From contig RSEE01000024.1 in assembly GCA_003971905.1 (NCBI GenBank), positions 62,001-126,000 on the forward strand: a DNA stretch of 64,000 bases, given 5' to 3'. Both the position numbers and the translations under genes were made by a program. The notes under the pieces are model-generated. The model made no database searches. It saw only the letters and a program-made list of their open reading frames with translations, and was not told the DNA's origin. Of the stretch, positions 1 to 64,000 are shown piece by piece; the first letter of the stretch is position 1; each line of letters begins with the position of its first letter. The stretch comes from Moniliella sp. 'wahieum'. Its lineage: Eukaryota.

Positions 1-645
1 CGGTTTCTGTCGCTGCGCGTGGTGGCGTTGGCCAAGTTGCAGTGCTTGGCGTGACGGCGCTGTTGATTGCGGCCAAGTACGAGGAGATCTTGCCGCCGAG
101 CGTGGACGAGTTTGTGTTTGTCACCGAGGCGGATGCACCCGCGACGAGATTCTCAAGGGCGAACGTATCATTTTGGAAGCGTTGGGCTTCAACGTTTCTG
201 GCTACACGTCTCCCTATCCGTTCCTTTCCTGCGTCGATCAGCAAGGCCGACGATTACGATGTGCACTCTCGCACCTTGGCCAAGTTCTTGATGGAGCTCA
301 CGCTGCTCGACCACCGCTTTCTGCGTGTCCGCCCGCGCACCGTCGCGGCCATGTCGATGTTTTTGGCGCGGCGCATGCTCGGCAGCAGCTGGACGGCGCA
401 TGCGTGTACTACGCAGGGCAAGTGGAGGAAGCTGGTTCCAGCGGCCAACTTGGTACTGGAACGTTTGTTGGACCCCGGGTTGGACCAACTGTTGTCTTCA
501 CAAGTACAGTGCTCGTCGGTTCTTGCGTGCCGCCACGTACGCGCGCGATTGGGCCGCGGGCAGAATCACCCGCGACGTGACGGCAGCCGCGGCGGCAGCG
601 GCAGCAGCGGCTCGAGGCGCGGAGAAACTAGTGCGGAGGAACTAA
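1..645 (+). CDS. B-type (G2/M) cyclin, 3' part; runs off the left edge
   Basis: Cyclin-box peptide LGVTALLIAAKYEEILPPSVDEFV and cyclin C-domain ISKADDYDVHSRTLAKFLMELTLLDHRFL. Several indel frameshifts; probable stop TAA at 643-645. Confidence 0.9.
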
Positions 646-1218
646 GGCGTTTTATTCTCTTTTCTCTTCCCTTTCCCTTTTCCCCTTTCTCCTTTATTAC
701 CTGCTCCCTCACTGGTTGGTTGCTTTGCCCTCCCTCCTCGCCCTTCGCCTCCTCCGCCCTCCGCCCTCCACTCTGTGCTGCTCTGTCCGAAGTATGATAT
801 CCCCCCTGATCCGCCCCACCGACACACCTGATCCGTGTCGGCCCACGTGCCTCATCTTCCCCCCCCCCCTCCCCTCTTCCTCTTCCTCTTCCTCTTCCTC
901 TCCCCCTCTCCCCCTCTCCCCTTTATTTCCTCTCGGCTTTACTCTCTATTTCCCCGTCCTCCTTAAGCTTGTTTGCACTTCTCTGTCCCCCCTTCCCTTC
1001 CACGCTCCCCTTTCCTTCCCTTTCTCAGCCCCTTCCCCTTCCCCTTTCCCTTATGCATGTAGTCCCCCCATCTTGTCCCGTCCTGTCCTTCCGGCCGGCC
1101 ATAGCGCCCGCTGTGCCGCTCGTTCGTCCGGCGTTCGTCTGGCTCAGGCCGCATGCAGCTTGCAGCTTGCAGCTTGCATCGGTCCGATGCGCGTCTCGTT
1201 CGTGCGTCGCGCCGCCCT

Positions 1219-1284
1219 CGAGCCGAGCGGCGTCAAGTCGAGTCGAGTCGTGCCGAGTCGAGCGGAGTCGATCCGAGCCAAGTA
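1219..1284. repeat. Degenerate pentamer tandem repeat (CGAGY)n
   Basis: cgagc cgagc ggcgt caagt cgagt cgagt cgtgc cgagt cgagc ggagt cgatc cgagc caagt read directly, between the cyclin and RPL20 3' ends. Confidence 0.6.
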
Positions 1285-2046
1285 GCTAGCTAATCAGAAC
1301 TAATACGAACCTATCTGTCTCGCTAGGGCCCGAAGGCCGTTGCGCGCACACATCGATAATCGATCAGGTGAAACGCCCTATGCCAAGGCAGCCATGTCAA
1401 GGTCTCACGGGAAGCGATGGGCAGGCAGAGGGGGAGGCGAGGACTAGTACTAACCACTGCAACCCACACGGACCGTGGCAACTATCTGCATCAGAAATTC
1501 TACCCCATGTCCCGTGCCGCAAGTCGGTCACGCGCATGCCCCACGCGCGGCTCAGGCGCGCACATGCTGGAGAAAACCCGACGAACCACAAACCACAAAC
1601 CACGAACGGCGAATCGCGAATCGCGAACTAACGTCTGGCGGGGTGCCAAGGGAAAAAGTGGGTAGAGATATATGGATTTGGCAAACCCAGACGAGAGGAG
1701 GGGGGGGGATCGGGTCGCGTGCGTGTGCAAGCAGCGTTGCGCACCGCAGCGGCCGCGACGGCAGGTTTGCCAGTGCCACAGTCTGGCCGAGCCGAGCTCG
1801 GGGGAAGCGTTTTGGGGGTAAGAGGAGTAGAGGGGAAAGATGTGTGGGTGAAGGCCAAGAGCAAGACCAGGAGCAACACCAAGAAAAGACAAGACACTGG
1901 GCCGGGAGCCGATGGTGGAGAAGCAGGGGAACCCCGGACCAGGTAGAGGGGGGTCGCGTTCGCAGGGCGGGAGCCACGGTCCGGGGTACGCGGTCCGAGT
2001 CAAGGCAAAGGCAAAAGCAAAGGCAAGGCGGGCGGGGGTGAGACGT

Positions 2047-2561
2047 CTAGTAGAACGTCTTGGGCCGGTTGGCGGCAAAGACCGACTTGGCGGACGACTT
2101 GCGGTGGGGCAAGGGGAACTTGAGGTTGGGTTGGATGAGCTGCTTGATGTAGGGGCGCGCACGTCGGCTGCCTTCTCAATCTCGGCAATCTTGAGAATGT
2201 GGATCGAGGCGAACCGGGCGCGGTGACGAGCAGCCATGTCCTGGTACATGTTCTCCACGGCCTCGGCACGGGAGAGAGAACGGTACTCCTTGTACATGTT
2301 GTGGGTGCCAGAGCGCGAGTTTGTAGCGCAGCCAAACACCAAAGTTCTTCACCTTGAGCGGCTTGGCCTCGGCAATCGCGTGCACCGCAACAATCTCACC
2401 CGTCGACTTCTTCTTACGCGCTGGCGCACAAAGTACCAGAACCGCGACTTGGCCACCACCGAGTTGGGCGCAAAGATGCGCATGCGGTACAGCTTGGGCG
2501 TCGGCTCCTTCTCCGTAGGAAGGTGGCGGCCAACCACGAGGTACTCGGTGAAGCGGGACAT
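2047..2561 (-). CDS. RPL20: 60S ribosomal protein eL20 (L20/L18a)
   Basis: [44 protein letters not shown], then [36 protein letters not shown] and the C-terminus RPKTFY*. Split over frames by indels. Confidence 0.97.
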
Positions 2562-2576
2562 GGGTGCGTGCGAAAC

Positions 2577-2652
2577 CTGCGCAGACAAAATCATCAGCAG
2601 CGCGTCCTCCCTCGCGCCCTGGAGCGCACGCTGCGCTGGGGATCGTACTCAC
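2577..2652 (-). other. Putative spliceosomal intron in the RPL20 5' UTR
   Basis: Minus-strand GTGAGT donor at 2652, GCTGAT branch-like motif, pyrimidine tract and GCAG acceptor at 2577, 15 nt before the ATG. Confidence 0.7.
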
Positions 2653-3695
2653 TGGAGACGCCGGTCTTGGAATCGGTGGGGAGCGGCGTGGCCAGCGGCG
2701 ACGAGCGAGGCAGGCAGCAGCGCCAGCGCGCGGCGCTCGCCAACCCTAGAAGCACCACACAGTGCCGCTGTGCCGGATCGGTTTTATTGCGCCGGGGTCC
2801 CTCTTCCTGCGCTGGGCTGGGGTCGGTTTCTGCGTCTGCGTCTGCAACTTGAAATTTGGCGTTGACAGGGAATTTGAATGTGAAATTGCCAAATCGTGCC
2901 GAGCGAGACCTGCCGCCCGAACGACGTAGGTGCCAATGATAATGATTAATGACACAGGAAGAGCAGGCCAAAAAGGCAAAGGAGACGCGTGCTACGACTC
3001 GCGCCTCGGGCACGGCGATGGCCTGCTGGAGTAAGAGCTGAGCCTCAGCGTGCTGCGGTCGAAGTGCAGCTCGGTCTCTCGGACGATGGGTAGGTGGGTC
3101 CGGTGGCGCAGCCTGCCAGCCGTGCACGGCGTACATCCATCTTACCATCCAAGCGCCTGCGCGCGCGTCTCAGTGAGGGCCAGCGAGATGTGGCATCGGA
3201 GCGCGTGGGCAAGATGCGACGGTGCGAGAACTCGGGTGGCGGCGCTACTCGAGCGGACCTGTGACCTGCTTGCCCTTGGCTCGTAGCTATTTTTACTTGA
3301 ACTTGGTTGAGCAACTGTCTTCCGTCTTGCAACCCGCGCGGTCCCTGTGCCAGGTCGGTCCGGCTGAAGAGAGAAGCCGGAGCTGGAGAATGCTCAGACG
3401 TTAAACCCATATGGGATGGTCCGTCTGGGCACTTCTTACACGTTGTGCCGCTTTCGATCCATCTTGGACGACCCGGTAATAGAAGAGGCCGAACAATTGT
3501 ATGATGCGTGGCACTGCGTTCTAGAGCTCTACATGCAACTGTTTCTCTTATGTACATGAGATCTGAGATCTGAGAGCCGTACAAGGGAGAGCGAAAACGA
3601 TGGTAGAGACAGACGGTAAAAACATGAATGCACAAGTACGATTTCAACCGAATCCTACGCGTCCTGCATCACCTCGTCCTGGTCAGGCAGGTCGC

Positions 3696-5641
3696 TCAAA
3701 GGGGAACTTGATGGTGGGGCAGCGGGAGGGTGCGATCGGCGTCGACTGGCTCGTCGTGCGTCTTGGTGAGAGGAGACGAGGGAGCCAGGGGCGGGTGGGA
3801 GGGCGAGTGGGGCTTGGGGTCAGGTCGGGCGCCAGGCTGGCCAGCGTGGGCCAGGGTAGAAGCTGTGGCGGCCTTTTCGATCGCGAGTAACTCGGCCTCG
3901 CTCAACTGGGAAAAGGATCGTCGTCATCAAAGTCGCTGTGCTGGCTGAGGGGGAACGCTCGGTCCTCCTCCTCCATCGTTCGGGTTTGATGGCACTTGCT
4001 GGGTTGGGAGGCACGGTCCCAGCAGCCGGGTGAGCGTCCTCCTCCGTCACTTCCAAACGTGTCTTGCGCTCCAGCTCCCGCTTGCTCGCTTGCCTCGCGT
4101 TCTAGCACGTAGGACCGCTCGAGGTACCGGTTGGGGTGGGTCACAGTCTCCCGTTGGGCGCGATGCCTTCGCCGCGCTTGATCCCGCCGCGCTTCTTGGA
4201 CCGATGGGAGAGCTCAAAGACACGCGTGCAGGCAATGTGATAGTGGCCGCCTTGCACCGCTTTCAGCACGTCTGCCGCTGCGCCCGGCTGGATCCCGTAC
4301 CATTCGCGCAGGTACTGCTGCAGTTTGGCAGGCGGCATGGTGCGGTACGGACAGCCGTGGGTCTCGGTCGGCCCGGGCGGGTTCTGGGTAAGCATCTTGG
4401 CACACGAGTAGGCGGGGTAATTTTTCTTGCCGCCTTCGAGGCCATAGCCATGACGAATGTTGTAGCGGTATTCTTTGTTGAACGTTTCGTCGCTGGTGGT
4501 GGAGAACATTTTGCGCCAAAACCAGCGCCTCCTCGACGGGTAACCCCATCTCTTTGAGAAACAGATTGTACTCCAAGCGGCCGTAATGCTTGAGCTTGTG
4601 GTGGTGGTGAGCTCTTCTTGCATGTTGCGCATGCACATCGGCCCGTGCCGCCGCACCAACGGTTCCACCATCTCCCACGTAATGTGTGCCTCGGAATCGT
4701 CGCCAAACAGCGCATGTCCCTCGGTCGCACCGGGGCCAACGGTCATACCAACCATAAAGCTCATGCTGAGATGCTCCAGGATGGGCACCAAGCGCGTATC
4801 TTCGTCCAGCTCCACGCGGCGCGGGATGTGGAGCGAGAGCACGTCCATATCGTGTTCGAGACGCGAAGTAACTCAGCAAAGACGAGCGAGGCCTGTTCGG
4901 CCGACGGCACGTACGCCATACCGCCCATGAGCAGCACGCGACGACGTTCGACCAAGTCGGTGACCTTGGTCCAGGGCACTTTGTAAAACCGTTCGGTGGC
5001 CCAGGTCTTGCGGGTACGTGGGCTGGCCGCCTGCAACGCGTCTTTCAACCGTTCCTTTTCTGCGTCCGACACGCGCTCCCAGCCAGCTGAAGCGAGTCGA
5101 GGAACGCATCGCGTTCCCGCCCATCGTCCGACTCGTACCGCAACCGAAACAGCGCCGACTCGACCTTGACAAACCCGACGCAGTTCGGGCGAGCGACAAA
5201 ACACAAGACGAAGCACAAAGTGACTTGTATGTCCTTCTCGCGTTCCGCCAAATGGTCCGCCGACTGGGACGTGTTGGCAGCGAGCGGCAGCCAGCGTTCG
5301 AGCACAGGTTGCATGTGCGCCACCAGGTCAGCATGGTTGTGTGTGCGCACCTGGCAGCTTTCAATCTCCGCCAGCACGCGCAGCCGGTCCAGCGCCCAGG
5401 CCTCAAATGCATCCAGCTCCACATCGTCCCCAGGAAGAGGAGCACGGCGTACATGCTGAGGGCGGAAGGGGAACTTGCCGCGCCCGCGGCGCGTGCCGCC
5501 GAGCTGGAGGACAGGGGCAGGGGCGGACGGGTCCGAGACGGAGAGGGCTGAGGCGGCGGCAGGTGTGGTCGCGCTGGACGTAAGCGGTGCGCCCGGCGAC
5601 GTGGGCGACGCAGCGCTGGTGGGGCCACGCGAACGGAACAT
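3696..5641 (-). CDS. PRI2: DNA primase large subunit (PriL/p58, Fe-S domain)
   Basis: FEAWALDRLRVLAEIE, FYKVPWTKVTDLVERRRVLL, HGPMCMRNMQ, HLKHYGRL, FNKEYRYNIRHGYGLEG, HGCPYR, HYHIACTRVFE and HPNRY. Frameshifted; 3' end approximate. Confidence 0.95.
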
Positions 5642-6007
5642 GCTGGCGAGGCGGGGACCGGAGGGGGAGGGAGGAGGGAGGAGCGGAGAGATGGCGGCGA
5701 ATCCAAAAACCAGCGCGGGCGTCCCAAAGCGCGGCGCGACACGACACGACACGACGCGGCGCGGGTGGCGACGCGACGGCCACACACTGCCGCTGTGCCC
5801 ACGCGCCGTCTCCAGCTTCAGACTTGAGGAGGCGCGGACACGGCGCTTGCCAATTAAATGTTTTCACGTAGGGTTAACCGCATGTGCTCTCTGTCTACCC
5901 TCTCTCGGACCAGCACACTGCAACAGGGTTAAACGAAGTTTTAAGGCCTCAGGTCGTATTCATCACATTCATGTACAGCACAGGGGGTTGGGCTACGGGC
6001 GTCCGGT

Positions 6008-7669
6008 CTAGGCCAGCGCGCCCATCGGGTCGTAGGGCGGCAGGTGGATGCCTGCTCGTCGATGCCGCGTTCGACCAGCTTCTGGTGCTTGGGCGAAAGC
6101 AGGTCCTTGCGGAAGACACACTGGTACGTGTACTCGGCAAACCACTTGCGCGACATGGACATGTAGCCCGTGTCCTTGCCCACTCCCGGCGCGCCCCACG
6201 AGTTCTGCACCGCGTACCGGATCGGCGTGTCGGTCGCCGGGTCAACATGCACCTTGTCAATCAGCATGGCATGCGTCATCTGCGACTCGCCCATCTCCAG
6301 CCGCTCCTTCTTGGACAGGCCCAGCTTGACCCCAAACGCGCCGCATAGTCAAACAGCTCCGTGTCCATAATCCCACTTGGCGTGTGACTGAACTTGCCCA
6401 CATCACAGCCAAAGAAGACGGCATGGCCAGCCTTGATGGACTTGACCACTAGACGTTCCAACTCCTCGACGCTCGTGTTGATGTACGTGACTGGCTGTCC
6501 GTCCCACACGTTGCCCAGACGGTCTACGGTAATCACCGTGTCCACAGGATGACGAGGGTCGTGCACAAGCGAGACACAGCCCTTGGCGGTAAAGGTGCCG
6601 TGTACTTGACCTGGAACTCGTGGGGTGGTGGTAAGCGACTGGTACTGGTTCTTGCTGTCGTACCACTCAAACGTAAACTTGTCGTGCGGGCCAGGCGGGG
6701 CACCATAGGCAATGGCCATCATGCGGTACACCTCCTTCATCTGCTTCTCCTTGTGCCCCCGCACGGTGGAGAGGACGGCTTCATCGCGCTGCTTGGGCGT
6801 CATGTGGCCTGCGGCCACACTCGCCGCAAGACGCTCCTCGGTCACCTTCTTGAGGTCGCGCAACTCTTGCGCATACTCACGCAACTTGACCGTGGTAAGC
6901 CAAGTGAATCTTGGCCGTGTTGGAGCTGTTGAAGGACTCGGGGTAGATGCTTTGAGGGCAATACCGTACTTGAGCGCCAGATTGGTAGCCATGTTGAACT
7001 GGCCACCATCCGAGCTAAAGTTTTCACTGAGGTAGTGCAGCTCCCGGTCGTCCCACGGCCGGTCCGACAGCTCAATCACACATTCTCCAACCAGTAGTTG
7101 GCCTTCTCGAGCTTGTCCCAAAAGTGGAGGTAGGACTGGCTCAGTTCAAAGTCGGCGTCTTTAATGTCCAGCTGGCGGATCACCTCGAGCCGGATCAGGT
7201 TGGTCGTCGCAAAGAGCAGCAGCGTCCCGAAGCCTTTTGGTTGCCACGCTCTTGGGCAGGACGGGACCTGGAGATTGTGATCTGGTTGTGGGCAATCTCG
7301 ACGTCACGAGAGTGGAGCGATCGGGATGTTGGCATTGTGAACGTCAGGGCGGCAAGGCGCGAGGTGGGCTCCTATATGGGGAAATGACGGCAGGCGGTGG
7401 TCAGTTGACAGAGCAGAGGCCAGAAAGAGCAAAGAGGGGAGACAGGCGCACCGCAAATGCGTCTCTTGCCATTGCTTGAGGCTCTGGGGCGTAATGTCGG
7501 CTGAAGGGGCACTGGTGGGGGCATGGGCTTGGCGAGCGGCGTCTGCAGCCTGGATGCGGGCAAGGCGCTGGGCCGAGTGCTGCATGGCGGCAGCCGAGGG
7601 CGAGGCCGAGTACGAGTCGCTGGCCTTTTCGCTCATTGGCTGGGATTGCTTGGATTCAGCAGCGCCCAT
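6008..7669 (-). CDS. LAP3: Bleomycin hydrolase / cysteine aminopeptidase (peptidase C1B)
   Basis: NQKASGRC catalytic-Cys region, ELSQSYLHFWDKLEKAN, SDGGQFNM, AVFFGCDVGK, ESQMTHAML, VQNSWG and the C-terminus PYDPMGALA*. Intron at 7372-7451 (GTGCGC...CTGAC...TAG). Confidence 0.95.
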
Positions 7670-8318
7670 GGTAGTGGTGGCAGATGTGGGTGGCTAGGTG
7701 GGCGGGAGGGCAGTGGTGAGGACAGGGGGGGGGGCGGGGGAAGAGGAGGAAGGGGCCCGAGGGACACCGCCCCTTTTATACGCCGAGCACCGCCTCCTTA
7801 TCACTGGTCGCCCCCAACCCAGCGCCCACCAGCATGGTCCCCCCTCGGCGATAGGATCGATGGGCATGCGATTGGAGATTGATATGGATGCGGGATCAGC
7901 GCATCAGCGCTCAGCCGCTCAGCACCGATAAGAGGAGGCAACCCTAGCGGCGCGGGTGTTCGGTGCAAGGCACACACGCGGTGTGCTGTGGAGCGGTGGG
8001 ATGTGGCTGGCATGCCACATGTCGTTGGGCCACGCACGGCGCCACTGTCATGCATCACATGTCAGGCCTCCGGCACTGGGCTTGTTATGCTTGTCATGCT
8101 AGTGCATCGGGGACGCGGTGCCCGCGAACCCCCCCATGTCCCCATGGCCCCGAGTTCCCATGTCCATGGATGGGGCTTTGATTAGTATCCGACTGGCATG
8201 CGGTAGTTACCAGCAGTGCAGTATGCCCTAGAAGCGACTCGTTGTCTTGTATTGTCCCCTGGCAGCGCCTCTTCTTCTCTCCCCTGCCTGCTCCCTCGTT
8301 CGCCCACACCTCCCCCCA

Positions 8319-10543
8319 ATGCCTGCGCGCCACCCCCACCCCCACCCCCACCATCCACACGCGCTGTCCGAGACGCTGGTGCTCGCCATCTGGGTGGGCG
8401 GCACGCTGGGCATGCTGCGCGACCCCGTGCACGGCTACCGGCCCCACCCCTCCTTCCTCACCGAGGCCCTCCGCACCCAGCCGCGCTTCCACGACCCCTT
8501 TGGCAACTCCATCTTCAGCTGGTCCGACTCCCCCGACCGCTACGAGCAGTGGAGCGGCCTCAACTCCCCCACCGCTCCGGCCCCTCATCCCCGGCCCCGC
8601 CCTCGCCGCAGCCCCCGCGCACGCCCCACCCGCACCCACTCAGCCGCACCACCACCGACCACACCGACCCCACCGACGACGACGACGACACCTCCAGTCT
8701 CCCCAGCACCGGCAGCGAGCACGCCGTCTATCCCATCCACGCCCCCGCCCACCCCGTTCCGACCCCAGCACCAAGACACGGATGCAGCGCTGCTGCGCTC
8801 GGCAAGGAAAGAGCACGAGGCCATGCGCCTCTCCTCCACCGTGTCCGGCGGGCAGGTCAAGCGCGTCTGGCCCCTACGGCCGCCCGATCCAGGTGCGCAC
8901 GTCCACTCTCGATGGTATATCTCTGGTCGACGCTACCCAAGTGGAGGAGCGGGAGATGGCGAGCGCAGAGGGCAAGACGCGTGTGCTGCAGTTTCATCTT
9001 CCTTCGCTTGTCTTGCCTGCTGGCAAGGGGGGCAAGCGAACGCGCTACGTGTGTGGAGTACGATCCGTTGCTCGACTCGTCCGAGATGGGATTTTGACGA
9101 CTACAAGCGCCTGGCGCGGGACATTGGGCTCAACTATGCCCACTTTGACGCGTTTATCGTCTTGCATGGCACCGACACCATGGCCTACACGGCCAGCCTT
9201 GTCGATGCTGTTGGAAAACTTGGGAAAGTCGGTGATTGTGACAGGAGCCCAAGTCCCACTCAGCGAGCTGCGCAACGATGCGATTGAAAATGTGTTGGGC
9301 GCGCTCACCTTGGCTGGCAGTACATCATCCCGAGGTGACGCTCTACTTTGCGTCGCAACTCTTTCGTGGCAACCGCTCCACCAAGGTATCCAACGATGCC
9401 TTGGCCGCGTTTGACTCGCCCAACATGCCGCCGCTCGCGGTGGTCGGGATCGAGATGAGTGTGAATTGGCACCTGGTCCAACGGCCTCGCGAGCTGCGCC
9501 GTTTCCGCGCTGCTACCACCTAAGTGATCATGTGGTCATCTTGCGCTTGGTGCCAGGTCTGTCGCGCGCGGCAGTGCGCGCGCTGCTCGCGCCTCCGACC
9601 AAGGCGCCGTGATCGAAACGTTTGGCGCGGGCAATGCCGGCGCCAGCCTGCTCGACTTGTTTGCCGAAGCTTCGCAACGAGGCGTGGTGCTGGTCAACGT
9701 GACACAGTGCCTGCAAGGAACGGTGAGCGGGATATATGCCGCAGGCAGCACTTGGCTCAGGCCGGCGTCGTCTCTGGCGCCGACATGACGCCCGAGTGCG
9801 CACTGATGAAGCTTGCCTATCTCTTGGCCGATCCCACCTTGGAGAGAGACCAAGTTCGTGCGCTGGTAGGCGCCTCGCTGCGCGGCGAGTTGACGGCCCA
9901 CCCTCCCCAGCTGGAGGGGGGCGAGGCGGAGGCCATGGCGCACCACTTGCCCGGCGTGCAGCAACTGGTGGGGGACATTTTGTTTCCCCCGGCGCGCCCG
10001 GCGCAGCTGCTACTGCGCCTTGCTGCCCCCCGCCCAAGCCCAAGCACCCAAGGGGGATCGCGAGCGCCAGCTGTACCGGCTTGGTCGCTTACCGGCACGA
10101 CGTGCAAGCGGCCGAGCAAGTGGTGCTGCCACTGCTGCTGCGCGGGCCGTCCAAGCGATGGACGAGGCGGCGGCAAAGCATTACTGGACAAGATTGACGA
10201 GGTGCGCAAAAGGGCGCGCTTGCCTGGGGGCGAAGCGATTGGGGGACGGTAGCGTTGGTGGACCAACAATGTGTATTGCACGTGGCGGCGGCGATGGGGT
10301 CAACGAGGATGGTGGAACTGTTGCTAGCCGCGGGGCGAGCGTGCATCTGCGTGACATGCATGGTTTCTCGCCCCTCTTTTCTGCCCTCCGCGGGGGACAT
10401 CAGCAAGTGGCCCGACGGTTGGTGGAAACGGGTGCGTCGTAAAAGACGATGAATCGAGTGTGCTCAATGCTCTCTCCATCAGTCTCCGTCCCGAGGTGGG
10501 CAACAGCTTGTTGGCGTTGGGCGCAGAGACGGATTCGGGATAG
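8319..10543 (+). CDS. Type I L-asparaginase / 60 kDa lysophospholipase with C-terminal ankyrin repeats
   Basis: VGGTLGM, YDPLLDSSEM, LHGTDTMAYTAS, KSVIVTGAQVPL, LFRGNRSTKV, ADMTPECALMKLAYLL and ankyrin-like LHVAAAMG / DMHGFSPLFSA. The end is 10442, or 10543 after correcting one indel. Confidence 0.92.
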
Positions 10544-11177
10544 GGTTCGGGTTGGGTTGGGTCCCAAATACGAACAAGCATGCTCACACCGCAGGCACTA
10601 GAAGGTAGACTCCCAAACGGCCATCGCAAGCAGCAGGAGCAAGAGATTGCGAGAGGAGCGAAAAGCAGAAGCAAAAGCAAGTGGTGTTGGGAGCGAGGAG
10701 ACAAGAGATACCGATAGCAGGCTCGAGCGAAGCGGCCGGCCCCGCGTGCAGCCCGCGCGTTGACCGATGCAAACGTATCATTTCCAAGTGCTACCAAGGC
10801 GCTGCAGTGAGGTTCATTTTTTGAACAGCAGAGCGATCAACAACTTATCAGCCAGCTGCTTTCCTCTCGTGCATATACACACACAGTGTCGGTGCTCTAT
10901 GTATACAACAGCGATGGTCAAACAGAGATGGTCATTGTCCTTGCACTGGGGAGTCGCATCGACTGTGCGTGCTCGTGTGGAGGCCCCGGAGAGACGAAAT
11001 GGGCTGCATCGCATCTCTCCTGGCGAGAAGAGCTGAGAGGAGAGAACCACGTGGAGCGTTGTCGGAGGGGGCCTGGTGTAAGCCATACAACGTAGACATC
11101 ATGCACGGCGTCGTTCCTGCGGCACAGATTCATATACAAGACAGTAAGTCCGTTGGATGGAGGGCAGCAACAACTGG

Positions 11178-12204
11178 TTAGGCCTTGTCCTGCATCTCGT
11201 CTTCAACGTCGTAAGGCGAAGGCGGCGGATGTTGGGCTTGTTGACCGGCTGGACGGAACATGGTGGAATCAATAGCAAAGTGTCCCATGACAAAGTAGAT
11301 GATCACCACCACGACTTCCATCGCATACTCTAGGACGGCCTTGGTAATCGGTGGGCCCATGAACGGATTGGACGAGAACATGCGTACGGTCACATACGCC
11401 GCTCGGACGGCCATAAAGGGCATAGCAACCGCCAAGAAGGCGAGCAGACGAAGAGGCATGCGGCCAAGCGAGTGCGGCTGACTCTGTTTTTTGGCAAGCA
11501 ACAGTTTCGGTACGCGTTTCGTCACCCCACAGAGCAGAATCAGTGCGATCAGACAGGCGACTAGGGCGCACAGCAGCACATCAGCCGTTTTGATCGTGTC
11601 TGGCAGAGACACATTGGCTTGGAGCGAAAAGGATCCGGCGGGGAGGGTGTTCATGCCAACGATGAGCAGGATCGTTGCAGCCAGCGTGAGAAGGTGGAGC
11701 ACTCGCAACACACCCGCCGGTTTCTCCTTCTTTTTGTTGTTGGTAGGGGTGGGATCCAGGGTGCTGTAGTCATTCAACTGCGACACTGTAGGTTCCACGG
11801 CCCTAGAGAAAAAGGACAGGGAGGCATTGATGAGCCAGGGAAAGCCAATGGACTGGAGAATGAAGCCGGCGATGTTCACGCCCATGTTGCTGTAGTGCTG
11901 GTGGTCGGCTATCACAATGAGAATGTTGCCGGCCAGGCGGACTGAGAGAAGAGAGCACATTCATGGGACGTCAGCTCACGGCTTGGGGCAAAAGAAACGG
12001 TATCCAAAGCCACAACAAAAGGCAAAGAGGTGGTATCACGGACGCGAGAGAGGTGGAACATACCCAGGGAGAAAGAACCAGAAAGATAAACCCATTCGTG
12101 CGGCGGGCACCGTGTTTGACCACGTTAAAGATAGACGCGAGGAGCAAGACGGCATAGATCGCGATAAAGACCTCGTTGATGATCCGAGACGTATGGAGCG
12201 ACAT
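11178..12204 (-). CDS. Fungal multi-pass (about 7 TM) membrane protein of unknown function, DUF7702/RTA1-like
   Basis: ATG at 12204 (MSLHTSRIINEVFIAIYAVLLL) and an intron at 11942-12063 (GTATGT...GCTGAC...CAG). Many hydrophobic helices; motifs VRLAGNIL and MPFMAVRAAY. Confidence 0.75.
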
Positions 12205-12362
12205 TATGGCGAAATGTGGTGTGGGCGCTGCTGTGGACACAGGGATGGGGGATGAAAGGTGTCCAAAGAGAAGCGAAAGAGTGAGTTGGAAGTCGATCCG
12301 AGCGTGGGAGCGTGGGTGGTTGTGCGGAAAAGATACGGATGGGCAGAAAGGAGGCCGGCATG

Positions 12363-12369
12363 CTTTATA
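12363..12369 (-). promoter_or_regulatory. TATA box (TATAAAG) of the membrane-protein gene
   Basis: TATAAAG lies about 160 bp upstream of the ATG and is conserved in the duplicated promoter copy at about 18241. Confidence 0.55.
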
Positions 12370-12663
12370 CCTTGTTGGACACTAGTGTTTTTTTTGCAAC
12401 CAGTGGAGCATAGTTCCTCTGTTGGGCCGGTCGGGGGGAGATCCTCCACTCGAACTGCGCAGCGGTGGTGTCCATCACAAAACAGCCACGGCTGCCACCA
12501 GCCGGCTTTTGGCACTCGCCCCCCATACAGCGAGGCGAAGAGTAATGGCTACCAACACTTACCGACCTTTCCAGGACGGCGAAACTCCGGGGGGTCTTTC
12601 GGCTGAATTGCAGACAGTTATTTTCGGCGTGATTGCATTTACCCCATGTTGCCGAGGTATATT

Positions 12664-13024
12664 GTTCAACGTTCAACGTTCAACGTTCAACAGAGCGTAG
12701 AGCGGTTTGGTTATCAAGAAGTGATCTATTAGTCGACAGGAGAAGCTATCAGTGCATCAGAGCGATTGTGGATTATCGCGTATGAAAGACAAAGCTTTCT
12801 CGGCGTCATCGATCATCCATATTCGTCGTCGTGGTCATGACCGGCCGTGCTGGTTGCGGCGTAATTCTTGCAGGATTTCGTTGAGGACTAATATGGATGA
12901 GTGCGAGGAGCTGTGTGTGCGGGCGCGGCAGAGGTGTGGACTGCAAGTATGAATTAGTGAAAGAAAATGGTGATATAGTGTTGTTCCGCACTCAGTACTC
13001 AACGTTCAACGTTCAACGTTCAAC
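12664..13024. repeat. Two short (GTTCAAC)n heptamer arrays at 12664-12691 and 12999-13024
   Basis: Four and about 3.7 perfect GTTCAAC units, read directly. Confidence 0.85.
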
Positions 13025-13443
13025 ACCGCAGTCTATATACGCAGACACCCATCGTTGGCCGCACAGCCGTTGTCGGTGATACTACTGATACAGACTAATG
13101 GGTCACGTTCGTCCGTACATCGGCCTGATGGGCCTGATGTGTGTGTGCCCCGCCCGGCATATGCTTTTCTTTCCTCTCTCCTGGCACGTTCGTGTGTTCG
13201 TGTGTTCCTTTCTCCCCGTTTTCTCTTTTTTTCCTCTGCTACATCGTCTCTCGACCTCCCCACGGTCGTCCCTCTCTTCATATATAACAGTCTTTCGGCC
13301 ACAGTCTTTAGTCGGGGCACCCGCAACGTTGCCAGAGCCACACTGCCGTGAACGGGCCCACCTATACGCTTAGGAGTGTCCCTTCTATTTTCAGAACTTA
13401 CTGGCAGTGAGGATTTTATTGTCTTTGTGGTTTTCATCTGATT

Positions 13444-16400
13444 TCATGTAGGTAAAATGAGTCTTGGCGCCATCGCGAAAACAGGTGGAAGAAGAGAGGA
13501 CGATTGCAGGCCCCGGAATGAGACGAGTCCCACAGCCTCTGTTGGGAGGAAACTGAATATGATGAGATCCTTAGGAAAAGCATGGCAACACTTTGACGTC
13601 AACCGGCTTAACTTTGTCCGAGAACTCGCATCGGCCTGATCGACGTCCTGCTGCAACGCAACCACTTCAGCCCGCACCACTCCCTTTTCCAGAGCCCCAG
13701 ACACCAACATGACCGTACTCTTCACATCATTCATTCCACACGTCTCTCCCTCTGAATCTGCAGTGCGCAACCAGGAGAAGAAGGTATACTGCTGCAAGAG
13801 CATCGAGAGGGCCATGATGCTTCCTTGGCTTTGCAGCAGACCAAGCAAGGAGCGGAAGCGCGATTCCATCGTGCCCAACGTAACCATGACTCCCATCGTG
13901 CCCGGCCTGGGCAGATCCAGCCAATGAGTCCAGGTCGTGCTTCCTTCGGTTTTGCGCGGATCACAGGATGCGCAGCGCTTCCCCGTTGCGTGACCGCTAG
14001 GTACGCACCGCGAGGGCATCCTCCACACGCGAGACTGTGGCAGTTGAGAATGGGTTTGCGAGTGTGGTGGGGGCTGTGTTTGCAACTGTAGTGAATTCGA
14101 TTGGCGCTTCTTCGTACGAAGAGTCAGAAGCATCATAGGTGGAGTCATAGTCGCGCGGGTCAGACTGGGGCGGGCACGACACAATTCCATAGCGCTGCAG
14201 CGTGTCCACCGAAAAGCCGGAGGATCGCGTCGCGTTCCCATTCCGCAAACACCTCATTGAACGAATGCGGCAGCTTATCCTGCACGGCAAACAACTTGCG
14301 ACCCAACCGGTCCATATCAATCTGGTCATAGTGCAGGCCAAACGAGTATCCAACCGGACACGAATATTTTGGGGATCGAACTTGGCTGGTGCCAGCAGAC
14401 GCACCACTTTGTCCCGCGCGGCTTCGGACAAGTACTTTTCGAACGCAGATACGGTCCCCGTCACTTCGAGCGGTACGCCACGAAGGAGAATGAGGTGGGC
14501 GGAGATAAAGGGGGAGGAAGTGGTGGACCAACCGCGCTGGTATTGCTGGAACAGATACCAAACCAGGCACTTGTACTTGCCATCAAATGCTTCTCCGTGC
14601 AGCACCGTCGGCGCGTGAGTCCAGTCTTGCAACTTGGCCAGCCCCGTATCCGGGCAAAAGGGGACGCCATCAGGTGCCACCTCGCTCAGCTGCCTGGCCG
14701 GGTCCCACGCCGATACCTCATCCAATGTTGCTAACGATTTACTGTCTTCGTCCGTCCACAGCGATGGGTGCAGCACAACCGACTCCAAGCATTCTTGCGC
14801 AAAGCGGCGCTGGGAAGCGACCGGGAACAAGCTCACATACTTCTCCTTCTCCGCCATCTCAAGGAATTGGCAAAATTGTCCAATCGTAGGATAGTCCCAT
14901 CCGTGCAACTTGTTGTGCTGCCGATGGAGATACGTAGGTTGCGATTTCACCCTTCCTTCCAAACGCTGGTTTTGGAGAATGCGCACCAACAGCGCGAACT
15001 TGGACTGCACCCTTATCCGATTGATGTGAAACGAAGAATCGCCGTCCTTCTGCCACAAACTGATATAGTAATTCGGAACGCTCAGGCGAGGATCTGCCGT
15101 CGGCTGGGGCAGCGGCATTGTCTCTGCAGGACGGGAAGCGTGTGACGACGAGTGGGAGGACTGCCGCCAAGACGATTCGAGCATGAATTTAGGTGTAAGT
15201 GGTTCAATGTTGTCCAGGGAGCGGCGCCATGCGACTGGGGCGGGACGCTCCACGTTACCAGGGGCTGACGGCAGGCCAAGAGGAGGAACGGGTTGAGACG
15301 GGGTGTCAGCATTGGCGCTGGGGTGCATCCCTTGACCCGAAAAAAGCGCTGAAGGTGTCGCATCGGGAAAGGCTTGCGAAGGGCAGGCAAAAGGCTAGAA
15401 GCTTCAGTTGGGGCCTCTTGGGTAGAGAGGGAGGTTGGAACGGTCTGACAGACCCCCAATGCGAAGCAGGGGAGATGTGCGAGCCATCAGTTGAACCTGG
15501 TTCCCGGTTTGACGAGGCCTTGGTGAAGTCATCAACGCCGGATGAGCGAATCGCCGCCAAACCTGCCGCGATGGCCTCAGACTCCGTGGGGAGTGGGCTA
15601 TTGGGGTTTGCAGCGAGCATGGTCCGACATGCTTTCACGATGTCATTCTCTTCCACCAGCTCAATCCACGCGTATCCATATTGGGAGGACTGACCCGTGG
15701 TTACCAACCCAATTCGCTCCGCCCCGGCCACGTAGGAAGTCCAGTTGTGCGCTCCCACGCGGGCGAAGGCGTGGTAGCTGTAGCTGTTCAGGATCAAGGC
15801 AGTTATCTTAGACTGCCGTTGTTTCGTCGGCCCCGCCCCTGGGTCGTCCTTCCTGATATCCGGGTCGATGGGCTGGTTGAGTAGCATGGAAAGCAATGGT
15901 GCATACTGAAACAGTCCTTTTTTCAGCTCATTTACACCCAGTTTGGTCGACGGCGACGAAATCTGGAAGTTGGCTGGAGGATCCTGGGCTAACGTGGAGG
16001 AGACCGTAGAGGGAGATGCATGGGCATCCACTGGCTGCGGAGGTCGACAAGGGCACCGTGGTTGGGATGGGAGTCAGACTTAATTTGCAGCACATCTTCC
16101 CGGAATCGGAGGACCTCATCGGCATTGGCCCGCAGCTCAGGGGAGGCGGAAGCGGGTACAATCAACAGGATTTGGTACCCGCGTCCGCGGAGGGAGGGCA
16201 GATTGTACGCCAAGTCCCCTTTGCCCGAGATAATTACGATGCGAGCGGGGGGGGGATGGTCGAGGGCAAAGGACATCATGTCCCCTGCCAACATAAAGTC
16301 AGGCTTCTTCTCCAGTCTCCCATGCGGTGTGTCGACAAGGATAACACCGCCTCGTTGGATCTCCTCGCACACCTGGGCGAGACGCTGAGACGGAGGCCGG

Positions 16401-16949
16401 ACCTCCGGGTTGGAGAGTCCCTGGTAGGCCCGGAATTGGACGATGAGAACAGGACGCGCGTGGAAGTCTCCGGCAGGGACTGCGGTAGACTGGACGATGG
16501 ATCGAATGGCACGGACAATGGTGATGCCGTCAATACCTGAGGGTGGTTGCACATTCTAATGGGATAGCGGGAGAGGGGAAGGACGGGTTAGTCCACGGTG
16601 TATGTAACGCTAAAGAGGACATGGTATCGGCCATGGTCTTGCTGTGGGCTGGATGCCCACATGGCCATGTTGTGCGTACCTCAATATCCCAAAAGATGGC
16701 GCAGTTGATGGGAGCGGATGGGGTGGGGACGGGTGTAGAGACGGGGGGTTGGTGATGGCAACCGATGTGCCCCCTCGCCTATCAGGAATGGATGCCCGTG
16801 ATGGTTGCAGGTATCGGGAGGAAGAAGAGGGGGGGCGTAGGAGTCGGCTTGGCGCGGGGAGAGAGTGGAGAGCCAAAATGAGAGTAGATTACAACTATCG
16901 TAGCGGACAAGACGACACAGAGCGTAGTCACAAGGATGATGAACGCCAT
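13444..16949 (-). CDS. NYN copy A: N-terminal hydrophobic anchor + MARF1/Limkain-type NYN domain + four LOTUS/OST-HTH-like repeats
   Basis: MAFIILVTTLCVVLSATIVVIY, then CAIFWDIE|intron 16556-16679|NVQPPSG, IVQFRAY, GVILVDTPH, PDFMLAGDMMSFALDHPPPARIVIISGKGDLAYNLPSLRGRGYQILLI and ELRANADEVLRF. Continues through ORFs 15306-16031, 13997-15328 and 13444-14241, joined by indels. Confidence 0.85.
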
Positions 16950-17649
16950 ACGGGGGGAGGAGGAGGAGGAGAAGGAGAAGGAGGTGGTGGTGGTGGTGGT
17001 GATGGGAAGAAGGAGATGGAGCGGAGAGAGAGGCGGCGACTTTAACCCAAGGGGGGGGGGGAGGGGGCGAGGGGCGGGCGATTCGACGAGGACGCTGCGC
17101 AGGGCGCGCGCAGCCTCGGCTGAGAGAGGCCGCGCCAGGAGCGATTCAGACGAGGGGGGGCTGGCAGCGTTTGAGGGAGTGGGGGTTGCGAGTGGCACGG
17201 CGACGAGTAGCCACTTAACAATCACTCGGCCCAGACGGTATCCTTGCCGGTGGTGGGCATACGTACGCTCAAGAATGTCTGTCCCTGCCAAGTACCGTAC
17301 ACGCAGCGCACATCCTGCGAGTTATATATTCGCCTTATACCTAAGCGATGCTCGAAATTACATCGTGGTACGTTTTGTGCGCATCCAACCCACGTCTTGC
17401 TGGTCACCGGTCACGCGACCAGTGTCGGCGTATCTCCGCCGCTTCTGCGCCGCCTCTCCCAGTGCATGCGCACTGCCCCCGTGAGCACTCTAAGTCAACG
17501 AAGACAAGCTCTCCAGAGAGAAGAGGGGGGGAGAAGGTGATGGATCTCTTCCAAGAGAAGAGTCCGTTAGGGCAGAACATAGGGGAGAGACGGATAGAAC
17601 AGCGCGATGTGTGATGCGTGATCAGCTGCATGTATGATGGCGCTGAGGA

Positions 17650-18438
17650 CATGGCAACGTTCCGTGTGCGTCCCGGATGACTGTGGCAGAAAGACTGTGT
17701 TGGTATAAGCCACCTGCAGGTAAGCCGAAAGACCCCCGTGGGCTTCGCTGTCCTGGCAAGGTCGGTAAGCGTTGGTAGTCATGACTCGTCGCCTCGCTGG
17801 GGAGTGCCCGTGGATTCGAACCAGTACCGCAAGCCGGCTGGTGGTATAGCCGTGGCGCGGTTTTGTGATGGGCACTATGACCGCTGCGCAGTTCGAATGC
17901 GGAGGATGCCCTCGCGTCTCCCAAATTCCCTTGGGCCCAACAGAGGAGCTGTGCTCCACTGATTGCGTAGAAACATATTAAGTGGCGTGTAAGGCAAAAT
18001 CTGATGGTAACTAAGAATAACATTGTACCCGCGAGAGGTCATCCTAATATACTTATACGCAAATATACTTATACGCAAAGCACAGGCAAAAGAAGAAAGG
18101 TAGCTCAAAGAAAAGAGCCTTGCAGGTCAGACCGTCAAGTCGGTTCGCCCCCAAGCAGGTCAAACCAAACTAGTATTGAACCAAACTGATGAGTATCGAC
18201 CCAGGTGTGACAAAACACGATGGTGTCCACAACCAAGCCGTATAAAGCATGTCGGCCTTTTGCTCATCCGCATCTTTCCGCACAACCACCACGCTCCCAC
18301 GCTCGGATAGACGACTAACTCACTCTTTCGCTACCCTTTGGACACCTCTCATCGATCATCCCCCATCCCTGTGCCATCCACCGCAGCGCCCACACCACAC
18401 TTGCGCCATGATGCATGATGTTGCTCTATATACCTCTG
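17650..18438 (+). pseudogene. Inverted duplicate of the promoter, 5' UTR and first codons of the membrane-protein gene, truncated by the LTR
   Basis: Homology to 12185-13335 includes TATAAAG and the ATG region, and ends abruptly at the TG that starts the LTR at 18439. Confidence 0.75.
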
Positions 18439-19314
18439 TGTCATGGGGGGGGGTCCCGAGGGGGGACCCCCCTGTAGTTTATTAGGAGTAAACGTATAAA
18501 CCCTTGGACCGGTCAATCGGTGTCTCGTGCGTTAGGTCCTGCTCCAGATCCTGGTTGAACCGAGCGGGTGTAGAGGCGAGGGAGAGATCCTCTAGTTTGG
18601 GTGGCTGCCTGCGTGCAAAGGCCGCAGTCCAGACCCTCCGAGGTAGGAGCCGCGTACGTAGGTCGTTAGACCAGCTGAAGGGGTCCAGGAGCTCCGAAGT
18701 TACTCTGTTCCTCGCAGCGTTCACTCGGTACGCTGTAGTAGGCGGGAACAGACAGAGTCCTAAAGAATAGCAAGCACTACTGATGAGAGTAACCGTGGAT
18801 TGCATCAGTGCACTCGACGTAAGTCGTGAACTCGTAAGCGTAAGCGTGGTAGAAGGCTGAAGCTAGTTGAATGGCGAGAGAGGAACTGGTAGTCGGGGAG
18901 ACCAAAGATAGGAGACAGGATGGTCGACAAGGAACACAGCTAGCAAGCCTTAGACATGGCTGCTTACATACAGCAGAAGGAACCAGGCCTCAAGTGCCTC
19001 ATGACAGGTATAGACAGAATGCGGGGCACTTCCCAGAGAGGTAAAGACTAATGCACAGCCCTTGCTTCCCAAGGTGCTGACGCTGCGTAGTCGAGCGCAG
19101 CAGGAAGGGTTCCGACAAGACTGGACGCAATGGGCACAAAGAATCGTACCGATAAGCCCATGCGGCCATGGCGGGCCGCGGATGATATCCGCAGCAAGGA
19201 TAAGGTGTCGACTGGCTCTCTCTCGCTAGTCTAACCGGACTGACGCGTGTTGGGCTGAGATGTCTACGACACGCGGGGCTCAGCGTCCGGAGATAACCGG
19301 AGCGCCCCGTAACA
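18439..19314 (-). mobile_element. Solo LTR of an LTR retrotransposon (about 876 bp)
   Basis: TG...CA termini with an imperfect terminal inverted repeat (TGTCATGGGG vs reverse complement of CCCCGTAACA = TGTTACGGGG). Both ends coincide exactly with truncation points of duplicated host sequence. AATAAA sits near the minus-strand 3' end; no recognisable coding content; no target-site duplication. Confidence 0.7.
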
Positions 19315-20010
19315 GGTTGCTAGCACCGCCCCCCCGTCTCTACACCCCCTCCCACCCCATCGGCCCTCATCAACTGCGCCATATGTTGGGATATTGGGGT
19401 ACGCACAACATAGCCATGTGGGGATATATCCCACGGCAAACACCATGCTCAATACCATGCCCTCTTTTGCGTATACCACATGTACTAAAACGTCCTTCCC
19501 CTCTCTCGCTATCCCATTAGAATGTCCCACTACCCTGTGGTATCAACGGCTTCACCCTCGTCCGTGCCATTCGTTCCATCGTCCAGTCTACCCCGGTCCC
19601 TGCCGCAGACCTCCACGCGCGTCCAGTCCTCATCGTCCAATTCCGGGCCTACCAGGGACTCAACAACCCGCAGATCCGGCCTCCATCTCAGCGTCTCGCC
19701 CAGGTGTGCGAGGATATCAAACGAGGTGGTGTCATCCTCGTCGACACGCCGCATGGGAGACTGAAGAACAAGGCAGATTTTATGTTGGCAGGGGACATGA
19801 TGGCCTTTGCCCTCGGTCATCCGCCCCCGCTCGCATCGTAATTATTTGGGGCGACGGGAACTTCTTGTACAACCTGCCTCCCCTCCGCGGACGCGGTACC
19901 AAGTCCTGTTTTGATTGTACCTACTGCCGCCTCTCCTGAGCTGCGGGCCAATGCCGATGAGGTCCTCCGGTTTCGGGAAGATTGCTGCAGATCACGGCTA
20001 ACACCCCCCC
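19315..20010 (+). pseudogene. NYN copy C: 5'-truncated fragment of the NYN gene
   Basis: Starts immediately after the LTR with no start codon or anchor, and keeps the same intron (19399-19520). Motifs are degenerate (WDIG, IWGDGNF; branch point ACTAAC changed to ACTAAA). Homology ends just after the NYN domain. Confidence 0.8.
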
Positions 20011-20110
20011 GGCACAGGCCACACTGTTTCAGCAGCTTTCAGCGCTCACCCCACCCCAAGTAGCTGAATTACATACCAGACATAGCAGGCATACCAGACA
20101 TATCAGGTAC

Positions 20111-21622
20111 TTAGCCTCGCCTAGCCGACCTAAGCTTGTCGTGCGCGAACCTGGACCAGCGATAAAGCGAATGGCTCGCGCCTTGACTCGCGCCCGAGGG
20201 ATACCTATGCCGACTGGCCACCCCACGATCAAACGTGCGCGGCGGGGAAGTCGGAACGCAGATGGAAGGTCCAGTTGCCCCGGTGGGCCGCTGGCTCGGG
20301 CGGCACGCGCGAATTAGTGTGGGAGGTGGTACGTGCGTGGGAGGTGGTACGTGCGTGGGAGGTGGTACGCGCGTGGGACTTGGTGCGGGCGTGGGACTTG
20401 GTGCGGGCGGGCGAGGCAACGGTAGCGGTAGCGGCCGAGGCCAAGGCAGAAGCAGAAGCAGGTGCTGGAGGAGGACCGGAAGCACTCGAACTACGAGGAC
20501 GGTCCGGAGTCGATCGAACGGAAGGAGAGCGCACACTGCCACCCGTCGTCCGGACCGGCGGGCGCGAGTCAACGTCGGCCGGAGGGAAGAATCTGAGGCG
20601 GTACGGCGCGCTACCGCATTGTTGGTCAACACGCTAGCTAGGAGCGGAGGTGCGTGCAAGCGCGTCGAGGCCGAAGCAGGCGGCGGAGGCGCAGCGGGCG
20701 ACGCAGGCGGACGGGATACCGAGGTCGTACGAGAAGCTGCCACAGGCGTGGTCAGCATCGGAGGGGAAGCAGGCGCCGCAGTGCCCGGAGGGGCAGGTCC
20801 AGGACGACGAGGTGCCGCAGGTGGAGGAGGCGGCGCAGATGCCGCGGGAGGAGGCGCATGCGGCGGGAGGAGGCGGGGGCGCAGGACTCGCCCTCCAGGA
20901 GGCGGAGGAGGCCGGGCAGGCATCCCCAGTCGCCCCGAAGGCGAGGCGGGCGCGGCGCGCAGCAGGAACGCTCGGCAGCGAAGGCAGGCAAATGGCTTGG
21001 GGCCGGGCTTGGGAGGAGGCGGGCGAGTGAGGGTCGAAGGTCGCGGCGGAGCAACGGGTGGACGAGAAGGAGGCGTAGGGCCGGAGGGGCGGTGCTCGTG
21101 CGGTGCGGGGGGCGCGCGACCGGGAATGGGTGGAGCACGAGCCGGGGCAGGCGGCAGGCACAGGCGGTGGGGGTGGGCCGATGGCGCGGCGGGAGCAGGC
21201 CCCCAACAGCGGCTTGGGGGCACCCGGGGGCTTGGGGCCGACCCAAACGGCTTGGGCGGCGGGCGGGCCGGCGCGGAGGGGCTCTCGTCGCGATGAGCAA
21301 TCATGGTGGACGCCCCCGGCGGCCGGTGGCTCGGAGCTTGGGCATCCCGCCGGCGAACAGCCCAGCAAGCGGCTGGGGAGTAGGAGGATCGTCCTCGGCA
21401 GCAGCGGTCATGGGCCTGGCAGGAGCAGCGCGCCGGGGATGGGCGAGCGCCACCAGGAGGCCGCGGCGGTTTGCCCAGTGCGGGGAGTCTGCCGGTGTTG
21501 CCTGCGCCGGCTGAGCCAGAGACTATGCCGCCGCCTCCGGTGTTGGGGCCGGAGCGGTCGTTGGTCTGGGTCTTCTTGAGTGTGCGCCCGTTCTTGATGG
21601 CGGCCTGGAGGGCGGAGTCCAT
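20111..21622 (-). CDS. VRP1: Verprolin / WASP-interacting protein
   Basis: N-terminal WH2 (ALQAAIKNGRTLKKTQTNDRS), a second WH2-like GLFAGGMPKLR, a very long poly-Pro region and a C-terminal WTF...DFP...YPSG motif. 3' end approximate. Confidence 0.88.
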   Translation of the reverse strand: MDSALQAAIKNGRTLKKTQTNDRSGPNTGGGGIVSGSAGAGNTGRLPALGKPPRPPGGARPSPARCSCQAHDRCCRGRSSYSPAACWAVRRRDAQAPSHRPPGASTMIAHRDESPSAPARPPPKPFGSAPSPRVPPSRCWGPAPAAPSAHPHRLCLPPAPARAPPIPGRAPPAPHEHRPSGPTPPSRPPVAPPRPSTLTRPPPPKPGPKPFACLRCRAFLLRAAPASPSGRLGMPARPPPPPGGRVLRPRLLPPHAPPPAASAPPPPPAAPRRPGPAPPGTAAPASPPMLTTPVAASRTTSVSRPPASPAAPPPPASASTRLHAPPLLASVLTNNAVARRTASDSSLRPTLTRARRSGRRVAVCALLPFDRLRTVLVVRVLPVLLQHLLLLLPWPRPLPLPLPRPPAPSPTPAPSPTRVPPPTHVPPPTHVPPPTLIRACRPSQRPTGATGPSICVPTSPPRTFDRGVASRHRYPSGASQGASHSLYRWSRFAHDKLRSARRG

Positions 21623-22222
21623 AATGGCGGTGGTGGTGGTGGTGGTAGTGGCGGGGGAGACGCGGTGGCGGTGGCTGCGCTTTGCTGCGCACTGGGGCAG
21701 CAGGAGAGGGCACGGGGGCAGTGCGCGTGCGCTGGGAGAGGCGTCGGAGAGCGGCGGAGATAAGCCGGCGCTGGTCGCGTGACCAGCAAGGCAAGGGTTG
21801 GGTGCGCACAAATGTACTTCGATGGGTGCTCAAGTGTCGCTCGGGTAGCAGGCGAATATAACTCGCGGGATATGCGCTGGGTGAATTGAGGTACTCGGTA
21901 GGGACGGACAACTGTGAGCGTACGTTGGACGTTGCTCAGCACCGACAAGGATGCCGTCTGGGCCTATAGCGATTCTTACAATGGCTACTCAGTCGTCGCC
22001 TCGCCATTCGCAACCCACTCACTCTCTTCAAACGCTGCCAGCCCCCCTCGGCTGAATCGCTCCTGGCGCAGCCTCTCTCTCAGCCGAGGCTGCGCGCACC
22101 CTGCGCAGCGTCCTCGTCGAATCGCCCGCCCCTCCCGCCCCTCCCGCCCCTCCCCCTGCGTTGGGTTAAAATCGGCACCTTCTCTCTGTGCTCCATCACC
22201 TTCCTCCCACCACCACCGGCTT

Positions 22223-22554
22223 CACCACCACCACCACCACCACCACCACCTCCTCCTCCTCCTCCTCCTCCTCCTCCTCCTCCTCCTCCTCCTCCTCCTC
22301 CTCCTCCTCCTCCTCCTCCTCCTCCTCCTCCCTCCTCCTCCTCCTCCCCTCCTCCTCCTCCTCCTCCTCCTCCTCCTCCTCCTCCTCCTCCTCCTCTCCT
22401 CCTCCTCCTCTCCTCCTCCTCCTCCTCCTCCTCCTCCTCCTCCTCCTCCTCCTCCTCCTCCTCCTCCTCCTCCTCCTCCTCCTCCTCCCCTCCCCTCTCC
22501 TCCCCTCCTCCTCCTCCTCCTCCTCCTCCTCCTCCTCTCCTCCTCCTCCTCCTC
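22223..22554. repeat. (CAC)n followed by a roughly 300 bp (CCT)n microsatellite in the 5' leader of NYN copy B
   Basis: Read directly; ends a few bases before the ATG at 22562. Confidence 0.97.
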
Positions 22555-22561
22555 CCCCAGC

Positions 22562-25500
22562 ATGGCGGTAACCATCCTCGTGACCTCGCTCTGTGTAGCC
22601 GTCTCCGCTACGAGCGTTGTAATCTACTCTCATTTTTTGCAATCCGCTCTATCCCCGCGCCCAAGCCGACTCCTACGCCCCCCCCTCTCTTCTTCCTCCC
22701 GCAACCTCCAACTACCATGGAGGGGAGCCATGTCTGATAGGCGAGGGGCACATCGGTTGCCAGCACCGACCCCCCGTCTCTACAACCCTGTTCCCACCCC
22801 ATCGGCTCCCATCAACTGCGCTATCTTTTGGGATATTCAGGTACGCACAACATACCATGTGGGCATCCAGCCCACAGCAACACCATGCCCAATACCATGT
22901 CCTCTTTTGCGTATACTGTGGACTAACCCCCTTCCACTCTCCCGCTATCCCATTAGAATGTCCCACCACCCTCAGGCATTGATGGCATCACCATCGTCCG
23001 TGCCATTCGCTCCACCGTCCAGTCGACCGTCCTTGCTGTAACCTCCAGGCGCGTCCACCCTCATCGTCCAATTCCGGGCCTACCAGGAACTCTCCAACCC
23101 GCGGGTCCGGCCTCCGTCTCAGCGTCTCGCCCAGGTGTGCGAGGAGATCCAACGAGGTGGTGTCATCCTCGTCGACACGCCGCTTGTGGGACTGAAGAAC
23201 AAGACTGACGTTATGATGGCAGGGGACATGTCCTTTGCCCTCGACCATCCGCCCCCGCGCGCATCGTAATTATTTCGGGCGACAGGGACTTGGCGTACAG
23301 TCTGCCCTCCCTCCGCGGACGCGGGTACCAAATCCTGTTGATTGTACCCGCTTCCGCCTCCCCTGAGCTGCGGGCCAATGCCGATGAGGTCCTCCGATTC
23401 CGGGAAGATGTGCTGCAAATTAAGTCTGACTCCCATCCCAACCACGGTGCCCTTGTCGACCTCCGGCAGCCAGTGGATGCCCATGCATCTCCCTCTACGG
23501 TCTCCTCCTCCACGTTAGCCCAGGATCCTCCAGCCAACTTCCAGATTTCGTCGCCGTCGTCGCCGTCGACCAAACTGGGTGTAAATGAGCTGAAAAAAGG
23601 ACTGTTTCAGTATGCACCATTGCTTTCCATGCTACTCACTCACCAGCCCATCGACCCGGATATCAGGAAGGACGACCCAGGGCGGGGCCGACGAAACACG
23701 GCAGTCTAAGATAACTGCCTTGATCCTGAACAGCTACAGCTACCACGCCTTCGCCCCGTGGGAGCGCACAACTGGACTTCCTACGTGGCCGGGCGGAGCG
23801 AATTGGGTTGGTAACCACGGGTCAGTCCTCCCAATATGGATACGCGTGGATTGAGCTGGTGGAAGAGAATGACATCGTGAAGCATGTCGGACCATGCTCG
23901 CTGCCAAACCCCATAGCCCACTCCCCACGGAGTCTGAGGCCATCGCGGCAGGTTTGGCGGCGATTCGCTCATCCGGCGTTGATGACTTCACCAAGGCCTC
24001 GTCAAACCGGGAACAGGGTTCAACTGATGGCTCGCACATTTCTCCTGCTTCACACTCGGGGTCTGTCAAATCGTACCAACCTCCCCTCTCTACCCAAGGG
24101 GCACTAACGGAAGCTTCGACCCTTCTCCCTGCCCCTTCGAAAGTGAATACCTACGCGCCCCCTTCTGGGCTTCGTCTAGGTCAAGGGCTGCGCCCCAGCG
24201 CCAATGCTTACACCCCGTCTCATCTCGTTCCACCTCTTGGCCCGCCGTCTGCCCCTGGTAACATGGAGCATCCCAGTCCAGTCGCATGGCGCCGCTCCCT
24301 GGACAAAATTGAACCATTTACACCCCCAAATTCATGCGCCTACCGACTTGGCAGCAGCCGTCCCACTCATTTTCACACGCTTCCCGTCCTGCCACGTCAG
24401 AGCGAATGCCGCTTCCACAGCCGACGGCAGATCCTCGCCTCAGCGTTCCGAATTACTATATCAGTTTGTGGCAGAAGGACGGCGATTCGCCGTTTCACAT
24501 CAATAAGAAGGAGGTGCAGTCCCACTTCGCGTTGTTGGTGCGCATTCTCCCAAAACCAGCGATTGGAAGGAAGGATGTACTCGCGCCCTGATTATCTCCA
24601 TCGGCAGTACAACAAGTTGCACGGATGGGACTGTCCTACGATTGCACAGTTTTCCCAATTCCTTGAGAAGGCGGAGAAGGAGCATTGTGATGTTGTTCCC
24701 AGTCGCTTCCCAGCGCAGCGTTCCGCAAGGATCGTTCGAGTCCGTTGTGCTGCACCCATCGCTGTGGACGGACGAAGATAGTAAAGGCTTGGCAACATTG
24801 AATCAGGTATCGGCGTGGGACCCGGCCAGGCAGCTGAGCGAGGTGGCACCTGATGGCGTCCCCTTTTGGCCGGATACGGGGCTGGTCAAGTTGCAAGACT
24901 GGACTCACGCGCCGACGGTGCTGCACGGAGAAGCGTTGACGGCAATACAAGTGCCTGGTTTGGTACCTGTTCCAGCAATACCAGCGCGGTTGGTCCACCA
25001 CTTCCTCCACCTTTATCCTCACCCATCTCATTCGCCTTCAAGGCGTACCGCTCGAGGTGACGGGGACCGTGGCTGCGTTCGAACAGTACTTGTCCGAAGC
25101 CGCGCGGGACAAAGTAGTGCGTCTGCTGGCACCATTCAAGTCCGATCCCCACCATATTCCTGTCCGGTTGGATACTCGTTTTGGACTGCACTATGACCAG
25201 ATTGATACGGACCGGTTGGGTCGCAAGTTGTTTGCCGTGCAGCACATGATGCCGCAATCGTTCAATGAGGTGTTTGAGCAATGGGAACAGGACGCGATCC
25301 TCCGGTTATTTTCGGTGGACACGCTGCAGCGGTATGGGATTATGTCGGGCCAGCCCGATCTGACCCGCCCGAGCCTGGCCCCCCGACGACGGTTCCGACT
25401 CTTCGTACGAAGAAGCGACAGTCGAATCCGCAACAGTTGCGACCACAGCCGCCACCACCGTCGCAACCACAGTCCCATCAGCCACAACAGTCTCGCGTAT

Positions 25501-25932
25501 GGTGGATCCCCTCACTGTGCGTACCTACCAGTCGCGCAACGGGATGCGCTGCGCATCCTGATTCGCGTAACGGAAGGCAGCACGACCTGGACTCATTGGC
25601 TGGATCTGCCCAACAAGCTGGGCACGATGGGCGCCATGGTCACGACGGGCACGATGGAACCGCGCTTTCCGCACCCTGCTTGGTCTGCTGCAAAGCGAAG
25701 GAAGCATCAAGACCGTCTCGATGCTCTTGCAGCGGAAAAACCTCTTGTTGTTGCGCACTGCAGACTCACCAGATGGAGGAATGGAGGACGTGAAGGTATG
25801 GTCGCGTTGGTCTCTGCGGCTCTGGAAAAGGGGTTGGTGCGGGCTGAAGTGATTGCATTGCAGCAGGACGTCGATCCGGCCGATGCGAGCTTCTCGGGCA
25901 AAGTCAAGCCGGTTCACGTTGCCCTTCTTTGA
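22562..25932 (+). CDS. NYN copy B: hydrophobic anchor + NYN domain (intact SGDRD) + four LOTUS-like repeats
   Basis: MAVTILVTSLCVAVSATSVVIY reads in frame to CAIFWDIQ, then intron 22841-22956 and IVIISGDRDLAY. Collinear with copy A throughout. Homology to A resumes at about 26230-26356 after an insertion of about 300 bp, so the true end may lie further 3'. Confidence 0.85.
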
Positions 25933-27657
25933 CTGGGATCTCTGGTACAACAGGAAACATAGCCCCCCCCCGGGGGGGAAGGGGCTGGAATGAACACCAC
26001 GCAAGTACATTACGTTGTCGCAATCGTGAGCTCACACCAGCTGCGGAGATTGTGGATCGCTGGGCTCGACCTGTTTCTTTTTTTTGCCATTTCTCCTTAT
26101 TACTTCATTCATCCCCCCTTTTTTGGTGGGGTTGCATCAGTCGTACGAGGCGCTCCTATCCCCATGGATTGACCATTTGGTCTGAGTTCGATGATGGGGG
26201 CACATATGACAATATGTTATTCGTAAAAAATCAAGTTTCTTCTCAACAAGCTGTGGGTCTCTTCTCATTACGGGGTCTGCATCGTCATCTCTTTTTCCGC
26301 CTGTTTTCGCGATGGCGCCGAGACTCCTTTTACCTTACTTTAGAAGAAAACCACAAATATATCATTTGCGCTCCAGCGGAATGGCCCAGACATAGCCGGT
26401 GCAGTCGTCGACTACAAGTAAATTGCGCTCACCCTTCAGCTGAAGCCCGTCGGCCAATCTATACTACTGTCACTCGATCGGCTCTCGCAGTGCGCCAGTG
26501 GGGCAGCTGCACGTGCCGTGTGGCTCTCAGGGAACGGGCGTCGGGTGCCCCGCCCCGCCGCGGACGCCTGACAGACGCCGGCCGTGTCGGCCTCGGCCGC
26601 ATGGGCCTGGGTGGAGGTGATGCGTTGCGCAACCATGGCCGGTGGCCGTGGGGCGCGGGGAAGCTGGCGCCAACCAACAGGGCCATGGCGTGCATGATCA
26701 GCCAGTATCCCGCATAGTCGGCCACGGCGGCACGGGCATGGGCTTGAATGGGGACACGTTGGGGACATCGCAGGTAGTAACCAGCCACATCGCCATCAGC
26801 GATACGGTCGTAGCGAGTAACAATTGCGGGTCGCTATGGATGACAGCGCCCTGGCGCTGGGCAAGGACTCAACCCGGTGGCCAGCGGCATTTGCCTGTGG
26901 TACAGAGCAAGTCATAGTCTAACTGGGGGACAAGTGGCAAGCAGTACAAGTCAAGGATGCATTCAATTTGGACTGTGGAGGGAGGGAGTCGGACCCGCTT
27001 CTCACTCCACGCCTATATCACCGCAGCTTCCTGGACGCGCCAGCCAACTCAACCCACCCAGTCGCAGGCTCGAGGAACTGAAACGCTCAGGCGAGCGGAC
27101 CATGCTTGGCGTCGCGCCGCTGTCAACGACCAGCTTGTGAAGCGCAGACGCAGTGGAGGGTGGTGGCAACTCCTGTAACAGGGCTCCAGCGCGTTCTAGT
27201 ACTGCGATCAGGGGGCGGAAAAAACGGGGGCTACTAGGCCTTGCGCCCTCGCGGTAGGGCTTGTTGACGTGGGAAAGCCGGAGCTTGTAAAACCAGAGGT
27301 AAAGGGCAGTACGTCAGCATATATAAGCCAGGCGAGTACATCGGGGGCGGAGCATTCCTCCTGCGTGGGCGCAGCGGGCCAACTGCTGTGGCCAGATGGG
27401 AAGTATTGGAGTGATTCAAACTGCTCAACGTCGACATGTGTTCTTTCAACTCCGGATGCAGTGACCAGCATTGGGCCTCTCTGCGGGTCTGCCGTTGGGT
27501 GAAGATGGCAGTACCCCCTTACGCTCTGCGCCCCCCATTTCCCGTGTGCGAGGGAACAGTCTTGGTGACGAGCACTGTTTCCTCGATGTTCAGAATTGCA
27601 GCGTTTTGGCTCCATAATTGGGTTCTTCTCTAAGTTGAATGACCCTTTTTCTACGGT

Positions 27658-28675
27658 TTACTTGACCTCCACATGTTTTTTACTATTCGACTTGGACTTC
27701 CGCTTCGACTTGCATATGCTAAACCTCCAAGTTGACTCGACCTCTATCGGTGGGCAGGTCTATTAGCATGGCACGCAACGGTGGGCATCAACTGAAAACA
27801 CTTCCTACTCCTGCTATGCATACTTGGAGTACCGTGGGTAGGGCGGGAGCCAGACGTCATCTGCAGCACACTTCCCGGAACCGGAGGACCTCATCGGCGT
27901 TGGCGCGCAGCTCCTGGGAGGCGACAGTGGGTACAATCGCCAGGACTTGGTACCCGCGTCCGCGGGGGGGCAGGTTGTACGACAAGTCCCCGTCGCCCGA
28001 AATAATTACGATGCGAGCCGGGGTGGATGGTCAAGGGCAAAGGCCATCATGTCCCCTGCCAACATGAATCAGCTTTGTTCTTCAGTCCCCCATGCGGCGT
28101 GTCAACGAGGGTCACGCCACTTCGTTGGATCTCTTCGCGTATCTGGGAGAGACGCTGAGATGGAGGCCGGATCTGCGGGTTGGGGGTTCCTGGTACGCTC
28201 GGAATTGGACGATGGAACGGGACGCGCGTGGCGGTCTCCGGCAGGACCGGGTAGACTGGACGATGGAACGAATGGCAACGGAGGTGAAGCCATCGATACC
28301 AGAGGGTGGTTGGACATTCTGATGGGATAAAGAGAGGGGAAGGACGGATTAGTACATGGTATACCCAAAAGAGGGCATGGTATTGGGCTTGGTGTTGCTG
28401 TGGCCTGGATCCCCCATGGCCATACTGTGCGTACCTCAATATCCCAAAGATGGCGCAGTTGATGGGGGCCGATGGGGTGGAAGGTGCAGAGACGGTGGGT
28501 TGGTGCTGGCAACCGGTGTGCCCCCTGGGCTATCAGGAATGGCTGGCCATGATGGTTGGAGGGGGCGAGAGGGAGGAGAGGCGGGGGAGTGCTGAGAGTG
28601 ATAATGGAAATAGAGTACGATCGTCGTAACGGAAGTGACCGCGGAGACCGCAGCAGCGAGAGCGATAATCCCCAT
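27658..28675 (-). CDS. NYN copy D: hydrophobic anchor + NYN domain (intact SGDGD) + short basic tail, no LOTUS-like repeats
   Basis: MGIIALAAAVSAVTSVTTIVLY, WDIE|intron 28319-28434|NVQPP, KNKAD and IISGDGDL. A putative second intron at 27744-27823 (GTATGC...GCTAAT...TAG) gives KVESTWRFSICKSKRKSKSNSKKHVEVK*. Several indels must be assumed. Confidence 0.7.
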
Positions 28676-29267
28676 GCCGGGGGAGGACGTGATGGTGGTG
28701 GGTGGTGGGAGGAAGGAGATGAAGCGCAGAGAGAGGCGGGGACTTTAACCCACTGACACAGGGTGACAGGCGGGAGGGGCGGGTGATGAGGGCTCTGCGC
28801 TGGGCACACGCAGCCTCCGCTGAGAGAGGCCGCGCGCCAGGAGCCATTCAGCCGACGGGGCTGGCACTTCGAAGGGAGTGTGAGTGGATTGCGATTCGTG
28901 AGTCGACGGCTGACTAGCTCTGACTAGTCACAGAGTGTATACTTGTGGTATGAGTACTACTTATGAGTACTCACAACTGACATGTCCCAGTATCTCCCGA
29001 GTACCAGAGTACTACTAGAGCATATCCTGATAGGCCTGAGGCCTGATGAGTTATATTGTTCGTCTACCCCAAGTACCCCTGGAAGTGCGTTTTAGGTCCA
29101 GCCAACCAACGCTGGTGTAGCTGGGTTCCGTGGTGGGTGCGATAAAGCAGCACAAAGGTGGGTGGTCTATCCACAAGCCGGGAAGGGCAAGCATCTAGGA
29201 GGAAAAAGAACATATGGGGCTAGAGTGATGCATGTATGTAGATGGCACGGACAGATCAAGATCAAGA

Positions 29268-30297
29268 TCAAGGGCATGGGGTGCGGTACTTGCGCACGAT
29301 GGCATCCACGCCCACCTTGCGCCAGATGGGCAGGGCAAGGGAAGCGAGGAGCACCTTGGCCGGGTCGAGGAGACCGTTGCCCGGCTGGATGCGACCGAAC
29401 AAGGCACGGAACAAGTCGGTTTGCCAATCGGACGTGATGAAGAAATGGCCTGCCTCGAGCCGCGCACCATCCGTTCCGCACACACGGCCGGTGTCAAGGG
29501 CGAATCGGCTTGCTCGATTTCCCGCAGCACGGCCGGCTTGGTCGTTTGCTCCACTTCAAACCCGGGACTGAGAATGGTGGCGGGGAAGTAACAGTGGACC
29601 GAGATGTTGTACAAGAGGAACTCACTCCGTAGCGTCTCGGCCAAGCCTGGTCACAATGCTGCGAGTGAGTGGAAAGAAGAACGAGGGCGGAGCAGAGGAA
29701 GAGGAAGAAGAAGAGGAAAGGGTACGTACCCCGCAGCGCAGCTTTCATAGGCTGGTACTGTGCGTAGCCTACCAAGCCACAAAAGGCGACCATGGAGGAC
29801 ACGAGGACGATGGAGCCTTGGACGTGTTCGTTGCGCATGCGCGTCGCACTCGCATGCACGGTAGCCAAGGTGGTGAGGTAATTGGTCTGGATGCCCTGGT
29901 GAAAGTCGGCCGGACGCATGTCGAGGAACATGCCCGGCTTGGCGCCGCCAGCGGCACAGATGACCGTATCGGGCGCACGCGGGAGCGCCGCCACCACCTT
30001 CTCTGCGCCTTCGAACGACGACACGTCCCCGACGACAAAGAGGGCGGCGGACCCGAGGCGAGCGCACGCACTTGCTCGCACGCAGCCTGCAGCTGGGGTT
30101 CGCGGCGCGCCACCAGCACCACTTGGGCGCCGGCGTGGGCGAGTTGCTGGGCCAGGGAGGCCGAGGCCCTGGGAGGCGCCGGTGATGAGCACCAGCTGGC
30201 CCTTGGGGGACCAGCGGCGGCGGGGCCAGAAGGCGCCGGCCAGGACGGCGGTGGTGGTGGCGACAAGCGCGAGGCCGAGCAGCAGCGGGGAGGACAT
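29268..30297 (-). CDS. TSC10: 3-ketodihydrosphingosine reductase (SDR family)
   Basis: N-terminal TM, ITGASQGLG, CAAGGAKPGMF, YAQYQPMKAALRG|intron 29647-29729|LAETLRSE and FPATILSPGFEVEQTTKP. Confidence 0.9.
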
Positions 30298-30734
30298 GGC
30301 GCTGCCGTCGGTTGGGTGTGCGCATGCGCAGTGCGCGCACGCCGGCGCGTCTTCGGGGGGGGGGGGCTTACCTCAGCGGGGTTGCCTTCTGTGGGGGCAC
30401 GTGACTGCGATGCGCACGTGCCACCAGGGGACGTAAGATCTGAGCCCTCGCACGGTTGCTGGCGCGAGAGACGACGGTACCTAACCGGGTAACCTCAGGC
30501 TCAGGCCCGATGGGCGTGTGCCACCATGTGCTGCCGAGGGGGGCAGGGCAGGCGGCCAATGTGCGTGTGCAGTCAGGCCGATCAGGCGGATCATCTCAGA
30601 TCCCAGGCTGATCCGCCGTGCCCAGTGCACGTGCGCCGCCTGCCCGGCCTCGCTTCGGTTGAATATAAGCCGGCCGACCGTCGGGCGGATGTCGTCTGCC
30701 AGCGCTGCTGCTTGCCTCTGCCTTCTCCTGGTCG

Positions 30735-33376
30735 ATGCGTGGGCTGGTCCTCCTCTCTGCCGCGCTCGCCGCGCTCGCCCCCGCGCACGCCGCCGTGCTG
30801 CCCCCGCACCCTCGCCGCCTCTGCGCCCAGCGCCGCGCCCGTCAGCTCCAGCGCCGGCCCCTCCCTCGCTCCCTCTGCCGCCGCCCCGTCTGGCTGGGCC
30901 GCCACCTACACCCCTCCCGCCGCCTTCCCCACGGCCGACTATCAGTCCTTCTACCAGCCTCCGGCCGGCACGACGGTGGAGCCGCGGCCGGCGATTGTGG
31001 ATGCCGTCCCGCTCGGCCCCAATGCGCCCCACTACCTTCCCGACGCGGGCAATCCGTCTGCCTTGCCTACCACTGCGCCCTCGCTCTCGGCCAAGGTGCT
31101 GCCACTGCCTTCGTCGTCCGCGCCGTCGGCCCCGTCCGCCACAGCCAGCGCGATTGGCACGCTCAAAGCCCGTCTGGCCGCCTTGGTGGCGACCAACACA
31201 TCTAGTACGGCGGCCACGTGTGAGCTGTGCAAGCGCGGCTTGGCCCTGGGCCAAGCCTTTGCCCGGACGTACCCCGACGCGGTGCCCAAGGTGCTAGGCG
31301 ACCTGTGCAGTACGTACCAGGCCCCAAAGCAGGCACAAGAAGAACTATGCGACGCTGGCCCAGGCGCAGGAGGCCTGTTATCTCAACTACAATGCGTCCG
31401 TCTTGGGCGGCGCGTATGCAGCGGTACTTTCGTACGCCGACTTGACTCCCGACCAGACCAACCAGACGGCGGGCGATGCGGACGCGGAGATGATCTGCTA
31501 CCAGACGCTGGACCTCTGTCCTGCCCCGGCGCCAATGAACTTGACTGCGTCCGATCTGACCTACTGGTTTGCCCGGAGCAACACGTCCGTCGCTGTCCCC
31601 CGAGGCAGCCAAGCAGAGCGCAACGTACCAAGCTCAACGCGATGCGCTGCGCGCCCAAAACGCGCCTGGCCTCGCCGCCTTCAAACCGTTGCCCACCTCA
31701 GCGACATTCACCTCGATCCGCGATTCCAGCCCGGCACCGAGCGCAGTGCACCAATGGCCAATGCTGCCGCACCGACGCGTGGAACCACTCGATGACGTCC
31801 CAACCACCTTCGTATTTCCCCGGCGGGACGTTGCCTGCTACCAATGTGTCGGAAGCAGCGCGGTACTGGGGCAACTATGCGTGCGATTCACCTTGGTCCT
31901 TGGTGGCGTCCATGTTTGAGGCGGTGCAGCAGGTCTTGCCCCAAGGCAAAAAGTTGGCCTTGTCCTTGTTTACGGGGGATATGGTGACGCATGAAGGATC
32001 GGCAAATTGGCACTTGACACGCGACTTGCTCCTCTACACCCAGCAAGGCTTAGTCGACTTGATGGCACGCTACCTCGGCCCGGCACCTGTGATGCTGACC
32101 CTGGGCAACCATGATACCGGTACGTACACACACTTTCTAGTGCCGCAGCGGGGTGGGGGGGGGGGGGGGTAACCTCTCCGGCGAGGCGAGCCAGGCCGAG
32201 GTCGGTACACAAAACTAATGCCAGACTTTTGTTTTTTCTCTTTTCTCTTTCTTTGGTGTGGCTTTTTTTTATGATGAGCAGTGCCGGACGACTTTGCTCC
32301 CGTTGGTACCTTGCCCGACGACCGGGGTGCGGAGCTGCAATGGGAATGGGACCACATTGCGGACCTGATCCAGTCCAAAGGGTGGCTCAAGGGAGAAGCG
32401 TTGGCCATGTGCGCAAGCACAGTTCGGGCTTCTCTGCCTTGGTTCACCCAGGCAACCAGACGGGCGTATTGGCCATCCCGCCGCTTCGGATCATCTCGTT
32501 GAATGCCGACATGTGGTACACGGGCAACGTGTACACCATGATTCAGGGAGCGACCAACCCGGATCGGTCGGGTATGCTGCGATGGGTGACGGACGAGTTG
32601 CTCCACGCCGAAGAGAAGGGGGAAAAGTATGGATCATGGGCCACGTCTTGCCCGCCTGGGCCGATGGCGACGCATGGGCCAATCCGACGCAACTGTTTCG
32701 AGCGATTGTGGACCGGTTCGCGTCCACGTCGTTGGTTCACCTCTTTTTCGGACATACCCACGAAGACCAGTTCTCCGTCTTTTATCCGTTCCAACCTGCG
32801 CCTTCGGCTTCATCCAACATCCCACCGCCGGCGACGGGCCAAAACGGCTCGGCGATGCCCATCGATACCGCTCGTACCGGCCGTGCGACGGCGTTCATGG
32901 CGCCCAGCGTAACGCCGGGCAGTAACCTCAACCCGGAGTTCCGTATCTACACCGCCGACCCGCACGGCTGGCACGTGCATGACATCCAGCAGTACGTGAC
33001 GCGTCTGCAAGATGTCGCTTCGGGGGTGACAGCGTCGCCGGTGTGGGAACTGTTGTACTCGGCGCGCGACACGTACGGACACTTTCCTGCGCTGGTCCAG
33101 GCCGGTGCGTATGCCGGCCCGGCGGCGTTGGACCACACTGCCTGGCCCGCCCACTTGCCTCTCAACGGCACCTTTTGGGCCGCGGTGACGGACGAAATGG
33201 TGTTGCGCCCGTCGTTGGTTTCGCTCCACACTGCCCTCAGCTCCGGCAACTCGTCCACCGCGCTTCAATGTACCGAGGGCGACTGTTTGCCGGCCAAAAT
33301 CTGTTACTTGCGCGCGGGCGATGCACGCCAAGGCGCCGAATGCATCCAGGGCTACTCGTCCGTCCAGGGAGGGTAA
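30735..33376 (+). CDS. Secreted acid sphingomyelinase-like metallophosphoesterase with saposin-like Cys region
   Basis: Signal peptide MRGLVLLSAALAALAPAHAA, TCELCK, and motifs HLSDIHLD, GNYACDSPW, FTGDMVTH, LGNHDT, MGHV, FFGHTHED and APSVTP. Intron at 32120-32281. Confidence 0.92.
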
Positions 33377-34086
33377 CTTTTTTTCTTTCTTTTTTACATG
33401 AGATCCCTTGCCTTTCCCTTGAAGACTTTGTGTCATCCTTCCCTTTCATGTCTCTTTGTCTTTGTTTTTGTCTTGACCTCGGCCTCGGTGCCTGTCTCTT
33501 CTCTTCACACCCCCTTTTTGGCTATTCTTGCTACGTACTGTACACGGCTGCGTGTGTCGCAATTGAAACGCGGCCCCAACTGATTTGCCTACCAGTACCA
33601 ATCCTCTTGTGCCATCGGTAGCTCCCTCTGCCCCATAAAGGGAACGCTCTGAAATGAGAGACGTGTCGTGGTGATCGGATTTTCAAAACGTTCTCATACG
33701 TGAACACGACTGTAGAAGGAACCACCGCTTTTGCTGGGCCCCACAGCAGGGCAACAGACATGTAAAATAGAAAGACCAAAACGAAACAAGCGAATGAAAG
33801 ACAGGAGGGGAAAAGAAGTCAAATAGAGAGAGTCACGAGCGAGCCTACGTATAGTAGTTGCCGCGCATAGGAAGTCGGTAGGCCAAGCCAGACCAGGCCA
33901 GGTCAGACCACAACAGGTAGACCAGAGGAGGCTGCACCAAGCCATGTCCATGTCTTGTCCACCACCCCAGTGCATGCTCCCGCGGGGCGAGCGACCGTGG
34001 TGGGTCCGCCGTCGGCTGGAGCGCCACCGCGTTCCGCATTCCCATTCGTGCATGGAAGTTGGTGTGAGAACGGGGGGGGGGGGTGC

Positions 34087-35964
34087 TCAGGCCGCCTGGA
34101 AGAGGCTGAGCAGGCCACCAAAGTTGGGCACGCCGAGGCCTGTGGGCGGGTCAAACCCACGGTCGGCCGGCAAGCAGAGTTGGGACACGGGTGGGGGCAT
34201 CCATGCTTTGCCCTTGGTCACGTCGCGCAGCGCGCGGACGAGTAGGCAGACTGGTACATGGTAGGGTGGATGTACCCGACGGTAGGCAGCCCTTGTTGCG
34301 CGCGCGCTGCATTCACCAATGGCCATGTGGCTGGTAAAGATGGGCGAGCTACCGCTGGTACCGCCCGAGGTGTACAGCTGACCTTCAATGTAAATCGGCA
34401 GGCCTTCACCCACCGCAGCACCGTCCGAGATGATGCGGCCGGTCAGGTTGAAAAACTTGTGTTCCCACTCGGGCAAGGTGGCCGTGTACGCCTTGTGCGC
34501 CGCAGCTTGGTACTGCGGCATCTTGTACAGCCCCGAGTAGCCTGCGCCGCTCCTGGTGATTCATGGGAAGTATGAATGGTGGTGGGTTAGCACTTAGAGT
34601 AAGAGAGTACAAGCGGGAGGGGGGGTGGGAGCGAGGAGGTACGTACCAGAATCCACCGGCCGGGTCCGAAGGGTTGACCGCGTGCTCTTGTGAGCCAAAG
34701 CCTGCTGTGGCACCGATCAGGAAGATGGCCGGGGTGGTAGGGAAGGGCGGGTTGGAGTGGTCTGGGTTGGTGCACTTGAGATCTTCCGACGATTGCACGC
34801 CATTGAGACCCCAATCGCCACTAGCAAAGATGGTGGTGGTACCGACGGAAGCGAGTTTGAGAGCGGCTTTTTGGTACTGCTCCGCCTCGGCCGGCGTCAC
34901 GTCGGCCTCATCGGGGCCGTACGAGACACTGATCACACCGGGACGGTCTTCGGGTTTGCGCTCATAGACCATCTGCAGCGACTCGAGAATCTCATCGCCG
35001 TCGAGGCCAGCAACGAAAAAGAATTCACTGTTCAGCGGCGGGACGACCGAGGCGACCATGCTCAAGTCCAGCGCCGTCTCGGTACCGGGAGGCCGGAGCG
35101 AGTTGGTGGCATTGCCCGCGTAGGTGAGCTTGGGCTTGTAGCCCTTGAACTTGGGGTTGAACTTGTCGATAAAGAGGGACAGGTCGTGCAAGTCGAGCGA
35201 CTGGTCGTCGTACCCAATAATCATAATGTCCGAAAAGCCTTCTTTGGGCTGGTAGTACGTGTCGCCCAGGCCGTACAGCTGGCGCAAACATTTGGGCGTG
35301 ATGAGCGTCTGGTTGCACGTCGCCGATGCGTCGGCAAGGATCGTGTCGGCGACCTTGAGGTCAACGGGCTTGCGCGGGTGCGCACGGCTCTTGGGGTGAA
35401 TGAAGCTCGTCATAGGGCTCACGTGCTCGACCAGCCCCGAGATCTCAGCCGGGATGGTGTACGACTCGGCACGGAGCACTTGGCGCTGGCCCGCCACGTC
35501 GTACAGCGACAACGGGGACTGGAACAGCTCCTCCACCTCGCTCTGCGCCGTAGTCACCGTCACATAGTCGCCCAGCTTGGAGAAGGCATAGTCGGTGAAG
35601 CCCTTTCCCTCGAGCCACTGCTCCAACTCAGCACGCGCATCGGGCGCCGGGGCAACGTAGGACGCCGTCTCGTCGTCCGACACAGCCACGGCATCTGGCC
35701 GTTGGAGAGAGAGATCTGGGTGAGACGTTCCTCGAGCGCATCGAGCTTGGGCGACTTGAGGTGGAGGGTGAACTGGTAGGGGGCGGCGAAGGAGCGGCGC
35801 TGGGCCTGGATGTGGGGCGGAAGGAGGGTGAAGTGGCCGCTGCCGCGCGAGGCTGGCGCAGAGCGGGTGAGGGCGCTGCTGCCGGCGATGAGAGAGGCGG
35901 CGTCGGCAGAGGCCAGCAGGGCCGGGGCCAGGAGGAGCGCCGCACGCAGGCCAGAGAAGAGCAT
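34087..35964 (-). CDS. Secreted sedolisin (S53) tripeptidyl-peptidase-like protease with pro-domain
   Basis: Signal peptide MLFSGLRAALLLAPALLASADA, ITPKCLRQLY, catalytic ETALD, ISVSYG, ASGDWG, SGGTSGSSP and GFDPPTGLGVPNF. Intron at 34553-34646. Confidence 0.95.
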
Positions 35965-36766
35965 TTGGGGGGGCGGAAGGGGGGGAGGGAGGGCGGGGCA
36001 AGCGGAGGGCGGGAGGGTGGGCGGAGGCGCGCGCTTTATACGGTCCACGACGGGCAGGCGAATGGATCAGGTGGGGGATGCCGACAGGCACGTGGACGGC
36101 CATCCAATTATCCAAGCGGCAGATGCTGCTCCGGGCCCTCTCAGACACCTGCCGCTGAGCTGTGCCCTGCCGTGCTGGTCGGATGCCATCCCGCCTGTCT
36201 GGGCAGCGTCATCGGCGCTGTGCGTGATGCAAGGGGATACTGGCCCTTGCATGATCGGACGCATGCATGATGCCTGATACATACCCATATTGCATGCTCT
36301 AGCACGACGAGCGCTTAGCGCTTACCACTTGCTGCTAGACACTCTAGCCACTCTACGTTGATCGATTGTCATTCACTAGTCACTCCATATTCAGCCCAGC
36401 CTAGGAGACTGGCGGTGGGCTAGGTAGGCCTTATCGATGGGGTAGCACTTTGGGGCTGCTCAACCGGACAGGCAGCAGCAGCTGACACTGGCGCCCTGCT
36501 GGAGGCCAACCACGCGGACAGAGCTTGTTATGAGTCGGATGGCCTTCTGGGCTTCCACATGCTCGTATGTATCAGGCGTAGGTAGGTAGTATGCCGGTGT
36601 ATGACGTATCCCTTGTACATTGGACGCACACGCTTCCTGCTTCACCTCACCCGCTCACCATCCAATATCCATCCGGCTTTCTGACGCCGAGCATGTGGAT
36701 GCCCAGCGCACGGTGCAATCAATATTCAATCCGCTCCAACGCCCCATCCACGGGCCAGACCAATCC

Positions 36767-36818
36767 AGGCGACGAGTGTAGGCGACCAGTGTAGGCGACC
36801 AGGGCAGGCGACCAGTTC
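36767..36818. repeat. 13-bp minisatellite (AGGCGACCAGTGT) x4 with a degenerate extension
   Basis: aggcgacgagtgt aggcgaccagtgt aggcgaccagggc aggcgaccagttc read directly. Confidence 0.8.
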
Positions 36819-39645
36819 CACCGACCAGCCACCGACCCCCTCTACCCTCTTCTAGCCAGCCGGCTGCTAGCCACATGCAACAACATGTGCCGCATGGCTG
36901 CCTCTTGCCTCTGAGATCTGATTGTCCGGCGCCAGCGCCCAACGCTCAGCGCTCAGAAGGTCAGAGCCTGACGGGCCAAGCGAATCAGCTGGCCAAGCCC
37001 CAGGACCCAGTCAGTACTATGCAACAAGCGAATCGAATCCGGTGCGACGCGCGGTTCGACCGTAGCGGTAAGATACAGTGCAAACGATGATGTCGATGAT
37101 CGGTGATCGGTGATGATCGCCAGCAAGGTGCTCGCGCCCCATAGGGTCAGTGTCTTTCCGCTGGCACTGGCCACTTGCCAGCTGCCCCTCCCCCCGACCC
37201 GAAAGAGAACGTTCGGTGACGATCCTTGGGCGTTTAGCGCTTAGCCGCTTAGCTGCTGAGTCTTAGCTCAGCGCTCGGCTCAGCCTGAGCGCTGAGGCTT
37301 GGTACGTAGGCCTTCTTTAAGCTTTCCACACCAAGGCACATCCGCCCCGCTAGTCGGTTTCCAATGCGGATTCCACTTCCCACTCCCTCTGGGCTAGAAC
37401 TGGTAACCGGTAACCGGTCAACGCATCCATGTGGGCGTCTGCGCCCAACAGTCACACCAGCTTGGCTGGTCTTGGCATGCCTTACCTACTCCACTCCTAT
37501 CTGTTGCAGCAGGCGGATGACTCTATATCTAACCCACGCCTTCATCATATGCGGCCGCTTTCAATTCATGAAGAGAGAGCTTATTCTTCTGAAGCTGATA
37601 AAATTCTCACGTGGCCGGTTCACTTGTCCCAGTACTCACAATTACCCTCAGCTTACATGTCCCAGATGGTTGATTCGTATCACCACATCACTGGCAGAGC
37701 ACCACCAAAGCTCTCTTCCCCATGGCCAGACGTCGAAAACGGCGTCACTCGCACGGCTTGCATCACTCGCACTAGCGCTTCGTAGTATACAAGTCACTAG
37801 TAGTCTCGTCTGTCACACGCATCACATGTCACTTCGCCATTTCCTCATGCGGCTAGCCAACTATCAATCGGCAACGCGTCAACCACAACCGTCGCATTAT
37901 CTCAAGAAAGCGCATCCGGTTTTCACGCTTTCTCTTCTCTCCTTGTCTTTACCGGGAGCTGTCGAGCCTTTCAACCGTCACCGCGTCACACCTGTTGTTC
38001 TCAGCGCTTTGTTCATCGATAATTCGCATCATTGCTCCCGGCTGGCCCACTTGTTGGTGCCAGACCCACATGATGAGGCACCCACACCCCAACTCAATTC
38101 CACTCCTTCGGTCACATGTCACATCGAAATATGACGACCTCTGACACGTGTTCATATATCCCTAGCATTATACTGTTATCTCCCCGATTTCTCCATTGTC
38201 CGCACTGCCAGCACACCGAGCGATTTAACTGAGCGGTTTGCATTTATACCTCTTGTCACTCTTCCAGCTATTAGTACGTCAGTACTGTCATAGTAGAGTT
38301 GGCTGATCTCGCTCCCATTTCCAATTTCTTCGTCTCGAGCGTTTCGCTCTTTCCCTGTTTCTCCCACTTCGCACCATGTCCTCTCTGCTCTTGCTTCTTC
38401 CCCACGAACGATTGCTACACCCCTTGACCTAGTCTCAATTCTGGTCTCCCTCGCCTTAGCCCCGACTGTGACTCTACCCGCAATACTCCAGAAGGGACTA
38501 GGGAGGCGCATTGGGACTTGCAAGTTGTGAGCCCTTGTGACATGTGAGCCAGCTACAGGAGTGACATGTGACAGCTCTCTAACTCACGGGATGAAATGCT
38601 GTGGTGAGATCTATATAGCCCATCTGTTGTGGGTAAAAACTGTGTTATGAGAGCACATGTCAACAGGTCCCCATCCCTACTGCCAGGATTTTTTTGTTAA
38701 ACCCTCTTCTCTCTCTCTTTTTCTTCTCTTTCATTCGTCAGGACTGATTGTACTGAAAGTCTTTCTTCAATATATCGCTACGTTTAGTTTTCAACCTCTC
38801 ATCAATCAGTACCCACAACGGTCAAACCTTTCACCGTTGTTTTTTCCTGTCAACATACGTATAATGTTAGTAACTAGTACAGGTGCCCTACTTGAAACAC
38901 CCGCCGTGGATGGTCCACAGTTTGGGTTCTTAAGTGAGAACTGTTGGCAGAGGGTTTTTTATGAAATGCTTTTGTCCATGCAGTTGAACTGTAAGCATCG
39001 GGACGATCCCATGTTTCATACGTGTTGCTTGCTCTCAGACCATCAGCAGGACGGGCATATTACCATCATCATACCTTCTTCTCCGTCTATTGTTGTATTA
39101 AACCATTATGGACGGTGGTTAGAATCAACCTAACCCTATTAAGAAAGGTCGGATCGAACCCGCCGAGGCGCGTAACCGATCAGCCCCCCCCTCTCAAAGG
39201 CCAGTCTTCACGCATAAAAGACGAACGTTTGCACTCACTGCTGCGCTGGTCTGAGATGTGAAAGGAGTCGGGGAGACCGCCGTTGGCTCGCCAGCCATAG
39301 TAGCGTATAACACCAGCATTTAATTTGAGATTCATCAACAACATCAGGATGTGGGTGTGCAAAAGAGAGACAGTACTAATCTGGGACATATGAACTTGCG
39401 TCTGCTGATGAGCATGACGGTAGGTGTTGGTGTTGGGCGTGTTCACGTTATTCACTCTCTGGCCGTGCTCGGGTCCGCGCGGTCAGCAAATGGGACCAAC
39501 CACGACATGTGGGGTAAACACATTGTTCCGCCCTTCCAAATTCCAGCCTGGCTGCGATTCCGCCCGCGACCTGCCGGCTGGTTCTGTTTTCTTCCAAGCC
39601 CAGCGCAACCGACGCATCAGCCGCCGGCTGCTACTCCATCCACCA

Positions 39646-41072
39646 ATGCTGCTGCTGCTGGCGCTCTGCGCGCATGCGCATGCGCCCTCGGTCGCCGCGC
39701 CGCTGCCTGTTGCACGTGCCACGCTTGCCTCGGCCGCCTCGGCCACCTCGGCCCCTCGAAGCCATCCAAGTTTCCTCAGCCCCGCACGTGGGAGGAGATC
39801 GCGGTCAGCGCCAGCAAGCCAGCCATCAACCCCCCCACGCCTGCCGACTGGAAGCGGCCCATCCCACCGGGCGTGGAGCCTGCATACGATGCCGCGCTGA
39901 AATTCATCGCCGAGCGGAAGAAGGTCGCTTTGGCCGAGCAGGCCAAGGCGGAGCAGGCTGCCGTTGTGGCTGCGACGACGGGCAACCTGAAAGATGTCCC
40001 GAAGCTTGTTGCGGAGGCCGAAACGCTTGCGACGCTGTCCGAGTTAAATGACCCGGCTATCCGCTGGGCGTAAGCCAGGTTGGTGCGACATGTCGCGTCC
40101 GGCTGTGCGTTACATGCGGGAGCAGTCCTGGCGTCGCCAGACTTACCTCTCTACGGGCGACCGGAAACCCGTCAAGCGCTCCCACCAGGAACTTGGCCCG
40201 CTCTTGACGCTCCAATTCCGCGCCCAGGTCATGAAGATCATCCCTGACCTAATCCCCTTTGCTGTTCCGACGGCCGACCTTCAGCTCTTCTATGGTGGGC
40301 CATGGCTTTGGCGACCATGGTGGCGTGGCGGGCGATGTCCACCCAGGTGTGCTGGTGCCTGCGCACAAGGTACGTTTGCCCCCCTTTCCTTATGATCGGA
40401 ACTCGACGACTAACTTGCGCGTGCTTTGACTTCCGCCCCATCGCTCCAGACGCTCGACGTGCCGCGTGTCGAGGCCACCGTCTTCCATCCCGACGAACGG
40501 ACCTACTCGCTGGCCATGGTGGACCTTGATGCGCCCGATGAGGAGCACGTAACCTACCAGCAGTGGCTTCACTGGCTCATTGAGGACATCCCACTCAGTG
40601 CAACCAACACGGTGATTGACCAGGCCCGATTCTGGCTGGCGAGAGTCCGGGCAAGGTGGTGCACCCCTATGTCCCGCCTCACCCGGCCCAAGGCAGTGGC
40701 AAGCACCGGTACGCTACGGTGCTCATGACCAAGCACAACGCCGCCGATGACGGATTGGGGCTCAAAAAGTCGAGCGATAACGAGTACAAAACGCCGGTCA
40801 CCTCGAGCGCCTACCCATGCCCCCGCTGCCGCCTCAAGTAGCCAAGGCCAAGGCCGGCCAGCTGTCCATTCGCGGGAACGGTTCAGTATGCGTGAGTACC
40901 TAAGTGTCCGCGGCTTGGACGTCGCTGGTCTCCACTTTTCCGCGAACAGTGGGACGAAGGCCAGCCGGCCAAGGCGGTGACCAAAGTGCATCAGGACCTG
41001 GGCATCCCGGAGATCATCTACGAGTCGGTCGTTCACTACGCTCCCAAGAACTATGTTCCGCCCAAGGCATAA
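39646..41072 (+). CDS. MRPL35: Mitochondrial ribosomal protein mL38 (PEBP domain)
   Basis: GVEPAYDAALKFI, ELNDPAIRW, DMSRPAVRYMREQSWR, YSLAMVDLDAPD, WLHWLIEDIPL and YVPPHPAQGSGKHRY. An intron starts at GTACGT near 40370; ends approximate. Confidence 0.88.
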
Positions 41073-41409
41073 GGAGGCCCCAGATGCATTGCATGTCTCT
41101 CTACCCATCGTCTCTGCTGGTATACCATAGGCTTGCCCTCGTCCCCACTTGCACAGGGGGACTCCTTCCCCCACTCCTTTCCCACGCGATCGCGGGCGCG
41201 GCGGTGAAGGGATTTTCAGGGCAGGAACCAATCGTAGGGTTGCTGCAACCGGGCGTGGCGGGTCACGTGACGGGTAAGAATGCAATGTTCAATCGTCCCA
41301 TACCCCCTCGGTGCGAGGGCGAGAGTGGAGCTTCTCGTTTCGCTCGCTTTTTCGACGTGGAGCAGAGAGCAGCTGCCGTGCGCAGGCACCTCCACCACTG
41401 CGCCCCGCC

Positions 41410-42446
41410 ATGCCCGTCCCGTCCTGCGTGCGCGGCAAGTACTGGCTGCTTCCCGTCGCCGCCGCGCTCGCCTGGCTCATCGACCTGCTGGGCCTGCTGG
41501 CGCTGTGGGCACACGAGGGCTATCCGCGCTACCGGCCCTGGCTCGGCCAGCTCGTCTACATCTCCAACATTGCCGCCGCCACCCCGACCCAGCACGGGTT
41601 CTTTATGGTGTTCTCCATCGCCACCGCCGCCTGTATGCCGCCACTATCCTCACTGTCCACCGCCTCCGCCGTGCCCACCACATCCCCCACCCTCTCCACA
41701 CCATCTCTTGGCTGTGCGGCTGGGCCTCGTTGGGGTGCACCATGGCTGGGTGTGCGGTGCTGGTCACGCTGTCCATCATGGATGCAACCAACTACCCTAG
41801 CTTTCACTGGTCCTGCACCATCAGCTTTATTGTCTTTATCTGTGTCGCTGTCTTTTTCCAATGCTGTGAGCTTTTTATACTCGCCTACTCCCATCGCCAC
41901 CGCTCGCGCCGCCTCTTCCATATCCTCGTGTGGAACGGCGTGTTCAAGTTCTTGTCCTGCTCGGATCCATCGTGCTTGCCCTGGTCTTTGCTGTCATGTA
42001 CCTCCGATGCGACGGGGATGCGCGCAAGGACTGGCATCCCGACTGTGAACGCTCCCTTACCCTTTCGGCCGCGGCAGAATGGGCGATCGCACTGGGCTTT
42101 GTCCTACTGATACTGTCCTACATTGTAGACATGTGGGACGCACACCACGAGCTCGATCCTACTGAGGCCTATCGCCAGCGTCTTCTCCCTCTCGACTCGC
42201 TCGACACGGATGACGAGAGATGAGGAGGAAGACCTGGGCTTGGACTTGGGCCTGGAAGGCACGCCGTTGCAGGACAGATTAGCTTGGTCCACCAAACCTT
42301 CTTCCTACCTCCCCCTCTCACTCGGGTCGGACGAGTCGCTGGACCGTCCTGCCCACCGCCTCGACTCACCCCCTCTGCCTGAACCTGATCACCCAACGTC
42401 GCCGCTCCCATTAACAAGGACACCCTCACCACCTGCCCTCGCTTGA
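41410..42446 (+). CDS. Frag1/DRAM/Sfk1 family membrane protein
   Basis: YWLLPVAAALAWLIDLLGLLALW...YISNIAA, LSIMDATNYPSFHW and SAAAEWAIALGF; about 6 TM helices. Confidence 0.85.
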
Positions 42447-43216
42447 TTCCTTCCTTCTTCCCCCCCCCCCCCCCCCCTTCCCTTCCCCCATCCCCTTCCC
42501 GCCACGATGCCCGCTCTGACCCGCAGGCGCGAGTCTTCCATGCCAGCCACTCGGTTGTGCCTTCCTCCCTAGCTTGCTGGACATTCCATTGTCACGCATT
42601 GTTACTCATTGCCACCCCAGATGCCCATCATTCTGCATTCGAGTCGCCGTGTGCCTTTCGCCCTTGTGGCCTTGACCCCCTCACACTCTTGTAATCTAGC
42701 ATTCTCCTTTGCTCTTGTCTGCTCACGCATCACGGGGCACGCGATGTGCGTCTGTGTACCTGTCACGGTGGTAGGGCCGACGCGGTCCAGAAAGTGGGAG
42801 AAGTACAGAGCTCGGAACATTGGTAGGGACGTCCTTCCCTCGATGCCTCCCTAACTAGAGACGAAGAGACGGGGCAGTAGGGCGCGTAGTATGGCAAGCC
42901 AAAGAGTCTGGCCGGGCAAGAAAAGGCGAGCGAGTGGACAGGTAGACCGCTGTATGGTCTTATCATCAGCTGACAGTCCCCTTGCGCCCCCCCAAGGGAT
43001 ACTGACGACTAGCTTATTGCCGGTAGACCACAGACGGCACATGAGGTTCAAGCAGTTTCCTGGGGTACCCACAAGTCTCTGGGCTATGTTACAAATCCGC
43101 CACAACACTAGCGAAGCGAGCCCGGTTGGCATCCTCCTGCAGGCTAGAAACTGTAGCATTCGGAAATGCGATGAATGCACGATGAATGCATTTGTGTATC
43201 CACGTTCAACCCACCT

Positions 43217-46200
43217 TCAATCTCCACTACTTCTCGGTGCCGGGAACGGCGATGGTGCGTCCAGGATGGTAGCCAGACTGGGCACGGCGGCGCCCGGGGT
43301 GGATAACGGATCTTGCCTGGGAGGATGGCTGCGCAGCCTGCGCACCAGGTCCAGCGTTTGTTCTCGCACCCCGTGCGCCACCACGCTCCCGGGCCGAGAG
43401 GACAAAGGCGGGGTGTGATCCGTCACTGGGGCCGCCACGCCCGCCGCGCCGACCAGGCCGGGTGGTCCAAGGCGGCGCGGGCCGGCCTCCGCCACGGCTG
43501 GCGTACCGAGTGCAGCTGTCATCCGCATCCCGTTCACGTCCAGTCGCACATGGCCCCGCGCATCATGCGTCCGCACCATGTGACGCACCGTCTTGGTATC
43601 CCAGACGATCCGGTAGCCTGTTGCCTCGACGCCTTCCACGTCGGTCATGCTGCACAGCGGCATGCGCTTTGGAGGCACGTCGCGATGTCTCCGCCCCCGG
43701 CTCCGATTTTGACTTGCCACCGTCTCGCCCCGTACATCCGACTCGTCAACGTACGCCTCATCCGTGCTGCCCGTCCGGGCCAGGGACTCGTCCCTGCCAT
43801 GCTCGTCACCTGACAGCGAGGCGTCTGCTCTCCGTGCGGATGGTTGGGTCTCAACGATCCAGTTGTTGTGACGCAGCGTAGCCAGCACGTCCGGCAACAC
43901 CATCCCCGTCGCATGGGCCAACGAAGAAATCGTAGGCGCTTCGGCTGGCTCGCGGTGGGCGGGAGGACAAACGGTCCAGGATGCGAGCGAGGGCCAAGGT
44001 CCAGTAACGTTCATAGGTTAACGCACCCAAGTCCGACAATGGCTTTTCCGGCGATCCGAGCAGACATGCCACACGAGAGAGGTAGTAGGACACGTCAATC
44101 AGAAAGTTGCCCCAACCCATGCGCTGGCGGATGGGAGGGTCATGATGCAGGATAAGTTGTATGCTTCCAAGGGTTCTTTCTCCTTGCTAAAGTATCCGAC
44201 AAAATGCGCGCCTCCACCATCGTTCGCACCCTGCTCCGCGTCCCCTTCAGCCCCGTCCATCTCGACGCAGATGTAAAACAGGAAGGTGTTGACCTCATAA
44301 AAGACTGTCTTGTGGTCGAGAAACATCTTGGCCAGCAAGCACAAGTTTTGACAGTACATCTGGTTCACACGACACATGTTAGGGACCACCGCACTGGTCG
44401 ACAGACAGAGAGACGGGGGGGGGGGGGGGGGGTAAGAAGAAACGCCACGCACCTTATTTTGGGCCCCATCCACCTCGTAGATGCGCACGTTGTTATGCGT
44501 ATAGATCAACGTCCCGGGCGGACGAAAGTATTTGCATTTGATCCGGTGCCGACAGGCCATCATACTCGACGTCATGAACTTGAAGCACTGTCCACACATG
44601 TGCATTCGCCCGCCCGGCACCAACGAGTACTCATCCGGCAACGGCGCCCCATACCACGTATCAATCTCAATTCCCTCAAACCGGATGCGGTTGATGGGCT
44701 TCAACTGCGACGGGTCCACCCCGTTGCCGCAGCGGCAGCAAGCACATGAGGCGTGGCTACCACCGTCGATACTCCGGAGCTCACTCTGCCTTTCCGCGAT
44801 GAAGGCAGGGCACTGCGGGCAAACATTTGGCGGTCTTCCGGCCCAGGCCGGCCCAGATCCATGTTGGCCTGGGCCAGTGACAGCAACCCGTGAAATGGGT
44901 TCAGGTCTTCAGCCGTCGGATCGGCCCCAGCATCGTCCTCGCCCCACGCAACGGGGACCAAATGGGTCCCGTCCGTGGGCTCATACGTGCCTGCTGAATG
45001 CCGTGAGATGGAAGACCGGTCCGAGTCCGACAAAGAGACATCCTGTTCCGGGCTGGCATCGCTTTCGTTCTCGGAATCATCCGAAGACAAGGGTGTGTCG
45101 TCGGCTCGGACCCGTGGGTGAAGTTGGAGGCGAATTCGGTTAGGACCGGAGCGCGTGGGGTTCTGGATTGATCCTCCCTTTGGGGGTTGGCGCGCGGACA
45201 GGTCGGATCGGGAGGGATGGGAATGGTTCGCGTTGGAAGGATTTTGACGCATGGAAGCAGGGTTAGCGAAATCAGGTGAAGATGAATGCGGAAGTGGAGG
45301 TGATGATAACGGCGGCCCTGATGGGTGCGGCAGGGTGCATCGGCGGTACTGTAGTAGGTTCTTGTGCGGGATCTTGAGCGGTTGATGGAGTCGGATCGGA
45401 AGAAGGTACAGGGAACTGGGGATCATTACGGTTTCTGGCCGAGAAAGATGGCAGAGGAGGAACGGAAGAAGTGGTGCGTGCTAGTGAAGAATGGGGGGCT
45501 GAGGGCATAGGCGCACAAGAGGTGCGCGAAACGTGTGATTGAGCTGGGCGGGTGCGGGGTGCGTGCGAGGGGGGACGGCCTACCCTCCGGACCATAGGCG
45601 CGCCTAGGGAAAACTCCTCTTCTGACGTAACCTCGTCCATGGACCGCATCAGAAATCCGTCGGTCTGAACCGTTGAAGTTCGCGGCGTTCGGCGGGGTTG
45701 TGGTGGGGAGGGAGGCGGGGATACAGGAGCCAGCGAAGGATCTCTCAGCGTCCCAGACGCGGCGGAGGTGCTGGCACGTGGTTGTGACGCACGATGAGTG
45801 GTGGACCGAGAAGAGGAGTCCACGGAAGTGCGGGAGACCTTTCGCCGACGCTTGGATGGGGGAGGCGGCTCATCGTTGCTAGACCCGTCGGCCATTGAGG
45901 TAGAGCTCTTTCCCCGAGACGTTGGCCGTGGGGTTGAGCGGGGGCGCTTGAGCACTTCCGACGAGCTTCGTCGTACATTGTTGCGCGGGGTGCGTGTTGG
46001 GGCAGGTGGGACAAAGTCCGGTGGTTAAATCAGGATGGGTCGGAAAGTTTTCGGCAACACAGACAGGACAACTCCACCATCCGGGAGGCACGACGGCGAG
46101 GCCAACACAATGGGTATGCCATGCGCGATCGCAACACGAGCAAAACAAAAATGTGGCTTCCTCCTCGTCCGACTCGGGCTTTTTGGCGCACACTTCGCAT

Positions 46201-47236
46201 CGTTTGCACTCGGAGCAAGTCCATGGGTACGCCCGCACCACATCCAGCTTCCACACCGCTTGCTCTTTCCAACTCAAGCAGGATGCATGTCCCGCCGAGC
46301 CACATAGATGGCATGCTTCCAGCGCTTCGGGAACCTCCATCACCTCCATCCGTTCTGCCCCAGGCAGGAGAGGGATCGGACCTGTACCATCCTCTCCACG
46401 CTCTGATCCCTCCCCTGGCCCCTTGCGACTGTCATAGTTAGTGCTAGTAGTTTCATCCTCGTCTTGGTCCTCGTCCTCGTCGTGGGTGTGCATAGAGAAG
46501 GGAACCAATCTCCCGTCAGGCATGACAGCCACAATTTGACGGCGGGTGACGGCATTGGCACGCTTTCGACACTCGGTAAAGGCGCATTTGGGGTCAGGCC
46601 GATGGGGAGGCACGGTAGCGTTCCGCTGGGACCAGGTTTGGCCAGACAGCAGGGGGGCAGAGGGATCGAATTTCTTCTTCTTGGGGCGACCAATGCGTGG
46701 GCGGGGCAGCGGATGCGACGTGTTGGAGGCAGAGGAGGGAGGGGGAGGCGGGGCTGCTGGGGCGTGTTTTCTGGTAGCAGTCTGGGGGCCGCGCACGGCA
46801 GAGGTGGCCGATGACGAGGAAGGCATCGAGGGGGAGCGGGAGGGGGAGGGGACTGTTTTGCTCTGGTTTGTGGCATACGACCCACTGGGACTGCGGGAGG
46901 CGCGTTGGGGGCCGAGGGTGAGGATGGCGGGCGCGTAATCCGAGTCGGGCTCGCCATCTGCATCGGCATCTGCGTCGGCAACTGCAGCGGCATCTGCGTC
47001 GGCATGTGCAGCGGCGTCTGCAGCGGCATCTGCAGCGGCATCTGCCTCGGCGCCGTCCTGGAGCGGATCGGCATCTGGCTCGAGACTGGGTGGGGCGGCG
47101 GGGGTGAGGACGAGGCGGGTGGCCGGCGGCGCAGGGCGCGGGAGGAGGGCGGCAGGGGCGGCAGGGAGGAGCGGGGGATGGGCATGGGCGACATGGGCAT
47201 GGGCAGCGTGACGGACATGGGCGCGGGCCCCGACAT
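43217..47236 (-). CDS. MYST-family histone acetyltransferase with double PHD finger (MOZ/Sas3/Mst2-like)
   Basis: PHD region CHLCGSAGHASC...WTCSECKRCEVC...CSCCDRAWHTHC...WSCPVC. MYST motifs IDTWY, PPGTLIY, EVDG, YCQNLCLLAKMFLDHKT, VGYFSKEK, YNLSCIMTLP and GSPEKPLSDLG. Ends approximate. Confidence 0.93.
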
Positions 47237-48531
47237 GCGCACAGGCAGCATCCACCCAGGACGTGAGGGCAGAGGAGGCGGCCAGCCGAGGCGGCGGCCT
47301 GGGCTGCTTCTGGCTCGGATGGGCTCGCTCCTGGGCCAGCCACCGCCACCTGCTTACGTCACGCCCGCTTACCTCAGCCGCACCGCCCCTCGCCCTCCCC
47401 CCGCGCAGGGCACCAACACACCCGCACCGCGCCGCCATTCCGCCGCCTGTCTGTCCCGCCGCTCCACCAGCACACCGGCCTCACTCGGGCGCCAGCAGCT
47501 CCGCCTGCGCGCGGTGAGCGCATCCACCTCTCGTGCGTCCGCAGAGCAACAGCAGGCCCCTCTTCCTTGGTTGGCATGCCGCCATGATGCGCTGCCACAA
47601 GCGTGACAAGGCACCGCGATCACACCCACTGGGAGTCATGTTTCTTTGCGCTTGTCCGCCCGCAAGTAAAGAACGATCGGTTCGTCTTGGTCAGTTTACT
47701 GGCAGGGTACAAGTATTTCCTTGGGTCGGTTGATCAGACATCCCAGCAAGTACAGTGGTAACATGGTCATTGACGGAGCCATCATTATCCCCAGGCCCCA
47801 GGACGAATTGTATTTGATGGAAACTGACTGGAACAGGTGGAATCTTCACAAAAAGGCACACCAGAGATTGAGTGTATGCCACCACCCAGAAAGTACAGCC
47901 CAGGGTGCCGTGGAAGATTGCGTTTCATCATGGGATAAGTTCTTCCCCCAGTGTGGATATATGGCCTACCTTGGTGGCGACACACCACAAACTCAATGGT
48001 TCTGGGGCCCGAGACGAGACCTCGTCGTCCGCCCCCGCCCCAGTGCTGCCCCCCCCCCCCAGGGAAGCTCTATCTTGCCACACCCTTCTGCGCTTAGAAC
48101 ATACAGAGAACGAGTTGGGCTTGGTCTCCTCCCTCCCTCCACCCTGAATCACATCTCCTGGGACGGCCACACCCCAATTCATCACATCTAGCAGCTGTTC
48201 AATTATACCCCCCCTCCGGTATACTCACAGGGGGGACGGTATTATTTTTCTCTATTCTCCTGGGTGACATCGGTTTTTCAAGGACTATGCGGTCCTTGGG
48301 CAAGGTGGGGATGAAGAGAGGCACACCCTGCCACTCCGGGGCCCGTACCATCAACGGTGTTATGAGGCTGGGGGCCGGAATGAGACGCACTCGCGCAAGG
48401 CACAGTGCAACCCTACTGCTCCACACGTGCAGGCGCCAGATGCGGACACCAGCACAGGCGGAATGAAAATGGAAAAAGCCGCGGGAGGAGCCGCTGGCTT
48501 TTGGTTTTTGGCCACCACTCGCCTGCTGGGA

Positions 48532-51500
48532 ATGACGCCACGCACACGAGCCGCGTCCAAGCGCCGCGCCTCGGCTGCGTCTGCTTCTGCGTCTGTGTCT
48601 GCTTCGGCGGCGTCGGCGGCGTCGGCGGCGTCCTCGTCCCCGTCCTCGGCTCGGGCGCCCCAGCCGCCGGCCAAGCGCCCGCGCACCGCCCCCCTTCCGC
48701 CGCCCTCGCACCCCCGGGCAAGGCAGGCGTGCCGTCGCAGCCCGCGCTCGCAGAGGACACCGTCCCTCTCTCGCTCTCACCGCCCGGCCCTCGATGGCCT
48801 CCGTCGACCGTCCTCCTCCGCCGCCGCATCCGCCCCCGATCAGGTCCACGCCCAAGGCTCAGAGGAGGACAAGGACAGCCGCCATGCCGACTCCGATGCC
48901 CATGTCGACGCCGATGAGGGCGAGGATGATGCCAGCGACAAGGAAGACGACGCTCCGGATGAGGAGGATATGGATGAAGAAGGAGGAGGGGAGGAAGAGG
49001 AGGACGAAGACCTCCTTTACTCGGACCCCGACTCGGATGAGATCTATGACCACGAGTCTCCCACTGGCTTCATCAACCTTGGCCCGCTTACCGGGCTCTT
49101 TGTCGATGCACCGGACCAGTTCTCTCCTATCCTCGCCAAACTTCAACAGGGTGATGTATCCCCTTCCGCCCAGCTTGCTGCACTGGACGAGTTGGCGACG
49201 CTGCTGAGTATGTGCCAGGAAGATATGCTTGTCTCGGTTCCGCTGAAGTCCCTCGTCAACGCATTGATCTCGATTCTATTGGGTGGTGCGCCATCAGACG
49301 AGCCGTCTTCGTCTTCACCCCGACCACTAGACCCTGAGCTGTTGCCCGAGCGGCAGGTGCTTGCAGCACGCTGCATAACGAACCTACTCGACGCACTTCC
49401 TTTGGCTGAAAAGGTCGTGGTGCGTCAGGGCGGTGTGGGTGCGCTTGTTTCCAAGCTGCGAGCAATGGAAACAATCGAGATGGCCGAACCAGTGCTGCAG
49501 GCACTGGAGAAGATTAGCGGCGAAGATGCTGCTGCGGTGGTGGCCGAGGACGGGCTTACGGCTTTGCTCCAACACCTCGAGTTCTTCAATGTCCATCTGC
49601 AGCGCACGGCACTAGCTGCTACTGCCAACTGCTGCCGCTCGCTTGCACCCAAGGACCTCGATCGCGTCCTCCCGGCCATCGCTCTTCTTTCTCAGGTTGT
49701 GGTGAGCACGGATCGTCGTCTTCAAGAGCTAGCCTGTACTGCCGTCGTTCGAATCTTTCAAAGCTTTCAGTCGCAGCCTTCACTCTTGGCCCAGTTGGTC
49801 ACGCCATCCCTCTGTGCTGCGCTCGAGACGGTGCTCCTACCGGCCCAAGGAACCCAGGCTGCTCTACCCGGGACGATCGTGACTGATTTGGTACGCGCCC
49901 TTACTTTGGCTGCCAGCGCCGCACCGGCTGTTGCACATGATTTACGTGCCAGTGGGGTAGGGGAACCGTTGCTTGCTATCCTCACTGGGTCCTGCCATCC
50001 CACTTCCACCGCCGATAAGATGGAAGTGCTGCAAAACTTGGCTAAGCGCCCGGCAGAGCAGGTAGAGGCCACCTTGCAACTGGCTCGCGAGCTCTTGCCT
50101 CCGTACCCCTCCGACACTACCGACGACGCTGAACCTGATTGTGTGATGGAGAAGCTTTGCACTTTGCTGACACCCGCACTCATTGAGGTGCACAACGCAT
50201 GCGTTGCCCGGGCAGTGCGGGACTTATGCCTGTCTGCTCTGCTCCAGGTGGTTGCCTGGGGCAGTGCGGAGCAGCTCAAGAGCATCCTTGAACCCCTCCC
50301 CTTGGCCGCCCTTCTCGCCCAAGTTCTTTGGACAAACGCTCCACTGGGCCGGGTCTTGACGGCTGTAAAAATTGCCGAGGCCCTTCTGACCAAACTACGA
50401 CCTGTCTACATGCCCCTTCTTCAACGCCAGGGCCTCTTTGAACTTACGCACCAGTGGTTCATAGACTCCTCTCTTGTACCTGGGGGCAGTCCTGGCAAGC
50501 AACATGTCTCCAAATCCCGGCGCGGCAATGCCTCCCCACGTCTAACTCGGACCCAAAAGGAGTTGGTGGCCTGTGCTAAAGCGATTCATAACTTCCCGCC
50601 TGTTGACCAAGATGGGACTTATTTTTATTATCGACTTGAGGATTTGGTCACCAATCTCTCCGACGCTCGTCTCCCCCAAACAGCAGAGGAGGTACTGGGC
50701 CAGATCTTTGGCCTCGCTGCTGCACCAGAGGGCTTGGCGCCATGGGAGGTACTGCAATCCTCGCTTCTGAACGTGCTTTTCTCCATCATGGGTATCCGTC
50801 TGGTTCCCAGTATGGCGTCCTGGTCACCTTCCCCCCTTGAACGGCGTGAGCTCTTCGTTCGCTCCCTAGTGAAACACAGGGCGGGTGCTGCCGAACTAAT
50901 ACAGTGCCTCCAAGGCATCGTGACCAGTCTGGACGTGTTCCCGCTGGTTACACTTGCGAGTGCTATGGATGAGGAGACGCGTCGGCTTCCGGGCCTGGGA
51001 CTTACGAACCAAATGCGCCTGACTCTCGTGCCTGCTGAACCGAATGATGTGCCGCGTTCCTGCCGTGGGATGGTGATTGGAACCCACGCGGTCGCACCGC
51101 TTAGCACGGTCAATGAGTTTCTCCACTCCAAATTGCACGTGAGTGAGATGATGGCGACGAGAGGGGCGCATGGTGCCGAGGGTCGTCATCCTTTAGCTTC
51201 GGTCCTGGCTGCCTTGGCACGGCGTGAGGGTCAGGAGGAGGAGGACAATGATCGCGGCCCCCAGCGGGAAGAGGCTACGCGCTCATTGATGGAAGACATG
51301 GTGGGCGGCTCGTTAGATGACATGGTCATGGACGAGGATGAGGATGAGGATGAGGACGAGGGCGATGAGGGAATGTGGCTGGATCATGACCCTGCTCCCG
51401 CGGACGAGACGGACGAGATCCCAGCACGGTCGAGCAGCCATGCACCTGACGTGTCTAAAAACTGCACCTACAACGGCGCCAGCGCCAACACAAGCGGCTG

Positions 51501-53372
51501 TGCCATCCTCCTCTTCTGCCCCGGGCGCTTCTGATCATGTGCCGAGGCGGCCGCGTATTCTGGCCGCAGAGGATGGATCTGGCCAGGATGATTGGCACTT
51601 GGTCTTCCGTGCTGGGGAGCGCGAGGTTGGTCCCGACGAGACGGTGTTTGGGGCGGTGTACAAGATGATGAAAGACAAGGACCCATCTTGGTCACCTGAT
51701 CTTTCATTCTGGACCACCCCTTTCCCCCTCACGTACAGTAAAGTTAAAGGAAAAGAACCTCCACCTCCACCCAAGGGAACTAGTACGTTACCATTTTGCT
51801 TGTTGTGCATCACGTGGATGAGACTGACTTGCATTTTCTCCAGATGACAACAAGGACGAGCCTACGGATTCCACGCCTCGGCCAACATTCGACTCGGAAC
51901 TTGTGGACAGGATACTTCGGTTGCTGCGCATGATGTACGACGCGATGAGCCAGCTGCCAGCGGAGGAAAAACGAAGTCGAATCCCTATTTGTCAACGTGC
52001 AATTGTCGGCCAAGTTGAACCGACAGTTGGAGGAGCCGCTGTTGGCCGCCAGTGATCTCCTGCCTTCCTGGACCCACACTCTAGCGAGCGAGCACCCATA
52101 CCTCTTCCCCTTCACCACCCGCTTCTCCTTGTTGCAGGCAGTCGCCTTTGGCTCCCCCCGTCTCGTTGCTCGCTGGCAAGCCCAAGTGCGCAGCGTTGGT
52201 GGCGACAACTCGTCGGTCACCCGAGCCCGGGATGAGGCGTTTGGCTACCTTGGGCGTCTGGCACGGCAAAAGATTCGAATTGCCCGCGACCACATCCTTG
52301 ATTCGGTAGTCAAGATTTGTGAAACGTATGCTTCCACCTCGTCTGTGTTGGAGGTGGAGTACTTTGACGAGGTAGGCTCCGGTCTCGGGCCTACCCTCGA
52401 GTTTTACTCTCTTGCCTCGCGCGCCTTCGCTCGCACTGACACTGCTATGTGGCGGGGGGAAACGGTACGGAGGGGGAGTTTGTCACCGCGCCTCAAGGTC
52501 TCTTTCCTGCACCTCTGTCCCGCCAGCAACAAACTACCGCGAACGGGCAGCGGCGATTGGAACTGTTTAGGTCGTTGGGCACGTTTGTGGCCAAGTCGCT
52601 GATCGATTCGCGCATCATTCACCTCGATCTCAACCCCATTTTCTGGGCGCTCCTCATTGGGCAGTCGGTGCCTGTGACAACCCACACCCTGGCCCAGATT
52701 GATGCGGCACTTGCCTCCTCGATGGACAAGTTGCTGGTGCTGCCGAGAGATGAGGTGGCGTCGCTCGGATTGGATTTCACTCTGCCTGGGGACGAGACGT
52801 TTGAGTTGGTTGCGGATGGCAAGAACAAGGAGGTGACGGGGGCGAATGTGGAAGAGTATGTGATGCTGGTGACCAAGGCGTTTGTTGGCTCGGGGACCGA
52901 GGAGGTGGTAAAGGCGTTCGAGACGGGGTATGCCAAGTTGATGGACCCACGTGCGTTGCGCTTCTTTTTGCCGGCCGAACTGGAGGGCATGTTTGGTACC
53001 GCGCCCGAAGACTGGTCTTACCCCACCCTCCTCGCCACTGTCAAGCCGGACCATGGGTTTGGGGTGGACTCGCCCGCGTACCAACACCTGCTTCACCTCA
53101 TGGCTTCCTTTTCGCTGGAAGAGCGCCGGCTGTTCCTTGCCTGGCTCACGGGCTCGCCCAAGTTGCCCATCGGCGGGTTTGGAGCGCTGCAACCGCGGTT
53201 GACGGTGGTGAAGCGGCCGCACGAGGCGCCGCTGCATCCGGATGATTACTTGCCGTCGGTCATGACGTGCGTTAACTACCTCAAGTTGCCCGACTACTCC
53301 TCCGCCACGGTGGTGCAGCAACGTATGCGCAAGGCCATTCACGAGGGCGCTGCGTCCTTCCATCTGTCCTAG
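48532..53372 (+). CDS. UFD4: HECT E3 ubiquitin ligase, UFD4/TRIP12 family (ARM repeats + HECT)
   Basis: AARCITNLLDALP, AEPVLQALEKIS, LSAKLNRQLEEPL, YLFPFTTR, LEVEYFDEVGSGLGPTLEFY and LPSVMTCVNYLKLPDYSS...SFHLS*. Intron at 51783-51843. Confidence 0.96.
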
Positions 53373-54328
53373 TAATAACCATCCAGCATCCAAATCATCA
53401 ATCCGCTGCACGCTATCGTCTTTGCCATTGTCCTTGTCCTTGTCATTGCCATTGCCATGGCCATATCCTAATCCCAATCCTACTCCCAGTCCCAGTCCCA
53501 ATCCCACTTCCACTCCCTCTATCTATATTAATAGCTCGCTCGTGTGCAGTGTTTTAGCGCGTGAAGCTGTGGAAGCTTGACTGCACAAAAAGTAAAGCGT
53601 ACTAACGTTTGACGACAGAAATACTATTAGCGCGCCAGAAGACGAGCCGTGCACCGTTTAGCACGCCGCAAGGGCAGCTAACAGCGATGGGAGGGCTGGT
53701 GATGTTGCCATGTAGTTGAACGCGGATCATGGCTAGGTGCTTTCCAGGCATTAGCTAGTTTTTACTTAGTGTTTAGTACACGTATAGCCCCACATCTACT
53801 CTCAAACTCAAATCGCTTTCTTTCCTGTATATTATTTGCCTTTTCACTGGCATCTGTATCTCGCTCCCCCTTCTACCCGTTACTGCTTCTCCACCACTCT
53901 CTGCTGTACCTGCTGTCCGCCTTCAGTGTAGAGAGACTGGTCTGTGCCGGTTGCGTTTTGGCCTACTTGCGTTGCTAGTAGACTCTCGTTTCCAGTCTAA
54001 GTAATGGCCCACCGTTTAACGTTCGTTCAAGCCCCAGCGCGCTCGGCGCTCAATCGCTGTGGTGCTTTTTCATCCTTCAAGCTTCCACGCCCATCTCTTT
54101 CTACCCCATCTTTCCGCCCGTGCGCCATTCTATGGTAAAAACCTATGTCCCTTGGTCTCGTCTTGACATGCAACCGTGTTGAAGGGAAACCATGATTGGA
54201 AAGTGTGGTCATCGGTGCGGCAACAGAACAGGAAGAAAGCGAAAAGCGACGAAAGGGCGAAAGCTTGAAGAGGGGAGGAAGGAAAGGGACAACAGGGGAG
54301 ACAAAACCCCACCCACCCATACGTGAAA

Positions 54329-57300
54329 TCAGTCCATGCTCCAGATCATGATCTTTTTGAGCATGCCCTTCAAGTTCTGTAGGGGAGCCAAACGCAGGTC
54401 AGATCACAACATCAACACACACTGGGAGAAAGAAAGAAAAGGAGAACAGGAAAGAAAGAAACGACGTACCTTGCCCATCCGATTGCCGTTGGCAGTCAAG
54501 TGCTGTTCCATCCGCGTGCGAATGGAAGCGAGCTGGGGCAACAGAGGTGCCATGCAGGCCTGGTTGTCATTCGAAGGATTGAGCAGCAAGGCGAAAAAGT
54601 CGGTCCAGACGTCCTTGTTCCAGTACCTTCGTAAGGGTGCCGCGATGGCCAACTGGCCATCCTGCTCCTTCGTCTCGAGGTACTTGCCAAACAGGAGCGT
54701 GTGAGCCACCGCGGCCACGCCCATGTAATCCGCATCGTACTTCCATGCGCGGCCCTGGCGGATGGCAGGGATGTCCCGCGCGTCGGGGGTCCAGCCTGCT
54801 TGGAAAGTCTGCGTGGGCGGATAGAGGGTGGTATCGATTGAGCGACCGAAATCGACCAGGGAAATTCCAGCCTTGTCCCACCCCTGGTCGCCTGTGGCCG
54901 AGTAGATGGCAGCGCTGGGAGCAGCAATGCGTAGCAGACAATTGTCAATCTTCACGTCGCCATGGATCATGCCCACTTTGTGCAGCGCTTCAATCGTGCG
55001 CAGTAGTTCGACGGTAAAGAACATGGCCAGCAGCTCGTCGATACCTTCGCCCTGCGCGGCCACACCGGCATCGCGTGCGTGGTTGACAAGACCGAGTAAG
55101 GTGCCTTGGGGAAGGTAGTCGAGGAAGAGCAGGCTGGCATCCTTGTAGGCCACAAACCTGCGCGCTTGTACCACCGATGCCCCCGCCCGCTCCGAGCCCA
55201 GGAGCGCAGCCACCTTGCGCAGACAAAAATTCCCACCGGTTCGCAGGCGCCTCGGCCTTGACAGCCACCATGCCTTGCGTGCCATCGTCCGAGTCCGAGT
55301 CCGAGTCCGAGTCGGCATCCGACAGGGACAAGTCGGCCATCGCCTTGCCCAGGTCAGGCTGGATGACGCGGTCCAGGTCCTGAGCAAGGAAGACCGAGGC
55401 AAACCCGCCCTCGCCCAACTTTTCTGTCACTTGGAACATGCTCCCCCCCAGTTCGAGCGGCGCGGCGCGCACCACCGTTCCCGTTGCATCCAGCGACTTT
55501 TTGCCCCGCATCTTGCCCGCCTTGGTGAGTGCATCCAGCTTGCCCTCCACGGGATGGTGGGAGAAATCAACGTAGCCTGCCTCGGCCTCGAGGGGCGTGG
55601 GAAGCTGGGCCAACAAGGAGGCAAGAACCTCAGCGTTATCAGGATGACATGGGTTGGGGATCTGCACCCCCAGAGAAGCAGTCTGGGTGGCTTCCGCTGC
55701 TGGTTCTAGAGGGCGCAGGGGCGGTTGGGTTGGTGCTTCTGCCTCTTGCTCTTCCTCTGATTCCGCTGGCTCCTCCAGCCGGGGAAGAGGGGTCCTGGGC
55801 GTGATTGGCACGCGCCCACTCGGCGTCGCCGGTGGCCCGTCTCGCGCAAGGGACAGACGCATCCCGCGCGACACGGCGGGCGAGGGGGCCCACATGGTGA
55901 AGCGCGTCACTTCGGTCACCTCGGTGATCGGCGACAGGGGGCGATAATACTCTTCCTCTCCCCCGTCCTTGCGCCATCCAGTGGCAACAGCGAGGCGGGC
56001 GCTCCATACTCTTCTCTTCTTCCTCGGTCTCTCCGAGAGACAAGCCAAAGTTAGGAACCCCCCTCTGGGCAAGGGCACGAGAAGCAGTGGGCTTGTGCAC
56101 GGGCGTGCTGGGCACAGCAGGTACAGACCCAGGCTCGAGCTTGGGCCCTGGGGCGGGTACAGACGTGGGGTGGAAGCAAGGACGGGTGCACTGAGCGCGG
56201 GCACAGGCGCAGACGCAGGCGCAGTCGTCGGTACCAACGGATCCGAACGCGGTGGCGCAAAGATATCCGTCTCGTCCTCGTAGATTTGCAGACTGGACGA
56301 TCCTCGGGCTGGAAGAGCACGGGCCTGGAGGGGCTTACGTGCCACATGGTCTTCTTTTGGCTCCTCCTCCTCTTCCTCCCCTTCCGTGTCTGAATCAGAG
56401 TCCGAGTCCGAGTCCGACTCCTCACTGCTCTCGCCATCGTCGCCGTTGAACATGTTCTCCACCTCGAGCATCGCAGCTTTTGTCATCACGGTCGGACTCG
56501 GGGGACGTTTGGGCTGGGGTTCCATCACGGCATCCATCGCTTCCGATGCCTGTGCAGGGGCCGGAGCCGACGATGGCAGCGGCGCAGCGAACAGAGGTTT
56601 GCGGCTGTTGGGCGAGGGCAAAGTAGGCAATCCCGCATCAGCCGTGACTGGCGCAGGTTTCTTGATGATGCTGTTGGCCTTAGGGGTGTGGGCAGGCCGT
56701 TTCTCACCCAAGACAGATTTGGGCGGGCGGGCGCCACTCGGCCCCAAGAGCTTGGACCCCAGTACTGGCTTGGGCAGTGGCCTGTCCTGCCAACTCGGCG
56801 GTTTGGATGCTGGAACGGCCTTCTCGCCCAGAGGTGGTCTGCTGGGGATTGGTTTGTCCCCCAGGACGGGCGTCTTGGTAGAGCTACCAAGTGCTTTCTC
56901 GCCCAAGATGGGCGTCTTGGCGGACAGTGTCTTTAGACCTAACACGGGCGTCTTGCTGGGCAGCGGTTTTTCACCCAAGATGGGTGTCTTGGGCGGCAAA
57001 GTCTTCTCTCCAAGGATGGGTGTCTTGGTCGGCACCGACATTGCACCCCCCAAGACGGGTGTTTTGGTCGACAAGGCCTTTTGTCCCAAGATGGGGGTGG
57101 ATGGTGCTTGCGTGGGATGGCTTGCGCCCAGCAGTTTCTCCCCTAGCACACGCTTAGCGGGAGGAACGGGCGCGGCTAGTCTTGCTGGCTTCTTTTCCCC
57201 CAACATGGGGCGATCTGAGCGCGTGAGGGCGAGCGAGCGTTTGGAAGCCAACGGTGTGCGGTCCGGCATGGAGGGGTGCATCCCATTGGCTAGAGGGGCC

Positions 57301-58988
57301 TCCAGATCCATATCCATCTCCTCCACCTCCTCTACCGCCATAAGGAACCCGCCTCGGAGCTCGACCTTGGGTGTGGGTTCGGGCATCCAACGGCCGACGA
57401 CGCCGTCAAGGTGCGACCACGGGTCCAATGTCTCGCTCAGAGCCGAGGAGGCGTACAGGGCGGCAACCAGGACTTCCTCCATGCTGCGCTCGCCCGTCTC
57501 ATGGGATCGTTTGAGGTGGGGAACAACAGGGTCCATGCGGGACGCCAGACCGGGATAGAGCAATTCCATCGGGACCGCGTAACGTGTCTTGTCCTTTGTC
57601 TCCTTGGTCGGGGCACGGCGACTGGTGTGGACTCGGCCCTTGTCCGTACGAGAACGGTCACGGTGGTCGCGATGGTCTCGGTGTCGTCGCTCCTTTTCCT
57701 TTTCCTTTTCCCTCTCCTTCCCCTTGGCTACGGGCAATGCCAAGTCCTCGGCCGAGGGGGTGAGTTTGGTACCCATTCCCCAATGTTTGAACGGGTTGCG
57801 CTTCAACTCGTCCCCTTCCTTGGCTTTGACAGGGTCGCGTTTCACTTGTGCCGGCCCTCGTCTTCGTCTTCGTCTTGGAACACATCTTGGACCGCCAGCG
57901 GCGCCCCTCCGCCCCTTCGACGGATCATGGAAGGGTTGATCTCAATCCGCGTGCCCATCATCTTACCCGGTTCCAGCGCATTCTCTTGCTTGCGCGACCC
58001 GCGTGCCAATGTCAGTCCAGGGATCGCGGACTCTGGAATGACCCGTCCGCTCGTCCCGGTCCTCGAGCACAGGCGCACGCGCACCGTTGTTCCTCACTTC
58101 CTTGGTGCTTAGCACAGACAGCCCACCGGCCCCGCCTGAGCGAATGCGGAGCGGAGCGGGACCCGAAGGCTGCGTACGCGCCGTCTGCTGCGACTCGCGC
58201 ACAATGTCGTGGTAGCTCCTTGGGCCGGTTGTGTGGCCAACCGTGTCCGAGGCGAGGACACGTTCCTGGAAGCGGGCGTAGTTGCGCTGCAAGCGCTCGA
58301 GCGGGCTGGCTTTGCGGGCAATGCCGAGGCGGTAGGTCGAGTCGGCATCGTGGATGCTACCAGAGAGGGTAGTGTCAGGAAGCAGCAGAGGAAGAGGAGG
58401 CATTGGCCACAGAGGAGGGAGACACGTACCTTCCGTGGGTAGCATACACCGTTGCCAGCTCTTCGTACAGCCAGGCCAGGCGGGTGCCAATCTCGTTGGC
58501 AAGGCAGAAGTTGAAGATGTCGCGGGGGGCATCGACGTTGTGGGCATAGTTGACCCACATCTTGAGGTAGCGCGGGTCCTGGTGGTAGTGTGTGGCGTGG
58601 CGGAAGTGGCGTGTGGCGCGTTCGAGGAGCGTGACTAGGCCCGACTCGACGGACTGGCCGGCAGGGTAGACCTCGATGACCCAGAGCATATAGCGGTACC
58701 AGGCATCGAGGGGGTCGTCGGCCTCCTCCTCCTCCTGGGCCGCCAGCAGGTCTTCCCACTGCACGCGCCGGGCCTCGAGCTCGGCGGCGCGGCGGCTGGG
58801 AGAGGCCAAAAGTGTGGGCGAGGGCGGAGGCGCTGCGGCCGCCCTTGAGGGCGAGGATGTTCTCCTTGTTGCGCTCGATGGTGCTGAGGTCGACGATGGG
58901 CGTGGCGCTGGTCTGCTCGAGCGGCGTGCCGGGGTGAGGGGGCGGGGCGGCGGGGGGTGCGGAAGGGCGTGCGCGGCGGCGCATCCAT
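54329..58988 (-). CDS. BUB1: Spindle-checkpoint kinase Bub1/Mad3 (MadBub)
   Basis: KEN box IERNKENILALKGGRSA, TPR DDPLDAWYRY, GLEBS-like SMEEV, CD1 PPSPTVMTKAA and KARD LSPITE. Kinase motifs LGEGGF, VAVK, HGDVKIDN and DFGRSID. Introns at 58357-58429 and 54377-54469; last exon NLKGMLKKIMIWSMD*. Confidence 0.96.
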
Positions 58989-59172
58989 CGGGGCTGGGGG
59001 GGGGGGTGGTGACGATGGAGGTGGTGGTGGTGGGGGGGGCGCTCGGCGGCGCGGATAGGCAAGCACCGAGCGGTTGGTCCATCCATCCAGCGGCTGCTCC
59101 CGCCCAGCTGCTCAGATTGCATATTGATCCATTCATCCCTCCAACAGCACGCGCCCAGCGCGTTTTGTCCCG

Positions 59173-59221
59173 GTCACGTGCCCCAGTCACGTGTCCCCAA
59201 CTGTCATGCCCCAGTCACGTG
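59173..59221. promoter_or_regulatory. Cluster of three GTCACGTG E-box motifs upstream of BUB1
   Basis: GTCACGTG at 59173, 59186 and 59214, about 190-230 bp upstream of the BUB1 start. Confidence 0.55.
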
Positions 59222-59320
59222 CCCCTAGGATCCCCCGCATCGCTATCCATTCTACGTTCCCCTGGGGCGCCACCTACAAGTATACAAGCACACACTACAA
59301 GCGGGAACACCGTGGATGGG

Positions 59321-62300
59321 TTATTGCGTCCTCCGCGACTCACTCCACCCCAGCCGGTCCAGCTCCACCAGCACCGCCTGGGCCGTCTGGGCGACCTGCG
59401 CCTCCATCTCCCGCACCAGCGCCTCCTGCCCCTGCGCCACTGCGCCCACCCGCGCCCGCCGGTTCGCCGCCCGCTGCGCCGCCCCGCGTGCCCCGGCGCG
59501 CGACAACAGCGTGCGTGCCGCGCGCGGTCCGCGCCCGCAGCAGGCAAACTCAGTGCATAGCTCGCTAGTGAGCCTAGCGTCACGCCCGCGCGCAGAGCCA
59601 GTGCCGCACGCGCATGGTCCGGCCCCACCGGGTCCGAGGCCAGGTCTTCCTCCTCCAGCGCTTGCTCTTCGGCCTCGTCTCCGTCCTCGCCCTCGCCCTC
59701 GCCATCAAGGAAGGTGGTTGGGTCGACGTGGTCCGGGATCTCAATAATGCTTGCCCCTTCCGACGAGGCTGGCGCGCGGCCGCGTCCCGGTCCCGGTCCC
59801 GCCGGGCGCGCACTAGGTCGAGCGAGACAGTGGACGAGCAGCCGCAGTGTCTTGGCGGGTAAGCTGAGCGCTGCGCTGGCCACCGTGCCCAACTGGACCG
59901 TCGAAGCTAGCAGCGCACTGGCCGCCAAGCGAGTAGGCAGCCCAGTTTCGCCGCCTCCAGCCTCGATTTGGCCCTGGGGCGCGCAGAGCGCAACGAGCAT
60001 GTGCACCCACTGCTTGGTCAGTCCTGTCGGTGCGGGCGGGGCCGTGTGGGCCTCGGACGCGGCCAGAGCCTGCTTCAGCACCGCTTCCCCACCACCGAGA
60101 AAGATAAGCGTCTCCTGGTCCTCGGTCAGATTCACCAGCATCTCCACATACGCCCGGCGCACCTGCGGGGAATCTTCCGTAAGGACGCGGGAAAGTAATA
60201 CCTGACGCACCCGCTGGCGCTGGCTTGGACTTGGTTCCGCTTGGCCTTGGGCTTGGGCTTGGGCTTGGGGCACAGGGCCAGCAGGCGCACGGGCCACACG
60301 AGACGCCCACTCGGGACCCAAGGAGGCAAAGTTGGTCAGGGCCAAAGTGGCTTCGAATCGGTCCAGTTGCTCGGATCCCGGGGTGACAGCGGGGCCAGGT
60401 GTGGCGAGCGGGGAAGGCGTCTGTCCACCTTGCTCCTCCTCCAAGTCGCCGCGCCACAATGCAATGCATACGGCGCAGGCATCCGCTCGCCGCTCGTTCG
60501 ACCACAGCACGCCCGGGTCCGAGGTAATGCTGAAACGGGTCACGGCACGAGCAGCGGCGATCCAGGCACCGCGAGCGGGCGCAGCGGAAGCGGTCGCCGT
60601 CGGGGTGGAACTGGCCTGGGCCGTGGCGCCAGAAGGAGAGGGCAACAAGGAAGCAGCCAAGGCCAACGATGCGCGCGGTACGCCTTGGCCCACCAACTTG
60701 ACCCGCAACGGCTTGACGTTCGGTCGCGTCAGGGCATCGACGACGGTAGCCAGGACGGAGCGAACACCAAGCGACGCTTGCAGCGTAGGTGATCCGGCGG
60801 GGAAGGTGAGCGCAACGACGAGCTGTGTGGCACCTAAGGAGGTCAAGGTGGTGACTCGCTCCTGCGCTTTGGCCACCCTGCTGGCCCGGTCCAGGGAGGC
60901 GTCGTGGTCCGCCGCGCGGCAGGCGCGTTGCCCGACCCCGCGAGCTTGCGCAGCCGCTCCACTTGCTTCTCCTCATCCGATCCCGCGGGCGCAGGGAAGG
61001 ACGGCAAGGCAGCCACGATGGAGGCAAGCAGAAAATGAACCGCGCGGTCGGCTTGCAACGCACGTCGCGTTTCTTGCGCCGAGCCAAACCCGGGAAGATG
61101 GACGAGGGGAGCGGGAGGATCCGAGCCGGAGCCGATCTGAGATTTGGATCCCACCACCAGCTGGGAGAGAAGGTGAAGAAAGAGGGGCAATGGCGCCTTG
61201 GGCTGCTGCACCAAGCGGTCCTTGACACCAACGGGGGCATCAGCCAGTTCGGTCGCCAAGAGCTCCAAGAGGATTGGTAAGGGGCTCACCCACACATCCT
61301 CCTGGCCCTGCAGGATAGCCGACTTGGCTGCCAGGCCACCACGCATGTACCGTTCGGCCCAGTCCCATGCGTCGGTGGAGTGGGAACGGAGCAAGGTGCG
61401 AAGTTGGTCTGATGGACGAGCTTGTTGCTGCTCGGAAGGGAGAGGGACCTTGGGGCCTTCGGAGGCCTGGGCCAGGGTAATGAGCAGGCGCAGGGCACGT
61501 GCGCGCACAAGCAGCGCCAGCAAAGCAGGGGCGTGGGCGGGCGGACGCTGCTCCGGGGGAAAGGGCAAGCCAGCTGCGAGGCTGGAGCGAACCAAGGCCA
61601 TACTGGCCCTGCCTGCTCAATGCCTGGTGCACCGCCGTCTGCAACCCAGGAGCGTGAAGAGCCAGACCCACAAGCGGAGGAAGCGGCACGGATTTGGAAG
61701 ACTCGCCCTCGGTCTCGGCTGTGCCTGCGCCGGACGAGGAGGCCTGAGAGGGAGAGGCGAGCAAGGCAGCGATAAGGGCGAGTGCGTCGGCTTGGGCCTC
61801 AACATCAGTGGCGGCAGCATCGGCGCTGGCCTCCGCATCGGCCGGGGCCTGGTCCGACTCGGACACAGACATGTGCCCCATTTGGCGAGACAGTGCATCG
61901 TCGTGGGACAAGATAGCCAAAGCCGTGGCAGGTGCGAGGGAGGCCAAAAGCGAGCCCAAGCGGGCTAGGGCCGCGGCATGGTGGGAGGGCGAGAGCGAAG
62001 CCAATGCGGCTCGCAGGGCGTGTTGGCCGGGCGCAGCATCAGCGCCGGCTGACACGCGTGCGGCCCAGAGGGCGAGAGCGGCGATGCCTTTGCGGGCGGC
62101 GTCTGGGGGGGCGGCGGGCAAACAGGCGGCGACGACGGCGGGAGCGTCAAGCTCGGTGCGATGGGCGGGGGCCGGGGTGAGGGTGGCGGCGGAGGCGGCA
62201 GAGGCAGCGGTGACGGCGGTGGCGGTGGAGGCGGCGGACACGTCGGAGCTTGCCGAGGCACGGCGGGGGCGCGCAAACGCACCGGCCAGCCCAGCCAGGC

Positions 62301-62346
62301 CCGAGGCGCCGGGCGACGGCGCAGGAGGGGGCGCGCGGGGCGGCAT
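59321..62346 (-). CDS. SHE4: UCS-domain myosin chaperone (She4/CRO1/UNC-45 family)
   Basis: Ala/Leu-rich ARM-like protein with LDRFEATLALTNFASL and VRRAYVEMLVNL, typical of the UCS domain. Frameshifted; ends approximate. Confidence 0.8.
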
Positions 62347-62524
62347 GGCTGGCGGAGCGATGGTGGGCAGAGCGGGCGGCGTGCGGATGGGTTACGGTAA
62401 CCGGCGTCCCGAAGCGACTCGAACATTCATTAACACATCGGTTGCTCCCGACGAGGACATGGACACCCCCATGGGGTTGCATGTGTCTGGATCAGATTGC
62501 CTGGGCAGCGCTGGCGTCGCATCT

Positions 62525-62619
62525 GGCAACGTGCCCGAGTGGTTAAGGGGATTGATTCGAACATTGTCTGGACGATCAATTAGGCTTTGCCTGCACAGGT
62601 TCGAGTCCTGTCGTTGTCG
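62525..62619 (+). tRNA. tRNA-Ser (anticodon CGA) with a 13-nt intron
   Basis: Acceptor stem GGCAACG/CGTTGTC, D-loop AGTGGTTAA, and anticodon arm ATTGA-TT-CGA-A[intron 62562-62574]A-TCAAT. Long variable arm AGGC-TTT-GCCT, T-arm ACAGG-TTCGAGT-CCTGT and discriminator G. Confidence 0.97.
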
Positions 62620-62620
62620 A

Positions 62621-62638
62621 TTTTGGGGCTCACTTTTT
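62621..62638 (+). terminator. RNA polymerase III oligo-T terminator(s)
   Basis: TTTT immediately after the tRNA and TTTTT about 14 nt downstream. Confidence 0.65.
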
Positions 62639-62847
62639 GGATACGAATTGCGGCGGGATGGACGCTCTGCTCTGCTCTGGCCTGCCCTGCCTGCCCACTC
62701 GGCCCGTCCAGCGCCGAAGCAACCCACTACACACGCCCTCTGCCACCGCCTCACGCCCGGTCGGAGGGGCCGCATGGGTCCCACACCCACCTATTGCGAT
62801 TCAGATTTGGATTCATATTCGGGAGCAGCATCCCGCGCCCAGCCCGC

Positions 62848-64000
62848 TTAGCGCGCCCACACATCCAGCCACGCCGCCAGCGCAGCTTCGGTCGTCACCG
62901 CCGAGTAGGCCAGCACGGCATAGGGCACCGTGTACGTCCCGAGCACATGCCACTCCCACAAGCGAGCCTGCACCGCCGCGTGCAGCGTGTGCGCAAGCGC
63001 CGCGAGCGTCGGCTGCCACGCCGCCACGCGCGCCGCCCACGGCGCAAGCAAGGGATGGGAAGCCGTCGCGATGCACTGCGGTACACGGGTCAGGGCTGCG
63101 TCGAGGGCCAGGAGGGCCTGCGGTGCACCGAGCAACGTCCATCCCGCTGCGCGCAGCAGCGCATAGCCGCGACAGAGGCGCTGGTGCGGAGCCCGACGGA
63201 GCACGAGCAGAGGCGCGCCGAGCACCAGGCCACTGAGCAGGGCAAGCGGGAAGTTGAGCACACTGGTAGCGGCTACCATCATGCCGGCGTGCAAGAGGGC
63301 GAGGGTATGCATCAGTGCGCCTGTTTGGCTGTCCCGTCGTCGGGCGAGGGCGAGAAGGAGCGCAAGCACGGGCGGCGCGGCAGCCAGCACTGCTGCCGCA
63401 GCCTGGACCGAAGGCGAGTCGAGGCACGAAGCTGCCACGTCGGCCCGGCGCAGTTGGAGGAGCGCGACGTAGGCCACAGCGTGGGCAGCGGCGATGAGCA
63501 GGGCAACGGTGCCCATGGGTCGTTGGGCCGCTAGCAGCTTACTGCGCGTCCGCGCGATCGCCCGTTGCACTGGACCAACCGTTTCCCCGCTCACAGTGGG
63601 AGGACAAAGCGACGTGGCGAGGAAGTAGAGGTCGCGCGTGTAGAGGTCCGGGGTGGGCATGTCCGATCGCACATCCACCGCCGTCTGCGGCGCAGTTCCG
63701 CCCAGCTCTTTGAATATGAACTGAGCGCAGCGGACAAAGTCTTTCTGTTGCTGTTCACTGAGAAGCGCGGTGAGTTGGGTCCAGGAGCGCAGACCGAGAA
63801 TGGACAGGCCAATGGCGAGCAACAGCGCAGAAGGGAGGTAGACGCCAAACGGGACAAAACGGTAGCCCGACAACAACAGGTAGAAGAATTGAGAGTGGTG
63901 CAGTCGCTCCAGGAGATTGTTGTAGGACCGCAAGCTGCCTTCGACGATCCGGCCCATGTGGAAGAATCCGAATGGGCCGATGGCCGGGACGGCGCGCACG
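62848..64000 (-). CDS. GAA1: GPI transamidase component Gaa1, 3' part; runs off the right edge
   Basis: GRIVEGSLRSYNNLLERLHHSQFFYLL...FVPFGVYLPSA signature followed by multiple TM helices, including SVLNFPLA. Confidence 0.9.
   Translation of the reverse strand, partial: VRAVPAIGPFGFFHMGRIVEGSLRSYNNLLERLHHSQFFYLLLSGYRFVPFGVYLPSALLLAIGLSILGLRSWTQLTALLSEQQQKDFVRCAQFIFKELGGTAPQTAVDVRSDMPTPDLYTRDLYFLATSLCPPTVSGETVGPVQRAIARTRSKLLAAQRPMGTVALLIAAAHAVAYVALLQLRRADVAASCLDSPSVQAAAAVLAAAPPVLALLLALARRRDSQTGALMHTLALLHAGMMVAATSVLNFPLALLSGLVLGAPLLVLRRAPHQRLCRGYALLRAAGWTLLGAPQALLALDAALTRVPQCIATASHPLLAPWAARVAAWQPTLAALAHTLHAAVQARLWEWHVLGTYTVPYAVLAYSAVTTEAALAAWLDVWAR

Follow-up and report, generated by a model that had tools for sequence, protein, structure and literature searches.

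A four-copy cluster of genes for predicted MARF1-type NYN ribonucleases in Moniliella sp. 'wahieum'

Background

The closest described counterpart of the genes considered here is MARF1 (Limkain-b1) of mouse and human, which combines an NYN nuclease domain with RRM and LOTUS domains. In the mouse protein the aspartate D272, part of the S-x-D motif, is described as essential for catalysis (PMC6217404). Fusions of NYN nucleases to HTH RNA-binding domains are portrayed by Matelska et al. (2017; PMC5499597) as common in fungi, alongside lineage-specific NYN expansions in plants. Arabidopsis DNE1, a DCP1-associated endoribonuclease consisting of NYN and OST-HTH domains, can be compared by description alone: it follows the same two-module logic, but acts as a cytoplasmic partner of the decapping complex, and that description mentions no membrane anchor. 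Nearer relatives are found among the uncharacterised 'NYN domain-containing' proteins of the Ustilaginomycotina.

The locus studied here lies in a stretch of 64,000 nucleotides from Moniliella sp. 'wahieum', referred to below as the window. An initial annotation proposed that four MARF1-like genes in this region form a candidate RNA-defence or conflict locus, an interpretation which, taken as a whole, is partly supported by the present analysis.

Results and discussion

Comparison with MARF1 and the fungal family

Comparing positions 12000-30000 with the whole window by self-BLASTN recovers four homologous copies, A, B, C and D, so the four-copy cluster of the initial annotation is real. Its assignment of these genes to the NYN PIN-like RNases also holds. 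Exon 2 of copy A (15992-16555, minus strand), which is one open frame, matches PF01936 with 45.7 bits (E 1.2e-11), and a piece of copy B does so with 27.8 bits (4e-6), both above the gathering cut-off of 24.2 bits. Copy C reaches 16.4 bits, below this cut-off, and no match to the family was found with the tested piece of D, the frame of which is broken in the assembly. The domain is present in all ten homologues submitted to Pfam. The solved structure nearest to copy A is the NYN domain of MARF1 (6fdl_A, E 5.1e-6; 5yaa_A, 1.4e-5); the sequence similarity is low when judged from this single sequence (E 5e-6), and a family profile of 16 sequences matches 5yaa_A at 9.2e-17. Neither copy A nor the profile detected another nuclease in the PDB at E<=1. 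With regard to the NYN.1 and NYN.3 clusters as described by Matelska et al. (2017; PMC5499597), the profile search thus matched solely MARF1, an NYN.1 member.

The FWDxEN and S-x-D motifs of MARF1 align with the fungal copies, all four of which contain a WD..N motif (compare D178, in FWD, and N181 of MARF1). The active-site states differ between copies, as had been proposed. The SGD motif of A reads SGK (codon 16222-16220), aligning a lysine with MARF1 D272, a change that entails two substitutions within one codon and is read from a noisy assembly. The aspartate is present at this position in B (SGD), C (WGD) and D (SGD), the wider motifs being WDIQ and SGDRD in B, CWDIG and WGDGN in C, and WDIEN and SGDGD in D. 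The equivalents of the other catalytic aspartates of MARF1, D215 and D246, precede the start of the structure alignment of copy A. Some residues that are invariant in the family have been lost from the window copies, namely Lys171 in A and Glu136 in both A and C.

As in MARF1, the N-terminal nuclease is followed by winged-helix structure. The first such domain of copy A (15558..15944, minus strand), which forms a winged helix (LOTUS-like) in an AlphaFold2 model with a pLDDT of 84.3, aligns in all of its 71 modelled residues with the LOTUS domain 5yad_B of MARF1 (VIA-align Z 7.0); the Tejas and TDRD5 LOTUS domains give Z scores of 6.7 and 6.6, with most or all of the chain covered. Generic winged helices attain Z scores of 7-8 against the same model, hence LOTUS fits no better. 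No Pfam match to OST-HTH (PF12872) was found in the window ORFs or ten homologues, nor any to an RRM family in the window ORFs or the homologues, which distinguishes the fungal proteins from MARF1. A Foldseek search returned no match at E<=0.001, and a protein atlas provided a weak lead in this respect (0.78). The term 'MARF1-like' is therefore apt for the NYN half of the protein, while the LOTUS half is compatible with it and ties with generic winged helices.

Two further features separate the locus from MARF1. One is its four local copies, of which one has lysine at the D272 position. The other is an N-terminal hydrophobic segment, predicted from Kyte-Doolittle hydropathy to be a membrane anchor, with 19-residue means of 2.87 in A, 2.28 in B and 2.27 in D; the same measure is at least 1.6 in nine of the twelve homologues examined, and copy C lacks the segment.

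An exhaustive HMMER search identified 666 proteins at E<=0.001, with relatives listed as a single record per 90% cluster. The named relatives comprise proteins from Tilletia, Sporisorium, Ceraceosorus and Parajaminaea, and the best full-length family matches are 830-1000 aa long with the NYN domain close to the N-terminus. The Tilletia indica (KAE8220382.1), Sporisorium graminicola (XP_029742749.1) and Ceraceosorus guamensis (XP_025370354.1) proteins share with the window copies the order of anchor, NYN domain and repeated winged-helix-like motifs. Judged by sequence, these anchor-NYN-winged-helix proteins are the real family of the window copies. Over the NYN exon, identity to the closest relatives is 60% for P0001 and 48% for P0005, and tblastn reveals that the blocks C-terminal to the NYN domain in A and B are collinear with both; these blocks are absent from C and D.

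Arrangement of the copies

Copy A (13444..16949, minus strand, ATG at 16949) and copy B (22562..25932, plus strand, ATG at 22562) are full length and form an inverted pair, with 87.6% identity over 3480 columns between 13596-17026 (-) and 22485-25919 (+); at the DNA level, the homology of B to A extends to 26357. In A, the N-terminal hydrophobic anchor is followed by a proline-rich linker and the NYN domain, and these in turn by winged-helix-like domains and a C-terminal region. The other copies are partial. Copy C (19312..20010, plus strand) is an NYN-only fragment lacking the C-terminal two-thirds as well as the anchor; its aligned part (19315-20006) is 84-85% identical to A, B and D over approximately 700 nt, and in the assembly its reading frame is not shared by an ATG at 19260. 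Copy D (27831..28675, minus strand) retains the upstream region, the anchor (ATG at 28675) and the NYN domain; its alignments span 27831-28880, at 78-84% identity to the other copies. The homology of C and D stops at an identical 3' point. The differing architectures reported by the initial annotation are hence evident, as full-length A and B, D with promoter, anchor and NYN domain, and C with the NYN domain only, and local birth-and-death is a fair description of them.

The same intron interrupts the WDI(E)|N motif in all four copies, as originally claimed, at 16556..16679 (-) in A, where it splits WDIE|N, 22841..22956 (+) in B, 19399..19520 (+) in C and 28319..28434 (-) in D. It has a 5' GTACGC, a CTAAC-like branch site and a 3' YAG, and a search of the window for the exon-intron junctions finds four and no more, where 100 shuffles give an expectation of zero. 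The ORFs of P0001 and P0005 start exactly at the intron position.

The duplications include upstream sequence. The region upstream of A (16950..17483, minus strand) is homologous in self-BLASTN to those of B and D, with 16953-17483 matching 22271-21711 at 78% identity and 28701-28918 matching 22214-21984 at 75%, such that the upstream homology of D reaches 28918. The region upstream of B (21711..22561, plus strand) contains a (CCT)n tract at 22189-22560 and doubles as the 5' region of a divergent WH2/verprolin-like gene situated between the copies. Within the coding regions, A 15433..16038 (-) is 97.8% identical to B 23466-24083 (588/601), with exact runs of 82 and 91 nt, compared to 84-92% elsewhere. 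This block probably represents a gene-conversion tract, to go by its sequence.

The neighbours are ordinary genes, in agreement with the housekeeping surroundings initially described: they encode ribosomal L18A, bleomycin hydrolase, asparaginase, a short-chain dehydrogenase, a TRIP12/HECT ligase, a MYST acetyltransferase and Gaa1. As regards the putative solo LTR of the initial annotation, what is seen is an unclassified repeat of 410-700 nt on either side of A in inverted orientation (12202..12613, plus strand, and 17714..18413, minus strand), with 73-81% identity between the two. The right copy is about 245 nt longer than the left and holds a tRNA-like GGTTCGAATCC motif, which had no Rfam or ARAGORN match.

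Constraint and decay

We give an even chance to the cluster being a birth-and-death duplication of the ordinary kind, with A and B as two live paralogues and C and D as two relics. A less probable but still serious alternative is a pseudogene cluster, in which at most A functions now or did so recently, B, C and D, or perhaps the whole set, are relics of segmental duplications in the course of decay, and many frame breaks are genuine. Shifts of frame against the homologues are seen in every copy, but noise in the form of 1-2-base indels is heavy across the assembly. The bleomycin hydrolase gene in the window contains 13 frameshift events and no stops, despite 388 of 441 residues (88%) being identical to those of its homologue P0157; the asparaginase gene has at least three frame switches and the MYST gene one, with overlapping nucleotide ranges at each. 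The small-indel rate per nucleotide is 0.0041 for A/B and 0.0097 for bleomycin hydrolase, and the 1-2 nt gaps between A and B number 8 in A and 13 in B. As the rate of frame-breaking indels in the copies does not exceed the noise in conserved single-copy genes of the window, it says nothing about the integrity of the copies. The proposition that all four are frameshifted pseudogenes was dropped because the conserved bleomycin hydrolase is broken in the same way. Pseudogene calls based on frame breaks are not valid in this assembly, and claims regarding gene integrity require polished sequence. Nevertheless, the DUF7702, SDR, HECT and Gaa1 domains nearby have no frame breaks, and small indels in the NYN exons, over approximately 615 nt, number none in A and 4-7 in each of B, C and D; this implies that the local noise may be lower, and that part of the breaks may be genuine. 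In the assembly, copy A has an in-frame TGA TAG past the anchor ORF, and the same six bases are found in B and D.

The divergence between A and B amounts to 344 substitutions (ts/tv 0.9) and about 65 indel events, most of which are not multiples of three, and their introns and exons have diverged equally (92.2% and 91.7% identity), both of which favour decay. Against this, no nonsense codon is observed in 826 aligned codons with 216 differences, where the neutral expectation is approximately 5.7-6.5 (P 0.0015 analytically, 0.005 by simulation), and B reads through without a stop when aligned by codon. The dN/dS ratio between A and B, a comparison suggested by the initial annotation, is 0.63, significantly below one (Fisher P 0.003). 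Five of the six coding indels of at least 3 nt are in frame (P 0.018), rising to eight of nine when the private indels of D are included (P 0.001). The two copies are also equally near the outgroups: at sites decided by P0001 and P0005, the outgroup residue is kept 20 times by A and 18 times by B. The nonsense, dN/dS and longer-indel results are independent of small indels, and these sequence comparisons together point to A and B being constrained as coding sequence.

Separating the lineages gives a more varied picture. NYN changes on the A lineage comprise 8 synonymous and 7 nonsynonymous (P 0.02), and those on the B lineage 4 and 17 (omega ~1.5), the latter being compatible with neutral decay. 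If B alone were neutral, about three nonsense changes would be expected, and observing zero would then have a P of just ~0.05. None of the 15 private amino-acid changes in exon 2 of B falls at the approximately 46 family columns that are at least 90% conserved, as mapped by eye, which argues against B being a relic. Private changes in C (8 synonymous, 25 other; omega ~1.07) are compatible with neutrality, and on this measure C is evolving neutrally; it has neither promoter nor start, and two-thirds of the gene are missing from both C and D. In D (13 synonymous, 18 nonsynonymous) the signals are mixed. The loss of the D272-equivalent aspartate from A also favours decay. The initial annotation had allowed for a single expressed copy with the remainder decaying neutrally, which does not describe B but may describe C.

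Conflict locus or ordinary duplication

An improbable alternative is that proposed originally, namely that the cluster serves RNA-level conflict or defence, whether against transposons or mycoviruses, in nonself recognition or as a toxin-antidote system, with the dead-nuclease and short copies as decoys, regulators or antidotes. Local expansion with varied architectures and active-site states is the observation from which it arises; the A/B dN/dS is fairly high, and the NYN domain of B changes fast at variable positions. Precedents include the restraint of retrotransposon RNAs ascribed to MARF1 (PMC6217404), the NYN effector toxins proposed in Rhizophagus, and the large expansions described in plants (PMC5499597). 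However, omega is significantly above one in no lineage, giving no sign of positive selection, and relaxed constraint after duplication accounts for the same numbers. Furthermore, no Pfam family was detected in the 22 spacer ORFs of the cluster, transposon and viral protein domains included, and the parent family looks conserved across the Ustilaginomycotina.

The assembly is clearly noisy, and A lies inverted relative to B. Even so, it is highly implausible that a single gene was multiplied in the assembly through mis-assembled haplotypes or through fold-back chimeras of noisy long reads. Substitutions outweigh indel events in the divergence, which is also patterned as evolution would leave it: nonsynonymous sites have changed less, stop codons are absent, and the tree (A,B)|(C,D) is resolved, with 24 informative sites in its favour and 4 for each alternative. 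Flanks, lengths and orientations differ among the copies.

Conclusions

The birth-and-death reading would entail a lineage-specific local expansion of one conserved fungal gene through inverted and partial segmental duplication. The family of this gene, found in the Ustilaginomycotina, encodes predicted single-pass membrane proteins in which a MARF1-type NYN endoribonuclease domain precedes several winged-helix (LOTUS-like) domains. On the model of MARF1, the winged helices may hold RNA while the NYN domain cuts it, and homology suggests that the N-terminal anchor would tie the RNase to a membrane. A and B would still be protein-coding and exchanging sequence by gene conversion, with C (NYN only) and D (anchor and NYN) as partial duplicates of one truncated ancestor.

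Copy B is probably the active enzyme, as predicted from the aspartate kept at the D272 position and from changes that avoid family-conserved positions. Copy A, in which lysine replaces the essential aspartate, is probably either an RNA-binding paralogue that has lost catalysis or a gene just starting to decay. A more elaborate possibility, which we regard as a long shot, is a working RNA-surveillance module: B, and perhaps the short D, would be an active membrane-tethered MARF1-like RNase, and A a dead-nuclease decoy, regulator or antidote that keeps its RNA-binding winged helices, the inverted pair being held similar by gene conversion. With an arrangement like that of a toxin-antidote pair, the module would parallel in a fungus the control of transposons and RNA by MARF1 in animals.

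Should both A and B prove live, they would constitute a natural pair, one member of which looks catalytically competent while the other is missing a key aspartate. Such a pair could reveal the function of an uncharacterised, membrane-anchored branch of fungal MARF1-type RNases.

Organisation of the cluster

Self-comparison of the 12-30 kb region against the whole window recovered four related stretches, as the initial annotation had claimed. Copies A (13444-16949, minus strand) and B (22562-25932, plus strand) are full-length inverted paralogues, the match between them (13596-17026(-) against 22485-25919(+)) having 87.6% identity over 3480 columns, with 344 substitutions and approximately 65 indels, mostly of 1-2 nt. 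Copy C (19312-20010, plus strand) is a NYN-only piece matching over approximately 700 nt (19315-20006), and copy D (27831-28675, minus strand), which comprises the upstream region, an N-terminal hydrophobic segment or 'anchor' and the NYN, matches over approximately 1050 nt (27831-28880); both are 78-85% identical to the other copies. The upstream region is also duplicated in A, B and D, that of B extending to the 5' region of the WH2/verprolin-like gene (20111-21829), which is oriented divergently. The claimed common intron inside the WDI(E)/N motif is likewise found in all four copies, splitting WDI(E)|N (A 16556-16679; C 19399-19520; B 22841-22956; D 28319-28434), and each of the two exon-intron junction motifs occurs exactly four times in the window and never in 100 shuffles. 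The genes flanking the cluster are ordinary, in keeping with the housekeeping neighbourhood described for it.

Within the NYN region, 24 informative sites group A with B and C with D, against four for each of the alternatives. The homology of C and that of D stop at one and the same point, which fits descent of both sequences from a single truncated ancestor. A (CCT)n-type tract of approximately 370 nt (22189-22560) lies directly upstream of the ATG of B; that before A is far shorter (approximately 16952-17006).

The solo LTR claimed for the locus found no confirmation. An unclassified repeat of 410-700 nt is present on both sides of A in inverted orientation (12202-12613 and 17714-18413, 73-81% identity). 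The right copy bears the tRNA T-arm-like sequence GGTTCGAATCC, and the repeat may be a tRNA-derived element; Rfam and ARAGORN gave no report there. No transposon domains were detected in the cluster spacers, none of the 22 ORFs there containing any Pfam family. The sole above-threshold Rfam match is a tRNA at 62.5 kb, with two chance-level matches within 12-19.4 kb. A tRNA-Val(AAC) gene (62524-62620, plus strand) sits within the 3' portion of the region of the Gaa1-like gene and, given its span of 97 nt, presumably contains an intron.

Protein family and active sites

Assignment to the NYN ribonucleases is upheld by exon 2 of A, which scores 45.7 bits against Pfam NYN (PF01936; cut-off 24.2). 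The nearest solved structure is the NYN domain of MARF1, an animal RNase combining NYN, RRM and LOTUS domains (E = 5e-6 when A alone is the query, and 9e-17 when the query is a profile of 16 family sequences), and no other nuclease appears among the solved-structure matches at E ≤ 1. An exhaustive HMMER search returned 666 relatives at E ≤ 0.001; a homologous-protein search with the 465 aa ORF or the NYN exon gave no match, a limit of that tool, since HMMER recovers relatives. The ORFs of the closest two, P0001 (693 aa, 60% identity) and P0005 (953 aa, 48%), start at the intron position and continue in a single frame through NYN and the blocks that follow it. Members with a named source belong to Tilletia, Sporisorium, Ceraceosorus and Parajaminaea and are labelled as hypothetical or NYN domain-containing, which suggests an affinity of the source genome with the Ustilaginomycotina. 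No paper on this Ustilaginomycotina NYN family was found in a literature search whose coverage excluded subscription journals. Family proteins are 830-1000 aa long, with a hydrophobic N-terminal segment, then NYN, then repeated motifs. The mean Kyte-Doolittle value of the N-terminal segment is 2.3-2.9 in A, B and D, and at least 1.6 in nine of the 12 homologues examined.

Fusion of NYN to OST-HTH, the Pfam family for LOTUS, is described as common in fungi (PMC5499597). A Pfam scan found NYN alone in all ten homologues scanned, and OST-HTH is absent by Pfam from these and from the window ORFs. The first repeat of A (15558-15944) was modelled as a winged helix (pLDDT 84.3), for which Foldseek found no matches in the PDB at E ≤ 0.001. 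A wide VIA-align comparison retrieved the LOTUS domain of MARF1 (5yad_B, Z 7.0, 71/71 residues), Tejas (Z 6.7) and TDRD5 (Z 6.6). As generic winged-helix regulators score Z 7-8 against the same model, it is compatible with a LOTUS-like fold and no more specific than that.

According to PMC6217404, mouse MARF1 requires D178, D215, D246 and D272, with D272A abolishing function in vivo. A has S-G-K aligned to the S-x-D272 motif and hence, as assembled, is without that Asp, a loss involving two substitutions in one codon; the residue is kept in B, C and D. C has W in place of the conserved Ser and N in place of the next Asp. The FWD Asp is kept in all four copies, and the position changed in B (WDIQ) and C (WDIG) is outside the four catalytic Asp.

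Frame breaks and indel noise

Every copy shifts frame relative to its homologues. The view that all four are thereby frameshifted pseudogenes was dropped, because the same breaks occur in the genes for bleomycin hydrolase, asparaginase and a MYST acetyltransferase. The bleomycin hydrolase gene (5990-7400, minus strand) shows repeated frame changes against its nearest homologue, P0157, with no room for introns. Frameshift-aware alignment of the two gave 388 identical residues of 441 (88%), with 13 frameshift events (ten of 1 nt and three of 2 nt), 11 of them deletions, and without a single stop codon. Such breaks in a conserved gene are, judged from the alignment, errors of sequencing or assembly, and indicate that indel noise is strong in this part of the assembly. 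The best named matches of this protein are just 41-42% identical (Tulasnella, Rickenella), against 72% by BLASTP for a contig-derived match. In the asparaginase gene (9090-9865, plus strand) there are at least three frame switches, and in the MYST gene (approximately 44130, minus strand) one, successive Pfam profile segments lying in different frames on overlapping nucleotides in each case. The HECT, Gaa1, DUF7702 and SDR domain matches have no breaks, so that the noise varies in strength across the window.

Gaps of 1-2 nt number 21 over 5110 coding nt of A and B (eight in A, 13 in B), a rate of 0.0041 per nt as against 0.0097 for small indels in bleomycin hydrolase. Hence the breaks cannot settle whether A and B are intact. 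Long flanking ORFs and homopolymers were rejected as a clean-assembly control, as the ORFs were picked for their openness, and even wrong frames stay open in GC-rich DNA.

Three further sites concern the reading frame. Between the anchor ORF and the NYN exon, A (16779-16784, minus strand), B and D all carry the hexamer TGATAG. As assembled, it shares the frame of the ATG in A alone; it could in fact be out of frame, or belong to an unrecognised intron. At 16255 (minus strand) a C-run is one base longer in A than in the other three copies, and A alone is in frame there; either the same homopolymer error recurred in B, C and D, or these share a genuine 1 nt difference, at odds with the (A,B)|(C,D) grouping. 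A 600 aa 'sedolisin' ORF (34409-36208, minus strand) matches the pro-kumamolisin activation domain only; the S53 peptidase domain expected with it was not recovered from any frame piece, for which frame noise, introns or divergence of the domain could account.

Selection on the copies

Constraint on A and B was assessed by tests chosen as independent of small indels. In a codon-by-codon reading of their alignment, no stops occur in 826 codons with 216 nucleotide differences, against 5.7-6.5 expected neutrally under the observed spectrum (P = 0.0015 analytically, 0.005 in 5000 simulations). The dN/dS ratio is 0.63, nonsynonymous sites being less changed (Fisher P = 0.003), and five of six coding indels of at least 3 nt are multiples of three (P = 0.018), or eight of nine when the three private 3 nt indels of D are added (P = 0.001). 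At sites decided by the outgroups P0001 and P0005, the outgroup residue is found 20 times in A and 18 times in B, so that in protein sequence B has degraded no further than A. One block of A (15433-16038) stands out at 97.8% identity to B, compared with 84-92% elsewhere, and includes perfectly matching stretches of 82 and 91 nt, a sign that the inverted copies have probably exchanged sequence by gene conversion. RIP was rejected as the source of divergence, given a ts/tv of 0.9-1.5 and TpA/ApT and (CpA+TpG)/(ApC+GpT) indices in line with those of the flanks.

Private coding changes in the NYN region, polarised by the other three copies, depart from neutrality in A (8 synonymous, 7 other; omega approximately 0.30, P = 0.02) and D (13 and 18; 0.48, P = 0.03), but not significantly in B (4 and 17; 1.46) or C (8 and 25; 1.07), where an apparent stop is an artefact of site-by-site scoring, the true codon being Cys. 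The difference between the A and B counts is itself not significant (Fisher P = 0.07). When changes were placed on the conserved columns of the family by eye, without a script, none of the 15 exon 2 amino acid changes of B fell on the approximately 46 columns conserved at 90% or above. The few changes of A include the invariant Lys171 and Asp201; those of C touch at least five conserved columns (Asp188, Ser199, Asp203, Ala205 and Gln156) and those of D at least three (Leu220, Pro229 and Ala205). At 16419-16420 (minus strand) A and C have Gly where B and D have the Glu of the AYxE motif, invariant in the family; this sharing, counter to the main tree, may stem from gene conversion or from parallel changes.

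Origin and fate of the cluster

That the cluster consists mostly or wholly of pseudogenes is a serious but less probable reading. The synonymous and nonsynonymous counts of the B NYN lineage look neutral, small indels are commoner in B, C and D than in A, and the local noise has no independent measure; the breaks shared with the bleomycin hydrolase, asparaginase and MYST genes nevertheless argue against it. An RNA-level conflict or defence system is improbable, being favoured by no test run on the cluster, though not contradicted by any. An assembly artefact is very improbable indeed, as the divergence is mostly of substitutions and shaped by selection.

The most economical account, to which about an even chance is given, is birth-and-death evolution of the cluster from one conserved gene of the family, with the full-length inverted paralogues A and B kept as coding sequence. 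B would probably retain its predicted catalysis, and A would probably be a dead-nuclease form, or a gene whose decay has only just begun. C would be a neutral relic without promoter or anchor, while D, with its mixed signals, would combine promoter, anchor and a NYN domain whose acidic set appears complete by sequence.
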